From positions 452,413 through 516,412 of the forward strand of contig MNCI01000808.1 of assembly GCA_015680685.1 (NCBI GenBank): a DNA stretch of 64,000 nucleotides, read 5' to 3'. The notes under the pieces were generated by a model. That model did not search any database. It was given only the letters and a program-made list of their open reading frames with translations, and was not told the origin of the DNA. Both the position numbers and the translations under genes were made by a program. Below, one piece after another: positions 1 to 64,000 of the stretch; position 1 is the first letter of the stretch; the number at the start of each line of letters is the position of its first letter. Source of the DNA: Gnetum montanum. Taxonomy: Eukaryota; Plantae; Gnetophyta.

Positions 1-420
1 AAGCCTTTTTATAGGGTTCCAAGGTAGGTAGGGAAGTTACATATTTAAAAATATCTCACCTAACTTCTCTCCCAAGTAACTTGGCCAACCAATTAGGAGA
101 TTACTTGCCCAACAAGTTAGGAGGTTACTTGCCCAACAAGTTAGATAAGTTACAACAATTTTGGGTGGTTTCAACCACCAAAGAGATAAAAAAGCTACAA
201 CTAACAAGTGTCCTTTGTAGTGGCTACAAACATCAAGGATTAGGCTAGGAAGTTACAACTTCCACAGTTCCCATAGAGAACAAATTCATATTTACCAAAT
301 GTTCATAAATCCCTTCTTTTTAAAGCATAAACCCCCTCTTCTTATGTTTTAAAAAAAAATCTTACAAATTGAAATCGAGTAGAAGCTATGAGTTTTGCTT
401 TTTTTTAAAAAAAATCATTG
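1..420 (-). mobile_element. Possible LTR fragment related to the LTR of element B
   Basis: The first 14 nt (aagcctttttatag) are the reverse complement of the TATA region ctataaaaaggctt near 9958-9972. A 20-nt direct repeat ttacttgcccaacaagttag occurs at 101-120 and 125-144. Similar gaagtta..aactt motifs occur in 9700-9900. Confidence 0.3.
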
Positions 421-3400
421 CTAAGGCCACGTGACCTTAAGGTCATGCACATCCACGCTTGTGAGGTAGATCACTTCTTCTGGAATAAGAGCATGCAAAT
501 TAGGATGGCCTTGTTTCTTGTAATAATGAGTGTGAAAACTTGGAGATTTATTGAAAGAACCATAACCAGGACAATTCAATTTTGATGAAATAATTCTTGC
601 TTCTGCAACTGTGTAGTCTTCCTTGTCCTCCACCCTTTATTTTCCACTCGCGTGTAGTATCCCACGGCCAGATCTGCTAGATCTGAGCAACCCTCGACTA
701 GATCTAGACGTGGCCGAGGCCATGGCTCCATGCGCAACAGAGACCACTACCTATTTTTTTCTGCTACCGCTGTTCATCTACCTGCCATGGCCGCTGTCTC
801 ATCTGCTCGTCGCTCGCCATCTGTCTACCGTCGACGCGTAGCCCTCCCCTTCTGTTTCTACCTCCCGCGCTACTGCCCGCGACGGCGCATAGATAGACGC
901 GCTAGCCAACATCAACGGTGGAAAAAGGAAACTCTGCTCCAGCAGCAGCGGCACTCATGGTAGTAGTAGCAACGATCACAGGATGATCTTCAGCGTTGGT
1001 GCCCATCAGCAAGGGTTTTAAGGGTTTGCAGGCAGTGGATTTGCATTTCCCTGTAATTGTTATTGCATTGAACAAGGTGGCAGAGAGGGTTTCAAAAACT
1101 TCCGGTGAAAATATTTGAAGAGAGGAAGCCATCATATCTAGCTTCTCCACAGGCAATTTCAAAATGTTTCCTTCCACCCTCTCCTGAAGATAAATGTCTT
1201 TCAGCTGACAAAGCATATCTGGATTATTGCATTGCTCAATTAGTTTCTGAAATTACAAAATAGTTGTTATTCTGTTGAATTCACATCTTTTTTTTTGGCC
1301 ATCTCTAAAATCACGTCGTGCACACGAATTTCCCAGTCATCCTACGTATCCACCAGCACTCCTTTGCTGAACCCACCAAATCTTTGGCGGAATCTGAGAA
1401 CAGGGCTACATTCAGAATGTGGGCAAGCGATAGGCCTGCAATCAGAAAAAATTCTAGGAGGTAAAATGGGCATTTTCTGTAGCCATCCAGAGCACATTCG
1501 GACGACGATGATTGTAGGTATAATTTTGCTGTTGTGTATGCCTTCCACAGACCCATGCCCAGGAACACGCCTATGCCTGTAACAAATTCTTTTTCTTCTT
1601 CTTGTTAATTAAGTAGAACTGCTGCATCTTGTTCTTGGATAATAACCCTGGTTCAGAATCTGATTGTGCCCCCAAAATAATTCAACAGCTACAGCATGCA
1701 AAATGGATGATGCCGATAATGTTGATACCGCCATTAAATTGCTACCCATGAAAAGGAGCAATTGCTAGTCATGCCTTTGCAAAAAATAACAAAGGCAGGT
1801 GCAGGCTTAGGGTCAGACTCAGGCTCTGTGTTTGTGGGTAGGTATGGATGTGGGTGAAACTGAACAATTAAACTTTGATATGTTATTAGGTGGATACATA
1901 CCTTACCGGATGAGCCAACAAACTTTAAACTCATGACTTGACTTTTGTAATTTATTGAAAATGAAGCAAGAGGCTAACCAAAATCGAACCCATGAGTTTT
2001 AGTTTTCAAATCAAGAGTCTCACTGTTCCATGGAATGGCCAAATGTGCCAACACCTTGTAGATCTAAAAAAAATGGTAGTAATAGTACAATAAGTATATC
2101 CTTACCATGTCACTAGAAAGACATGTTATCCATGCTTGAAGGTAGTTCTTTAGTAACATCAACATAGTCAAAAATAAAATCCATGCATAGAATAAATTTC
2201 TGGGGGTCCCATTGGAAAGACATGTTACCCATGCCTAAAGGTAGGCATCTTCTTAGGAATCTTAAAAATAATAAAAACTGCAATGAATAAACTCCTCCCT
2301 TGTACAATACACCAAGTGTTAATACTTCTTGTAATAGTGATAGTCTTATGGTTGTAATTCTTAGAGATGAAACAATGTGATGTTACTAGAAAGTGGTTTG
2401 GACTTGGTTCAAATCTTGGAAAGAAGGACTAATGATTACCTTAACCACAGATCACACACAGAGATTCATTATGCCCATGGTAAGATACCTCATGTCCTAC
2501 TTTCAGTAATCCCTTCTACATTCCATCTCACCCTACTATGTATTTAATCATAACTTGAGGTTTTGTGTAATATAGTGTTATTTTCCCAATCTGGTGATAC
2601 TAACATGTGTGTTTTGCTAGACAAGTATGACTTACATTCAGCTCCTTGAGTGCCTAAGGACACTTTTAGGCATATTTATATAAGGGCACTATGGGCTGGA
2701 GCCTACTTTGGGGAGGATCCACTTGTATAACTCTTGTATTTCGTACTTGGCAAGTAATTCCACATCATCTTGTACCTTCAAAAATAATTTAGACTTAATA
2801 AGTGCTTTCCATAACATCTAATAATTTGTCCATACATCAGCAATTCATTACCCATCTCTTATCCATTCAATAAACTTTTTTTGCCCGAGATTCCTTTCTT
2901 ATGAACTTTGAATGCCAAATTCTTGAAAATTATGCATCATTAATAACCCAAGACCCTATAGACAAGCTTCAAATCTTCCAAACACTCCATTTGACTTATT
3001 TTTTTTTCCAAAAAATCAATGAAAAATTTGAAATTTGTAATAGTCATGTCATAGCTATGATGTCATAGGGACCTACGATGTCATATATACGGCGTATTAT
3101 CTACAATGTCGTCCATATAAAAATAGTATATATACACATGGGAGTTAGTGAAATTTTTCACTTCTTCATTTTGCAACAAGAGAGTTTTTACAATTTTTTT
3201 CTCAGAGCTCTTGCACACTAGTTTCCAAAGGCCATTACTTTGTTCTCAAAGCTCCAACTTTTAAAATTCTTGAACCCTATTGATCCTGGAGCACTCAACT
3301 TAGTCATGGGAAGTGGGGTGCATTGTGTGATTCAACTAAAAATTTGAGCCAAAATTTTCTAATGCTTGAAAGATACCATAAAGGGTAAGTATAAGGAAAT

Positions 3401-3693
3401 AACAAAATCCTTATAGTTAATCAATCAAAATTAGGCCAAAAAAACTTAGTTAATACTCCTAATGGACAATACCAACCATTTTGAGCAATAATAAGTAACA
3501 AAATGATAACTATGGAAGGTCATAAGTAACTAATGATATAACACCTAATGGGATTCTTTTTGAAAATGTTTCTAAATCTACAATCATGATAAGATAAGAA
3601 TGTGATCTAACCAATGGTATGAGTAAAGTATAGAAGTATTAAGAACTAATGTAAACCCTTGTTGATTGCAAATGATCACAAAGAAACAAACAA

Positions 3694-6439
3694 ATGTCAG
3701 ACCTTCCCAACACAGGAGAAAAAGGGCAAGAGGCCATCATAGTGGCCAATTGGGAGAACAAACTCCCTAAGCATAACCTGTAGAGTAAGAAGCTCAATCA
3801 TAAAGAATTCATCAAAAAAATATTTCCATAGAGAACTTAGCCCAAGGAGAGGTAGAAGTTCCACCAATACCTAAAAAAGGACATCACCTCACACTATCAT
3901 TGGAATGCCTCTAGGACATACAAGAAAAGTCTATCATATCCATAGCTATTGTTGAACTAAAATTTGGTTTCTCCATGGAATTTACTCAAAAAGAAGTGAA
4001 GATGCATCTCCAAGAATCTCCTCTATGGCCCACACTAACCAACAATGTTGAATGGTACTTAGGAGAAACATACTAGTTTTGGTAGAATAAGTAGGTTAAT
4101 GCCATAGTCACGATTGAAGGATTCTTGTCTCTTATTCAATGGAGGAAATAACCAAGGTCTTTAACATCCAAAATGAAGGAGAAAATGTGACACAAATCTC
4201 AACAAGATTTGATGCTAATGAAAAAAGGTTGTGATTACAAAGAGCATATTTTAAGGAAGATAAAGATTATAGAAAGCTCATAGGTGAAGAAAAGATATAC
4301 TTTAAAATTGACACCTGCCACTTATTTTCAACAAAGAGGCTTAATAGCATATCCACATATGTGGCTAGAGGAAGTACCATTTTGATGGAAAAATTTAATA
4401 CTAATATCACCTATCTATTCTTCCTTGAGATTCACATGTAGTTTGAGAAAAAGAAGGTAGAGAATCTAACACTTCCATTTCCTAGCCTTATCAAGAGGCT
4501 GTGTAACATCCTAGGGTACACCAATTACGTCCCTTGGAAGGCCCAAAGTGGTTATGTAGAAATGCTCAAGCCAATGTAACTAAATAAGGATCAGGTAGAA
4601 AAATCAACAAGCACTAAGGGAAATACAAGTACCACTCTTATTGGTAGCATTTGTTCTATTGGTAAGTAAATAAGCAAGACCTAGTAGTCAATCACAAGTC
4701 AAACAATCACAACAATAGTAACAAGAAAAAATAGTTCCACCATCACTACAAGACTATAGACCATTCATGAGCCATATATAGAAGATTGTAGAAAAACTCA
4801 ATTGGGGAACAAGGAAGGAAGCCAATCTGTATTAAGTGAGAGAGAGCTTTGTAAGACCCACCATATTTACAGATCTAGCCAATGGGCAAGTATCACTACA
4901 AATAGGAGGAGAGGATGACTGGGCATAACAGATCCCAAGGAATACTACATCATTCCATGTTAGGCTAGAATTTGGTGAAGGAGCCATAGTTATGGTTATG
5001 TAGCACCAAGATGTAGTAGGAGTAGCTTAAGTTATAAAAAATCACATTAAAGAATCATTTAATATCCCTATTGTGCTATTGATTGATATTTTTAGATCAA
5101 TAGATGCTCAAATGCTTGTTGATGTCTTAATGAATCCTATAGAGCATGAAGACATATTGGATAAAATACTGTAGATAGGATAAGTCATGTAGAATATTTT
5201 CGATATCCCCAGTGATATCACTATAGTTTAGTTTGATTTGATCATCACAAAAGGAAAGTTGATCATGGCTGAAACTAGGGCTAAGCATTTAGAGAATGAA
5301 AGTAGGAGGAGCTAGCCATCTTGAGAGTTGAAAGAAGAGATCCAACAAAATTCATAGTGATAGACCAATTTTGGTTCAAAATTGACCATGTGAAGTACCT
5401 AATTAATCACAATATGAAGATGGAGAAAGAGAAGGAGAAGGCAACATGGGATGCATTAGTGGTAGACACTCAAACATACATACATGCTAAAGCTCTCACA
5501 ACCTTATAGGAAGAAAATAAGCAATTAGCTACTGATAATGCTTAATTGAAAAATATGGAGAAGTAGAATAATGTTCTTGAGGAAGGAATCCAACAACTCT
5601 AGGAACAAATTATGAGAGTAAACCAGGATATGAGTCTCTTGGTCCATTAAAATAGAACCCTATCAATGGAAGAAGTCTATGTCATTCACCAGAAATCTGC
5701 AATTGAAATCAATGCATCGTAGGACAAGGCTAAGAAACATGAAAGATTATAAGATCATTTTAGGGGTAAGATGGACATGTATAAAAAAATAAATGAGAAA
5801 GAGATCTAGATGAAGAAGGCTAAAATCAATTCCATCTCTATATAAGACCTATATTGGTATCCAATTCTAGACAGTCTTGCTCATATCCACTAGGTAGAGA
5901 TGAAGAATAAAAACTTGCAAATTGAAAATTTAATAGAGTGCATGGGATTAGAAAACCTACATTATTCTAATCTAGCCATGCTAACAATAGGTAGGCCTAG
6001 GACTGAACAACATGTAGCAATAGTCTATGCAATGTACAAGAAGGAACTTGCAAAGAGAAAAGATTCCCTATAAAAGTTACATATTGTAAATTCTAAACTC
6101 GAGATTGTCAAAGCTAACTACTAGGTCTAGAAGGATGTAGCAACTAACCTAGCACATTGAGTGTTAGACTATCAAGAGTTAAGAAAGATAGCTAGATATT
6201 TTAAGGAAGAGAGGTAGTAGTTTGCAACTTGGTACATGAAGGCCAACCAAATCTTTTCATAGTTACCATGCCCATGGGATGTACTCACTCCATCACACAT
6301 CGCTCAACAAGAGAGGATGGTACATGACCCAAGGATAGAGGAAGAAAGACTTTAGTCACTCCTCAATAGATACCAATTCAAAAAACATGATGACAATGGG
6401 AAGTAGTCGATGGAAGAGCCATCATCATTGGGAACATGA
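3694..6439 (+). pseudogene. Degraded Athila env-like extra ORF with coiled-coil C-terminal half
   Basis: Many stops and frameshifts. LTLPFPSLIKRLCNILG (~4465-4515) resembles the L.FPSLIT.LC motif of Athila env-like ORFs. E/K/L-rich heptad-like fragments at 5270-6400. Confidence 0.5.
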
Positions 6440-6633
6440 GCTATATCAAGCTACTTGAAATTTTGTTTTGTTCTATTTTGTATTATTTCATTTTTTCATA
6501 TAATTGTGTCATTCTAAGTCATGTAAATAGTTAGTAAGTCATGTATTGTTAAATCTACCTCCCAATTTTATAAGGGACTCTATCCTCATTTTGTTTTAAC
6601 TCATAGATGGGTTTCCAATTAGTTGTGAAGGCA

Positions 6634-7520
6634 TGATAAAGTTCATTTTTGAGGTGATGTGATATCATATCTATGATATCATAGTAATGATGTCATGGAT
6701 ATGATGTCATGGTGCATGCTACATCATTATTGATGTGATGTCTTAGGATGCATGTAGTCCTATAAATACAACACTTGCATTCATAATCTGATAGCTTTTC
6801 TTTCAACCCTTACCTAGATCCTTATAGTTTATTTTTGTAGACTTAACAATAGAGTGAATGCCCATAGTGTGATGTTTGATAGTTGAATGGTATCTTTCTT
6901 CGAGTGGATAGTACTTGGACATAGTTCATGATAGCAATAAAGATTAAGAATTTTTTTTCATCATTGCGGCTTTCTTTTAGTTTTCTATTTGTTCACTTAG
7001 CATAATATTTACTATTTTCCTAGCTTAATCATTTATATTTCTAAAGTAGTTTACTTTACATGTTATTAGTTAGTGGTATAGATACGATTGGTTTTGAGTG
7101 CTAAATATAGTTATCTAGTAACCCAGTACTGGAGTTTCTTAATTTACCCAATAGTAGTTCCACTTAGTAATCCCAATGATAGCTACACAAGTCTATGGTT
7201 TGAATGGTAGATCAGGACTAGATGTCCATCACATTAGGCTAAGATAGGTTAATGTTTTCTTAGTTAACTAGACTTAGAATTTATTCAATCATGTCTACTT
7301 TAAGAGTAATTAAGAACCTACAACATTAACTAAACATATTCCTTACTAAGAGCTAAACCATACACTTGCACTTCACTAGCTCAAAGTGGGAAGATAGCGA
7401 TCTTGAACTTAACCTCAATTACTAGCATAATAACATTGTCCATTCATAGATTATGATCTAGTCACATACTCAAACTCATGACGTGTATGGTAGAGTGTTA
7501 GAATACTTCACCGCTCATCA
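6634..7520 (+). repeat. 3' LTR of element A (~887 bp)
   Basis: Starts TGATA after aactcatagatgggtttccaattagttgtgaaggca (cf. aactcgaggacgagttttcattcagtcatggaggta before E's 3' LTR). Ends gagtgttagaatacttcaccgctcatca (cf. gagtgtaggggtacctcaccactcatca in E). TATA box ctataaata at ~6760. Confidence 0.7.
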
Positions 7521-10500
7521 ATAAGGCTTTGAAAAATCTTCTTAGCATCTTCTTTTCTACTAGATGCTCTCAATTAGTTTTTACTTCACTTAACCCATTA
7601 CACCAGAAATCCTTCTATGAACTTAGATTAGACTTATCAAAGATCATAACCAATTTATAAAGGGAAGACTAGAAGGAATAGAGCTAAAATTGGTTTCAAA
7701 ATGAAGGAAAAAGGATGGAAAACTTCTTTTAAAAAAAGCAATGGAACATAGTTTCATAAAAACCATGTACAAACACAAAACATTGGATGAAAGAAAAGTG
7801 GTGAAAAAAGGATACATAAAATACATATGTTAATTTTATAACATATAACATAAATAACCCTTAAACATCATTCACTTGAACATGATTTTCAACTACCTTC
7901 AAATTAAAATAAAATATGATGTTTACCTTTTAAAAATAACAAATTTCACATTTTCATTTCTCTTTTTTAACTTCCTACTAATATATGCTTCAATCAAATA
8001 ATGATAACCATCACATATGAACTCTAAATTAAATTCTATTTGAACATACAAGATCATTTTTATCGTCAGATTTATACCATTTGATGGAGTAGATTTTATA
8101 AGATAATGTTGAGACCTAAATTGCCCAATTTAACTTTTTCATATTGATTGGAAGATAAGAATTAGATTATTTATTTTAAAGGAAAATAGTGAGAAGCATG
8201 ATTAAGAAAGGTGTTGAAGGAAAATAATTGAAAAGTGCTCTCTATGTTCAAGGTGTGCACATTTTGGGTTTGAGTTCATAATTCCAAAACAAAAAACCAA
8301 AGGCATGGAATTACTAAAAGCTTAGTAAGATGTTTTTGCCCAAAGAATGAAAAATTTGTGGTTTTCCTATATAAAAATATATATAATAGTGGAGGTGAAA
8401 TTTGGGAATTAATTTATGAATTTCAAGATAGTGCTCTTGCAACCATATCACCATTGATTCCTACATTGCATCAGTTTATTAGTTTTAGATTTAGTGGTAA
8501 ATTGGATGTTTCACATAATTACGATGATAAAAAATAAAATAGATAAATTTTTGCATCCATTTTCTATAAAAAATATGCAAGAATTTCATAGGAAAATTGA
8601 CAAGTAACTACATCATGTAAAGATCCATTGTTATGTTGTGTGGCTATTACAACTCATAATTCCGTATTCAATCAACAGTGGCCTCCAAACAATGGAAAAA
8701 TAATTTTTAGTTGCAGAGTTGAAGATCCTAAAAAAAATAAAGAGGAAAAAATCTAGTTCAAAGGCTCAAGTAACATTTGATGAATTTTTCTAGATCAAGA
8801 CCATAATTTCAACATAAAGTTTATAGGATTCACAAGATTCTTATTAAATGGTGGTTGAAACATTTAGCAAAATTGTCTGAAAACTTCATTATTATTCCAA
8901 AACGAAAAAAGCATGGCCATATGAAATGCAGTAGAAAATAAAAGCATGGAATAAAATTTCAAAACTTTTAGAAGAGAAAAGGTCCTATAACTCATGAAAG
9001 AAGAAGATGTAAACGAAATTGGAATTTTAGAGTAAAAACGAACACGCCAAACCTACAACTATTTCAGGCATTAGAAATTTAGCTTCACATTGAAAATTAA
9101 AAGAATCCCTAAAGTACTAGCTATCATTATATTAAAAAATGAATGTTCAAGACCCTAAAGCAAAGGGTATCCATCACAGAAAATTTCTCCACAACAGCAC
9201 CACAAGTTTTAATGGTAGTTCCTCTTTAACTTCAACTACTTGTTTCACAATACAAAGGGTCACATGGCCACAAGGTATCAGTGTGGTGGGAACTAGAGGA
9301 GGGCCTAAATTAGTAATTTCTTATTCAATGTTGTCAATGGCCATCTTGGAGTAGCACCAAGAAAAATAATGAATGCAAAGACCAAGGACAATGCTAAAGA
9401 GAGTGCCATGATTGCAAAACCTCCCATGCAGGATTTGAAAGTGAAAGAATGGGATGCAAGACATGCAAGAATCATGATTGAATAAGGTGACACAAAAGTA
9501 GGAATGACAACCAAAAAGCCTACACAGCTGCATAAAGGCACATCAAATGTAAACTCATGTATATTAACACCACATGCATTAATAACAATTTTATTTTTCA
9601 AAAAAAAAATTAGTACAAGAAAAAACTTTTAGTTTATTGGAATTATAACTAGTAATTTTAAAATGGAAGGTTTACTATTTAAAAAAGGAGGAATTTATAA
9701 TCATTTTATAAATATAAATTTAGTATCTATGGGAATTAAAATTTTCCATAGAAGTTATAACTTGCTATGAAGGTTAGAAATTGATCTCCTTGATATTTCT
9801 AAGACTATAATTACCAAGAAGATACTTTCCAACTATGGATTGATTTTCTCATAACTCCCTATAGAAATTATAACTTCTAAAGGTAGTTATGAATAAATTC
9901 CCTAGATATTTGATATTCACCTTAACCTTTAATGATGATTGTAACTACCATGAAGCCACTATAAAAAGGCTTTAGAGGTAGAATGAGAAGGCGAGGGGCG
10001 GGGGGATGGGGGTGTGGGGAAGAAGATACTTAGAAAGATATTGAAGATTGTAAAAAGCATGGATTTCTAAAGATATTAATTTAGCTAATTGTTTTTAATT
10101 CTATGAGTTCTTTTCTTCCCATTTTTGTTAGTTATTTAGCTAATGTCTAGATCGTAATGTGCTTGCCATTAAATTTTGGGATTTTCTAGATTGTTCTTGT
10201 AGCTCCATTTTGTGCCATATTAGAATTTTATTAAGGTCTTCCATATAAGAGCTTATGTTATCTTAGAAAAGAATCTTGAATAATTTAATAGCAATCTCTT
10301 ATTGAAATTGCCTATTTGAGTTTAGAGGATCTAGAAAGTCTTTGATACTTTGGCTTGTTTGAAATAGCTTCATTTTTCTCAAGTTTATTGCCTTGGAATT
10401 CTAATTTTAAAATTATCAAATTTTTTCTACTAGTTCTAGTGTTTGCAATTATTCAAAACTATTAACTAGCTAAAAAGAATATTGTACTAGTGGTTTACGA

Positions 10501-11152
10501 AGTGTTTTGGTAGTGAATAAGATTATCTTTTACAAATTGCGTGTTAAGCTCAGAAGGTTTGGGTAATTTGTAATACATAGATTGAGTTGGAATAGATTTA
10601 TTGCAATGTGTTTCATCATGTTCAATTTATCTTGCCTAAATATTTTAGATTTATTCAAGTCTACTTTATTTTCTTTTCTCTTTTTAAAACCCATTGAATC
10701 TTGCTCTATTTGTAGTTTTCTTGTGAAATTTTCTCTCTAGGTGAAACTAGGAGTAGATTGGCAAAATTGTGCTCAACCATTTTTGTGAAATTGTATGTCT
10801 TTCAAGTAGCATAATATAGGGACTATATAGACTAAGTGATTTGATGAAATAGGAATCTTTAATAACTCATAAGATTTGACAAAGTTATTCAAATTTTTTT
10901 TATGATAGCCATTTATAGTTTCATACATGAACCCAAGCATTTCAACATTTACAAAAATAAACACATACTAAAAATTAGTTCATTTCATAACCATTGAGTT
11001 TATTTCAAGGTATTTGGGCCTTCATGTTGCCAGAAGACTAGCAAGCACCTAAACCTTGTTTTAAGGAACACCTTTTTTCCCCATGATTCCAAAGCCATGA
11101 GACTTGGAGGCCCTCAATGTTGGTGGTCACAAACAGTCGTCAACAATTTTTT

Positions 11153-11167
11153 TAGCACTAAAAGTAG
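11153..11167 (+). promoter_or_regulatory. Degenerate PBS (tRNA-Asn type) of element B
   Basis: tagcactaaagtagg-like sequence vs consensus TGGCGCTAGAAGGAGG, located just after the LTR-terminal CA and a T run. Confidence 0.5.
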
Positions 11168-11599
11168 GCTATAATATTTAATACCTAAGTTAATTACGTT
11201 CAAAAAGATCAATAGTCCTAGCATAACAACAATTCTTTTTGTTGCTAGGAGGGCTTGAAAGATAATTAGTTTTTATTTTGAGTTAATGACCAAATAAACT
11301 AGAACTTAGAAGATTTCGAAAGTCGTAAAGAATTTTCTAATTATAAGATTGCTTATTCATCAGAAAAAAAATAGAAAAATATTCTTGAGTTTAGGACAAG
11401 TAGTGGAGTAAAGACTAGAAGGGTAAGAAGATCACCCCTTTTGTCTAGTTTATCAGTCTATAAGAGATTATCAAAGAAACATAAATGTTCAACAATCAAA
11501 AGGAATTCTAATAGGATGGTAAATCCTTGGCAAAGAGTTACATGATTAGGATTTCAAAACTACAACTAAGCTTTTTATTTTTGGAAAAGCTTATTTTTC

Positions 11600-14500
11600 T
11601 AAAGAATACATTCACCTATTTGAGTTAGCTTTAGCTCATGCAAATATTGGACACCATGATGAAGCTTGTAGGGTTTTTGTAGCAAATTTAAAATATATGG
11701 CTGAAATTTGGTATTTAAACATTCCAAGAAATAGTATTTTAAGTTGGGATGATATGAAAAGTATTTTCTTGGCCTAATTTGGCATTCAATTAGATCAACA
11801 ACAACTAGACTATGGGCTAGTACAAGCTAAGCAAGGAGTTAAAGAATCAATTGGGGATTTCAACATTAAATGTCAAATAATTTGTGTGCTTTTTCAAAGA
11901 TATTATAGACCATTAGAAAAAATGCTTAGAGATAATTATTTTAAGGCTGTAAATCCCAATATTTCAATCTAGTTAAGGAAAACTCCAAACTTGCTAACAC
12001 TCAATGATTACTTTAGTGAAGCTATAGAGTAAGAAAAATAGTTGAACTTAAACCATGAAGAAATTATCACAACTCAAAAAAGAGAAGAGAAATTGATGAT
12101 TCTTGTGCAAGATTTTTCTCTACTTAAATCATTACCAGGGCCATCTAGTATTAAGACAAAGGAAAGGTTCGAAAATAGAGAATTTGATAAGGGAAAATTA
12201 ATGAAAGATTTCTCCAACAAGGAAGTGAAATTAGGAAAAGATTTGGTGAAAGTTAAACTTAAGGAAGAAGAGAAATATAGGAATTATAAGCATTAAGATA
12301 CTAAGTTAGTAGAAGATGAGGATGAAAATGATCTTACTATGTCTACCTTCCTTGATATTAAATCAAATAATGAGGTATCTAGTGTTCGTTATGCAAGAAA
12401 ATTTTATAGCAATGGATCTAGCAATACCTTTTCTCTATCAACTTCAAGAGGGGATATATCTCCAAATGAAGAATGTAATAACAATGAAGAAAATGGATAT
12501 AATCTAGAATCAAAAGAAAGCTTAACTACCTCTAGGCCTCCAAACAACATTTTTGATCCATCTACTAAGAAAAAAGTTTTTGAACCAAGTAGAAAAGAGA
12601 AAAATAAAAATAAAGAAGGTCAACTAGAGAAAAGTACTCAAAATCAAACTCTTAATAAATGGATAAAGAAACTAGGTTTTTATGGAGTGGAGAATATGAT
12701 CTAGTTGAGGATCTTAAACATGCCAAGGCCAACATGAGCATTTATTAGTTGTTACAAATAGGAGTTTAATAAAGAAAAGCTTTAGAGTTTATTAAGGGTA
12801 AAAGGAGAGTTGGAGAATCAAAGTTAAGCTATGTATCCAACATTGATAAGATAACAAAAATAGCTATCAATGTACTCTTGATAAAGAAGCATCTCCTTTT
12901 CTTTTGAAAATAAAACTAAAGGATAAATATATTCACAATTTATTGGTTGATTCTAGAGCTACATCTACCATCATGCTATTGTCTATATGCAAAAAGCTTG
13001 GTTTGATTTCTAAATAATCTAATAAGAAGATTATTCAAGTAGACAAAAGTAGAGTGAAGATTGCCGGTCAACTACCAAATTTTCTATTGGAAATTGCTTC
13101 TGAACCTCATATAAAAAGTAAAGTGACTATTCAAGTTGCAAATATACCAGATTCACATAGTCTTTTATTAAGAAGAAGTTGAAGTAAGAATTTCTTAGGT
13201 TACATTTCAACAGATTATTCTTATATGTGGCTACCCTGGAAAGGGAAACTAAATTAAATATATATATATATATATAGTAAACCTTAGATGATGGAAAACA
13301 TAAAGTTATTGTAATAATAGTTTTTGAATCCAAAATTTACACACTTCAAGATGTTTGTAACTTGGAAAAAGAAAAAGTTCAAGACAAGAGCAAATGGGAA
13401 TTATATTTTGATGGGCCTTGTAACTCCAAAGGTGTAGGAGTTGTAGTAGTTCTAGTAAAAGAAAATTTTCCAATAATATTAAAGGAAATTTATTTATCTT
13501 TTCCTTGGATGAATAAAAGGGATGAATATGAAGCTTTAAGTACTGGAATTAAAATGACACTAGAAATGGGAATATAGGTAATCACCATAAGATTGATTTG
13601 TGAACAAGTCAAGGAAAATTGTGATGTCAAAAGCTCATTCTTATGATCTTATAAATAGATTCTCTACAAAATTTTGGGTTAGTTTCATTATTATAAAATA
13701 GAACATATAGGTAGAAAGGATAATTATATAGTAGATAATTTAGCTAAGGTAGCTTCAACATTATATGAGAAAAGGATAGAAAGTTATGAAGGAGTAGTAA
13801 CTGAAAGTGAAAATCAACCAACAATACTAGATAACATAAAACATTTTCAAGTATTTGAAGATGATGATCAAGTACTCAAATTTATGAAGAATAAGCAAGA
13901 ATTCGAAAGTCAAATCAAACCAGAGACAACATCAAGTTCTAAGTATAATTTGATTTCTAAAAAGGTGATTAATTATGAACATGAGTCTAGTAAAAATTAG
14001 TTTATAGGGAAAAATATACAAACTTCTCATGGTCAAGCTTATGAAACAGTGAATCTTGGATCTATCAAGATATTGAAGATATTAAATGTCATAAAAGAAG
14101 ATAACTTAGTTTTTAGGATAAATTGGTTGTTACTGTTAAAGAATAATGTAGAGAATTTTGCTTGGTCTTATGATGATCTTAAAGCTTTTAGACCTCATGT
14201 GATGACACATAAAATTCCCTTAACAAATGGTGGTAAGACAGTCAAGCAAAGGCAAAGGAAATTTAATCCATCATTTGAACTAGTTATGGAAGCTGAGATT
14301 AAAAAGTTATTGCAAGCTCAAATCATATAACTAGTTCAATATTCTACATGGCTTGTTAATCTCATCCTAGTAAGAAAGAAGAATGGTGATAAGTATCTGC
14401 TCCCTAGAGCTGATAAAATGTTGATCAAAGTATCAGGATGTCAAGTATACTCTTTCTGGGATAAATTTTAAGGCTATAATTAGATTATGGTGGATAAGGC

Positions 14501-15400
14501 TGATAGGTATAAAATAGAATTTATTACTAAATGGGGGACATTTTGTTACAAAAGAAGTCCATTCAGATTATCAAATGCTAGAGCTACTTTCCAAAGAACA
14601 ATGAAGTTAGGTTTTAAAGATTTGATAGGCAAATTTGTTGTGGCTTATTTAGATGATATCACTGTTTCTTAAAAAAGGAAGAAAGATCATATCAATCAGC
14701 TCCAACAAGTTTTTGACAAATGTCATGAATATGGTATTTTATTAAATCCTAAATTTGGAAGTTTGCTAGGTCACATGATCTGTCAATAAGGAATTTCTAT
14801 AGATGACACATGAATTCAAGTAGTACAAAATATTGAACATCCAACAAACAAAAAGTCTATTAGATCTTTCTTTGGAATAATAAATTTCATTAAGAAGTTT
14901 ATCACAAGATTCACTAAAATTACTAAGCCTTTGAGGCATATGCTCAAGAAAGATATCTTAGTAAGGAAAACACTAGAGTCAGGGAAAAATTTGGTTGAGA
15001 TCAAAAGGGCTATTCAAGAAGCTCCATACTTGGTAAAACCAAGATTTAAGGAAGATTTATGGTTATATGCTTTTTCCTCAAATGATTTAATCATTTTCAT
15101 TTTGACCCAAAGAGAGAAAAGTCAAGATGAACCATGTGGATTTCTTGGATATTAATTAAAAGGTTTAGAATTAAATTATTTAGATATAGAGAAACAAGCA
15201 TTTGTAGTCATTAAAGCACTTCAGCATTTTAGATATTACTTGGAAAGCTCATTGGTTTATATTATCCTAATAGAACCTATGTAAAAGAAATTATTGGCTC
15301 AAAATGAGATTGAATTGAAAAGAGGGAAATGGCTTAAAAAACTTCAAAGTTTCAAATTTTCATTAGAGATATGCAAGACTACCCATTATTATAGCATTTG
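11600..15400 (+). pseudogene. gag-pol: gag-pol pseudogene of element B
   Basis: gag (RVFVANLKYMAEIWYLNIPRNSILSWDDM ~11670); protease (NLLVDSRATSTIM ~12940); aRH (WELYFDGPC..GVG, NKRDEYEAL 13390-13760); RT (FAWSYDDL, TKWGTFCY, AYLDDITV ~14645); RH (LYAFSS, YLDIEKQAFVVI). Many stops. Confidence 0.85.
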
Positions 15401-16493
15401 GACTAGGTAAGTTAAATTTTTCAATAGAAACCAATGTATGAAGTTAACGTCCTAGCTAATTTCCTAACCAAAGTGTGTGAAGAAAATTTCTTCACATGTG
15501 AGGGATTTTATGTGTAGGATGTAGGCATTTTGAGAGTATTTTTAACACAAAAACTAAGCATGGGAAGTTAAGTTTCTAGATAATTTTCCATATGCAATAT
15601 GTGGGAGCTAGATTTGTGATTGTAAACACATTCTCATAACATATTTCAGTCATCTTGACTTTTACCCATCTCTTGTGCCCAACATGCTATAACAAACCTA
15701 AGAATTTCAAGCTTCTTCTTGTAGTAGTCAAAGGAAAAACTATTAATCTAGTGATCATGGTGAAAAAGAAGGGATCAACAAACTAAAAATCAAAATTAAA
15801 GGATGTAGAGGAGGTTGTATAGATTATATTAAGGCTTCCAAATTGATCTTCATCAATGACTATTAGGTAACAATTTCTTTTCATTTTCTTCCATGTTTGT
15901 TCACATTGTAAAAATGTTTTTCCATTTCTATGATTGTTTCAATCAAGGATTTACATTCTAAATGTGTTTAATCCAAGATTTAGGTGTTTGGACCATGTTA
16001 GGAATGAAACTTAGGATTTTTGACATTTTTTTCACAAAGATTTGGATTTTTTTCCAAGCCATATGTGTAGTGTTCTAGCTTGTTTTGGTCATTTTTTGTG
16101 AAACTTTATTATTGTTTCTAGCTTGTATGTGCTAAGATTTCTAGGTTTTAACTACATAGAATTGTTGTTTGAGATTTTTGGCCATCCCAGAGGTGGACTT
16201 GGATTTTTAAAAAAAATTTCAAGGTTTTTTCTACAATCAATGAACTACAAACTAATGTTTAATCTAGCTAATTTTGGTGTAAAGTTATGGTTTTTGGCAT
16301 GTGTAAGTGTAGTGTTGTTAATGAATCTAGGTTATTCTAGCCATGTTCTCTACATCTATGATTGAAAATTATTTTTAAAGATTTTTTCTACATTTTTCCC
16401 AACTCTAAAAGCCTACACTGGTTAATTTGTATTTGTGATGTAGAGTTTTTGGTTTTTTCTCATCAATATTGACAACAATTGAGTGTTTGGGAC

Positions 16494-18535
16494 TGAAAAC
16501 ACCACAAAATTTTGGCCTACCACTTTCAGACAAGATTCAAGCTAAGTCATGTAGCTACCCAAGCATGAATATAGCATGACCAAACTTGAAGGCCTCCGAA
16601 ACACCCCCTGATGGTTCACGATTCAATAGGCAAGGTCCCCCCAGGACCCATAGGTGACTGAACCAACTTCTGGCATCTAGAATCAAAATTTTTGGGCTCA
16701 AAATACTTGGGTTTGGCTAAGTACACTTTGGTCACACTGTGGCTTATGATGCACAGCGTAAGGATTAGCGTAACCAACTTTTGGAGCCCCAAAACTGAGT
16801 CAAAATAGGCTAAAATCGAGCACCAGGATCCCCATGACCTTCATCAAGGCCCCCAGCAGCTCCTAGCCTCTAGAAAATCAAAATTTGGGCCTTAAATGAG
16901 GCATTTTCAGTTGATTACGCTGGAGCTATATTTTCATACGCTGCACAACGCATGAACAACGTGACCAAGCTAAAACAGCCCAATTCAGGCATCTCAAGGC
17001 AAAATTTTGACATGGATTTGACTCCTAGGAGCTGGGCACCAGTTGTATATGATCAAAAGCCCCAAAAACTCAAAGATTGACCCTCAAGTGATGCATTCTT
17101 TAGTTCATACACTGAGCTTACGTTGCACAACGTAAGCATAGTGTAACCAAGCAAAAATAGGGCAAAACAAGCAGTTTTAGATAGCATCTTTGACACCAGA
17201 CCAACCCACAAGGACTGGCAGCACTTGTACTTGTTCACAGACTTCAAAAATCTATAATTTTGGCTTCAAACATACCATTTAAACTTGGTCAAGATAGGGT
17301 CACACTTTGGTCACGTTGCACAGCATGACCACAACATGACCAAACTAAATAGACTTGAAACAGAAATAAAATAGAGTCAAAATCAACACCCAAACCACCT
17401 TGGAGAGTAGGCAGTAATCAAGCATCAAAAAAGGGGATCAACATCCAAAAATTAGCTTAAAACAGAGCATGAACACTTGGTCACGCTGGGATCACACTTT
17501 GGTCATGCTGCACAGCGTGACCACAACATGACCAACCAAAACAAAGCCAAAATAGCCTTTGAATAAGCTCAAACTTGACAAGAAGCACCCTCTGGACCTC
17601 AGGCATCTAGATCCACTCTTGGAATAGGCTTCAGGGATTGAAAATGGGCTCCAAATTCATCATTTTTGGTTCATATGCTGGATGATCACACATCGGATGC
17701 TGGACGCTGACACCAAGACGCTAGGACACACCAGACCATAGTTTCAGAAGGCCAGAGAAAAAAATTCTTTGTTGTAACAAAGAATTATTTTGTAAATTTT
17801 CTTTTGTTATTCTTTGAGCATGCCAAGCTCTTATGCCGTGGATTGCACATGCTAGTGTAAGACTTGGTCATGCTAGACACTGTACATTGTAACATTTCGT
17901 GCATCCGGTCAACGCATACACCTGTCATCCGATCTGAATTTTTCTCACCCCGCAGCCACTAATTTGCTCCCAGATCCAAATATCATCCCAAAAACCCTAT
18001 AAATCTCCTATTTTTTTATTAGATGAAGGTGGAAAAATGGGAATCTCACACACTTAGGAAATATGGGCATCAATCTCATACGCTGGGCTTCATGCAGACT
18101 TGGGCGTTGTACACCTGAAATCCAAAGCCTACATCTTCCTACCATCTGTTCTCATCCATCGAGGCTACACGTCCACCTTGTGACCAATCTGCAATTGCGT
18201 TCTGACCAGTGCACATTCTAATTGTTTATCAATACAAGCAGTTTACATTATTTTTCATGTTCACATTCTTTCTATTTTCATTCTTTAAGTAGTTTACATT
18301 CATTTTCATTTTTTTACGTTCATTTTTGCATTTTTTTTTTACGTATAACCCAACGCACCGCAATTGCGTACATTCGGGGAAGCCCTCATTTGATCCACGT
18401 GCAGACCATTCAAGGCACTCTGCCTCCATTAATTTCCAGCTTGCCCTCAGGCAAAGGTAGGGTCTTACTATTTCATCCATAGATCTCTCGGCGCTCATTC
18501 ATTCCAGCCTCTCACCGACGATTTTGGACGGTATA
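16494..18535 (+). mobile_element. Solo LTR (2042 bp) with GGGAC target-site duplication
   Basis: Starts TGAAAACACC and ends ..gacggtata. GGGAC at 16489-16493 and 18536-18540. The 5' part matches the reverse complement of the PPT-preceded LTR ending at 63435. TATA ccctataaat at ~17995. Confidence 0.88.
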
Positions 18536-19471
18536 GGGACCTTGGTTGAGTATCGTGGATTTTTTCTACTTCCATGACTAGCATGTAACTACCTAGGCCT
18601 TATAAGAGTAGAGTATGATACTCCTTGGCATTATTGGGTAGCATATGAGGCATTTTGATTTGTCCAATCTTAGAAGCTAGTAAATTCAAGCATTTATGTT
18701 TCACCAAGCCCAATGCTATCAATTTTGCTCACTAGTTTCATGTAATTTCAATTTTCATGATGTTTCCAATTTTCATAATAACTATTTGTTGAAATGCTTA
18801 AGTTAGTCAAACCTTATCTTTGGTGTTTAAGCTTTATGTCAAGTGTAATCTTGGTTAGATTCATGAATTTTGGCTAGCTTATATTTTGGTTTCCATTGTC
18901 AAAGTTATCAATTTTTATGTTTAATTTGTTTTAATGGTAATTCATATTCTACAGGTTCAATGTTTTGCTTGTTTATGGGCTCTTAGTGAATGAAGATGAT
19001 GGCTTCAAAAAAATTCCCCTCTTCCCATGATTTGATCTAAGCTATTGATGGTGGTAATGAGTTATTGTTAGGTGTTATGGTTACTAGATTATTGCTATAT
19101 TTATGGCTTCAAGGACTATGTATCATACCTTTGTATTACACTGTGCAACAATGGGTATGGTCACGGGTTACCTAGCCTTATTTGACATTTATAATATTGT
19201 GCATTAACTAGCTTAATACTATTCTTTGGCTACTAATTTTTAGTTTTTTATGTTTTGTATTTTTATAGATTTTATATTTTTATGTAAAAATATTAAAACT
19301 GAAAACACTGATAAAAGGAAAGCCTGCAAAGTAAAACTCTATAGTGTAATGGAATAAAATGAAAACTGTAAAACCAAAAATAAACATGCAAGTAAAGATT
19401 ATAACCAATGTTATTAAGTAAATAGGCCACATGTAAACACTAGGAAATGAAGTAGATGCTATCCTATATTA

Positions 19472-19617
19472 CCAATTTTAGGACCTAGTAGGCCATGGCT
19501 TCACCAGTTTGAGGCCTTGGCAGGCCATGATTTACTAATTTTAGGCCCTAGTAGGCCACCAGTTTTAGGCATTGGTAGGGCATCATGTTGCTAGTTTTAG
19601 GCCTTGGTAGGCCATGG
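19472..19617 (-). repeat. Degenerate ~30-bp tandem repeat after the protease of F
   Basis: Units such as catggcctaccaaggcctaaaactagca (minus strand), similar to the ggcccgcaacggcctaaaactagta unit of C. Confidence 0.7.
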
Positions 19618-19749
19618 TCATACTCATCTAGAAAGTATGAGATAATTTCAAGAAATCATATAAGAATAAAATGAATAGTAAAAAATGACATCAGGCTACA
19701 AAAGTAAATAAATAAGTGTTGAGAAATGAAGGGATAAGCTATCTATTGT

Positions 19750-22700
19750 GAATTTGTTTTTTGATATCTAACAGATCAATAGGTATCTCATGCATAATGT
19801 TAGTTTCACCATTCCTCTTGTTCAATATGACAAGTAGAAAGTGTTCTCATTAATCTTCCAATATTTTAGCATTGACAATGTTAGCATTATTTTCATTGTT
19901 ATTGTTGTTATTGACCCTAGCTTGAGTATTAGGAGTTTTATCTTGAAACTCTACCTCCAAACCCCATTTAATGCTGACATTGTTAACAGATGAAAAAAAC
20001 ATATTATCCCCATGATTGACAACTTTATCATCTTTGTATGATAAATGACTCTCTTGGTGTATGGGAGATGAGACTACTTCAAGCTTAGCCAACCATGGTC
20101 TTTGTAGAATCAAGTTAAAACTAGATGTTTCTTTAACCACTAGAAAGTTGGAAAATGTGAAAAACTATTTCCTAGCTATAAAGTCTAATGAGATAGAATC
20201 TTGTACTACTACCTACAATCCCTTTAATGACTTGAGCATAAAGGTGGAGGTTTCCTAGATATTTTTAGCTGGGCCCAGTTTCTTAATAATTGTAAATGGT
20301 CTCACATTAGTTTCTACCCCATCATCTACATGGAAAAAATGAATCTTGTACTTCCCAAAGTCTATGGTAATGAGGAGAGGAGTAGATAGCACTTCTATTT
20401 TGTGAGTCAAATTTTCACCTCACTATCATCAAAGATAAGTGTGGGATGATGTTGGTTTTTACTAAGTGAAGTTTACTTAATAACAAAGTGAATGGATTCT
20501 TTGTTAGTAGGCATGTATCCATTCAATGAAATAGAAGTCAACATTTAAGCTAGCACATCTCTATGAGTAGGAGAGATGATGAATAGGTCATATAGATTCA
20601 CGTATGTATTCTTTTATTTTGGATTTAGCTTGTTCCATTTTTGCAAGGAAATTTCTATTATTGGATGTAATTTATTAGCCTTAGTAGTTTTAATTTCCTT
20701 CATTCTTCCTAGAATTTTTGGCTCATGTCTTGACATGCATTGCTCGAATCCCTTGCTTATGACTATTTTATGATTCTCTGTTGGTTGATTTTTTGATCTA
20801 GTTTGGACAATAGATTTCACAAGTAGAACTATTCTTAATGTAGGTTTTGGTGGGTTAGCTTGCTTCCAAACTTTCTATTATTGGCTATCTTCAGTGGGCT
20901 AAGTCATTGGTTTGGTGACATGCTATTTTCATTACCATTGTAGTGGTGATTTCTTGTTACATGGTGATGACATTATAAAGGTATTAGCCATAATGGATAA
21001 ACATTAGTTATGAGTTGTCATAAGTTTTTTGTTGATGGTGGAGAAACTTTGATAACAAATGGTTTCCTAGCTTTAGTTGGATTGATAACGCATTTTTTAG
21101 GTTATTATGTTAATGCTACTAAAGGTACAATATGTATGATAAAAGGGTCTTTAGGGGTTTGGGGTGGTAATACCCATATAAAAACATTGCTCTAGGATTT
21201 AGATTCTAAGACCAATGTGGAACCTTGATGATAAATGATTTTATAGAAGGACTAGATTGATGGGATGTCAGAAATGGGGCTATTGTATAACAGTTATTGT
21301 TGGTATTTAGAGAATTGGGTTCATTCAACACTAGCTCTTCCTAATTAATCATCTTCTTGACATCATCTTTCACTGCAAGAAAAACATTAGTATCATGACG
21401 AGCTAATTGATGATAGTGGAAAAACCTATTAAGATGAAAATACTTTGATAGTTTTGAATCATCTTTGGTTACCATTGTTGGATGACTAGCTATCTTACAT
21501 AAATGATCATGTCTCTTATGAGCTTCCTCAAACTATTTATTATGTTAAATTCAATTCTCTTTAAGTAACTATTCTAGAAGCTCAAAGGGTTTCACAGGAA
21601 ACTTTATATACTTGGTTATGTCCTTGCATTCAAAGTTAGGTCTTAGTTCATTGAAAGTATACAAAGTAGATGGTTCAGATGGGTCAGAAGATGTGTTGTG
21701 TGGTACAGAATTTTGTCTTGCTAATTGTTTGGGATTTTTGTTACTATAGCCATGATTTCTTATGCTTGTTTGGTCTAATCCTTGTCCCTTCTAATGTATT
21801 GGTTTTTCTAGGTTACATAGGCTGAATCATTGATATCTTCTTCCACCTTTTCTATGTTCTTAATTTGAGAAAATTCTTGACTAAGTAACCAAGAATCAAA
21901 GTAGTACATTTTGAACTTGATAAAATCATTAATAGCTCCTTTGAAGATGGCTAGTAGTTGGAGTTTAGAGATAAGCTCAGAAATTTCATTAAATATTGTA
22001 TTCCATCACTCAATAAACTTCTGGATCAATTCAAGTGGCCCCTGATTCACCTTCATAAGTCAATATAATGTCATATCAAACTTCAAGTTGTATTTAAATT
22101 GGTTGACAAATTGTTCTATCAAGTCTTCAAGGGAGAATACAAAACCTCTAGGTAAGGTTTAGTACCAAGGCTAAGTCTTTCCTTTTAGGAATATAGGGAA
22201 AATCTTTAGTATCATTTGAGGCCATGCTTGCAACAGGAGGTACTCATACTAAAAGGTGACAAGATGTGCATCAAGATCTCCTTCACCATTATATTTGATG
22301 AATTTTGGAATAGTCATGCTTATAGGTAATGTGATTTGAAGGATAGCAAGATTGATAAAATCATCTTAATAGAAGTCCATAACCTTCATCGTTTGAGTGG
22401 CACTCAACCTTCAATTTTTGCAGCTTCTCTGTAAGGTCCTAGATTAGTTGAAAGGCTTGATTTAGGCCTTGTGGAGATCTTAAGGACTGTCCTTGTGATT
22501 GATGAATAGTTGGTGATTGTGAATGGGTAATGGTATAAACTGAAGGGATATGTGATAAACACTATGGGAGAATTAAATAGAGAGAATGATGTTTGTATAG
22601 GGACATGAGCAACGAAAGGGGTATTAGAAACAATGAGATTAGGTGAAGCGTGTGGAATTTGTATTCTAGTAGAAGGACCAACAAAAACTATAAAAGTTTG

Positions 22701-23300
22701 AGGCATGGAGGCTATTACTAGTGAATCTTGAGGTACTGTACTGAAAGGTGCTAAATTAGATAGTCAAGTAAGTAAGGAAGTAGGTTGAAATCTTGGATTT
22801 GTAGAGGTCACAAGGAAATTTTGGTTCACTACTGAAGCTAAAGGCATAGAGTTTAACATGATCACCTCTAGGATAGATCATTACAAAAGGTTCCGTAAGA
22901 ACATATCTAGCGCATAATAAGCTCTAAACTCATCTTAATCCTCTGGGTTAGATACTAAACTAACTATTTCACTCACCTTACTATCATCATCTATACTTAC
23001 TAACTGCACTAATAGGTGTATATAGAATCTAGATAATTCAATACAGTCATATGTTGAAGAAATATATTCCTTTCCATCCTTGTGGATCAACTCATATTGA
23101 TGCTTAGAGTCGAACTCTTTGGATGGGATATGTATGTCCACATGGATTTTTATGCATATGAAGTTGTAATATTATTTCTTAATATTTACATGAACTAAGA
23201 TAAGTCTTAACTGCCTATGCGTCACTACGGCTAGGTCCTTAAAGATCATATACATGAGTAGATTCCTAGTTTGAGGCCATGACTACTATGTTGTATGGTA
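19750..23300 (-). pseudogene. gag: gag-protease pseudogene of element F
   Basis: HQYELIHKDGKEYISSTYDCIELSRFY (22935-23141) matches C's HYELIYKGGQDFTPTAYDYIPLTKHY. SFNLILQRPWLAKLEVVSSPIHQE (19850-20140) matches C's GFNLILGRSWLAQLRAVSSSIHQE. Confidence 0.85.
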
Positions 23301-24057
23301 GAATGATTAATGTGAAAGGCATAGACTACATAAGATCAAATAATTAGTCAAGTGTAATAAAGAATTTACTATTTTAAACAATCTATAGCCTGTAGCACAT
23401 AAGCTTGTAGCTTATAGGCTTGTTTAATTTGTAGAGTATTTAAGGTGTAGCATATAAGACAATCTTTAGCTTATAACAGATCTAGCATATAAGATAAGCT
23501 ATAACATATGAGGGCTATAGCGTATGCAACTATAGTGTATAAGACTGCAGCATATGAAACTATAGCTTAAATAAAGTGTAACATATTTGGCTAAAATGTG
23601 TGTGTAAAAGGAGGAAACATAAAGTGAATTAGAACTACAATCACAATAATAATAATTTTTTCTAGCATATTTAAGTATCATTGAGGAAAAATTAGAAAAG
23701 ACTTTAGAATATGTGATGGAAATTTTGTGCAACTGCAAACATAGAAACCCAATGAAAACTTGAAAAACTACAAATGTAGGAAGTAGGGAAACTGTAGAGC
23801 ACTGAAATGGTAAGAAAAATTTTTAAACTATAAAAATGCAAGAAACAGGGACAAGGCTATTCATTGTAATGGTCAAATAGCAAAAAATAATTTAAAAGTA
23901 ATTTTTATAATTGTAACTGTGAAAACTAGCTATGATGTAAAACATTGGATTATAGAAAACCTAGAATGATTTTTATTTTTTCAAATATGCTACATAAGGT
24001 AGTAGTAGATAGAGAGTATTATTGTATATGGGTTTTAGATGAAGAACTTTGGTGAAG

Positions 24058-24075
24058 GGCCTCCTTCTACCACTA
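24058..24075 (-). promoter_or_regulatory. PBS (tRNA-Asn type) of element F
   Basis: Minus strand reads ttata|gttttc-tagtggtagaaggaggccc. Confidence 0.7.
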
Positions 24076-24081
24076 GAAAAC

Positions 24082-25142
24082 TATAACAATGGAAAAATCA
24101 ATGCAAGAAAATCAAAATGTTTCACACAAAATAGTTTTAACCTCAAGATCTACAAGCCTTGAAAGGATCTAGAGCACCGTAGGTAGTCTTTTTGATCACC
24201 TAGGAACTTATAAAATCTATTACAATGTGTAATATACAAGAACAAATCAAAGCATATGAAACAAGGATTTAGCATTGGACAAAGAGTGAAGAAAGATGTA
24301 TGAACTATGCAAAAATATGGCAAAAAAAACTACAAATATTTGTATTAAAAATTATAAAATATTATAAATAAATAGGTTCATAGAATACAAGTTGGTGGGA
24401 TTTAAAAGCACAAGAATATAGAAATAACTTTGAAATCTGGTGGAGGAGGCAAGGTGTGTTCTGCAATGGTCTCGTAATCAATCTACACTATAATGAATGT
24501 TGTTGTAAATCTTTCCTACTCTCACTGATCTCTAGTGAAAAGGCTACAAAAGGTTGTCGAATCTATACTAATTTCTCCATTCTTTGTTAAAACTAGGTCT
24601 TTTGCTAGAAAATACTCTCCTTTATGTGTTAAAAAGATCTGCCAAAAAGTCCTGAGAATGGTATTGATTTTAGTATAAATAGGCCTTGAATTTTCTCTTT
24701 TAGTGTCAATTATGTGATCATATTTTTTCTAAGTCATTACATGATGTTTCTAGACCATTTTAATGTTAAAAAAATGTAGCATATAGGTCACTAGCATATC
24801 TAACGTTTTTTGTCATGTTTAATAGCATTTTTGAACTAATTCACTACCAAAAACTACAATGTATGGGACATCAACGTTTTTGACTTTTTGTGCCAAATTT
24901 GATGGGTTTTTGACATTTTAGCTTCAGTATGCTAGCATAATGAAATTCATAGTTTGTGAGCTATGAATTCATTTTACATATTAAAAATAAACTACAATTC
25001 TGTTAACATAAGGTCATAAGATAGCATTTTTGAATGGAAATCAAGGCATTTATGATTGCTCTTGAATCCATTCAAATTATATGATAAGAATTTGGCTACC
25101 AAACTTCTTATTTGCAACATAAATTTTACATTAGGTGTTTCA
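24082..25142 (-). repeat. 5' LTR of element F (~1061 bp)
   Basis: Termini tgaaacacc / ttttccattgttata match the termini of C's LTRs; adjacent PBS. Confidence 0.7.
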
Positions 25143-25149
25143 CTCCTAC

Positions 25150-27868
25150 AATTCATGTAGCTAGCCTAACAGTTTTAAGTTGATCTAAGCTAATCTTAGA
25201 TCTTCTTAACCTAATCTATCATGTACAAAACTATATCCAAATGAATGTATTACCTAGCGTAAATCTCCTATTAAGAAAATAATCTTGAAAGGTATATAAT
25301 ATAAAATCTCATAACATGCTACTCCCAAACTCACTTGATAGTTGTTGTTATAGGTAAATTCAATCAATGATAGACTATCTTGGCTATCTGAGAATTACAA
25401 AGCATAAGGCTGAAGTATGTTCCCCAAAATCTAGTTGATTCTCTCAACTTACATATTCATCTATGGATGGTATGTTGAATTAAAATTTAGCCTAGTACTC
25501 ATGCTATTCATGAATTCTTACTAAAATCAAAAAGTAAATTTGACACCATGATTGAAGACAATTTTGATAGAAATGCCATGCAATCCTACAATATTAGAGC
25601 TAAATAACTATGTAACATCGTTTGTACTAGCTATCACCTTCATATCAAGGAAATATATTGACTTGATTAAAAATAAAAACTAACAAAGATTTAATGTTTT
25701 CTACCCCTAATATAGGATAAACTAGTAATGAAATTCATATCAATCACTTTCCACTTTTACTATGGAATATTGTGAAGGTATAAGTAGCTACTTGGTTACT
25801 AATGCTCAAGCTTAACTTGTTGTCAAATTAAGCATTTTTTCAGGAACTCTCTAACTTGGATTTTCATGCTTGACCATTAATACAACTTATCATCTAATAC
25901 ATCTTATTTCTACCAAGATGTATCTGAGACTTACTGAGGTGAGTTTCCTCCAGTTGACATTTTTTCAAAGAGTTAAGCATACATACCTAATCCTTACAAC
26001 AAAGAACCTTGAGTACATCTACTGCATAAGTTGCTTGTACCAAGAATTTTACAACTACTCTACACAAATATCATCTAGCATTTTTGAATCTATGAAGCTT
26101 ACCAATCACAGAGCTCAAGGCATCGACAACAATGTTGCTTTTGCCTAAATAATAATAGATCGTAAAGTTAAAATTAACAAACAATTCAACTAACTTCCTT
26201 CAATGTAGGTCAAACTATGGCTAATCCATCAAGTACTATAGCCCTTTGTGATCAATCCAAATTATCAACTTCTCACTAAACAAATAATGATGCCAGATAT
26301 TCAAGGTAAGAAAAATCACTTCTAACTCAAGATCATGAATGAAATAATACATCTCATAAGCCTTTAGTTGCCTTGAAGCATACATTATCACTTTTCCCTC
26401 TTGAATGAAGACACACTCATAACCTTTACCTAATTAATTATTATAGACATTATATGGTTTAACTAATGTATGTAAAATAAGAACAAGAGTTAAAATTAGT
26501 CTACACTTAAGTTCATCAAAAGTAGCCTAACATTTTAGATCCCACAAGAACCCAACATCCTTCTATAATTCGTGAGAGACGAAGTAAATTGGCAGAAGTT
26601 TTCAATGAATATCCTACAGTAACCTACTAAACCAAGGGAATTGTGAAACTTTTTAACATTCTTAGTGATAGGTTAATTCTAAATAATTGATATCTTAGCA
26701 AGGTCTACTACTATACCAACCTCTAAAATAATGTGTCCCAAGAATTGAGTCTTAGAGCATGCCAAAGATTAAATGAATAACTAATGCTTCCTAGACATCT
26801 ATAAAAATGTTCTTAAATGTTTGCTCATGAAGATCCTTTAACAATGAGCACACAAAAATATCATCAATGAAAACAATGAAAAAAATGATCTAGGTAAGGT
26901 CTCATCACATGATTTATGAGATGCATGAATATAATAAGAGCATTAGTAAGTCTAAATGGTAGGACCATGAATTCATAATATTCTTACCAAGTCTTGAAGG
27001 TTATCTTGGGGACATCCTTCTTCTTGATGTGAACATAATGATACAATAGTTCATATCTATCTTTACGAATACCCTAGCATATCTATCTTTAAGAACATCC
27101 AAAATTTTCTTAGTTGATTAAATAAATCATCTATGTAGGCCAAAGAATACTTGTTCTTCATAGTCACCTTATTGAGCTATAAATAATTGATGCTAAATTC
27201 TTTCAATCATCCTTATTCTTACAAACAAAATAGAATCACTTGAATAAAGCATACTTGAATGATTCAAATTTTCATCAAAAAGATCCTAATGTTGAATCTT
27301 TAGTTTAGCCAACTTGACAAATGACATCATGTGTCAAATCCTAGAGATTGACTCAATTCTTGGTAACTCAACATCATGTCTTAAAGGTAAACTCAAAATA
27401 TTTGAATGGAATACTTAACAAAACACACAAATGATAGGAATATAATCAATCCCCTATGAATAAGAAATTTTATTGATGGAAACTATGAAGAAGGAATGAT
27501 CCTTTCATAACAAGTAGTGAAACAATCTTTAAAAAATAAAATTCAACTTAATCTTGTGCATCCTAGTATGTACAGTCACCTAAACATCATCATTTGTAAC
27601 CAAGAAAAGTATCTTACTATAATAATTCAAACTATCATTATAGTAAGATAACCTATCCATACCTAATCTGATGTCATAATCTCCTAAAATTATGATGTGA
27701 AGATCACTAAGCTAAGAGACATCCTAGATCATCAAAAATACAAATCTACAGACTTAATCCATATCAAGCATACTACCACCAATAATGCTAATAGAAATCT
27801 CTTTAATAAGAAAATAAATTTTTAAATCCAAACATCTAATTACCTATGGGTCAAAAAAATAATGGCTA
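25150..27868 (-). pseudogene. pol: Element G (part 1): very degraded RT-RH-INT of a chromovirus-like (Tekay/Del-like) gypsy element
   Basis: Minus strand ~27060-26940 reads [34 protein letters not shown] (cf. [35 protein letters not shown]). RH remnant HDLELEVIFLTLNIWHHYLF near 26330. Confidence 0.7.
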
Positions 27869-27873
27869 GTAGT

Positions 27874-29469
27874 TGAAACACCGTAGAAATTGTGGATCGG
27901 TCTGAGGAGAAGAATCGTAGTTCAAGCAAAAGTCCACAGCAGAAATCCAGAAGGCAGAAAAACCCAAAAAGGGAGGGGGCAACTTCAAGTTTTCAAATTC
28001 CTTAAAAAATTCTAACTTTGTTGCTCCTTACGCTACATTACGAAATCTAGCGTTACTCCTTATGGTACATTACGCAACATAACATCATTTCATTCAGCGT
28101 GATTTTGCTCGATGTGGCGAAGGTAGCTTACCGAAGAAATGAAGTTAGTAGAAATTCGAACTTCAGCCAATATGACAAGTCCAAGGCCTAAGTCGTGGTC
28201 TACAACTTGTCGCGTATTCCATCAAGTCTTTTGATCAGAATTGCATTTACACTCCATTAAGTAGAGCAGCGTAATGAGCCATGAGAAGATCCAAGTCAAC
28301 TTTAAAGGAAGCACTGGTCGCTTTACGCTTTATTACGTTGCACAGCATATGCAAGCGTAACATGCTAAAAAGTTAAGCACTTTTACACTCTATAACGCTC
28401 TGCAGCATAAATAAGCGTAACATGTGTGAAATCCATTACATTACGCTCTGCTACGCTACACAGCGTAAATGAGCGTAATGTGGTATAAAGTCAGCTAAAG
28501 CAATACCAGATGCGCACTTGTCATCCATGCACTGCAATACGCTCATCAGCATATCACAGCATAATCACGAGGTGGTTTCAGCAAGAGTGTTTTACAGCAC
28601 ATCTTGCCCTCAAAGCGTAATATGATATCGCCAGTTTCAACATAAAAATTTTCCAAGTCAATGGTGTTCGAAAGTTCGAGACATGTGTCATCGAGACCGT
28701 GCCTTCCCATATGATGCTGAACTTATAAATACCCTAGTTGACAAAGAAAAAAAAGGACTTTTCCCAAAAAAGACAGAGCATAAGGCATTTTTTGAGCATT
28801 AACAATGAGAGCAAGCAATCTTCTTGGTGAAAAGACGATCCTCTTCATTGGCGGTCATCAGCAACTTTAACAAAAAATTACCGAAGGCAAAAGGAGCAGA
28901 TCAGAGATTGAGAGATCGTCTGGTGTAATTGGCAAAGTTTACTGATCAGAAGCAGTTGATCAATAGACATCCAAGCTTGACCTTCCTTGCATTTCACTTC
29001 TGGTTTATGAGGTAGATCAACCTCCATTTCGTTCTCCTTTTTTTAACAGTCCTCTTGTTGCTTTGTATGTGCCTCGCACAAAGATAAGCGAAGTTTGCCA
29101 TTAGAACATTACATCTAATACATTTAGCTTTTGAATCAAGCCATAGATCTTGGAATTATGCATATCCCCTGAATTTTGTTTTCCTTATCACATTGATATT
29201 ATCGTTATTTCGAATTTTTTTTACATTGTTTTCTACTCCTTCTACGATTCACCGAATCAAATCATTCCGTGAAACATACGCATAAATATGCATTACCGCG
29301 ATATTCGATAAATTTACTGATTAATTAAGTCCCTGTCTGATTGACAAGACCGTTCAGGGCACCGTGGATTCGTTTTCCCTAGCACGGCCCTCGCACGGAT
29401 CTGTGGTTAAAACTATGTACGTGGATCTTCGTTCAGAATTTCCAGCGACCAACGTTTTCCGTCGTTACA
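27874..29469 (+). repeat. 5' LTR of element C
   Basis: TGAAACA...TTACA; colinear with 43738-45333 (about 8 mismatches in the first ~127 nt, counted by eye); TATA cttataaata at ~28722. Confidence 0.97.
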
Positions 29470-29475
29470 GGTTTC

Positions 29476-29504
29476 TAGCGCTAGAATGAGGGGCTTGAAC
29501 CTCC
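29476..29504 (+). promoter_or_regulatory. PBS complementary to the 3' end of tRNA-Asn (extended)
   Basis: tagcgctagaatgaggggcttgaacctcc vs the reverse complement of the plant tRNA-Asn(GTT) 3' end, TGGCGCTAGAAGGAGGGCTTGAACCTCC (tRNA sequence from memory). Confidence 0.8.
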
Positions 29505-29726
29505 AATCCGTATTTTATGGGTAACCCTATATGCAATCCATACCCACATTCACATAACGTAAACATAATACCTCCAGGGAAGTTTACGAAATTGTGTGCT
29601 GTGGATTGGTCACAGTAACGATTCCTTTGGAATCCTACAGGGTAGAAAGCCTAATCATGATTCTGTTTTGCCGTCATCTTTGTTTTTAAAAACCTTTCCA
29701 TTTTTGGTTATTGATTTATCTAAAAA

Positions 29727-32700
29727 ATGGATTTTGCACATATGACTACTACCGCTATGATCGCTGTTGACATGGGTGCCACAACCGTAAATCCCAGCAC
29801 CGTTCCCAAATTGGTTTTCAGCGCGGCAAGACCTCACGGACCATCGTGTCATTCATTGAGATTACAAGGTAGGGATCCTTCATTCACCATCTTAACTCCT
29901 GAAGAATATAACTTCATTTGCATCAATATCCAGGCAAACCTCGCCCTTAGCCGAGCTGAGATGGAGGCAAAACAACATTATGAGTTGATCTACAAAGGGG
30001 GTCAAGACTTCACCCCTACCGCATATGACTACATCCCCCTTACTAAGCATTATCATGAACTTTTGTCCCAACTGGTTATGGCTAGGAATCGGATTACACC
30101 ATCTATTCTAGAGCCACAAAACGAGGAGGAGGAGGAAGATGAATTCGTAGCTCAGTCTGAACGCACGGATTCATATCATACCCTTAGCCCCCACACATAT
30201 GCGAATCCCCTATTTCATCCCCTCACCAACGAAGTTGCCCATCTCAACCCGATCATGGCCACCCAAATGCACATTCCCATTCCCATCGCCCCACAGGCCA
30301 CCACGCAACCCTCGACCTTGCAGGTGCAAACGCCACCTCAGAGTAATGTAAGAATAATTTTCTCACCGCATGTAATCAGGATTCCATCACTGATACCTGC
30401 GTCCATTTCCCCCCATTTCATTCACCAAGTGCAGGTCCATACCATGCCTATAACTTGCCCAGTGCAAAATCCGATGCAAACCTTATCATCACAGCCTATT
30501 GCAAGTTAACAGATTGCACCTACCATTCAATCGTAGCGATCTATGCAACAACCTATGGCTGGTCAGTGGATCATGCCTGTTGCTCACAACGGTCAATCTA
30601 TGTTCCATGGTGTGCAACCCTTGGCTGCATCTACCATGCATGTCCCATAGGTGATTGCAGAACATCCTCACACCTTCCATCCTACACATTCAGGGACGGC
30701 CAACTTGTCCGCACAGCCTATCGGGTGGTGGGTTCCGCAGGTGACTTCGTCCACGGGGACAGTGCCCGTCGCACCATTTGTTAGCCAAGTTACCACACCC
30801 TTTCCATTGCCTAATACTACTCTCCCAATCAAACCCCTTGCTCCTCAGGCATTGACATCGTCATCAACAGGTCTGGACCAAGCTTTCTCGCTTATTCAGA
30901 CTCTCACTGAGGAAGTCAAGCACCTTAAAGCTACTACCTCTGATACAATACAGGTCATGGATTTCTACAATGATGACCCCATCAGCCCAGTAGTCCCCAT
31001 GTTGTCGCTGCCTCTAGGGATGTCTTTGCCCCATTTTACCAAATACAACGGGGAAGGTGATCCTAATGCTCACCTAGTTACCTCTAGATTTGAATCCCTA
31101 CTACTACAAAAATGGCCTCATACAATTATCTGTGTCTTCGCAATGTCTCTGGCAGGTAAAGCCTTGGACTGGTACCGAGCACTCCCTCGCTTTTCCATCT
31201 CAACCTTGGAAGAACTTCTAACACAATTTGTGACTCGTTTTAAATACAATTTAAAATCAAAGGTCACATTAGATCAACTTATGGGGGTGAAACAAGACCC
31301 ACTCGAGGAAGTCCAGAAGTTTATACAACGATGGAGCGCTAATCTGAATGAAATCCATGAGCCTATCACGAAAGCCCACCTATTGGCTATTTTCAAAGGA
31401 GCAGTTAACGAATTCATCAAGTCTAAACTATATTACCTCGCCCCTCGCTCCCTAAGTCAGGCCTTCGCCCAAACTAAGAGCATCCAAGATGCTGCGGAGG
31501 CTAGCAAAGACCCAACGTATGTGGCCTATAAGAACACTAATAGCAAGGGTAAAGACAAAGCTAAAGCAACAACGACGAAAGTAGCTGCATTGGTCGAGGG
31601 TGCCAAAAAGAAGAATAACAAGAAGGCACCCACAACGCTTGATGAGACCACAGCTAGTGTAAGAAGCACCAGCCAAGAAACACCCACCCCTGAACAGCCC
31701 TCATAAGCAAAACCGAACTTCAAGCATAAAGATCTTTCGAAATATACAGCCATGCCCATAAAGCATTCGAAACTACTGAAATAATTATTAGGAGCAGGAT
31801 ATATTCAAAACAAGAAAATATCTGAAGAAGCTCTGAAACTTCACAGGCATCATTGTGAATTACTGAGGAACCCTTCTTCGGCTCTACCCAATGAACTGCC
31901 AGTCCCTAAGTCTTTCAAGCTGGATTGTTTTTGTGACTACCACCAGTTGTGTGGTCATGATACCGATTATTTCTAGGCATTGAAGGATGATATTCAATGC
32001 ATGATTGACAATGGTTCTTTGAAATTAGATAGCAGTAGTCCGATGCGTCCCGAAAACCAGGCGATGCATGTGTATAAAGACCCGTTAAATGCAAATGATG
32101 CAGCGTACAAAATCAACATGGTAAGTACGGATAGTGAGGGGAAGGTACTACCTAAGAAACCCTTTGTGTTACGTGTACCTATCAGTTCACCCTAGGGGGC
32201 AAGTTCCTCACCAGTAGTTGGCAGAGCCTCGAGGCCACCCTTTATTATTAGGACGCCTTCTCAAACTGTAACTCAGTCACCTACTTACAATAAAACCGCG
32301 GCCATGCCTGCGCCTACCCCTAAGGCACCTTTTATCCTTAGGGTGCAAAGACCACCAGTTCTCCCTTTTATGCAGGAGCGAGTCTCTAAACCTCCATCCA
32401 AAAAAAAAGGGAAAGAGAAGCGCCAATTAACGTAGCCAAAGACCACTCTACGCTAGGGTTTGCTAGGCCTAGGCCCCTGGCTTCTATAGCTCCGTCTACA
32501 CCTCCTGAGCAAGAAAAAGGTACAGAAACACAGCCACCTCCCCTTAGCAGAAAGAAACACAACCCTCTGATCGATACTATTCTGCCTCGGGAAATTCATC
32601 TTCTAGGGCGAATGGAAGAAGAAAGGGGAGACAAGCAACCCAGCCAAGAGCGGGATCTCCTTGACGCATTTACGGAAGTCAAGCAGGCTCTAAAAAAAAG

Positions 32701-33500
32701 AACATAATATTGAGCCTCTATGATTTACTTATGACGTCTCAAAAGCACCGGGAGGCTATGGTCCATATGCTGACATCCATACCTGCGGATGAAAGCTTAC
32801 CAGCGAAAGAGGAAGCGATACATGCTGTCATGTTTCCCCCTACTGCTGGGTGACCTAAACCTACCTCGTTGACCTTTCATGATGAATCCTTCAAAGATGA
32901 TCCTAAGAAAGGTTGGGTGACAACAGAACCCATGTTCGTCACCATCCAGGTTGGTCGACACCGAATCCAGAGGGTGCATGTTGATGACGGTGTAGCTAAA
33001 AATGTCATCCCTTACACTATAGTGGATAAGTTGGGCCTGGTCGATTAGATCAGTCCCACGACGACATCGTGCTTAAAGTCATTCAACGGGGAACAGGTTC
33101 AAGTCAAAGGGATGGTACACATCAATTTTGTGGCAGGAGATCAGTTCCCAACAAATGCCACATTCATTGTTGTTGAGGAGATGCCTGGATTCAATCTGAT
33201 CCTAGGGAGGTCTTGGCTAGCCCAACTGAGGGCAGTTTCATCATCGATACACCAAGAGATACATCTACTTTATGCAAGGGGAGAGGTAGTGATACATGGT
33301 GATGGAATAATGCCTGGAACTGTCAATAACATAGAGGAAGAATGGGGTTCGGAAACTGAAATGCCCGAAGACCAAACCCATGTCCAAGTTTTTGAATAGG
33401 TCGAAATGACCAATGACAGCCTGGCCTGGGTAGACCTACCATTTCAGGGAGAGGAGGATGATGTGAAGGAGCTAGGTCATACATCTCCTCACTTTCATTA
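29727..33500 (+). pseudogene. gag: gag-protease polyprotein of element C (premature stops, at least one frameshift)
   Basis: ORFs 29727-30509 and 30651-31706 are in the same frame. Retrotrans_gag core (KYNGEGDPNAHL, FAMSLAGKALDWYRALP); Cys/His knuckle FCDYHQLCGHDTD ~31930; protease IQRVHVDDGVAKNVIP ~32965 and FNLILGRSWL. Confidence 0.92.
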
Positions 33501-33691
33501 GTTTTGCCATTTACGCTTATCAGTTTTGACCATCATGCTTGTTTAGTATACATATAGTTATGTCTTTTATCAATTACGCCATTTACGTTTCCTAGTTTAC
33601 ACCATTTATGCTTTCCAATTTCTATTAGTTAAATCGATGCAATTACTCAAATATTTACATTTTTATCAACTACATTCCCTGATATACGCAA

Positions 33692-33985
33692 GTGGCCCGC
33701 AACGGCCTAAAACTAGTAGTGGCCCGCAACGGCCTAAAACTAGTAGTGGCCCGCAATGGCCTAAAACTAGTAGTGGCCCGTAATGGCCTAAAACTAGTAG
33801 TGGCCCGCAACAGCCAAAAACTAGTAGTTGCCCGCAACGGCCTAAAACTAGTAGCGGCCCGTAATGGCCTAAAACTAACAAAGGCCCAAAATGTCCCTAA
33901 ACTAAAACATCCCATTTCTATTTTTATGCAAGACCTGTATTTTATGCAAACGCTATGTGATGGCCCACAATGGCCTTAAACTAGC
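33692..33985 (+). repeat. 27-bp tandem repeat (gtggcccgcaacggcctaaaactagta), ~7 copies plus degenerate copies
   Basis: Directly visible; produces the VVARNGLKL repeat in the ORF track. Confidence 0.95.
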
Positions 33986-34170
33986 AACTCCATCCAATGG
34001 TTACAATAACACCACAGTCTCAAAACCCTCAATAATTCTATTTATGCTTTGTATAAATAAAAACACAAAATTAAAACAAAAAAAAACATAGAGAAACTTT
34101 TGTGATTAATCATGCTAAAATTCATATTGTCTTTGTTCCATTTCACAAATAAAATTGTGCGTAATCACAA

Positions 34171-37100
34171 TTACGCATCCTCTCCACCACCACAGTCTCC
34201 CGTATCTCTTAATTTCGCTTCTAAGCCTTGCAAGTCATCTTCATATGGGCTGTACCTTATAGGAAGTATCCCCTCATCTTCGCGGGGTGCTTCCACTAAA
34301 ACTTGCTCTCCAGGTCCACAATTCGCGTCGTTACGCTCTCCTTCCTGAACACATGCCCCATCCTGTTCACCTCCTTCGTTTGTTTCTTGTAACTACATAC
34401 AAAAAATATATCAGCAAAAGCTATGATAGGATAAGTCAAAACACAAAAAAAAAAAATATTTCAAATTCAATAATATTGAAACTTATTAGCAAAGGGGAGT
34501 TGATCTAAGCTAACCCATAGACGTTGCATAATCTCGTCTTCGGTCAACTCAGACCATACGCCGTTCCCCAAGTTAGTTCCAGCCTTAAGCTTCCCCTTCT
34601 CGACGCTAGTCCACCGAGGAGGTTCGGGGAAGAAGGTAGGGACTATGGTCTCTCCCCCAGGAAGAGTAATCTCTCTTTCTGGGGATGTGCTCACCGTCAC
34701 ATGCTCCTGGAACTTCTTGAAGGCCTCAGACGCACCAATGACATCAAGGAACATTCGCAAGGATTGAGCTTCAACAACGGAATCACGATAAAGCTGACGA
34801 TAAGCGACACTGTCTCGCTTATACAGATGCTTATGATCTTTTTCTGTCTGTCCCCACTCTTGGACACTTGAGCAAAAGTCCTTCCAGTCTTGATTCTTCT
34901 GGTCTAGGAGCTCTATTTGCATCCTTTGCTCAATTAATTCGTGACTAGTTTGCACGTTGTTTCTGACTGTGGTCCAATAGCGAGCGTACTCAATCATAGC
35001 TGTTCGCCAGTCCTTTTGACCCATTTCTTGAGCTTGTAGGAATTCACATCACGATCTTAAGTCTCTGACCTCTCTGGTCAGAGACATCCTTTCCTTCTCT
35101 GATCTCTGCAGCCTCTTCCAGAGGTCTTCATTGACATTCTGACTCTCCCACAAGGAGCGGGTTGAACGTAATGCACATTTATGCATCTCTTCGTAAATGT
35201 TGCGTGGAACGACTATTGCTTCTGATCCAGGTTCGGTGGTGTCCAAGTCAATGGCCTCCGTAGAGTCCCATCGAAAGTGAGCTCCTAACAACAAATATTA
35301 GATCAAATGTAATTACGCACTGTAACCTAATAAAAAAATAAGAATGGAATAGTCGCAGCATACCAGCGCTAGGATTGATGCGCTCCAAGCGCCTAATCAT
35401 ATCACTGATGATGCCTTCCATGAAGGAAAATTTATCGGGGAAGTCGCCCCATGCTCTGCTTACAACGGTGGATGGGGAATCACCTTGTTCATCTGTGGCA
35501 TAATTAAGTCAAGAATTTTGACTAATAACAGAATCACTTAAAAAATTTTCATACACTGACTACCTCTTCCTGTCCTAGTAGGAAGTGCGTCAATGTTCTC
35601 CACTTCTATTCTCTCTTCGTGCACAGGGCTCTGTGCGTTATTAAATCTAGTAACTGGGGCCTCCTCTTCCAAAACTGGGGCCCCTTCCTCACGCCGTAAC
35701 ACCATAGCCCCTGTTTCAGGGGTCAACTGCTTTGTAGGTCTCCCTGTTTCTGTCATATAATACACTTAAATAATTCAAAAAGTCTTGAATAAGTCACGAA
35801 AAATAACAATTACCATAACTTGTACTCTATCCTCTCGCTTACCAGGTGGAGGCTTACTCTGCTGAAACCTGACTTGCACAGTTCTTCCTACGCCTCTTGC
35901 CGGCTCCACAGGCGTTTCGGTTCGAGGCCTTTTACGCTGAACCGAAGCATCCACTATTTCTGCCACTAGTCGCTTCCCCCATGATGCATCACCCATGTAA
36001 GAGGGAAGCACCCCACCTACGGTGTTAGGACCTTGCATTCGAGGTGCCTCCACATCCTTAGTTGTTATAGAAAATGACTCCCCAATTCCCTTCAGAGGAT
36101 CCTGTGACCGGGTAGTGCCAAAGATATTGGAGATCCAGGGTTTGGATAACTGGTCTCGGTCCTATTGCACCCAGACCCCATTCCTCTGGACCACTAGAAA
36201 TTTGGCAAAACGCCAGAGGCAAGCTATGAAAAAAGAAAAGTGCACACTGAAATGGGACTCAAGCTTTTGGCGGAGCCTGATCATCTCAGTGCGTAGCCCT
36301 TCGGTGAAATAGCTTGCCCAGTCGAATTGGGTCCCTTCCTCTATCACCTCTCGCATGATACGAGCTTGTTCTATGGTGAATAGCTTCCCCGCAAGAGTGT
36401 TCTGGGGAAAGCTTGGGCTCGGAAGAGGGGCTAGATGGTTTTGGCAACCTCCAAAATGATCTTTTCGTAAGGGATCCCCTTCATGTCCTTCTTGGTCCCC
36501 AGCCACTCCTCCAGCTCTTCTTGACATTTGAGGCTCCTCCTCGACTTCTCTTCTATGGGAAGACCATCAGAGGGGATGCCAAAAATGTCAGTGAACAGCT
36601 GAGCATCAATGTCAAAATATACACACACGTTACGTATGTGTGTACAAAAACACTCAGCCCCCTCACTGAAGGAGTTGACCAGGGTTAAAATTTCACTTGC
36701 GGGGACATCAGGGGTTACAGACAAGAATAGATGCATCAACCTTGCCTCCCATAGCTTAGTAACCAATGCAGCTGAGGCCACCGCATGGCCTAGCCAGCAT
36801 TGTGCTTCCTTTATATCACCATAGCGGAAGAGGAGAGTGTTTGCCTCGTGGACGGAAATCGTGATAGTCACTTCCCGAGATTCCCTCACTGATAGCACAT
36901 GTCGAGACAATGTTAAAAAATTTCTCAACCAACAATATTCTGTAACTAATTTTGATGATGAAGCCTTACCAGGTCCAAATGGCAAAGGAAATGGAGGGAG
37001 CTTCTGCTGCACGTCTACGAGAGTGAGAGGAGGGTTCAAAGTCCATTCCTCATGTAACCATTTGAGGCTCTGACAATTCTTGAAAGCATCGGAGTAACGG

Positions 37101-38185
37101 GTGGGATACTCAGGAATCTCGAAGGCCATTTGCCGCATGACATCAGCACGTACGTTACTAGTGGATGTAAACTCATTTACCTCCCTTTCGATCAGGGACA
37201 ATGTATCATTGTTGCCCAGCAACCCACTCTCGTTGATAAAGAACCTATATCATATAGCACATTATTATCCAGTTCAAACATTATAAAATATATTAACATC
37301 ACTGCAAGAAAAATGACTTACCCGCCTGAGTAAAACACCGTGCCAGGTGGATTATGAAAGTAGGTTGAGACATGATGGGCTATGAACAGGGTGTTATAAG
37401 CATGATAACAACTAAATCTAGGCATCTCCCAAATCCAACTTAAACGCCTCAACCCTTTGGCGCTAAGTTCGTGGTCCTGGGGCCGACCAGTGTCAATAGC
37501 TCCGTCTGTCAAGAAAGCCAAAATACCTTGTGTAGAACCGACTAAAAAATGTTCCAGAATGGCCACAGCCACATCGCCCGACAGATGTGATCAAACGATG
37601 ATGTAGTAGTTATGCAGAAAAAACTGCAAGAACTCCCGCACATGCTTCCGGAAACATATTGCTTTCCCCTGTAGGCGGGTTTGAGGGGGAGGAACATTGG
37701 TTGCGTGAGGGTTTATACAACATAAAACCCTGACTATGTCCAAAACAATTAGGACAAGTTTCACCAGTATACTGTACAAAATGTAAACATGTTATCATTA
37801 GAAGAAAATCTAAATCTAGATTTCATTGCATGCTTAGAAAAATTGCAGATTACGCTCTAGCCGTGTAGCCAAAATCACTTAAACGCTTGCAACAGTGCAA
37901 GGTTTGTCTCAGATAATGGCGATGAATGCAATACCGCTGTCTAAACCCTTGTTCTAATACAAGGTCTGTATTCTTAAAACGCTAGTTTACGTAGATGACT
38001 AAAAATGAATAAAGAAAAGAAATATATATGATTAACAGCAATGCGAATAAGCAAGGGATGGCCTACCGATTCAAGGGGTTAACATCTCGTACTTCAACCA
38101 AAGCTTGCGAAGTGCATTGCAGACTCCCCTGCACTTCGTCAATTTTCGCCAGTTTAGCATTCTTTCCTCTCACCTTCGACGCCAT
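34171..38185 (-). pseudogene. Antisense 8-exon accessory gene (~1065 aa): FCP1/NIF-like HAD domain + extra-ORF-like domain + coiled coil; 4 premature stops and 1 frameshift in this copy
   Basis: Exons 38185-38067, 37771-37322, 37244-36970, 36888-35843, 35749-35564, 35492-35364, 35284-34515, 34392-34171. All introns are GT..AG (295, 77, 81, 93, 71, 79, 122 nt). Splice phases are consistent once a 1-nt deletion near 36405 is allowed. Introns 1-4 are shared with the copy in D. Confidence 0.85.
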
Positions 38186-38593
38186 GGTCACAGTTCTATG
38201 AACCTTCGCAAATAACGCATTGCTATCTTTTGCTCTCTCTCTCTCTCTCTGTAATAGCTGAATTTGAATTCGCAATAGCCAATAGCCTATTTTCGATATG
38301 AACCGCTTCCTTATAACATACAAGACTAATCGACTTGATGCCCAATTAAAGCGGGACTTTCCTAGATGCTGGTGTCAACATGAGATGGAACCTGAAGATC
38401 AGGGCATTAATGCGGTAGATATCGCATGGAGCATTGTCTGAAATGACATTAAACTACTACACCTTATCACTTCGTAATTGGGTCACATTAATTACAGGCT
38501 ATTCACGATATTCAAAATTCAGTTAGCTCTTCACGCTCAGCAACGTCATACCATACCTTCTCCTAATCACTTGCATATTTGACAATTTTGTAG

Positions 38594-41500
38594 GACAGTT
38601 GGCAAATGTACGCAACTTTATCAACACCCCTAGCTTTAACAGGCCCATATGAGGGAATCGTTAGAAAATTTGATCTTGAACTAGTAGAAACTAACCTTTT
38701 CCTCAATGACGCAACCATATCCACGTCAGAAGCATCTCCAGACCGGCCAGAACAATCGACGCGCACGCTAGACCTGGAGGCTGAAGACCCCCTCAGCGAG
38801 GTCTCTGTGGTTACGCATAAAGGTGAGAACAAAACTCTTAAGGTTTGTTCTCTACTAGACCAAAAGGCACATGATAATATAAAACAAGTCCTCTAGAATA
38901 ACGTCACAGTATTTGCATGGTCATATGAAGATATTCTAGGACTAGATCCAAGACTAATTCAACATAACATAATCCTAGACCCGCATATCAAAGCGATTAG
39001 GAAAAAGGAATGAAAAATCAAGCTAGAAATCGTGCTAGCAGTACGTGATGAGATCACTAAGCTGTACCAGGCTGGTTTTATTCGCGCGATCGATTGCTCA
39101 GATTGGGTATCTAACATTGTAGTTGTTCCTAAGAAGATCGAAGGGATACGTATTTGCATAGACTTCCGAGACTTGAACAAAGCTACAATCACAGATAACT
39201 TTCCGCTACCGAGTATCGACCAACTAGTAGATACAACCGCCGGGCATGCGGTTTTATCCTTCATGGATGGTTTTTCAGGTTATAATCAGATTTGCATTAA
39301 CCCAGAACATCAGCTGACCACAACATTCATGACACCTTGGGGGACCTTTTGTTACACCATGATGCCTTTTGGCTTAAAAAATGCCAGAGCAACGTATCAA
39401 TGAGCTATGACATACATCTTTAGTGATTACCTCCTAGGAAGACTGAATGATTATGTTGACGATATAGCTGTTAAGTTTGTAAAGTCAGAGGATCATCCAA
39501 AGGACCTAGAGTTAGTCCTTAAAAGATGCTCTAAATACGACCTCCAGCTCAACCCAAAGAAATACATATTCAGAGTCAAAATCGGATGCATGCTGGGGTT
39601 TGTGGTGTCGAAAACTAGCATACGAGTAGACCCTGATAAAGTCAAAGCCATTGCTGAGTTGACACCTCCTACAAATCTCAAGCAATTACACGGGTTACAA
39701 GGGTGATTACAGTTTATCAGGGGATTCATCTCAAAATTAATAGATAAATTACACCATATGCAACATCTACTTAAGAAGGGTGTTAATTTCGAATGGACAG
39801 ACAATTGTCAGCGTGCGTTTGACAGCCTAAAATAAGAACTTCAACGCTTGCCAACAGTATTCCCACCACAAAGGAATCAGCTGTTTTACATTTACCTCGC
39901 AACCTCAGACGTATCCCTAGCCGCATTACTCTATCAAAGGAGAGGCGATGGGTCAGAAGTACCCATCTACTACTTGAGTCATGCCCTATGTGCATATGAA
40001 ACAAGGTACAATGAAGTAGAGCATAATTATCTAGTGTTAGTGTTTACGCTCAAGAAATGTAGACACTATCTCTTCCATAGCAAAGTCAACAATATCTGCA
40101 AGAATAACATCCTGAGAGCTATTACGCACAACCTATATGAAAGTAGCAGGATAGCTCGTTGGAAAGCTATCACGGAAGAATTTGATTTGCATTATATTGG
40201 CCAATCTTCTACGAAAGGCCAAGCGATAGCCGATCAAATAATGACATCACCTATTGACAGTTAGGGAACGATAGAGCCAGAATTTCCCGACGAACATGTA
40301 CATAGTATAAGTCCTATTCTAACAAGCCTCGAAGCAACATTACATTTTGATGGAGCTTCAACTGCTAGAGGCGGTAGTTCTGCCACGGTCATTACGCTGT
40401 CACCTGAGGATGCACGTCTGCACGCCTACCGCTTGACCTTCCCCTGTACGAACAACGTGGCAGAATACGAGGGGCTCCTCAGAGGGTTATTAACAGCCAG
40501 AGAGCTTAACATTCAACACCTGGCGATTAGGGGTGATTCAATGCTCATGATAAATCAAATCATAGGAGTCTATGCCTGCAAGGCCATACATTTACAGCCC
40601 TACTGCGATATGGCTAAAGATCTCTTGAAGCAATTCATAGCAACCAATGCCCAACACGTGCTTCGAAATGACAACACGCTAGCCGATGCACTGGCCACAT
40701 TAGCATTGAATGTGCCACCACACTTGTTTGACACCTATCCCACCTTAATGATAGAATGTGCTGATCCTGTCATTCAGACGATGCAAATATCTTCATTGCT
40801 CGCGGATGAAATGCCGGAATGGTACGATAACATTAAAACTTACCTTCTGTATGGCGAACCACCACACAAGCTAACACACGCACAAAAATATGCAATCCGC
40901 AAGCAAGCTAGGCAATACGTCATCATAGGAGATAGTACCCTCTGTAGACGCTCTTTCGATGGTGTATTACTTACTTGCATTAACAAAGACCAAGAACAAC
41001 GAATAGTTGGCGAGGTTCACAAGGGACTATGTGGAGGACACGTAGCCCCACGGGCTATGGCCGGTAAAATCTGTCGCTAAGGGTATTATTGGCCGTATAT
41101 GGAAAAATATTGTCTCACAAAGGTTAAAACGTGTGACATGTGTCAACGTCACGCAAATCTTATACACGTGTCACCTACAGAATTACTTACGACCTAGATT
41201 ACATGGTTCTTCCAACAATGGGGATTAGACATCATAGAGCCTATCGCACCAAAATCTTCCGCAAGGCATAGCTTGATAATCACCACTACTGAATATTTCA
41301 TGAAGTGGGTTGAAGCCATCCCTTTATAGAAGATCACATCTCAACAGGTCTGCCATTTCATTTTGGACAACATCATAACCAGATTTGGCCTCCCAATGAC
41401 TATCGTGACCGACAATGGGCCACAATTTAGCAGTGTGGAAACCAAATCTTTTTGTGATAGCTTAGGTATCAAACAATCTTTTTTCTCGTCTTATTACCCA

Positions 41501-42061
41501 CAAGAGAATGTTCAAGCTGAAGCAACAAATAAGGTCATTATCAATTTTCTTAAGAAAATGCTCAGCAGTAACAAAAGACGATGGAATGAAAGGATCCTCT
41601 ATGTGCTATGGGCATATCGTACCACATGTAGAACAACTACAGAAAATACACCCTATAGCCTAGTCTATGGATCTGAGGCGGTGCTGCTCCTCGAATTACA
41701 AGTTCCTTCTTTGTGGATGGTTCTCTCCATGGTTATAAATGACTCTCAACACACTGAGTCTCGGATCATGGATTTGGATTCAGTAGAGGAGAAGCGAATA
41801 CAGATGCTTGATACGATTGAAAAGTATCAAGATAAATAGAGGTAGAATCATCATCATAATCTTCAACAACATCTGATTAAGAAAAAAGATTTGGTTCTCA
41901 AGGCCGTTTGTGAACCAGTAGGCAAGTTCTCTGCAAACTGGGAAGGCCCTTTCTTAGTAACCAACATGTATGGCAACGATGCATTCAAGCTAGCAGACAT
42001 CAATAGCAACAAGTTATCAAATTGCGTGAACCACATATACCTGAAGTGGTATTACATCTAG
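38594..42061 (+). pseudogene. pol: pol of element C: RT-RH-aRH-INT (premature stops)
   Basis: RT (WVSNIVVVPKK, CIDFRDLNKA, SFMDGFSGYNQI, YVDD ~39452); RH (IYLATSD, PIYYLS); aRH (LHFDGAS, CTNNVAEYEGL, RGDS, N..ADALA); INT (HKGLCGGH, CDMCQRH, WGLDII, TDNGPQF, AEATNK, WEGPF). Confidence 0.96.
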
Positions 42062-42099
42062 CTGCATATCCAGTGTTAACATCAGGCGCAACGCCACCA

Positions 42100-42590
42100 T
42101 CTGCTATGATGTAAAATTGGCATTCTTGGCACATGTCCACCATGACACTAAACTGGCAATGATCGTCCGCCATGATGCTAAACTGGAAATGATCGTCTGC
42201 CATGATGTAAAACTGGTAGATTTCAATCATCCACTACGACGTAAAACTGGCAGTGTTGTACAAGTCCACCAAGACGCTAAACTGGCATTTCCTGCATGTG
42301 TCCACCACGACGCTAAACTGGCACCGGCTGTCCACCATGACGTAAAATTGGAAAAGGTAAGCATCCATTTGCTGATATGTAAAACCAGCATAGACTTGTC
42401 CCTGGGTCATGACATAAAACTAACATCCACAGCATAGTCTACTGAGACCATAAATTAGCCCTACCACCATCCACTACAACGTAAAACTAGCATTTCTTGG
42501 TCTGCCCAGACTTTAAATCGGGACCATGGTCTGCTGAGACTTAAAACCAGCAACAACAGTCTACCAAGACTTAAAACTGGGACTCATACA
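42100..42590 (+). repeat. Degenerate ~30-36-bp tandem repeat after integrase (core catgacgctaaactggca)
   Basis: Roughly 14 recurring ..gac/gat-gtaaaact(g/a)g units; HHDAKL repeats in ORF 42117-42437. Confidence 0.85.
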
Positions 42591-43721
42591 CCGCCAACAT
42601 ATGAATCAAGCGAGCGTAAGCATCTCTGCACAGCTGCAAGATGCACAGGGTGGGATGTTGGGATAGCCCCAACATTGCCACCTCAAAGGCATCCTGCTGA
42701 CTCCTCAGATATGCCGAGAGGCATACTACTGATCCCTCAGAGATACCATTACTGCGAAAAGTTCAGTGAGGGTACCTCTGAGAGGTCAGTTATGCCTTCC
42801 AGAACCCCAAGGGAATACTCATCAGCCACGACCTTGGGAATCTCTAGAAACCATCACTATCAGACTCCAGCTTCATAGATTCATCTGGCAGGTTCTTTGC
42901 ATAACCAGCTAGATGTGATGACTCTGATGGTCGACAGCGACTCGCCAGGCAGAGCCGAACGTCAACATTGAGACCCTGGCCTCTTTCTACGGCCCCTTAC
43001 TTACGGCTCGCCCACTCCTTCTCGCCTTGGATGATGCTTGTTTCAACAAATTCTTCGGTGATTCGGCTGAGCAGTGGCATCCTCTTTTTTCTTTTCTAAT
43101 TGCAGGTTAATTGCTACGAGGACGTCATTCAACAGTATGTTTACCAAGGCAGTGAAGTGTAGATAGCGTCTCGAGATGGCCGCTCAGGTTAGCCTGTCTA
43201 CTTAGGAGTGCAATCCTGTCTTCTTCATAATTCGACCTCTTGTTCCTATTCCCCTCCTTGGCCATTCCATCAGCTTTCCTTGTACAAAATGTAAATACGC
43301 AACACACGCTTTCCTCGTATGCATTACAGTGAAGTCCATGAATTAGCGTAACGCAACTTGCCTAGTGGGCACAAAAAAAAAACTTATCCAGGCCGTGCAG
43401 GCGTAACACAACTCACCCATACAAGACTCTTTATCTATCATACGACGGTCTCACTCCATGCAAATGCAATCGTAGAAGGATGCCTCATGACTTATTTGTG
43501 GAAAGCTGCACTCACTCACTTGAGTCTTCCCTGAACCTCCATCCTTTCACCTCTATAAAAATTCCTTCCCCTATGCGTTCAACCTTCAATTTTCCCACTT
43601 CTGCACTTCCATACCGACAAGGCGACACCTAAGTAACCATCGACAGATGTTGTTGGCACTTTTACCTATCTGGTGTTTCGTATTCTTTGTCGACATCTAT
43701 CGGGCAAGCCCTCTAAACGTC

Positions 43722-43737
43722 AACAAAGAGGGGCCAT
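43722..43737 (+). promoter_or_regulatory. Polypurine tract of element C
   Basis: aacaaagaggggccat immediately before the 3' LTR; near-identical tract at 63436-63451 on the minus strand. Confidence 0.85.
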
Positions 43738-45333
43738 TGAAACATCGTAGAAATTGTGGATCGATTTGAGGTGAAGAATCGTAGTTCAAGAAAAAGTCCA
43801 CAGTAGAAATCCAGAAGGCATAAAAACCCAAAAAGGGAGGGGGCAACTTCAAGTTTCCAAATTCCTTAAAAAATTCTAACTTTGTTGCTTCTTATGCTAC
43901 ATTATGCAATGTAGCGTTACTCCTTATGCTACATTATGCAACGTAACATCATTTCATTCAGCGTGATTTTGCTTGATGTGGCGACGGTAGCTTACCGAAG
44001 CAATGAAGTCAGTAGAAATTTGAACTTCAACTAATATGACAAGTCCAAGGCCTAAGCAGCAGTCTACAACTTGTCGCATATTCCATCAAGTCTTTTGATC
44101 ATAATTGCATTTACGCTCCATTATGTAGAGCAGCGTAATGAGCCGTGAGAAGATCCAAGTCAACTTTAAAGGAAGCACTAGTCGCTTTATGCTTTATTAC
44201 GCTACACAACGTAAGCAAGCGTAACGTGCTAAAAAGTTAACCACTTTTATGCTCTATAACGCTTTGCAGTGTAAATAAGCGTAACGCGTGTGAAATACGT
44301 TACATTATGCTCTGCTATGATACACAGTGTAAATGAGCGTAATGTGGTATAAAGTCAACTAAAGAAATATTAGACGCACATTTGTCATCCATGCGCGGCA
44401 ATACGCTCATCAGCATATCATAGTGTAATCACGAGGCGGTTTCAGCAAGAGTGGTTTACAGCACATCTCACCCTCAAAGTGTAATATTATATCGCCAGTT
44501 TCAACATAAAAATTTGCCAAGTCAATGGTCTTCGAAAGTTCGAGACACGTGTCATTGAGACCGTGCCTTTCCATATGATGCTGAACTTATAAATACCCCA
44601 GTTGACAAAGAAAAAAGAGTACTTTTCCCAAAAAAGACAGAGCATAAGGCATTGTTTGAGCATTAATAGTGAGAGTAAGCAGTCTTCTTGGTGAAAAGAT
44701 GATCCTCTTCATTGGCGGTCATCAGCAGCTTTAAGAAAAAATTACCGAAGGTAAAAGGAGCAGATCAGAGATCGAGAGATCATTTGGTACAATTGGCAAA
44801 GTTTACTAATCAGAAGCAGTTGATCAATAGAAATCCAAGCTTGACCTTCCTTGCATTTCACTTTCGGTTTATGAGGTAGATCAACCTCCATTTCGTTCTC
44901 CTTTTTTTAACAGTCCTCTTATTGCTTTGTATGTGCCTTGCACAAAGATAAGTGAAGTCTGCCATCAGAACATTACATCTAATACATTCAGCTTTTGAAT
45001 CAAGCCATAGATCTTGGAATTACGCATATCCCCTGAATCTAGTTTTCCTTGTTGCATTGATATTATCGTTATTTCAAATTTTTTTTACATTGTGTTCTAC
45101 TCCTTCTACGATTCACCGAATCAAATCATTCCATGAAACATATGCATAAATATACATTACCGCAATATTCGATAAATTTACTGATTAAGTAAGTCCCTGT
45201 ATGATCGACAAGATCATTTAGGGCACCACGGATTCGTTTTCCCCAGCACGGCCCTCACACGGATCCGTGGTTAAAATTGTGTACACGGATCTTCGTTTAG
45301 AATTTTCAGCGATCGACATTTTCCGTCATTATA
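43738..45333 (+). repeat. 3' LTR of element C
   Basis: Same length as and colinear with the 5' LTR; followed by the GTAGT TSD. Confidence 0.97.
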
Positions 45334-45338
45334 GTAGT

Positions 45339-46350
45339 AGGATCAAAGAGAATCAAAATTATAAAGTCTTAAATCATACCTCCAATCTCCATCATAATTT
45401 TGGAATTGAACACTAAGTGACTAGTCAATCAAAGCATAAACATGTCCATGCATCCTCATGTCACTTTGATCACCTACTTATCTACTACCTTACTTAAGAT
45501 CATCATTGTCCAAATGATTTACATAGTTAAAGCTCTTATGAACTACATAGTCATAGCTATTGTAGTTGGGGAAATCCCTGTAAAAGTACCTAACTTTCCT
45601 ACAAGCATGAAAAGTAATGGATCCATGAACGGCCCCATCAACTAAAGACTTTTTCTACTATTGCTTCTATCTACTAGATCCAAAACCCTATGCCTACTTG
45701 AATTCACCAAACTTCCTAGAAGTGGTTTGATACCTTTTCTAAGAGTGTTTGCAATCTATTGTCTTTTCAGTTGACTATAATTAAAGTCCATCACATAGAC
45801 ATATGTATCCTTATACATCTAAACATGGAGGAGAAGCAAGTCATCCTTAATAGAGACATGGAGACCATGAATAAAATGGTTCACCCTAGCCTTCACATAC
45901 TTTGAAGAAATATACTACTTATTAGAAGAAAATAAGAAGTTACTGTAATGAAAATCATAGTCCTTCCTATGATGTACCTTCTCTTGTGATATTTACCAAT
46001 AACTAACAAAACCTTTAAATTCATAGGTTGGTAATCAAGTTTACTACATAGAAGTACAATCCATCAACTTAAATATCTTTGTAATCTTATTAACCACTGA
46101 ATGGTAAAGGAAGGTCCTCCTCACCCTAAAAGAATCAAGACAAGAATCAAATTACCTTATCTTTTTTTTAATTTTTTGGTTCTATGATAATATATAAGGA
46201 GCTCAAAGGGAACATACAAAGTACCACATTTTTTTCAATGTATAACCTTGAGAATCATCTCCCTTCCTTTGTAAATTCTCATTGATCTTCAATCCTTTGA
46301 AGCTGTGCTACTAATGGTTCAAGAGCTTTCACCTTGAAGGTTTTTCCAGA
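45339..46350 (-). pseudogene. Element G (part 2): degraded gag/protease, continuous with 27868 once C is removed
   Basis: Contiguity implied by C's TSD; similar AT-rich, stop-riddled minus-strand coding-like sequence. Confidence 0.5.
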
Positions 46351-47345
46351 GTAACTTGTCTTTTTTATTTTCTGCAATTTCTTTTAAATTTAATATAATA
46401 TTGATGCATGCGACTTAGAATAAAAATGTGCAACACCAATACGTTTGAAGGATTCCAACCCAGAAAGTACTTGTCTCTCCTGGAGATGAATTTGGTGATA
46501 GGGCAAACCAAGGGACTGATTGGAGGCCTCTCGCCAGCAAAATGAAACATCTTAGTATTCTTTGCAGTGGAAAACCATGGCCTCATAAGGTCATTGCTCC
46601 TATAGAAATGGAAGGAAAAAGATGCAGACATTCAAGTACACGAGCACCTACCGAAGAAATCCAACATGATGTACCAAGACTACATGAAACACAGTAAATT
46701 TTCTTTGTGTCCTAGTGGCTACGAGGTGGCCAGTCCGAGTATCGTGTAGGCAATATATAGCAAATGCGTTCCTATGATAGTAAGCGATCCCTATGTCTTG
46801 TCTTTCATTGATGTTTTGAATTGGCATTTTTTCTCAGTTTAGGTGCCGTTTTAGAGAATTCTTGAGTTGAAGAAGATTTTTGGAGTGCTCATGAGGGACT
46901 TGTTCAGGTTTTCATCTTTACTCTGACCCTCGACCCCGTGTAGGACAGGTGTTTCCTTCACAGGATGAGTTGCATTACATCTGTGAAGGGTTTTAACCTC
47001 CCTATAGATGCTTCCAATGTGGCAGGGTATGTTACGCATGTCATGGAATTTTCACTCTGAAGTAGTCAGGCTAGTCGAGCCACTCACTTCGCAACACCGT
47101 AGCATTTGCTGCCGTGGCAAGTCGTACTCTTGGTTGCACCTTGTAAGCACGACATAGAGCAAGATGCAAAGTGAGGGTAGGGGTCTTGCTTTATGTAGAC
47201 ATTGTTGAAGCTATTGGACACCCACGCTGATGCATGGTGTCCAAAGCAGGAAGGCTAGTAGTGGCCTTGGCACCATCGGCGTGGAGGAGCTAGCTTCAAA
47301 GGGGCCAGAAGTTGTTGTAAGTGCAGATGCTCTGGAATCCCTGTC

Positions 47346-48472
47346 TGATGAGACGTGGTTCACATAAGCAATGATATCGCATCGTCACCTGCAATATCAT
47401 GTACATGATATCGTGGTCTGTCGCCATATCTATAAATAAGAGGCGGCTCTCCCTTGTTTCATCATCCTAGGCTAGAAGTAGGGAAACTCTGGTAGTTTGA
47501 TCATTCCAAAGATAGAATATTTTCCATGTGCCCACAGTAGGATTCCTAAAGTGAACGGATCTTTATTCGAGCAACATTATACCTAAACACAAGCTGTGTA
47601 CAGAAATAAATACGAGCTTCTTGGATAAACCTTGCAGTGCATGGAATAGGATTTTATTTAATGTTACTGCTTTCCTAGTAATGCAAATGAGTCCGACTTG
47701 ATTATGAGCATCAAAGGATGTGTACGGATAGTCAAGGAACAGATGCTCATGAGTACGACTTGATTATGAGCATCTAAGGATGTGTACAAATAGTCAAGGA
47801 ATGGATGCTCATGAGTACAGCTTGATTACAAGAATCTAAGGATGTGTACGGATAATCAAGGAATCGGCTGCTCATCGCATGCGGTATGAGTACGACTTCA
47901 TTATGAGCATCTAGTATGACTACTTGGTATCCCAGTGGTGTATCCAGGATCTGCACTTGGTAATCCTAGTGGTAGTCATGCACGAAGATGTGTACGGTTA
48001 GTCAAGGAATTAGCTGCTGATCACACTTAGGCTAGATAGCTTCCTCAACCCTTTCCTCCTAGTTAAGTGCCTCAGTACGACCACTTCGAGCATGTGCGTT
48101 ACATGTGGTGATCCCAATGACGATTAGCATTTGGTAGCCATGGTTGCATCTGTTTATGGTGTGTACAGTAAGTGGGAATGGATGCTAATGCTAGGTAATT
48201 TAGACTTAGGTCATTAGTTAGAGTTAGTTAGTTTCTCAACCCTTTACCTCGATAGCATAGGAGATAAAACCAGAAAAGATATAAAAATCATATACCTTGA
48301 ACTTACTTAACCATACACCGTGACAACTACAAGTAAATCTAGGAAGACAACGAATAATTAACCCTAATTGTTCCATGGGGTGTGTAGGCACTTAGTCTGT
48401 GGAGTTCGACCAGATCGCGCATGCTATGCTCGTTTCATATGGTTGAGTGTAGGGGTACCTCACCACTCATCA
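47346..48472 (+). repeat. 5' LTR of element E (1127 bp), with ~61-bp internal tandem repeat x3 at ~47687-47870
   Basis: Colinear with 53884-55015; repeat unit atgagtacgacttgattatgagcatctaaggatgtgtacggatagtcaaggaatggatgctc. Confidence 0.95.
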
Positions 48473-48473
48473 T

Positions 48474-48491
48474 TAGCGCCGTTGCCGAGGA
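48474..48491 (+). promoter_or_regulatory. PBS (tRNA-Asp type, typical of Athila)
   Basis: tagcgccgttgccgagga vs TGGCGCCGTTGCCGGGGA. Confidence 0.85.
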
Positions 48492-48789
48492 CTAAGTGTT
48501 TGTGCACTGAATAGAACATAAAATATATTACTCACATCATTGGGAGCCTAAACAAACCTTCAGGTTAATCAAATAAAAATTTTATAACGGTAATTAGCAC
48601 ATCGATAAATAATAATGTCTTCTTCTCACAAGAGCACATCACCTAAGGATTATACAAAGAACAGTTGGCAAATAAAAACACATAACCAAAATCAGCTAGT
48701 CCCTCAGCAATACAAAGTGACATATACTCATCTTGATGAGTATATACCATTTTTTACTTTTATCCTCTATCAAGACAAACAACTGTGAT

Positions 48790-51700
48790 GGAGAGATTTG
48801 CAAGGTAACATTGTGTTACCCCCAGATCGATCGATCTCTAACATGCTTCTCCGTGCCTTGGCACAGATTGGCATGACGGAATTATACACCGAATATGTTA
48901 TTGAATATTTTAACACAAGGGATTATCATCCCACAGAAGCACAACATATTCGAGACACAAGATAGGAGAGCCAACATGCACTATCGAAGGGAAAAAGGGT
49001 CGCACATGTCCTTAGTGAAACTAGAGATGGTGAACCACTTACAACTGGTTCACTATCAAGAGATGTTTCCCCTCTTAAAGAAAGTGAGGAAGTAGGGTAT
49101 CAGAACCTATGCTCAACAATACATATCTCTGGTTCTGACGCCTGTGAACACCAACTATTCACAGAGGGAACAACAACCAATGACAAGGACAAGCACTTTG
49201 ATCATCATCACGATTGGGAGTGGAGCCATAGAAGAGAAGACAAGAAACATCGTCATGGAGATGCTTCTCCTTCTTCTTCCCCTTCTTCACATCACTCATC
49301 CTCTCCTTCCACCTCTAGGTGCAATCATGAAGAGAATAACAGAGAGGATAAAAGTAAGAAAAATGAAAAACCTCAACGAGAGAGTGAAGAGAGAGGACAA
49401 GGGCATGAACGAAGGGAGAGTAGGGAACAACGAAGACATCATAGGTGTCATGAAAGAGATGATCATGACGAGCCCCTACTCATAACCTGAAGTATGCTTG
49501 ACATAACGGAGGCTGTTAGAATTCCCGCAAGGCATCTAAAAGATAGTCAGATGAAGCGTTTAAACATGAACAACATCCCATGGTTTGAAGGAGGGTACAA
49601 CACTGATCCACAACATCATTTATAGGCATTCCACGATGCTTGCGCCTTACAGAATATAGAAAAAAAGTGGCAAAAACTTAAGTTGTTTCCCAGGACACTC
49701 ACCAAGGAAGCAGAGAGCTGGTACCGGTCCTTAGAATCAGAAACCATCAGGAGGTGGAGTAAGATGTTAGAGTTCTTCAATGATAAGTATCAGACGTACT
49801 CTAGAGTGTCTAATTTGCATAAGTAGATCCAAGAATGGAAGCAAGGAAATCATGAACCCTTGGATGCTGCCATGGCCCACTACTACACATTGTTACATCG
49901 TTGCCTGGGCCATGGATATGCTCAGCGGGATCAACTTCGCCACATCGTGGATGGGCTAAGGCATGAAACTAGAAGAACCCTTGGGACTTATGCCCAAGGG
50001 AGACTCTCACAACTTAGAGCCCATGAAGTACATAGCTTGTTGGAGCAAGTAGAAAAAGAAGAAGGTGAGCTACACAAAAGGGAAAGTGCGGAAGAATATA
50101 ACCATGATCCCTCTCTTCGAAAGAAGGGAGTGAAATTTTATGATGAAAAGGCTGAGTCACCAATCGAAGAGCTGGTGAATAGAAGGATCTTTCCACTTCA
50201 AAAACTCACAACAAAAATAGCGGTTAAGGTAGATGACATATGGAGTTCCTTAGACTCTAAAATTGAAACTATCTTAAAAATTGTAGAAGAGTCTAAGGTA
50301 GAACAAAGTAGTGACAAAGGTAAGACAAAGTGAAGAGATTTAGGCCCTGCACATAACAAGGGTAAGGGAAAAATCACTAACTTCGATGTGGTTGTGGATT
50401 CAGACACAAACGATGATGGTGGATGTGAGATCTGCCACTATGACCATCCTAAGGGATGTTGCCCAATCATCTCACATATATAGGAGTCTGGGGTGTATGC
50501 ACTTAATCCAAGACTTAATCAATGTCAAACACCTTGTAGGTTTCCTTATCCCCAAGGTAACCCAAGGCAGTTCCACCAACCATTAACGTATTATCCAAGT
50601 GGAACTCCCCCACAATCCATTGAACAACATCAGCAGTGGCAATACCCATAGTCATGGGGGATGCCATCGCCGAAACATCAATACCCTTACCGGTAGCCTG
50701 ACCCTTATGGATATTATGTGTAACAGCCGATTTCTTCAAGTGACTCTATGAGTTACACAACTCCCCACTTTTACTACCAAGTTCAGGAGTACTTTAGAAG
50801 GACTCCTTCTCCTCCGAGAGACACTCCATACCCACACCATCCTCCAAATCCATCCGCACCTCTTCCACAAGTAGTTCCCATAACACCTCCTGCTCCAACA
50901 ATGCAAGGGGAACTTCCTCCTCAACCACAGCAACGTCATGCTGCGAGAGTTGTAAATATTCGTCCTGTTGCTGGTTCTGACAATTGTAAAAAGAGAAGAC
51001 CCTTCTTCAGAACCAAAAGCCTAGACAAACTCTCGCAACAACAAGTGGTTGAGCCCATGTACACTCCTTCACCATCTAACACTTCGGAGCATCCTTCAGT
51101 TCAACATCAGAGCCTAACGCATATGGTTATGTTGACACATATCGTAACCAACTGGATCATGCTAGGCCACTTTCCCAGGAAACTAACTGATCCTGGAAGT
51201 CCCTTCATCTACCTTGAAGTCACTAGAAATGAACCACATAGGGCTCTTCTTGACTCAAGTTCCAGAGTCAACTTAATTTCACGAGAGATGTATCACACCT
51301 GAAACTTGCCCCAACTTAAGAAGACCAACATTCAAATAGAGCTGGCAGACCAGTCCATCACCATTCCCTTGGGATTGGTGGAGGAAATCATTACCACTCT
51401 ATGTGGTTGGTCTTATCCAACTAAATTCCTGGTGATTGAAGTCAACAACAATGAAGGGGACTTCCCAATTATAATGGGAAGGGCATGGCTTAGTACAGTA
51501 GATGCATGCCTTAGGATCCGTGATCTTTCCTTGGAAATTTCTAAGATAAACATTTATGGAAAGATCGAGAAGAGGAAAATTCCATGCATCACATACAATG
51601 ATTCATCCGGTGATGACATGGAGGAAATGCCTCCATGTAATAGGTGTTCCCTTGAAACTTTGAAACAAAGATGCTTGTATGTAGCAACCACACAACCAGT

Positions 51701-51960
51701 AGTAGACACCCCCATGATTGATAGCTACTTGGAAGAGCAAACAAATATGCATGGAACGAACTGAGGAAACCCATTCCCATAATAAAAGCATATATACATT
51801 GGAATATGAGCGTCGCCAACTTCCATCCCTTAACCTAAGAACATCAATCTGGAGAAGTTGGACACTATTACGAAATTCAAACAGGTGCTCATTATTTCGG
51901 ATCTCTCCCTTTCCGCTTAGTCATGGGGGAGATGGCCACCTATGCTAATCATATGGGGCC
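48790..51960 (+). pseudogene. gag: gag-protease pseudogene of element E
   Basis: gag core (FEGGYNTDPQHHL, KLKLFPRTLTKEAESWYRSL ~49590-49740); protease (TDPGSP..., RALLDSSSRVNLI ~51240, IELADQSITIPLG, PIIMGRAWLSTVDA); 5' boundary approximate. Confidence 0.88.
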
Positions 51961-53883
51961 ATCAATTCTTTTAATTTCTTATTTTACAACATTTTTGTTT
52001 TACATGTTTTTTTCTTACACATTTTTGTTTTACAAATTTCTTTAACTTTTCTTGTTTTTGTTTTACAACATCATTATACTTTTCCATTTTGTGTGTGTGT
52101 CTGTGATCCACCCTGTAAGTTTGTCCCATAATACGTGTTCTTCATGATGGTATGAACTATTTTGTTGTTGATTTCTAATGTTTGATTTTTACCTTTAAGT
52201 AACAATGTTGATACTAAGATATATTTCTTTTGATATGGCAGACAATCAGATCACTTCATCCATCCATCCAAAATTTCCTATGGTTTCTCTCGGCTTGGAA
52301 ATGTACAAGTCCCCTTCTAATAAGAACTTTAATGAATCGGTGACTGGGCATTTCTCAAACTAAGGAAGGATTCAAGGATTGAAAAAGGGTGTGACTTCAA
52401 GGGAACTTGATGCTTTTGTGTTGGCCATTCTCTTGGGTGCTTGGATGTTTTCTTCTCAAGTTTTCTTACCATTCTGATGTTACCCAATCATTGGGAAGCT
52501 GAGTAATAAAAATAGCAAAGCCTTTGCATGGTGTGGTTCTCATGCATAAAAACAAAAAATAGAGAAAAAAAAAGAGAAGAAAAAGAAAAGGAAGAAAAGT
52601 GAGAATTCAAAGCACACTCCTTAGACAAAATAAACTTAGGCTACAAACACTGGTTATGGAACCAAAAGTGTTCCCTTTAACTAAGACCCTTCTCGCTTCC
52701 CATTCTCTCCTTGTTTTGTCAAAATGGTGGTAACTCTTGGGGAAGGCATTCTTGTTATCCACGTGGATGGTTTGGCCAAATGCATTGATGCGAAGTCACT
52801 GGAAGTGGTTTGTTTGAGGTCGGAGTTGGAATGAGATCTGCCAAGTCACATTAATCATGCAACACACAGGGGGCTGTACACCATCTTGTTCTTGGGATTC
52901 CATTCCATTCTCTTTTCTCCATCCTTCTCTCCATTGTTCACCTCATTGCCGATTGTATCATTAGTGGATATATTTTGGTGGATGCATTGTTTTCTTTTTG
53001 GTAAAAGCTTGTGGTTAAGACTTTAACTTCTGTTCCAAATGACATTCCCAGAGCCTATGGACTCTTTGAATGTGGGTTTGTCAGGGCATTAAGGGCATGA
53101 GCCTGCTTTGGGGAGAACCCACTGACATTCCTATTTGGTGCACCAGTTAAATTCTTTCCCCTAACATCTCTGCAATTACTTATTATTTTGTTCATTTCCA
53201 TCTTGACATCCGATTCACTAATGTTTTCAGTTATCCCTTTTTATCTATCTTTCTTACTCCTTTTTTTTCTCCATTCTACCACTACCGGAGATTCGCGATT
53301 AGTCATGGGGGTATGGGGCTTGATTTTTTTGATTTTCTCCAAGCCCCAAATTTTTTGATTTTCTTCCTAACCCCTACACCTTTGGTAGTCATCATTAATA
53401 TATTCCCAAGTTTGAATCAGCCATACCACAACCTAGCCAATGGACTTACACCGAAGGAAGGTATTAATTACATGATGATTCATTTACCCTTACTAATATA
53501 AGATTGTGTTGTGTATGAAGATGGTGATCATGCAATAATGGACTAGATTTGGAGGGAACACATGGAATGGAGCAGCACTACAGCAGCTATGCAAGGAGTA
53601 AGATCGATGGCGTGCTTACCGATGGACAATGGAAGGCACAATCTTGGCGTTGGCAGCAACAACACTTCTTTTTCTTTCTCTCTTTCTCACCTGCCAAATG
53701 AGGCCTAATGTCAATGTAATAAGGTGTTCACCCTTGTTGTCATGAACACTAGTTTTGTCAATTCTTATAATGATGATTTGTTCACATGTCATCTCATTAG
53801 TTCCATTCCCCTCAATAAGTCCATACCTTCCTGATATTATTGTAAGGAACTCGAGGACGAGTTTTCATTCAGTCATGGAGGTA

Positions 53884-55015
53884 TGATGAGACATGATTCA
53901 CATGAGCCGTGATATCACGTCGTCACCTACGATATCACATACGTAATATCATAGTCCACCACCATATCTATAAATAAGAAGCAGCTCTCCCTTGTTTCAT
54001 CATCCTAGGCTAGAAGTAGGGAAAATCTGGCAGTTTGATTACTCCAGAGATAGAATATTTTCTATGTGCCTGCAGCAGGAGTCCTAAAGTGAATGGATCT
54101 TTATTCGAGCAACATTATACCTAAACATAAGTTATGTATGACAATTTAGATGAGCTTCTTGGATAAACCTTGTAGTGCATGGAACATGATTTTATTTAAT
54201 ATTATTTACTACTTTTCTAGTGATGAGGAATGAGTACGACTTGATTACGAGCATCTAAGGATGTGTATGGATAGTCAAGGAATGAATGCTCATGAGTGCA
54301 ACTTGATTATGAGCATGTAAGGATGTGTACAGATAGTCAAGGAATGGATGCTCATGAGTACGACTTGATTACAAGTATCTAAGGATGTGTACAGATAATC
54401 AAGGAATCAGCTGCTCATCGCATGCGATATGAGTATGACTTCATTACGAGCATCTAGTGTGACTACTTGGTAACCCAGTGGCGTATCCAGGATATGTGCT
54501 TGGTAATCCCAGTGGTAGTCGTGCACAAAGATGTGTACAGTTAGTCAAGGAATCAGCTTCTTATCACACTTAGGCTAGATAGCTTCCTCAACCCTTTCCT
54601 CTTAGTTAAGTGCCTCAGTACGACCACTTCGAGCACGTGCATTACACATGGTGATCCCAGTGATGATTAGTGTTTGGTAGCCATGGTTGCATTGGTTCAG
54701 GATGTGTATGGTAAGTGGGAACGGATGCTGATGCTAGGTAATTTAGACTTAGGTCATTAGTTAGAGTTAGTTAGTTTCTCAATCCTTTACCTCAATAGCA
54801 TAGGAGATAAAACCAGAAAATATATAAAAATCATATACCTTAGACATACTTAACCATACACCGTGACAACTACAAGTAAGTCTGGGAAGACAATGAATGA
54901 TTAACCCTAAGTGTTCCATGGGGTGTGTAGGCACTTAGTCTATGAAGTTCGACCAGATCGCACGTGCTACGCTCATTTCGTATGGTTGAGTGTAGGGGTA
55001 CCTCACCACTCATCA
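53884..55015 (+). repeat. 3' LTR of element E (1132 bp)
   Basis: Preceded by actcgaggacgag...agtcatggaggta; followed by ctgcc. Confidence 0.95.
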
Positions 55016-55419
55016 CTGCCAAAGGCATGCATTCTCAGTTTAGATATGGGATTAGCTACCACATAGCTAAACGTCGTTTTAGCTGAGGTGTTGGCAAGGG
55101 GTTGGAGGATGACAATATTATGGCTGGGCCACAATACTGCTAGAACTCTAGAGGTGGGCACTGGCCAAGGAACTACCGTTAGGGTGGTGGGTTGTGGCGA
55201 TGGTAGGTCCAGAGGGCCAGTGTGATGCCATACAACATCTCTGGAGGATCAGCATGATGCCAAGGGTGGTGGCGTTGCATGTATTGCAGACCATGTTCTC
55301 AGTGCATTGTGAACTACATTTTGGAGTTGCAACATCCCACCCCCACGTCAGCACTATGCATGCTTGTTCAATGTGTACTTGGCGTAGATGTGTGCTAGGG
55401 ACGTGATGTGATCCTAGTT

Positions 55420-55635
55420 TAAAGTCCTGATGGACTATGTGCTAGTTTAGAGTCCCAGCAGACGTCTGTGTTGGTTTAAGGTCCCAACAAACCGTACATG
55501 CTTGTTTTACGTCGTAGTAGATGGTTGCTGCTAGTTTAACATCATAGAAGATGCTACTTGTTATTTTTTCTAGTTTAACGTCATAGCGGATGATGCTCGA
55601 TGCCGCTAGTTTAACATCATTGCGAACACTGCTCA
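55420..55635 (-). repeat. Post-integrase tandem repeat of element D
   Basis: Minus-strand units ..atgacgttaaactagca.., homologous to 42100-42590. Confidence 0.75.
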
Positions 55636-55648
55636 TTGCTACCATGCT

Positions 55649-58600
55649 TCAGATGTAGTATGGCATGAGGTATGAGTGATTCACCAGGTTGGCGAACTCG
55701 TTGTTGTCCATGTCCGCCAACTTGAAGGCTCCATTTCTGAAGGCTTTAGTGACCATGTAAGGGCCTTCCCAGTTGGTGAACAACCTTGAGGATGAGGTCT
55801 CCCTTCCGTATTGGCCTTCGATGTCGGTCTGCATGGTGCTTTTGCTATTGCTTGCTTTGGTAGTGCTCTATGCATCTCAGCATTTGCATGTGCTCCTCCT
55901 CTATTGAGTCGAGGTTGATAGTTCACGACTTGTTGTTTTGGGTTTCACTCATGACACCCAATAGGATCATCCGGAGTGATGGTACCTACAACTCAAGAGG
56001 CAACACAGCTTCAGATCCATAAACAAGGCTGTAAGGAGTCTTACTTGTCATGGTTCTACACGTCGTTCTATAGGCCCATAGAATGTAGAGGATTTTCTTG
56101 TGCCACCGCCTCTTGCTGTCGCCAAGCATCTACTTCAACAAGTTGATGATGGACTTATTTGTAGCCTCCGCCTGTCCATTCGCCTATGGGTAGTATAGGG
56201 AGGAGAATGATTGCTTGATGCCTAGGTTGCTACAGAAGGTTTGGGTTTCCGTACTACCAAATTGTGGTCCATTGTTGATCACAATAGACATTGGAAGCCC
56301 AAACATTATCACAATGTTATCCAAGATGAAATGGTAGATTTTTTGAGACATTTTTTTCCTCAGGGGAATGGCTTCCACCCACTCAGTAAAATACTCAATG
56401 GTGGTGATAATGAAGCTATTCCCTATGGAGGACTTAGGCATGATAGGTCCTATGAGGTCTAGTCCCCATCTTTGGAAAGGCTACATGATTTGCATTGGGT
56501 GCAGGTCCATAGGTGAGACATGTATGAGATTTGTGTATCTCTAGAATGTGTCACATGTCTTGACTTTCGATAGGCAGTCATGCTACATGTGGGGCAATAG
56601 TACCCTAGGTGTCTGATTTTCATAGCCATAGCCCTGGGTGCTATGTGTCCACTACATATTCCCTCATTCACTTCATTAACTACCTTCTGCACCTACTCCC
56701 TGCCCATGCATGCAGGCAATATCCTATCGTAGGAGCGTCAGCACAGGGCATCATTCCCCATGAGCATATATTGCCGGGCATGCTTTTGGATGGAATCTCT
56801 CTAAGTAGATGTCAGTCCATGTGGAGATTCACCGTGTTGCAAGTAGGCTTTAATGTGTTTGGCAAAGTGTTGTATGCATAGTGTTTGGGTAGCTGAGAGG
56901 CCTCTGAGTAGCCCCTCATACTTTGCCACATTGTTGGTGCAGGGGAACACCAAATGATAAGCAAATGGGTGCATTTCCCCAGAGGGGAATGTAATGACGG
57001 CACCTGCACTACCTCCTTGAGTGGTTGAAGTGCTGTCAAAGTGTAAGGTATCTTCTAGGTGTGAAGGGATGACGTTGATAGTGCCAACGTGTTCTTCTAG
57101 GAATTCGGGATCTATGGTTGCGTGGTCGTCGACGGGTGAGGTCGTAAATTGCATTGCTATGGATTGACCCTTAGTCGACGATTGGCTTACATAGTGTAGG
57201 TCAAACTCTGCATTTATTACTTTCCATCGGGCTATCTTGCTACTTTCATACAGGTTGTTAGTGATAGCTTAGAGTATGTTGCTTTTGCAAATGATGTTGA
57301 ATGCACTGCAAAATAGATAGTGCCTCCACGTTTTTAGAGCAAACACTAAGGCAAGGCAATGCCTCTCTACTTCGTTGTATTTCATCTCATGCGCTATTAG
57401 TGCATGACTCAAGTAGTACACTGGTATCTCAGATTCGTCATCTCGTTTTTGACATAGCAGTGTTGCAATAGATGTGTCAGAGATGGCAAGGTAGATGAAG
57501 AAAGACTTATCCCTTTGTGGTGGATGCATCGTTGGGAGGTGCGAGAGCTCTTCCTTCAAGTCATCAAAGGCTTGTTGAAACTAGGTTGTCCATTCGAAGT
57601 CAACCCCCTTCTTTAGAAGATGTTGCATGGGGTATAACTTATCAATCAACTTTGCTATAAACTTTCGGATGAACTTTACTCTACCTTGGAAGCCACGTAA
57701 TTCCTTAAGGTTTGTAGGAGGTGCCAGGTTGACGATGGCCTTGACTTTGTCAGGGTCCACCCTTATCCTGGCCTTCGATACTACGAATCTTAACATGCAT
57801 CTGGTTTTCAAACTGAAGACACACTTCTTAGGGTTAAGGCATAGATCATGCATTTGAAAACATTTAAGGACTATCCCTAGATCGCGTGGGTGATGAGCTG
57901 CCTCCTTGGACTTGACTGCTATATCATCCATGTAGTCATTTAACGTTTCTAGGATGTAATCATTGAAGATGTAAGTCATGCCTTTCTGGTAGGTTGCTCC
58001 AGTGTTCTTGATCCTAAAAGGCATCATGATGTAATAGAAGGTACCCCATGGGGTCATGAAGGTTGTTGTCATCTGATGTTCCGGGTTGATGCGAATTTGG
58101 TTGTAGTCCGAAAATCCATCCATGAAGGATAATAGGTCATGACCAGCTGTAGTGTCGATGAGTTGATCTATGCTTGGAAGTAGGAAATAGTCCTTAATTG
58201 TCACCCTATTTAGATCCCGAAAGTCTATGCAGATTCATATTCCCCCCATTTTCTTGGAAACTACGATGATGTTGGAAACCCATTCTGAATAATCAACTGT
58301 GTGGATGAAACTAGCTTGGTATAGCTTGGTGATTTCATCCCTTACAACTAGTGCAATTTATGGATTGATTGCCTTCATGCACGGATCTAGGATGATGTTG
58401 TGTTGTATCAGCCTTGGATCTAAACCTGACATGTCACTGTATGACCATGCAAAGAATTTGATGTTGTCTTCAGAATTTTGGCTACCTTTTTATTCGTATG
58501 TGTGTCTAGGAGGGAGCTAAGCTTTAATTTTTTTACTTCCCCCTTGGATGTGGTCATAGGCATCTCGATGAGAGGGTCCTCGATTACATCCCCAGCCTCC

Positions 58601-58783
58601 AAATCTATGGTTTGAACTAGATGCTCAGGCTAGTCTGGGGATGCTTCTAAAGATGCTATGGTGTTAGCTGTGGTCAACGCCCAGTCAATTAGGTCTGGGT
58701 TTAATTGTCTTGCGAGCTTGCCATGTGGACCTGCTAGGGCTAAAGGCATGGAGAGATTGCGATGAATTTCCATTTTTTTTAAC
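55649..58783 (-). pseudogene. pol: pol of element D: RT-RH-aRH-INT, with an internal deletion of ~0.3 kb in aRH
   Basis: SFMDGFSDYNQI, YMDD, IYLAISD, LHFDSTS, CTNNVAKYEGL, WVEAIPL, NWEGPY. At ~56860, CIQHFAKHIKAYL fuses mid-aRH to the INT N-terminus relative to C. Confidence 0.95.
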
Positions 58784-59527
58784 CTGTAAATATGAGACGA
58801 AAGCTTGGTTAAGAGGCACCTGTTGGTAGCAATCATGTATAGAGAAAACTTGCAAAGTAATGAGATGTAACATAAGGATTACAATTTTTCCAGTTTAAAG
58901 TCATGGCAGACCATTATGGCATGGAGATGTAGAGCTGCTAATAGGAAAAATGCAAACTATCAACATGAGAATGTGAAACTGCTAAGGAGAAAGTGTAAAA
59001 CTGCCAATGCGAGAATGTGAGATTGCTAGTTTAGTGTCATTGCAGACTACAAACGTCTAACAGATCAAAACATGCTAGTTTAATGTCTTTTCAGATCACG
59101 GAAGTTGCAACTGAGCTGGGGTTTGCTAGATTAAGGTCTTTTTGAACTGGTCAGAGTGCAACTATGCTACGATTGCTAATTTAAGGTCTTTTCGGATAGG
59201 TAAAATTGAAAATATATTTTTTTCTCAAGAAAGCAAGTAGTTAGCTTGGAGCATGTCAAAGTTTTAATGCTAACAGTGCTACGATGTTGTGGTTGGCATG
59301 CTACGCTGTACGGTGCACTGTGCATTAAATGGAGAGAGAGAGTGGAAATTTTCCCTTTTTACCATTATGGACATAAATAGGGATTAGAACCTAGTAAGCT
59401 TTTCATTCTCACTATAAGAGAATAGAGCCCGATTCGGAGCATAAGGCCATTTCGGAGCGATTGTGCTAACAGCGAGCAAGGTGGTTTTCTGTACAGTGAC
59501 AAGGAGAAGAGATTTGCAAGTAGAACG

Positions 59528-62500
59528 ATGGATCCGAAGAAGGAACGCATGAATTTGATGCTTGCAAAGGTCGAGGAGGTGAAGAAAACCCTAGGACACA
59601 TGACACAACTGCACGTCACGGCGCTGAAGGTCACGCCATTGAACCGGTAGGTTACTATGCTTCCTTTGTTTTTTCGCGATTCTGTTATCATTTTTTGCTT
59701 ATGTTGTTCTTTACTTTCATTTTGCATCCTAGTTTTAGCCATTTTTTTTTGTCATCATATTTTTTTGGCCTTTGCATCGCCACTGTTGCCATTTCGGCCG
59801 TGATGGATGCATAAACGCTACGCCATCGTTGCATGCAAGGTCGCTTAAACCACCACTTCACGTAGCTTAAGTTACTTGATCTTCGAATGGCGTGACGTAA
59901 GACCTAGAGGAGGGTTGGGCCATGCATGATGCAACATTGTGACATGTGTTCTATCGATGCATATTGTTAATCACCCTGTCAAGGTTAATTGCTCTGTTGC
60001 TACGCTAGGCTATTTTTGCTACACTACTACTTTCATGTTCTGGCTATGCTACGCATGGGAAGAGGTTTATGCTACGCTATATGAATGAACTACTAGGTGT
60101 TGCTATGTTGAATGTGTATTACACTTAGGCATGATGCTAACACTTGTTCGTTGTGTTGTATAGGATGGGACTAAGGCCAATCCTGATTTTTTTAGAAATT
60201 AGAGGGATCTTGTGTCATGTGAGCAAACCTATGGCCAATGCTCCTCCTCCCAAGATACATGTGGGAGAGTGGGGAGTTTGGTTCAAGAAAGGGGCACATG
60301 ACTTCTTACAATTTCTCCTCAACCATTTCAGTGTGATCGTTTGGTCATTCCTAGAGGAGGAGGAGGCGGCCAGCATAACAGAAGCCATATTTCCTAGGGC
60401 AAGTCGGGGCATTCTGAGGTTGTTGACCAATGGGGCAATCATGAGAAGGTAGGGAGAAGGGTCTAGTTAGCACCCAATAGGGTAATGCATTTGTCCTGGA
60501 TCTAGGATATGCCTAAGTAGAGCTACTACCACCATTACAACACACTATTCCTCGCATGTTTTATGACAACATGCTTCCAGAACACCCAGGGAACTATCTA
60601 CTATGCTGGCGAGTGAGATTGGCAGCCTTGTTCAGCTATGTTTGTGTGATGCTAGCCATATTGGCCTAATGCTAACAGTATGTGCCTATTACCAGGTTTT
60701 TCATCAACAAGGATGGGGTTCACAATCGACAAGGTCTGCTGGCTATAGCACAGATAGCCCTGCAAGAGTTCTTTTTTGCTAAGAACTTGTGGGCGGGCGT
60801 GATTGGTCAATGCGGCGGTGAATACCACACCTACCCAGGCACATATTCTATTCCCTACAATTAGTGCAAGGGGCAGCGTTGGATGGATGAGGAGTGAGCA
60901 GGACCCTTCAAACCGATCATGGTTGAACAAGTTTTGATTGACCTTCTGCCGTTCCCGTTACCGTATAGGCCTAGTAGGCCAAGCGGTAAGTGTTGCATGC
61001 TTAAGTGTCTTTGCAATCTTTGTACTTTCTACATTTTTATGCTAAACATTTTTGCGAAAACTATTGCAGGGGCGAAGAATCCCTAGGAGGTGATGATGGT
61101 AACCACCGAGGAATAGGGGACGAACATCTACTTCAAATACAGTGAAGTAGAAGCGAGCCAACGTTGGATAAACGGTGTGGCTTCAGACTCCTTGGTCCAG
61201 AACCTCGAAAAGGATGGACTTATGGATCTATTCCTAGCCCCAAATCCAAGTGTTCCTACCGCCGAGATGCTCTCCCTGGTCAACTTTTTTTTCTGAAAAG
61301 CCGAGCTGCTTCCACACGCACATACAGGGCGTGTGGGTGGTCATTGAAATCAATGATCAGCTGTTTACGGACCTGTTTGGTGTTCCTACTGACAACATCC
61401 TCATAGGGTTGAAGGGCAAGAAGGAGCTGACCCTTTAGAAGAAGGATATTCAGGAGTGGTTGGAGATTGCAAAGGAGCGAAAGGGGCTCCCTATGGATAA
61501 ACTCAAAGACGGGCTCACCTTAGAGATATACCTTGTCTTCCGTGCTCGTGCATTCCCCCAGTTGCTTACCCAAGGAAAGGTCCTGGGGATTGAGAAAGCC
61601 TGGATAATGCGTGAAGTTATGGAGGAGGGGGCCCGTTACAACTGGGCCAACTTCCTATGTAAAGGCTTGTAGGCCGAAATCTTAGGACACTTTCAGAAAT
61701 CAGAGTCCCATTCCAACATACACTATGCCTNGCTTCCTATGTAAAGGCTTGTAGGCCGAAATCTTGGGACACTTTCAGAAATCAGAGTCCCATTCCAACA
61801 TACACTATGCCTTCTACATAGGCTGTTTGAAGTGCTTCGTGATGTTTCTGGTGGTTCAAGAGAATGGATTCTGGGTCATGCAAAATTGCAACCAAATTTC
61901 TAGACCATGTATTCGCTAGATCCTCAAGACCACACAAGCCCAAGATCCTCTAGAAATAATTGGGGAGTCGTTCTCCGTGATGACTAAGGATCGGGTGGCT
62001 CGCAACATTCATGGTCAGGACAACATAGGTGAGACGTCCCTTGCTGTAGCTAGTAGCATCTCATGGGGGGAATGTCTCATAGATGAGACTATGCCCAAAG
62101 AGTTACAGTGGAATAGGCCTCCCCTAGCTGAGGAAACCCTTTGCGCGGAAGAAGAGGAGGGGCAAAGACTATGGCTTAAACTGCAAAGGATGCAACCTCC
62201 CATTGGTAAATGCTTTTGTCTAATGCTTACTTTGTTATTGTTTGCTACGCTAAGCGATGTAGCGTAGCATGGCATCTGCTTTAGGCTAACTTGTTTTGTA
62301 CTAATGCAAACATGTTTCTTTGCTGGCAGAGGAAGAAGAATAAGAAGAAGAAGGTGACAAAGAGGTGTTGGCCCCTAAGACGGGGGCGACGAATAAAGAC
62401 ACGGAGCCCCCTACCTTGGAAGAGAGGGCCCCGGTCAAGCAAAAAAGAGCTCCTATCGTTAAGGCATGGGCTCTTGTCATTAGAGAAAATCCTACTACTA

Positions 62501-62600
62501 ACAAAGAGGAATCTCCCTTGAATAAAAATGATGCTAGTCTCCTAGAAGGAAAGGCACCAGATCTAGTGACATGTGTCCCATGGATAGTTGGCACCAGTTA
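59528..62600 (+). pseudogene. Second copy of the antisense multi-exon accessory gene (exons 1-5, truncated)
   Basis: Exons 59528-59646, 60164-60612, 60696-60985, 61070-62205, 62330-~62560. GT..AG introns with (t)gctaac/gctaaa branch sites. Peptides align with the C copy (PLNR|, FLQF.L, LSWI, .NTLF, FFIN..G, PFPLP, LFTD.FG.P, IMREV.EEG...WA). Confidence 0.85.
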
Positions 62601-64000
62601 GATTTGTGTTAGATAGTTGTGCGTTAGTTGGATGTGTGCTGGATATTTGCCTCCTTTGACCAAGTTCAATGTATTTTACAATTTTTGGGTCATTCAAACC
62701 CATGAAAATACAAACAAATTAGAAAATCCCTCAAGCGATAAAAATTTACAAAGAAAATTAAGAAGGATTAACTCTGCCTTACTTGTCTATCATCCAGCGT
62801 GACCTGCAGTGTGACCTGTACTGTGCCCTCCAAAACTTGCAATTTTGGGCTAAAATCTAGAATTTTTAAAGGCTGGGATCCATAGTTATCAATAGTGGAC
62901 CTTGAGGAAAACTTACACCCTTAAAATCAAGTCATTTTGGCTTAGTTTTGGGGCTCTAAAAGTTGGTGACGTTGATCCTTACGTTGTGCAACGTCTGAAA
63001 AAATAACCCCAGCGTCACCAAGTTAAAATGGCATATTTGAGACCAAAATCTTGATTTTCTAGAGGCTAGGAGCTACTAGGGACCTTGGTGAAGGTCATGG
63101 GGGGTCCTTGTGCTTGATTTTGGCCTATTTTGACCCAATTACGGGGCTCCAAAAGTTGGTGACGCTGATCCTTACGCTGTGCAGCATTTGAAAAACATAA
63201 CCAAAGTGTACTTAGCCAAAAACAAACATTTTTAACCTAAAAATTTTGATTTTGGATGCTGGAAGTTGGTGCATTCACCCGTGGGCCCCAAGGGGACCTT
63301 GCCTGTTGAATCATGGACCATCGGGGGCTGTTTTGGAGGCCTCCAAGTTTGGTCATGCTCTACTCATGTTGGGCAGCAACATGACTTAGCTTGATTCTTG
63401 CCTGAAAGTGCTAGGCCAAAATTAGTGGTGTTTCATTGGCCCCTCTTTGTTGACGTCTGGAGGAATCCACTCGAGAGGTGTCAACAAAGAAGTGCAAAAC
63501 ACCATGAGCAATAAAGCATCAAACATTAACCGTTGCCCCTTGGCTAGGAGTCATCACACCATTTTCAAAAGTACATGGGATTGAGGGAATGTGGTTCAAG
63601 ATGCAAGGGAATCAATTGTAACCAGGGAAGCTAGGAGGTTAAGGGCGATGATTGCTACTGGGATTTGTGGGAGAGTAATGCTCTCTTGTGCATAAGTTAT
63701 GTCATTGGTCCTTGTCAACAGCCGGGTTTTTAGCAGACTCGGAACCAAGACATAGGAGGTGTGTTCTTTGGAGAAATGGGACTCTTATAGAGTATTTGCA
63801 GGGCCCGTTGTAAACAGCCAAAGCCACGCGATGATGTGTAACATGGTCTCTTTGAGACATGAGTGTAACTTTTTTTTTTCAAGACAACTGCCTTCTCACC
63901 TGGGGCTTGTATGAGAATGGCCAATAGTCTTTTGTTTATGATGTCAACAGGGTCTTGAAGAACTTTTCCGTGCATTTTTCTCTTTGACCATTTTTTTGTC
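62600..64000 (-). mobile_element. Element H: 3' internal region, PPT and truncated 3' LTR (63435 to ~62600) of the solo-LTR family
   Basis: Minus strand reads gtcaacaaagaggggccaa|tgaaacaccactaattttggcctagcactttcaggcaagaatcaagctaagtcatg, matching both C's PPT and the start of the solo LTR at 16494. Confidence 0.85.

Follow-up and report, generated by a model that had tools for sequence, protein, structure and literature searches.

How does a retrotransposon express pol when some 5 kb separate it from gag-pro? An element in a 64,000-nt stretch of Gnetum montanum DNA (contig MNCI01000808.1; hereafter the window) raises this question. The original prediction put the end of the protease frame near 33500, had RT-leader coding resume near 38594 directly after ttgacaattttgtag, and assigned an antisense gene to the gap. 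All of this was borne out: the frame closes with a TAG at 33499-33501, the last nucleotide of ttgacaattttgtag is 38593 and a pol-frame ORF runs from 38594, and the 5,092 nt between them, closed in all three sense frames, hold a predicted eight-exon gene on the opposite strand. We find it reasonably probable that this spacer is removed as one Ogre-like intron, yielding Gag-Pro-Pol; the antisense gene with its several introns is of greater interest than this intron.

Results

The element, here called C, is a Ty3/gypsy retrotransposon of the Tat type, present at full length (17.5 kb) on the forward strand. Its LTRs (27874..29469 and 43738..45333) are 1,596 nt each and 91.4% identical (K2P 0.093); the 5′ LTR starts with TG and ends with CA, the 3′ LTR terminus is TA in this copy, and the TSD GTAGT stands on both sides (27869-27873 and 45334-45338). 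Just inside the 5′ LTR is a PBS-like sequence (29476..29493), presumably of the Tat type, and a purine tract (~43725-43733) precedes the 3′ LTR. The gag frame opens ~260 nt past the LTR. The gag-pro region (29727..33501), homologous to that of element A below, matches Pfam Retrotrans_gag at ~31134-31403 (E 6.5e-7) and, under the cut-off, Asp_protease_2 at ~32950-33220 (E 0.0035). Stops and a frame change interrupt it in this copy; a stop in the protease frame at 33397-33399, ahead of the terminal TAG, is one among several lesions of an old copy. The pol region (38594..42061), also with stops and frameshifts, comprises the RT leader, RT (RVT_1), RH (RT_RNaseH, E 1.4e-18), aRH (RVT_3, E 2.4e-16) and INT (Integrase_H2C2, rve), and only ~1.7 kb lie between it and the 3′ LTR.

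Two relatives lie on the reverse strand of the window. Element D (55350..62600) has pol and at least 3.8 kb of similar spacer with a homologous antisense gene, and is interrupted before the protease, near 62.6-63.4 kb, by the PPT and LTR of another element; since its protease and donor are outside the window, D tests the acceptor only. Element A (19450..23168) is heavily mutated and consists of gag-pro followed by AT-rich sequence and a tandem array; downstream of its gag-pro we detected neither pol nor an antisense gene. Between C and D, synonymous sites are saturated (pS 0.83 in RT), and both pol and the antisense gene are under purifying selection.

In a quick, midpoint-rooted RT tree, made with no curated reference set and with 10 partial RT rows dropped, C and D fell beside Ogre/Retand as their own clade (SH-aLRT 100) on a long branch; support for the angiosperm groups without C and D was 87, and pine-containing groups branched apart. 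The RT is only ~45-51% identical to named angiosperm sequences. Eighty metagenome loci are relatives at 43-49%, none of which matches the antisense exons or the C RT leader, and a search of viral contigs with the RT gave no homologue. The domain order RT-RH-aRH-INT and the RT tree support the Ogre analogy of the original prediction.

The spacer (33502..38593) is non-coding on the sense strand, with 83-102 stops per frame over its 5,092 nt, which rules out frameshifting or read-through, and a longest open run of 116 codons. Protease and RT are 5,759 nt apart in C versus 227-1,816 nt (median 1,217) in the 49 of 80 related metagenome loci where both were found, many of which form one legume-type family and so are not independent; the other 31, including the long loci L044, L045 and L047, had no protease match and were omitted. 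The gap in C exceeds chance or simple decay. Directly past the gag-pro stop T content rises from 24% to 46%, as it does in Ogre-like control loci. A 27-nt tandem array of 6.9 copies lies at 33691..33877, and a related array follows the element A protease (~19470-19614).

The predicted antisense gene, on the reverse strand, has eight exons and ~1,050 codons. Exon 1 (38067..38185, ATG at 38185) has a counterpart in D of equal length (119 nt) and donor at 59528-59646; exon 2 (37322..37729) corresponds to 60203-60612, exon 3 (36970..37244) to 60696-60985, and exon 4 (35843..36888), the most conserved part, to 61070-62205, while the counterpart of exon 5 (35564..35749) begins at 62330. Exons 6 (35364..35492), 7 (34515..35284) and 8 (34170..34392, holding the terminal stop) are predicted from C alone, exon 6 from GT..AG borders, AT-rich flanking introns and a frame open in the expected phase. 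The seven GT..AG introns have a GC content of 0.25-0.35 versus 0.47-0.51 in the exons, and the first four are at the same places in C and D despite synonymous saturation. Amino-acid identity between the two copies is 39%, with pN 0.38 versus pS 0.81 over 553 codons; exon 4 of C has one frameshift near 36410. The original prediction had supposed that the intron was a safe harbour for cargo. Purifying selection points the other way and indicates that the element maintains the gene as a part of itself and does not just carry it along.

Exon 2 contains a NIF-like (FCP1/SCP-type) domain that scores 20.5 bits in D (E 4e-4) and 15.6 bits in C (E 0.013), both under the Pfam cut-off of 21.8 bits; an ESM Atlas result of 0.90, with 30/30 matches to NIF, supports its probable homology to that family. 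In both copies the match to the profile of plant FCP1/SCP-homology proteins (NIF, PF03031) covers the N-terminal half of the domain. Unlike those proteins, the antisense product scores under the cut-off, is fused to element-specific domains and has, in its exon 1-2 translations from C and D, no DxDx(T/V), the catalytic motif of NIF/FCP1-SCP phosphatases. Exon 3 has no notable family match. Comparison of exon 4 with DUF7745 (Ogre ORF1) ORFs by hhalign gave a non-significant E of 0.34, and a further one E 0.13, from very shallow profiles. Exon 7 is helical or coiled-coil-like, with weak Pfam matches to helical families (E 0.13-0.41). Pfam found neither Plant mobile domain/DUF7745 nor Transposase_28 in the gene; the 271-aa ORF of exons 3-4, which reads through an in-frame intron, had no homologue among 1.84 billion representatives, exon 4 had none in metagenome contigs, and PDB sequence searches returned nothing useful. 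Two AlphaFold models had mean pLDDT values of 39.0 and 33.9.

A host origin is suggested by the NIF-like domain and the ordinary spliceosomal introns, and element C is decayed, as might be expected if the spacer were a secondary insertion, of a host gene or a gene-carrying DNA transposon, that disabled pol, so that copies then moved in trans or not at all. We consider this very improbable. D has the same gene in the same orientation and position at synonymous saturation, with selection maintaining both pol and the gene; the related array lies past the protease in A; a search for terminal inverted repeats at the spacer ends found none; and 768 contig pieces of other copies span the spacer-pol boundary.

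A putative acceptor precedes pol in both C and D. In C (38563..38593) it comprises a branch-like CTAAT (38563-38567) and an AG (38592-38593), with a second AG at 38597-38598. D has catatttacag at the equivalent point, as originally noted, with its AG at 58785-58784, and coding homology between the copies does start just past the site (C 38603, D 58770). In each copy a YAG stands directly before the homology, with a branch-like motif 25-27 nt upstream. At position 38591, C accounts for 3,966 of a summed contig depth of 5,078 (45 contigs); other genomic copies mostly have CAG at the site, and five of the six long contig pieces crossing it are gap-free, which gives phase 0. Read literally, the first AG of C is also phase 0, whereas its second AG and the D acceptor, which has an A8 run, are phase 2. 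In two ENA relatives, P0037 and P0132, the translated sequence ahead of the RT leader is rich in pyrimidines and closes with a codon pair compatible with AG.

The acceptor is parted from the antisense ATG by a head-to-head interval of about 400 nt (38186..38562) with (CT)n at 38233-38250, TATAA on both strands at ~38312-38315 and nine sense ATGs. This interval likely contains the antisense promoter, a function that we infer. Could pol come from an unspliced transcript begun here, the AG being no splice site? The antisense gene needs a promoter in the interval, the acceptor motif is unremarkable alone (eight sense sites in the C spacer pass the motif filter and the D site fails it), and RNA reads at the acceptor cross it unspliced, at depth 3 in read set X10 and 1 in X13. 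Upstream sense ATGs, nine in C and sixteen in D, argue against an unspliced internal mRNA, and the branch-like motif and YAG are kept between C and D at synonymous saturation. We judge this reading improbable.

The donor is less clear. The original prediction offered ctag/gtcat near 33475; the GT is present at 33476, but this site (TAG/GTCATA, 33476..33481), being of phase 1, would not join pol in frame at either of the nearby acceptors, and a matrix derived from the 11 donors of the window itself scores it 0.0. Our best candidate is TGG/GTAGAC (33430..33435), phase 0, which would join in frame to pol via acceptor 38593 and remove a 5,164-nt intron. It scores 7.4, the top of 22 GT sites in 33220-33700, a score equalled by chance sites within the C spacer (7.5, 7.3 and 6.9). 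The T-rich stretch sets in ~65 nt past it, and the aligned position in element A is without a GT. In seven of the ten control loci listed a GTAA donor overlaps the gag-pro stop; over the C stop there is none, only a poor TTA/GTTTTG, which would fit the second AG. Other donor-like sites in C lie at 29521 and 38415 (6.6 each).

These last two sites bear on another reading, in which splicing does occur at the acceptor but produces a distinct mRNA for pol, read from an AUG of its own. The donor would lie in the pre-gag 5′ leader or in a short leader whose promoter also serves the antisense gene, and Pol would be packaged without fusion to Gag, as in foamy viruses. The original prediction had named translation of pol from its own start codon as grounds against the intron, and part of this is found: an in-frame ATG, the first in C (38606..38608), lies 12 nt past the acceptor there and 10 nt past it in D (58773), so that the AG-to-ATG spacing differs by 2 nt. 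A G follows the ATG in D and in 2,303 of 2,311 contig depth of the C family; the ENA relatives P0032, P0034, P0035 and P0037 also have Met at the start of the RT leader, none of the seven GTAA-donor control leaders has Met within its first 10 codons, and the head-to-head layout with TATAA on both strands of C would suit such an mRNA. However, P0132 has Leu in place of the Met, which gene callers pick in any case, and the phase difference between C and D is explicable by the A-run of D or the second AG of C. To our knowledge, no plant Ty3/gypsy element packages free Pol, which also counts against this reading, and we regard it as rather unlikely.

RNA reads aligned over 27800-43730 numbered 869 in X13, 342 in X14, 12,285 in X10 and 2,141 in X11, and were mostly <90% alike; X10 and X11 showed a strand bias. 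Among the 15 of 17 joints listed for this interval, none joined protease to RT and none matched an antisense intron, with a depth near the donor (≤1.5 per direction) too low for a test; and none, again with low power, led from the LTR or leader to 38594, a point against the separate pol mRNA. No RNA joint fell in 38490-38760, where X12 contributed no reads, and no loose end lay at 38594 among the 13 of 80 listed. One of the samples, X1, may be the one from which the window itself derives. The 40 of 74 listed differences include none at 38592-38593, which does not prove that the AG is invariant. Joints and loose ends at 34055-34099 were set aside, since they stem from poly(A) reads of other transcripts.

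Discussion

If the spacer is removed as a single intron, unspliced element C RNA would be translated to Gag-Pro and packaged, and daughter copies would therefore keep the spacer; a minority of the RNA would be spliced from a donor just past the protease, for which 33430 is the best candidate, to 38594. The antisense gene would likely be transcribed from the head-to-head interval; facing away from the packaged RNA, its introns would persist through reverse transcription. The encoded protein may combine an inactive NIF/FCP1-like domain with a conserved middle domain and a helical tail; our guess from this domain content is a nuclear accessory factor that binds, and does not dephosphorylate, a host phosphoprotein.

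The element shares with Ogre an aRH between RH and INT, a protease fused to gag, large size, a 5-bp TSD, and non-coding DNA parting gag-pro from pol with an acceptor-like site before the RT leader; in Ogre, by the excerpts consulted, this interval is removed by splicing (PMC6317226, PMC4408406). The C spacer is 19-fold longer than the 274-bp Ogre average given in an excerpt of PMC6317226. The extra gene of Ogre is a 5′ sense ORF, whereas that of C is central, antisense and multi-exon; Ogre is further marked by a tRNA-Arg primer-binding site. C has no PMD-type sense ORF 5′ of gag, while control Ogre-like loci have a 5′ DUF7745 ORF; it has no GTAA donor over the gag-pro stop; and in the quick, midpoint-rooted tree the C and D RTs are not nested within Ogre.

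Retand, Grande and RIRE2 share with C the aRH position and a region of several kb outside the polyprotein that carries tandem arrays and an antisense gene, which in Grande (gene23) has its own promoter (PMC7264820, PMC11963269); the word 'intron' is absent from the latter paper. Their region, which for the most part codes for Transposase_28, follows pol and precedes the 3′ LTR, whereas that of C lies between protease and RT and its gene has seven predicted introns. The antisense PMD(-coiled coil) eORFs of TatIII and TatV likewise pair an antisense extra gene with a helical tail, and exon 4 is faintly like Ogre ORF1; those eORFs are 3′, and the C gene adds a NIF-like domain and has no significant PMD homology. 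The aRH precedes RT in TatII and follows INT in TatIII; C has neither arrangement.

More speculatively, C, D and A may represent an undescribed deep Tat lineage. A 5-kb intron, retained between protease and RT, would there house a whole accessory gene with seven introns of its own; the product, a pseudo-phosphatase captured by the element and related to the Pol II CTD-phosphatase type, may tune splicing, export or silencing of the element. Alternatively, the layout may drive a foamy-virus-like, Gag-independent pol mRNA. We know of no such mRNA in plant Ty3/gypsy elements. Splicing of the spacer would oblige the element to remove a 5-kb intron from some of its RNA and yet export and package unspliced molecules, in due balance; without splicing, its mode of pol expression would be one not known in plant gypsy elements.

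With this gap, Tat elements would have three sites at which extra genes occur, and we found no paper that describes one between protease and RT. Plant LTR-retrotransposon surveys, as excerpted in PMC6317226, place additional genes either 5′ or 3′ of the polyprotein and recognise them as single ORFs with 250 codons or more, and would therefore miss a central eight-exon gene. The locus is also a natural case of a many-intron gene travelling via an RNA intermediate, which it can do because it faces backwards, and its NIF-like domain offers a first testable handle on the role of such accessory proteins. In orchids, too, Ogre-like Tat elements have fixed a host-like enzyme domain (2-ODD/AlkB) in an extra ORF across subfamilies (PMC9289625); there gag-pol forms a single ORF and the residues that bind the cofactor are preserved, whereas the NIF-like domain of C is without catalytic aspartates and lies antisense in the gap between gag-pro and pol.

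Element C Is a Tat Element with Widely Separated gag-pro and pol Frames

The window is made up of repetitive plant DNA that includes several LTR retrotransposons, among them A to D. Element C, a complete yet old insertion of 17.5 kb on the plus strand (27874-45333), has an LTR pair with GTAGT on both flanks; the LTRs are 1,596 nt each and 91.4% identical (K2P 0.093). Pfam matches were obtained for Gag, RT, and protease, and then for RH, aRH, and integrase in that order. The first gag frame contains seven stops and the protease frame four, including the terminal one, and pol carries additional stops and frameshifts. Past the integrase, tandem 30-36-nt repeats (42098-42600) have an AAACTGG or AAACTAG core in common with the 27-mer array that follows the protease.

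The closest RTs are unnamed ENA proteins (53%-56% identity), and named angiosperm RTs reach at most 51%. In a quick, midpoint-rooted RT tree of 99 rows (10 partial rows removed, curated references not included), C and D form a single long-branched clade (SH-aLRT 100) that joins angiosperm-type sequences (SH-aLRT 99), away from the pine-protein groups. C is a Tat element that is Ogre-like in layout. However, it lacks the 5′ sense ORF that is an Ogre feature, its RT is not nested within Ogre, and the mean gag-pro/pol gap given for Ogre in the available text of PMC6317226 is 274 bp, compared to 5,092 nt in C. Assignment to Retand, TatII, or TatIII was rejected on membership.

These 5,092 nt (33502-38593, the spacer) confirm the original prediction that gag-pro and pol are split by about 5 kb. 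The protease frame closes at a TAG (33499-33501), pol is open from 38594, and since the sense frames in between contain 83, 102, and 90 stops, the spacer is not bridged by frameshifting or read-through. The protease-to-RT distance is 5,759 nt in C versus 227-1,816 nt (median 1,217) in the 49 of 80 related control loci, retrieved by RT, in which a protease was found; many of these loci represent one legume-type family.

The protease of D, which is on the minus strand, lies outside the window; upstream, D's spacer runs into a foreign purine tract and LTR at ~63433. This tract and LTR start (62963-63504, minus strand) come from a further element and resemble the 3′ end of C. An LTR-like stretch on the plus strand (16497-16968, start at 16497) is related to the same LTR. 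Element A, also on the minus strand, contributes another protease end; behind it come AT-rich DNA and a tandem array that is a relative of C's 27-mer. This copy is heavily mutated, and neither pol nor an antisense gene was detected beyond its protease.

The Spacer Contains a Conserved Predicted Antisense Gene

Our best-supported new finding is a conserved antisense gene with several introns, which sits between protease and RT and includes a NIF-like domain. The minus strand of the spacer bears a predicted spliceosomal-type gene with eight exons, of which exons 6-8 are predicted from C only, and seven GT..AG introns of 71-333 nt. GC content is 0.25-0.35 in introns versus 0.47-0.51 in exons. If exon 2 begins at 37729, the frames with the fewest stops join arithmetically in phase over all seven junctions, yielding a chain of ~1,050 codons that contains a few stops and, in exon 4, one frameshift.

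Introns 1-4 are at aligned positions in D. Over 553 aligned codons, the antisense genes of C and D exhibit 39% protein identity (pN 0.38, pS 0.81), and their RTs 71% (pN 0.15, pS 0.83). Together, these values and the aligned introns argue that two families at synonymous saturation have this gene in common, in the same orientation and position, and that it has been under purifying selection. The proposal that the spacer hosts an antisense gene is borne out. A disabling secondary insertion, the least probable explanation of the split, fits poorly with this shared, selected architecture of C and D. No terminal inverted repeats were found at the spacer ends.

Exon 2 resembles the Pfam NIF domain, with both matches (E 4e-4 in D, E 0.013 in C) below cut-off. 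All 30 of its ESM Atlas matches were NIF, the top one at 0.90 with 182 of 256 features. The catalytic motif of NIF-type phosphatases is DxDx(T/V). As this motif is absent from exons 1-2 in both C and D, the NIF-like domain is likely inactive. The resemblance of exon 4 to the Ogre ORF1 domain DUF7745 was non-significant, exon 7 is helical-looking, and sequence database searches found no homologues of the exon 3-4 ORF. In exon 4 of D, an 82-nt near-perfect duplication (61651-61812) with the window's sole N between the copies is probably an assembly join.

In the accessible portion of PMC6317226, extra ORFs are sorted solely by position (5′ or 3′) and orientation (forward or reverse); excerpts of PMC4408406 and PMC11963269 also place them at the 5′ and 3′ sites. 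The available text of PMC12786077 describes introns as generally absent from plant LTR elements, Ogre and EVADE excepted, and that of PMC9289625 reports an Ogre-like family with a captured demethylase domain. We found no report of an antisense gene at this central position, or of a NIF domain, in elements of this kind within a literature sample consisting mostly of titles and abstract starts, in which subscription journals are thinly represented. The term NIF is absent from the supplement text of PMC6317226; as this text comprised 17,418 characters, it may cover the domain table incompletely.

Candidate Splice Sites Flank the Spacer

The original prediction held that the spacer is probably a giant sense-strand intron. 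The motifs it cited (an acceptor-like site before pol in C, catatttacag before pol in D, and ctag/gtcat after the protease) all lie where it placed them. In both C and D, a YAG directly precedes the start of their coding homology, and a branch-like motif occurs 25-27 nt before it. Contigs from other genomic copies in sequencing run X1 contribute 768 pieces on 38490-38760. Position 38591 is cytosine in 3,966 of 5,078 summed contig depth, no indel rows are listed for these pieces, and five of the six long pieces that cross into the RT leader are gap-free despite 12%-18% difference, which places the first AG of C in phase 0 to pol. The second AG (38597-38598) is in phase 2, matching the phase of D on a literal reading; position 38598 is adenine in 1,207 of 4,553 contig depth. 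By itself, the acceptor motif appears unremarkable, since eight sense-strand spacer sites in C satisfy a simple filter for a branch motif plus YAG, which the site of D does not. A non-coding block at 38500-38530, ~70-90 nt upstream of the acceptor and not alignable to D, has the region's peak summed contig depth (~11,000) and most of its RNA reads. It could serve C's family as a promoter or splicing element.

We scored donors using a matrix built on the 11 antisense donors present in the window itself, whose training scores are 4.7-12.4. The donor proposed originally, with its GT at 33476, scores 0.0 and, being in phase 1, is out of frame with pol via either AG. The top score among the 22 GT sites after the protease, 7.4, belongs to TGG/GTAGAC at 33430, which is in phase 0 and in frame with the first AG. 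As a candidate donor, 33430 is suggestive only. Three chance GT sites inside the spacer reach 6.9-7.5, A lacks a GT at the place aligned to 33430, and a T-rich stretch starts downstream, at ~33495. In seven of the 10 control loci displayed, the genomic sequence, read by eye, has a GTAA donor overlapping the gag-pro stop and, 150-290 nt on, a TGCAG acceptor of matching phase. The counterpart in C, TTA/GTTTTG at 33501, is in frame with the second AG and is a poor donor.

In six RNA runs, coverage near the donor never exceeded 1.5 per direction and that at the acceptor was 1-3, with most reads <90% alike. At these depths, neither protease-to-RT nor antisense-intron joints were detected, and the handful of reads at the acceptor run across it unspliced.

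Possible Routes to Pol Expression

On balance, the whole spacer is probably removed by Ogre-like splicing. Splicing of the gag-pro/pol gap was found experimentally in pea and Medicago Ogre, according to work cited in the available parts of PMC6317226 and PMC4408406. Unspliced RNA would produce Gag-Pro and be packaged, and a minority of RNA would lose the entire spacer to encode Gag-Pro-Pol. The antisense promoter would likely lie in the 400-nt head-to-head interval, as with Grande gene23, which an excerpt of PMC7264820 describes as having its own promoter. Antisense introns would persist through reverse transcription because the packaged RNA is the opposite strand.

Pol might instead be made from a separate spliced mRNA with its own AUG, an arrangement that we consider unlikely but the strongest alternative. 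An in-frame ATG occurs 12 nt (C) or 10 nt (D) past the acceptor, whereas none of the seven control loci with a GTAA donor has a Met within the first 10 codons of the RT leader. The base after this ATG is G in D, as it is in 2,303 of 2,311 contig depth for C's family. The leader begins with Met in four ENA relatives, although a fifth has Leu at this position. Translation of pol from an unspliced internal transcript is highly improbable, as nine (C) or sixteen (D) ATGs lie upstream. The original reading is partly supported: the split stands, the candidate donor is corrected, and spacer removal by splicing is probable.

In two unnamed ENA Tat relatives (P0037 and P0132), the called proteins start with a translated pyrimidine-rich stretch ahead of the RT leader, which suggests that the same gag-pro/pol split may occur in another deep group.

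Other Elements and Fragments

Element B (47343-55015) has 1.1-kb LTRs that are 88.9% identical, tandem repeats of 62 nt, and a frame resembling gag/protease with no Pfam match; it has no RT and is likely non-autonomous. Between C and B lies a broken exostosin GT47 gene fragment (46561-46900, plus strand; Pfam E 9.6e-23). An old degenerate RT (14061-15257, plus strand), ~30% identical to that of C, belongs to another gypsy lineage. Finally, a metagenome contig (L005:3713-6900; also L006 and L007) contains a Tat-type element with a single long gag-pol ORF, in which a 3′-5′ exonuclease domain (DNA_pol_A_exo1, E 2.3e-15) lies upstream of Gag.

Follow-up and report, generated by a model that had tools for sequence, protein, structure and literature searches.

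The window analysed here is a stretch of 64,000 nucleotides of Gnetum montanum DNA (contig MNCI01000808.1), and it carries an LTR retrotransposon, element C, as one complete insertion. The 5' LTR (27873-29469, plus strand, about 1.6 kb, TG...CA) and the 3' LTR (43737-45333, plus strand, with a purine-rich tract just before it) are 91.4% identical over 1595 bp (27873-29467 and 43737-45331; K2P 0.093). The 5' target site duplication (TSD), GTAGT, lies at 27869-27873, and the same five bases follow the 3' LTR at 45334-45338. This matching 5-bp TSD rules out a chimeric assembly.

The coding regions of element C read on the plus strand. The gag-protease frame (29724-33396) is decayed by nine stops and two frameshifts. 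It contains a gag domain at 30651-31703 (PF03732, E 6.5e-07) and, contiguous with the gag frames and upstream of the spacer, protease-like motifs at about 32900-33250. The frame has no Pfam protease match, and the protease is called by eye from motifs in the translation (D-D-G, ILGRSWL). The pol region (38594-42875), also decayed, encodes reverse transcriptase (RT; 39014-39703, PF00078), RNase H (39836-40261, PF17917), an extra RNase H (aRNH; 40265-41077, PF13456, E 7.4e-17), and integrase (41330-41836, PF00665). The position of the aRNH between RNase H and integrase, which is also its place in angiosperm lineages, assigns the element to the Tat clade of Ty3/gypsy (OTA superclade). Only about 0.9 kb separates the last pol frame from the 3' LTR. 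In a protein search with pol, the best matches (Vicia villosa, Theobroma cacao) were only 33% identical, which provides no close relative for a comparison of architecture.

The gap that separates gag-protease from pol holds, on the opposite strand, a gene of eight exons and seven short plant-type introns. Between the 3' end of this gene and the end of protease is a 27-bp tandem array (33664-33931). The sequence-only reading had noted that the spacer has no TSD or terminal repeats of its own, and a repeat check at its bounds likewise found no terminal inverted or direct repeats and no TSD. A nested DNA transposon or other separate insertion is ruled out, since there is no terminal inverted repeat (TIR) or TSD around the gene.

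Gene model on the opposite strand

On the minus strand, from 38185 to 34171, eight exons and seven GT..AG introns join into a frame of about 1065 codons. The exons, 5' to 3', measure 119 nt (exon 1, 38067-38185), 450 nt (exon 2, 37322-37771), 275 nt (exon 3, 36970-37244), 1046 nt (exon 4, 35843-36888), 186 nt (exon 5, 35564-35749), 129 nt (exon 6, 35364-35492), 770 nt (exon 7, 34515-35284), and 222 nt (exon 8, 34171-34392), or 3197 nt in total. The frame opens with an ATG at 38185 in exon 1 and closes with a TAA at 34173-34171 in exon 8. Exon 5 encodes a Glu/Pro-rich linker, and exon 7 a charged and probably helical C-terminal region.

We rebuilt the model with the exon lengths and the GT/AG rule as the only inputs, and arrived at the structure that had been spliced by hand. 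A single set of coordinates is compatible with the lengths and the rule for exons 4 and 5. Exons 6 and 7 have two options each; the pair 35492-35364 and 35284-34515 was chosen because exon 6 then gains no extra stop and because of its contiguity with the acceptor at 34392. Exons 6-8 are seen in C alone, where splice sites, composition, and frame speak for them.

The rebuilt frame also has the damage reported before: four premature stops, one in exon 2 (37593-37591), two in exon 4 (36433-36431 and 36164-36162), and one in exon 7 (35051-35049), together with one frameshift near 36400 in exon 4. The introns are 71-295 nt long, all seven are bounded by GT and AG, and their contexts are plant-like (e.g., GG/gtaagt...atatag/G).

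Recurrence and decay in two copies

A diverged and inverted copy of the element, copy D, lies in the same window. Exons 1-4 of its gene (59528-62205, plus strand) are at 59528-59646, 60164-60612, 60696-60985, and 61070-62205, and the gene adjoins the inverted pol of D (58465 down to 55412) in the same relative place as in C. The two genes align exon by exon over exons 1-4 at 33-48% amino acid identity, and the similarity ends at the predicted introns. Exon 1 has the same length (119 nt), ATG, and donor in both; the lengths of exons 1-3 are equal modulo 3. Exon 3 aligns over its full length to D 60697-60972, and exon 4 is the most conserved block, with 37-41% amino acid identity to D 61087-62201. 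All seven comparable splice sites are kept at homologous positions, and the introns cannot be aligned. A low-complexity frame in D at about 62340-62560 resembles exon 5, with an alignment that is not significant. Antisense frames outscore sense frames (summed E 3e-98 vs 6e-61). A test of identity by codon position between C and D was discarded as uninformative: control alignments of the sense strand give that pattern too, owing to alignment bias. Divergence is much quicker in the gene than in pol (about 37% vs 61% amino acid identity); the pol DNA of the two lineages differs by 32%. The sequence-only reading had proposed a distinct family architecture with the gene as part of the element, and the recurrence beside pol in D, with exon sizes, phases, and splice sites kept, agrees with it.

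Both C and D are dead copies, and their decay is private to each: the three stops of C that can be compared are sense codons in D, and the stops of D are elsewhere. In C, the antisense gene has 4 stops in 1065 codons, gag 7 in 903, protease 2 in 244, and pol 10 in 1348. Given damage that is copy-private and does not exceed that of gag, protease, and pol, the gene probably still had an open frame when C inserted. It was inherited with the element and has decayed since, together with gag and pol. Several observations speak for a gene that is part of the element over one inserted later: its place inside one TSD-flanked element, the lack of a TIR or TSD of its own, its recurrence in D, and a decay not faster than that of gag, protease, and pol.

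The predicted protein and its expression

The protein of about 1065 amino acids would consist of an N-terminal NIF/FCP1-like HAD domain, a central conserved block with a putative PMD/DUF1985-like motif, an acidic linker, and a charged C-terminal part. Exon pieces were queried separately, not as a joined protein, in the homologue and domain searches. In Pfam searches with ten minus-strand pieces, at E 0.01 and then at E 10, only noise was returned apart from NIF. Exon 2 matches PF03031 (NIF/FCP1-like HAD) at E 0.015 and 15.4 bits in C and at E 4e-4 and 20.5 bits in D, both below the gathering score of 21.8 bits. In both copies exon 2 has no other Pfam match, and this one covers the same region of the profile (positions 2-77). 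By eye, the NIF layout is recognisable in exon 2 as motif I, an FL..L...vvvft segment, and motif IV. The catalytic DxDxT appears to be absent, its motif I position reading D-I-V-R-V in C and E-I-R-G-I in D, and the motif IV position appears non-acidic in both copies; these assignments, made by eye on a weak family alignment, are provisional. Since the catalytic motifs look altered, the NIF-like domain is probably a binding module and not an enzyme. A two-sequence profile of the NIF-like part had no match among PDB sequences, and NCBIfam gave no match for it.

The rest of the protein offers leads. An Atlas feature search pointed to a PMD cluster (0.84) and to DUF1985 (0.93), which are to be read as leads only. 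PMD (PF10536) has no Pfam match up to E 10 in any exon-4 piece of C or D, a search of low sensitivity as stops break the pieces, and Transposase_28 (PF04195) has no match in any piece. A 272-aa piece (36434-37249, minus strand) had no match, whether by word index or in an exhaustive phmmer search of 1.84 billion representatives; the 193-aa piece of exon 7 had none in the homologue search, and the Atlas was also blank for it. AlphaFold2 models of the N-terminal part of exon 4 and of the NIF-like part reached pLDDT 45 and 51, too poor for a fold search.

The presumed promoter and 5' UTR of the antisense gene (38186-38593, minus strand) contain a TATAAG-like box near 38316 and a GA repeat at 38232-38250. 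D has a TATAAG box about 118 nt upstream of the gene ATG, plus an upstream GA repeat. Transcription of the gene would begin at a promoter of its own, within the 0.4-0.75 kb that separate its ATG from the pol start, and run towards the 5' LTR, and splicing of the seven introns would be confined to that antisense transcript. The genomic RNA would hold the reverse complement of the introns, which the spliceosome would not read, so that reverse transcription would copy the introns faithfully. Based on how retrotransposition works, we infer that the antisense orientation is the reason the introns survive. This mechanism would parallel that of engineered retrotransposition reporters.

By analogy with Ogre (PMC6317226), a candidate sense intron of about 5.2 kb (33388-38593, plus strand) would join gag-pro to pol in frame. 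Its candidate sites are a donor, CAA/GT, at 33387/33388 and an acceptor, ttttgtag/GAC, at 38593/38594; D has an acceptor-like site at the homologous place (about 58783). The gap is probably an enlarged counterpart of the Ogre pro/RT intron, which would be excised from a fraction of the sense transcripts to yield Gag-Pro-Pol and retained in packaged RNA. RNA reads from four runs cover 33100-38950 at a depth of about 0-1.5, almost all as partial matches below 95%, and speak neither for nor against expression; none of the predicted junctions, on either strand, has a joint among them. The only RNA joints (34086/34438 and 34456/34055) were rejected as artefacts, as they fall on A-rich repeats (34053-34076 and 34431-34454) with poly-A between.

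Origin of the gene and nearest known systems

With a probability of about 0.8, we take the stretch to be an extra ORF, or accessory gene, of a family of Ogre-like Tat-clade Ty3/gypsy LTR retrotransposons. Among the other explanations, the one with some weight is that of a passenger pseudogene, in which an intron-bearing host fragment or another mobile element landed once in the ancestral pro/RT spacer and has been copied since, with no service to the element. The absence of expression in the RNA reads, a protein without detectable relatives, and a divergence much faster than that of pol are all in its favour, and gene transduction by LTR elements is known (PMC7264820). In neutral DNA, however, a 1065-codon frame and seven splice sites would not persist across two lineages so far apart in pol while the introns became unalignable, nor does a passenger fit well with decay that is copy-private and no heavier than in gag-pol. 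We consider this origin improbable.

Much less probable still is an artefact of hand-splicing, in which chance open frames of the minus strand were stitched together by chance GT..AG pairs. In its favour, the reader picked introns that removed stops, a second copy of exons 6-8 is missing from the window, and exon 5 has only the low-complexity look-alike in D. Against this, the antisense gene has stop-free stretches of 272, 193, 134, and 128 codons, whereas the off-frames have a stop every 16-33 codons or so (30-67 stops over the joined model). Base composition, which was not an input to the model, separates introns (GC 0.25-0.35, T 0.37-0.51) from exons (GC 0.46-0.51). The codon-usage signal is specific to the frame: correlation with gag-pol is r 0.57 in the model frame, compared with 0.04 and -0.09 in its other frames, 0.13-0.27 on the other strand, and 0.08-0.13 in introns, and G makes up 33% of codon position 1 in the model frame. 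The conservation of splice sites in D would also be unexpected of chance pairs. An equally slight chance is given to an ordinary host gene flanked by coincidence by two separate element fragments, gag-pro and pol. The anatomy is that of an ordinary plant gene, but one LTR pair with its TSD encloses gag-pro, gene, and pol, and D repeats, inverted, the arrangement of gene beside pol.

As an accessory gene of a Tat element, it is best compared with Ogre (Tat lineage IV; Pisum, Medicago, Vicia). Both have the aRNH between RNase H and integrase, a gap before pol, and a large element with an extra gene. A protease fused to gag, and not to pol, characterises Ogre and the angiosperm Tat lineages IV-VI; in C, the protease-like motifs seen by eye next to the gag frames may correspond to this. 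The primer binding site of Ogre is complementary to tRNA-Arg. In Ogre, the gag-pro and pol ORFs are about 274 bp apart on average (PMC6317226), with no gene between them, whereas the C spacer of about 5.2 kb holds the eight-exon antisense gene. The Ogre gap is an intron that splicing removes from some of the transcripts (PMC6317226, PMC4408406); the sense-strand splice sites in C are candidates. The Ogre eORF (PMD-CC) is in sense orientation 5' of gag. In C, the stretch upstream of gag (29724-30506) reads in the same frame as gag, and it has no PMD match even at E 10.

Antisense accessory genes are known from other Tat lineages. The PMD and PMD-CC eORFs of lineages III and V are single ORFs at the 3' end, after pol (PMC4408406). 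The C gene may share with PMD-CC eORFs a PMD-like core followed by a charged helical tail, PMD membership being a lead only; it differs in its position between protease and RT, its seven introns, and its added NIF-like N-terminal domain. Retand, Grande, and RIRE2 carry antisense aORFs (Transposase_28; gene23 in Grande) that are, like the C gene, conserved within families, but these lie in the interval between pol and the 3' LTR, have a TRP28 domain, and have no described introns, whereas the C gene lies in the pro/RT gap with no TRP28 match. The Grande aORF is transcribed from an internal promoter of its own and is proposed to be regulatory (PMC7264820, PMC11963269). Tat/Retand antisense aORFs are described between pol and the 3' LTR (PMC7264820, PMC11963269, PMC4408406), as the sequence-only reading had stated, and no description of a spliced antisense gene between protease and RT was found in the searchable literature. 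Its nearest counterparts are the movable eORFs of Tat elements, the pro/RT intron of Ogre, and the antisense aORFs at the 3' end, of which the layout is a variant.

LTR retrotransposons are expected to lose introns because their replication passes through RNA. Known accessory genes of plant LTR elements have been described as single ORFs at the element ends. An eight-exon gene maintained in antisense would be a route for an intron-rich gene to ride a retroelement. Because the gene occupies the pro/RT gap, in which splicing regulates Gag vs Pol in Ogre, antisense transcription could be coupled to sense splicing. Were the gene to lie in a sense-strand intron, the same DNA would be spliced differently from two strands.

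Speculatively, the protein might act in the nucleus to regulate transcription or silencing of the element itself, a class of role also suggested in other Tat lineages for the PMD-CC and Transposase_28 eORFs. With the NIF/FCP1/SCP Pol II CTD-phosphatase-like HAD family (PF03031), exon 2 shares the layout of motifs, with sub-threshold scores, catalytic motifs that appear replaced, and no PDB or NCBIfam support. In the host, MAIN/MAIL1-PP7L is a silencing module. A putative transposon-borne pseudo-phosphatase, perhaps with a PMD-like module, would recall it and would be a candidate retrotransposon-encoded counter-silencing factor. It is a tentative idea, rather doubtful at present, that a whole lineage of Tat/Ogre-like elements keeps a functional multi-exon antisense gene inside its own sense intron, encoding a catalytically dead CTD-phosphatase-like domain fused to a PMD-like module and directed against host Pol II regulation or silencing. 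Were this true, no natural LTR retrotransposon with an accessory gene so rich in introns may have been described before, and the protein may represent a new class of regulator encoded by transposons. The layout may be commoner than known.

A retroviral parallel is HBZ of HTLV-1, an antisense gene expressed from the 3' LTR with one intron, a spliced isoform, and a bZIP protein of regulatory function. Like the C gene, HBZ is an antisense-strand gene in a reverse-transcribing element, with unrelated sequence, and it has been cited as an analogy to antisense ORFs (PMC11963269).

Element C and the exon-intron structure of the antisense gene

Element C is a complete LTR retrotransposon inside the window. 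The two LTRs, at 27873-29467 and 43737-45331, are 91.4% identical along 1595 bp. Both start with TG, the 5' copy ends with CA and the 3' copy with TA, and the 5 bases GTAGT are found on each outer side of the pair. The K2P distance of 0.093 corresponds to an age of roughly 3.6 million years at a rate of 1.3e-8 per site per year. On the plus strand, PF03732 matches a long gag frame that has decayed, and protease-like motifs near 32900-33250 on the same strand were spotted by eye in the translation; a Pfam search gave no protease match in C. Downstream of a gap of ~5 kb follow, in order, RT, RNase H, a second RNase H (RVT_3 type), and integrase. The second RNase H, placed behind the first one and ahead of integrase, assigns C to the Tat clade, following the definition in PMC4408406 and PMC6317226. 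That the protease-like motifs lie with gag, before the gap, is an Ogre-like condition. Upstream of the gag domain and in the gag frame is a 261-codon open stretch (29724-30506) with no family match, which could be either an extra ORF fused to gag or an N-terminal Gag extension. The frames 3' of the integrase core contain short tandem repeats (30-36 bp; 42135-42346).

The sequence-only reading placed an eight-exon gene on the minus strand of the gap. Rebuilding the model solely from the exon lengths and the GT/AG rule recovered all eight exons, at 38185-38067, 37771-37322, 37244-36970, 36888-35843, 35749-35564, 35492-35364, 35284-34515, and 34392-34171 (3197 nt in sum). The seven introns measure 71-295 nt each, begin with GT in good donor contexts (gtaagt, gtaagg, gtaagc), and end in a pyrimidine-rich tract followed by AG. 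GC content is 0.25-0.35 in the introns versus 0.46-0.51 in the exons, a contrast that played no part in model building. The single long frame that had been claimed is also present in the rebuilt model: it runs from the ATG at 38185 to a terminal TAA at 34173-34171, with four premature stops (37593, 36433, 36164, and 35051) and one frameshift near 36400. The off-frames of the same joined model hold 30 to 67 stops. As the earlier reading held, marks of a separate insertion are absent, in that the gap has neither inverted nor direct repeats at its borders. A tandem array with a 27-bp unit, present in about 7-10 copies (33664-33931), separates the protease frame from the 3' end of the gene; the non-coding parts of Tat elements typically contain such arrays.

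Coding signal, decay, and the copy in element D

Codon usage in the model frame correlates with that of C gag-pol at r 0.57. The corresponding values are 0.04 and -0.09 for the two other frames of the model, 0.13-0.27 for the three opposite-strand frames, and 0.08-0.13 for the introns. G makes up as much as 33% of the first codon positions of the model frame. Stops in C number 7 in 903 codons of gag, 2 in 244 of the protease region, and 10 in 1348 of pol, which also has frameshifts. For the antisense gene the count is 4 in 1065 codons, with one frameshift, and it is therefore preserved no worse than the genes that the element needs. Such a pattern would be expected if all genes of C were open when the element inserted and have drifted from then on.

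At the window's right end lies element D, a diverged relative of C in inverted orientation. D pol (58465 down to 55412) shares 68% DNA identity and 61% protein identity with that of C, and the C exons align singly to the antisense strand beside it. Exon 1 aligns from end to end and starts with Met in C and D alike; exons 2, 3, and 4 align as well, and amino-acid identity across the four is 33-48%. The likeness ends at the positions of the C introns, and in D the homologous site shows GT or AG in a similar context for all seven boundaries that can be compared (donors 1-4 and acceptors 1-3). D exons 1-4 measure 119, 449, 290, and 1136 nt. The length of exon 1 is thus the same in C and D (119 nt), and for exons 1-3 the lengths modulo 3 agree between the two; D exon 2 is one base short (449 versus 450 nt in C), which fits D's own frameshift in that exon. 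The D introns (517, 83, and 84 nt) are not alignable to those of C. The three comparable C stops are sense codons in D, and the D stops are at other positions; therefore, the breaks are private to each copy. A codon-position identity test between C and D is uninformative, because opposite-strand control alignments carry the same bias. As judged from the sequence, the antisense gene is a real, element-borne gene of eight exons that has decayed in C.

Exon 5 has only a low-complexity look-alike in D, beyond which D is interrupted, and so exons 6-8 are supported by C alone. D exon 4 contains a tandem duplication (61651-61812; 98.75% identity over 80 aligned bp, copy starts 82 bp apart), a lesion private to D. 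Just past the end of the gene similarity lies one copy (62963-63433) of an inverted 474-bp repeat of 82.7% identity, the other being at 16497-16968, and a short match to the tract preceding the LTR of C follows at 63437-63504. D seems to be interrupted or rearranged around 62963-63504. Directly adjoining the 3' end of D pol is an LTR pair (47343-48472 and 53881-55015; 89% identical, 6.5 kb apart) that probably belongs to a different element nested in or abutting D.

Possible transcription and splicing

In C as in D, the stretch that separates the ATG from pol, some 0.4 kb long in C and some 0.75 kb in D, contains a GA repeat and a TATAAG-like box; the box stands 118-131 nt before the ATG. The antisense gene may be transcribed from this putative internal promoter, and the motifs would suit one similar to that of Grande gene23 (PMC7264820). 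The antisense transcript would be spliceable. In the genomic RNA the introns would be present as the reverse complement, hence stay unspliced and be copied into every new insertion. On the sense strand, splicing from a candidate GT at 33387/33388 to a candidate acceptor at 38593/38594 would bring gag-pro and pol together in phase, and D has an acceptor-like site at the matching place, some ten codons ahead of a motif common to both pol proteins. If the two C sites are used as in Ogre, the antisense gene would be inside the element's own intron, which would have grown from the typical 274 bp (PMC6317226) to 5.2 kb.

Reads from four RNA runs with the same species label were mapped to 33100-38950 at a likeness of 88%. 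They covered this region to a depth of about 0-1.5, nearly all of them as partial fits of <95% identity; at this depth, none of the predicted junctions had a joint. Joints occurred only on two A-rich repeats with poly-A between them: the look-alike segments 34053-34076 and 34431-34454 draw poly-A-containing reads of one run (X1), creating false joints.

The predicted protein and known extra ORFs

Exons were searched one at a time. A 272-aa piece of the predicted protein had no match by word index and none among 1.84 billion representatives, and a sequence search found no relative of a 193-aa piece from exon 7. PF03031 (NIF, FCP1/SCP CTD-phosphatase-like HAD domain) is the sole family signal; it matches the beginning of exon 2 with E-values of 4e-4 in D and 0.015 in C, at identical profile positions and in both just below the gathering score. 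The NIF layout is recognisable by eye. By eye as well, the positions of DxDxT and acidic motif IV are unconserved in both copies, which suggests that the NIF-like domain is non-catalytic. No further support for the identity of the protein came from NCBIfam, from a profile search of PDB, or from two AlphaFold2 runs.

Antisense accessory ORFs are known between pol and the 3' LTR (PMC7264820, PMC11963269, PMC4408406), as the sequence-only reading stated, and sense ones upstream of gag; the C gene, in contrast, lies between protease and RT. The REXdb survey covered only unspliced ORFs of >=250 codons outside the polyprotein region (PMC6317226). In the papers searched, neither a gene between protease and RT nor a multi-exon accessory gene is described. 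The apparent novelty within the Tat extra-ORF theme is the position, the intron content, and the N-terminal domain.

The N-terminal part of exon 4 holds a short motif reminiscent of PMD or DUF1985. An Atlas feature search gave neighbouring Streptophyta clusters with DUF1985 (0.93) and PMD (0.84), but Pfam gave no match. We treat the likeness as a lead, which matters because the eORF of Tat lineages III, IV, and V is made up of a PMD with a coiled coil behind it and occurs at varied sites and in varied orientations (PMC4408406).
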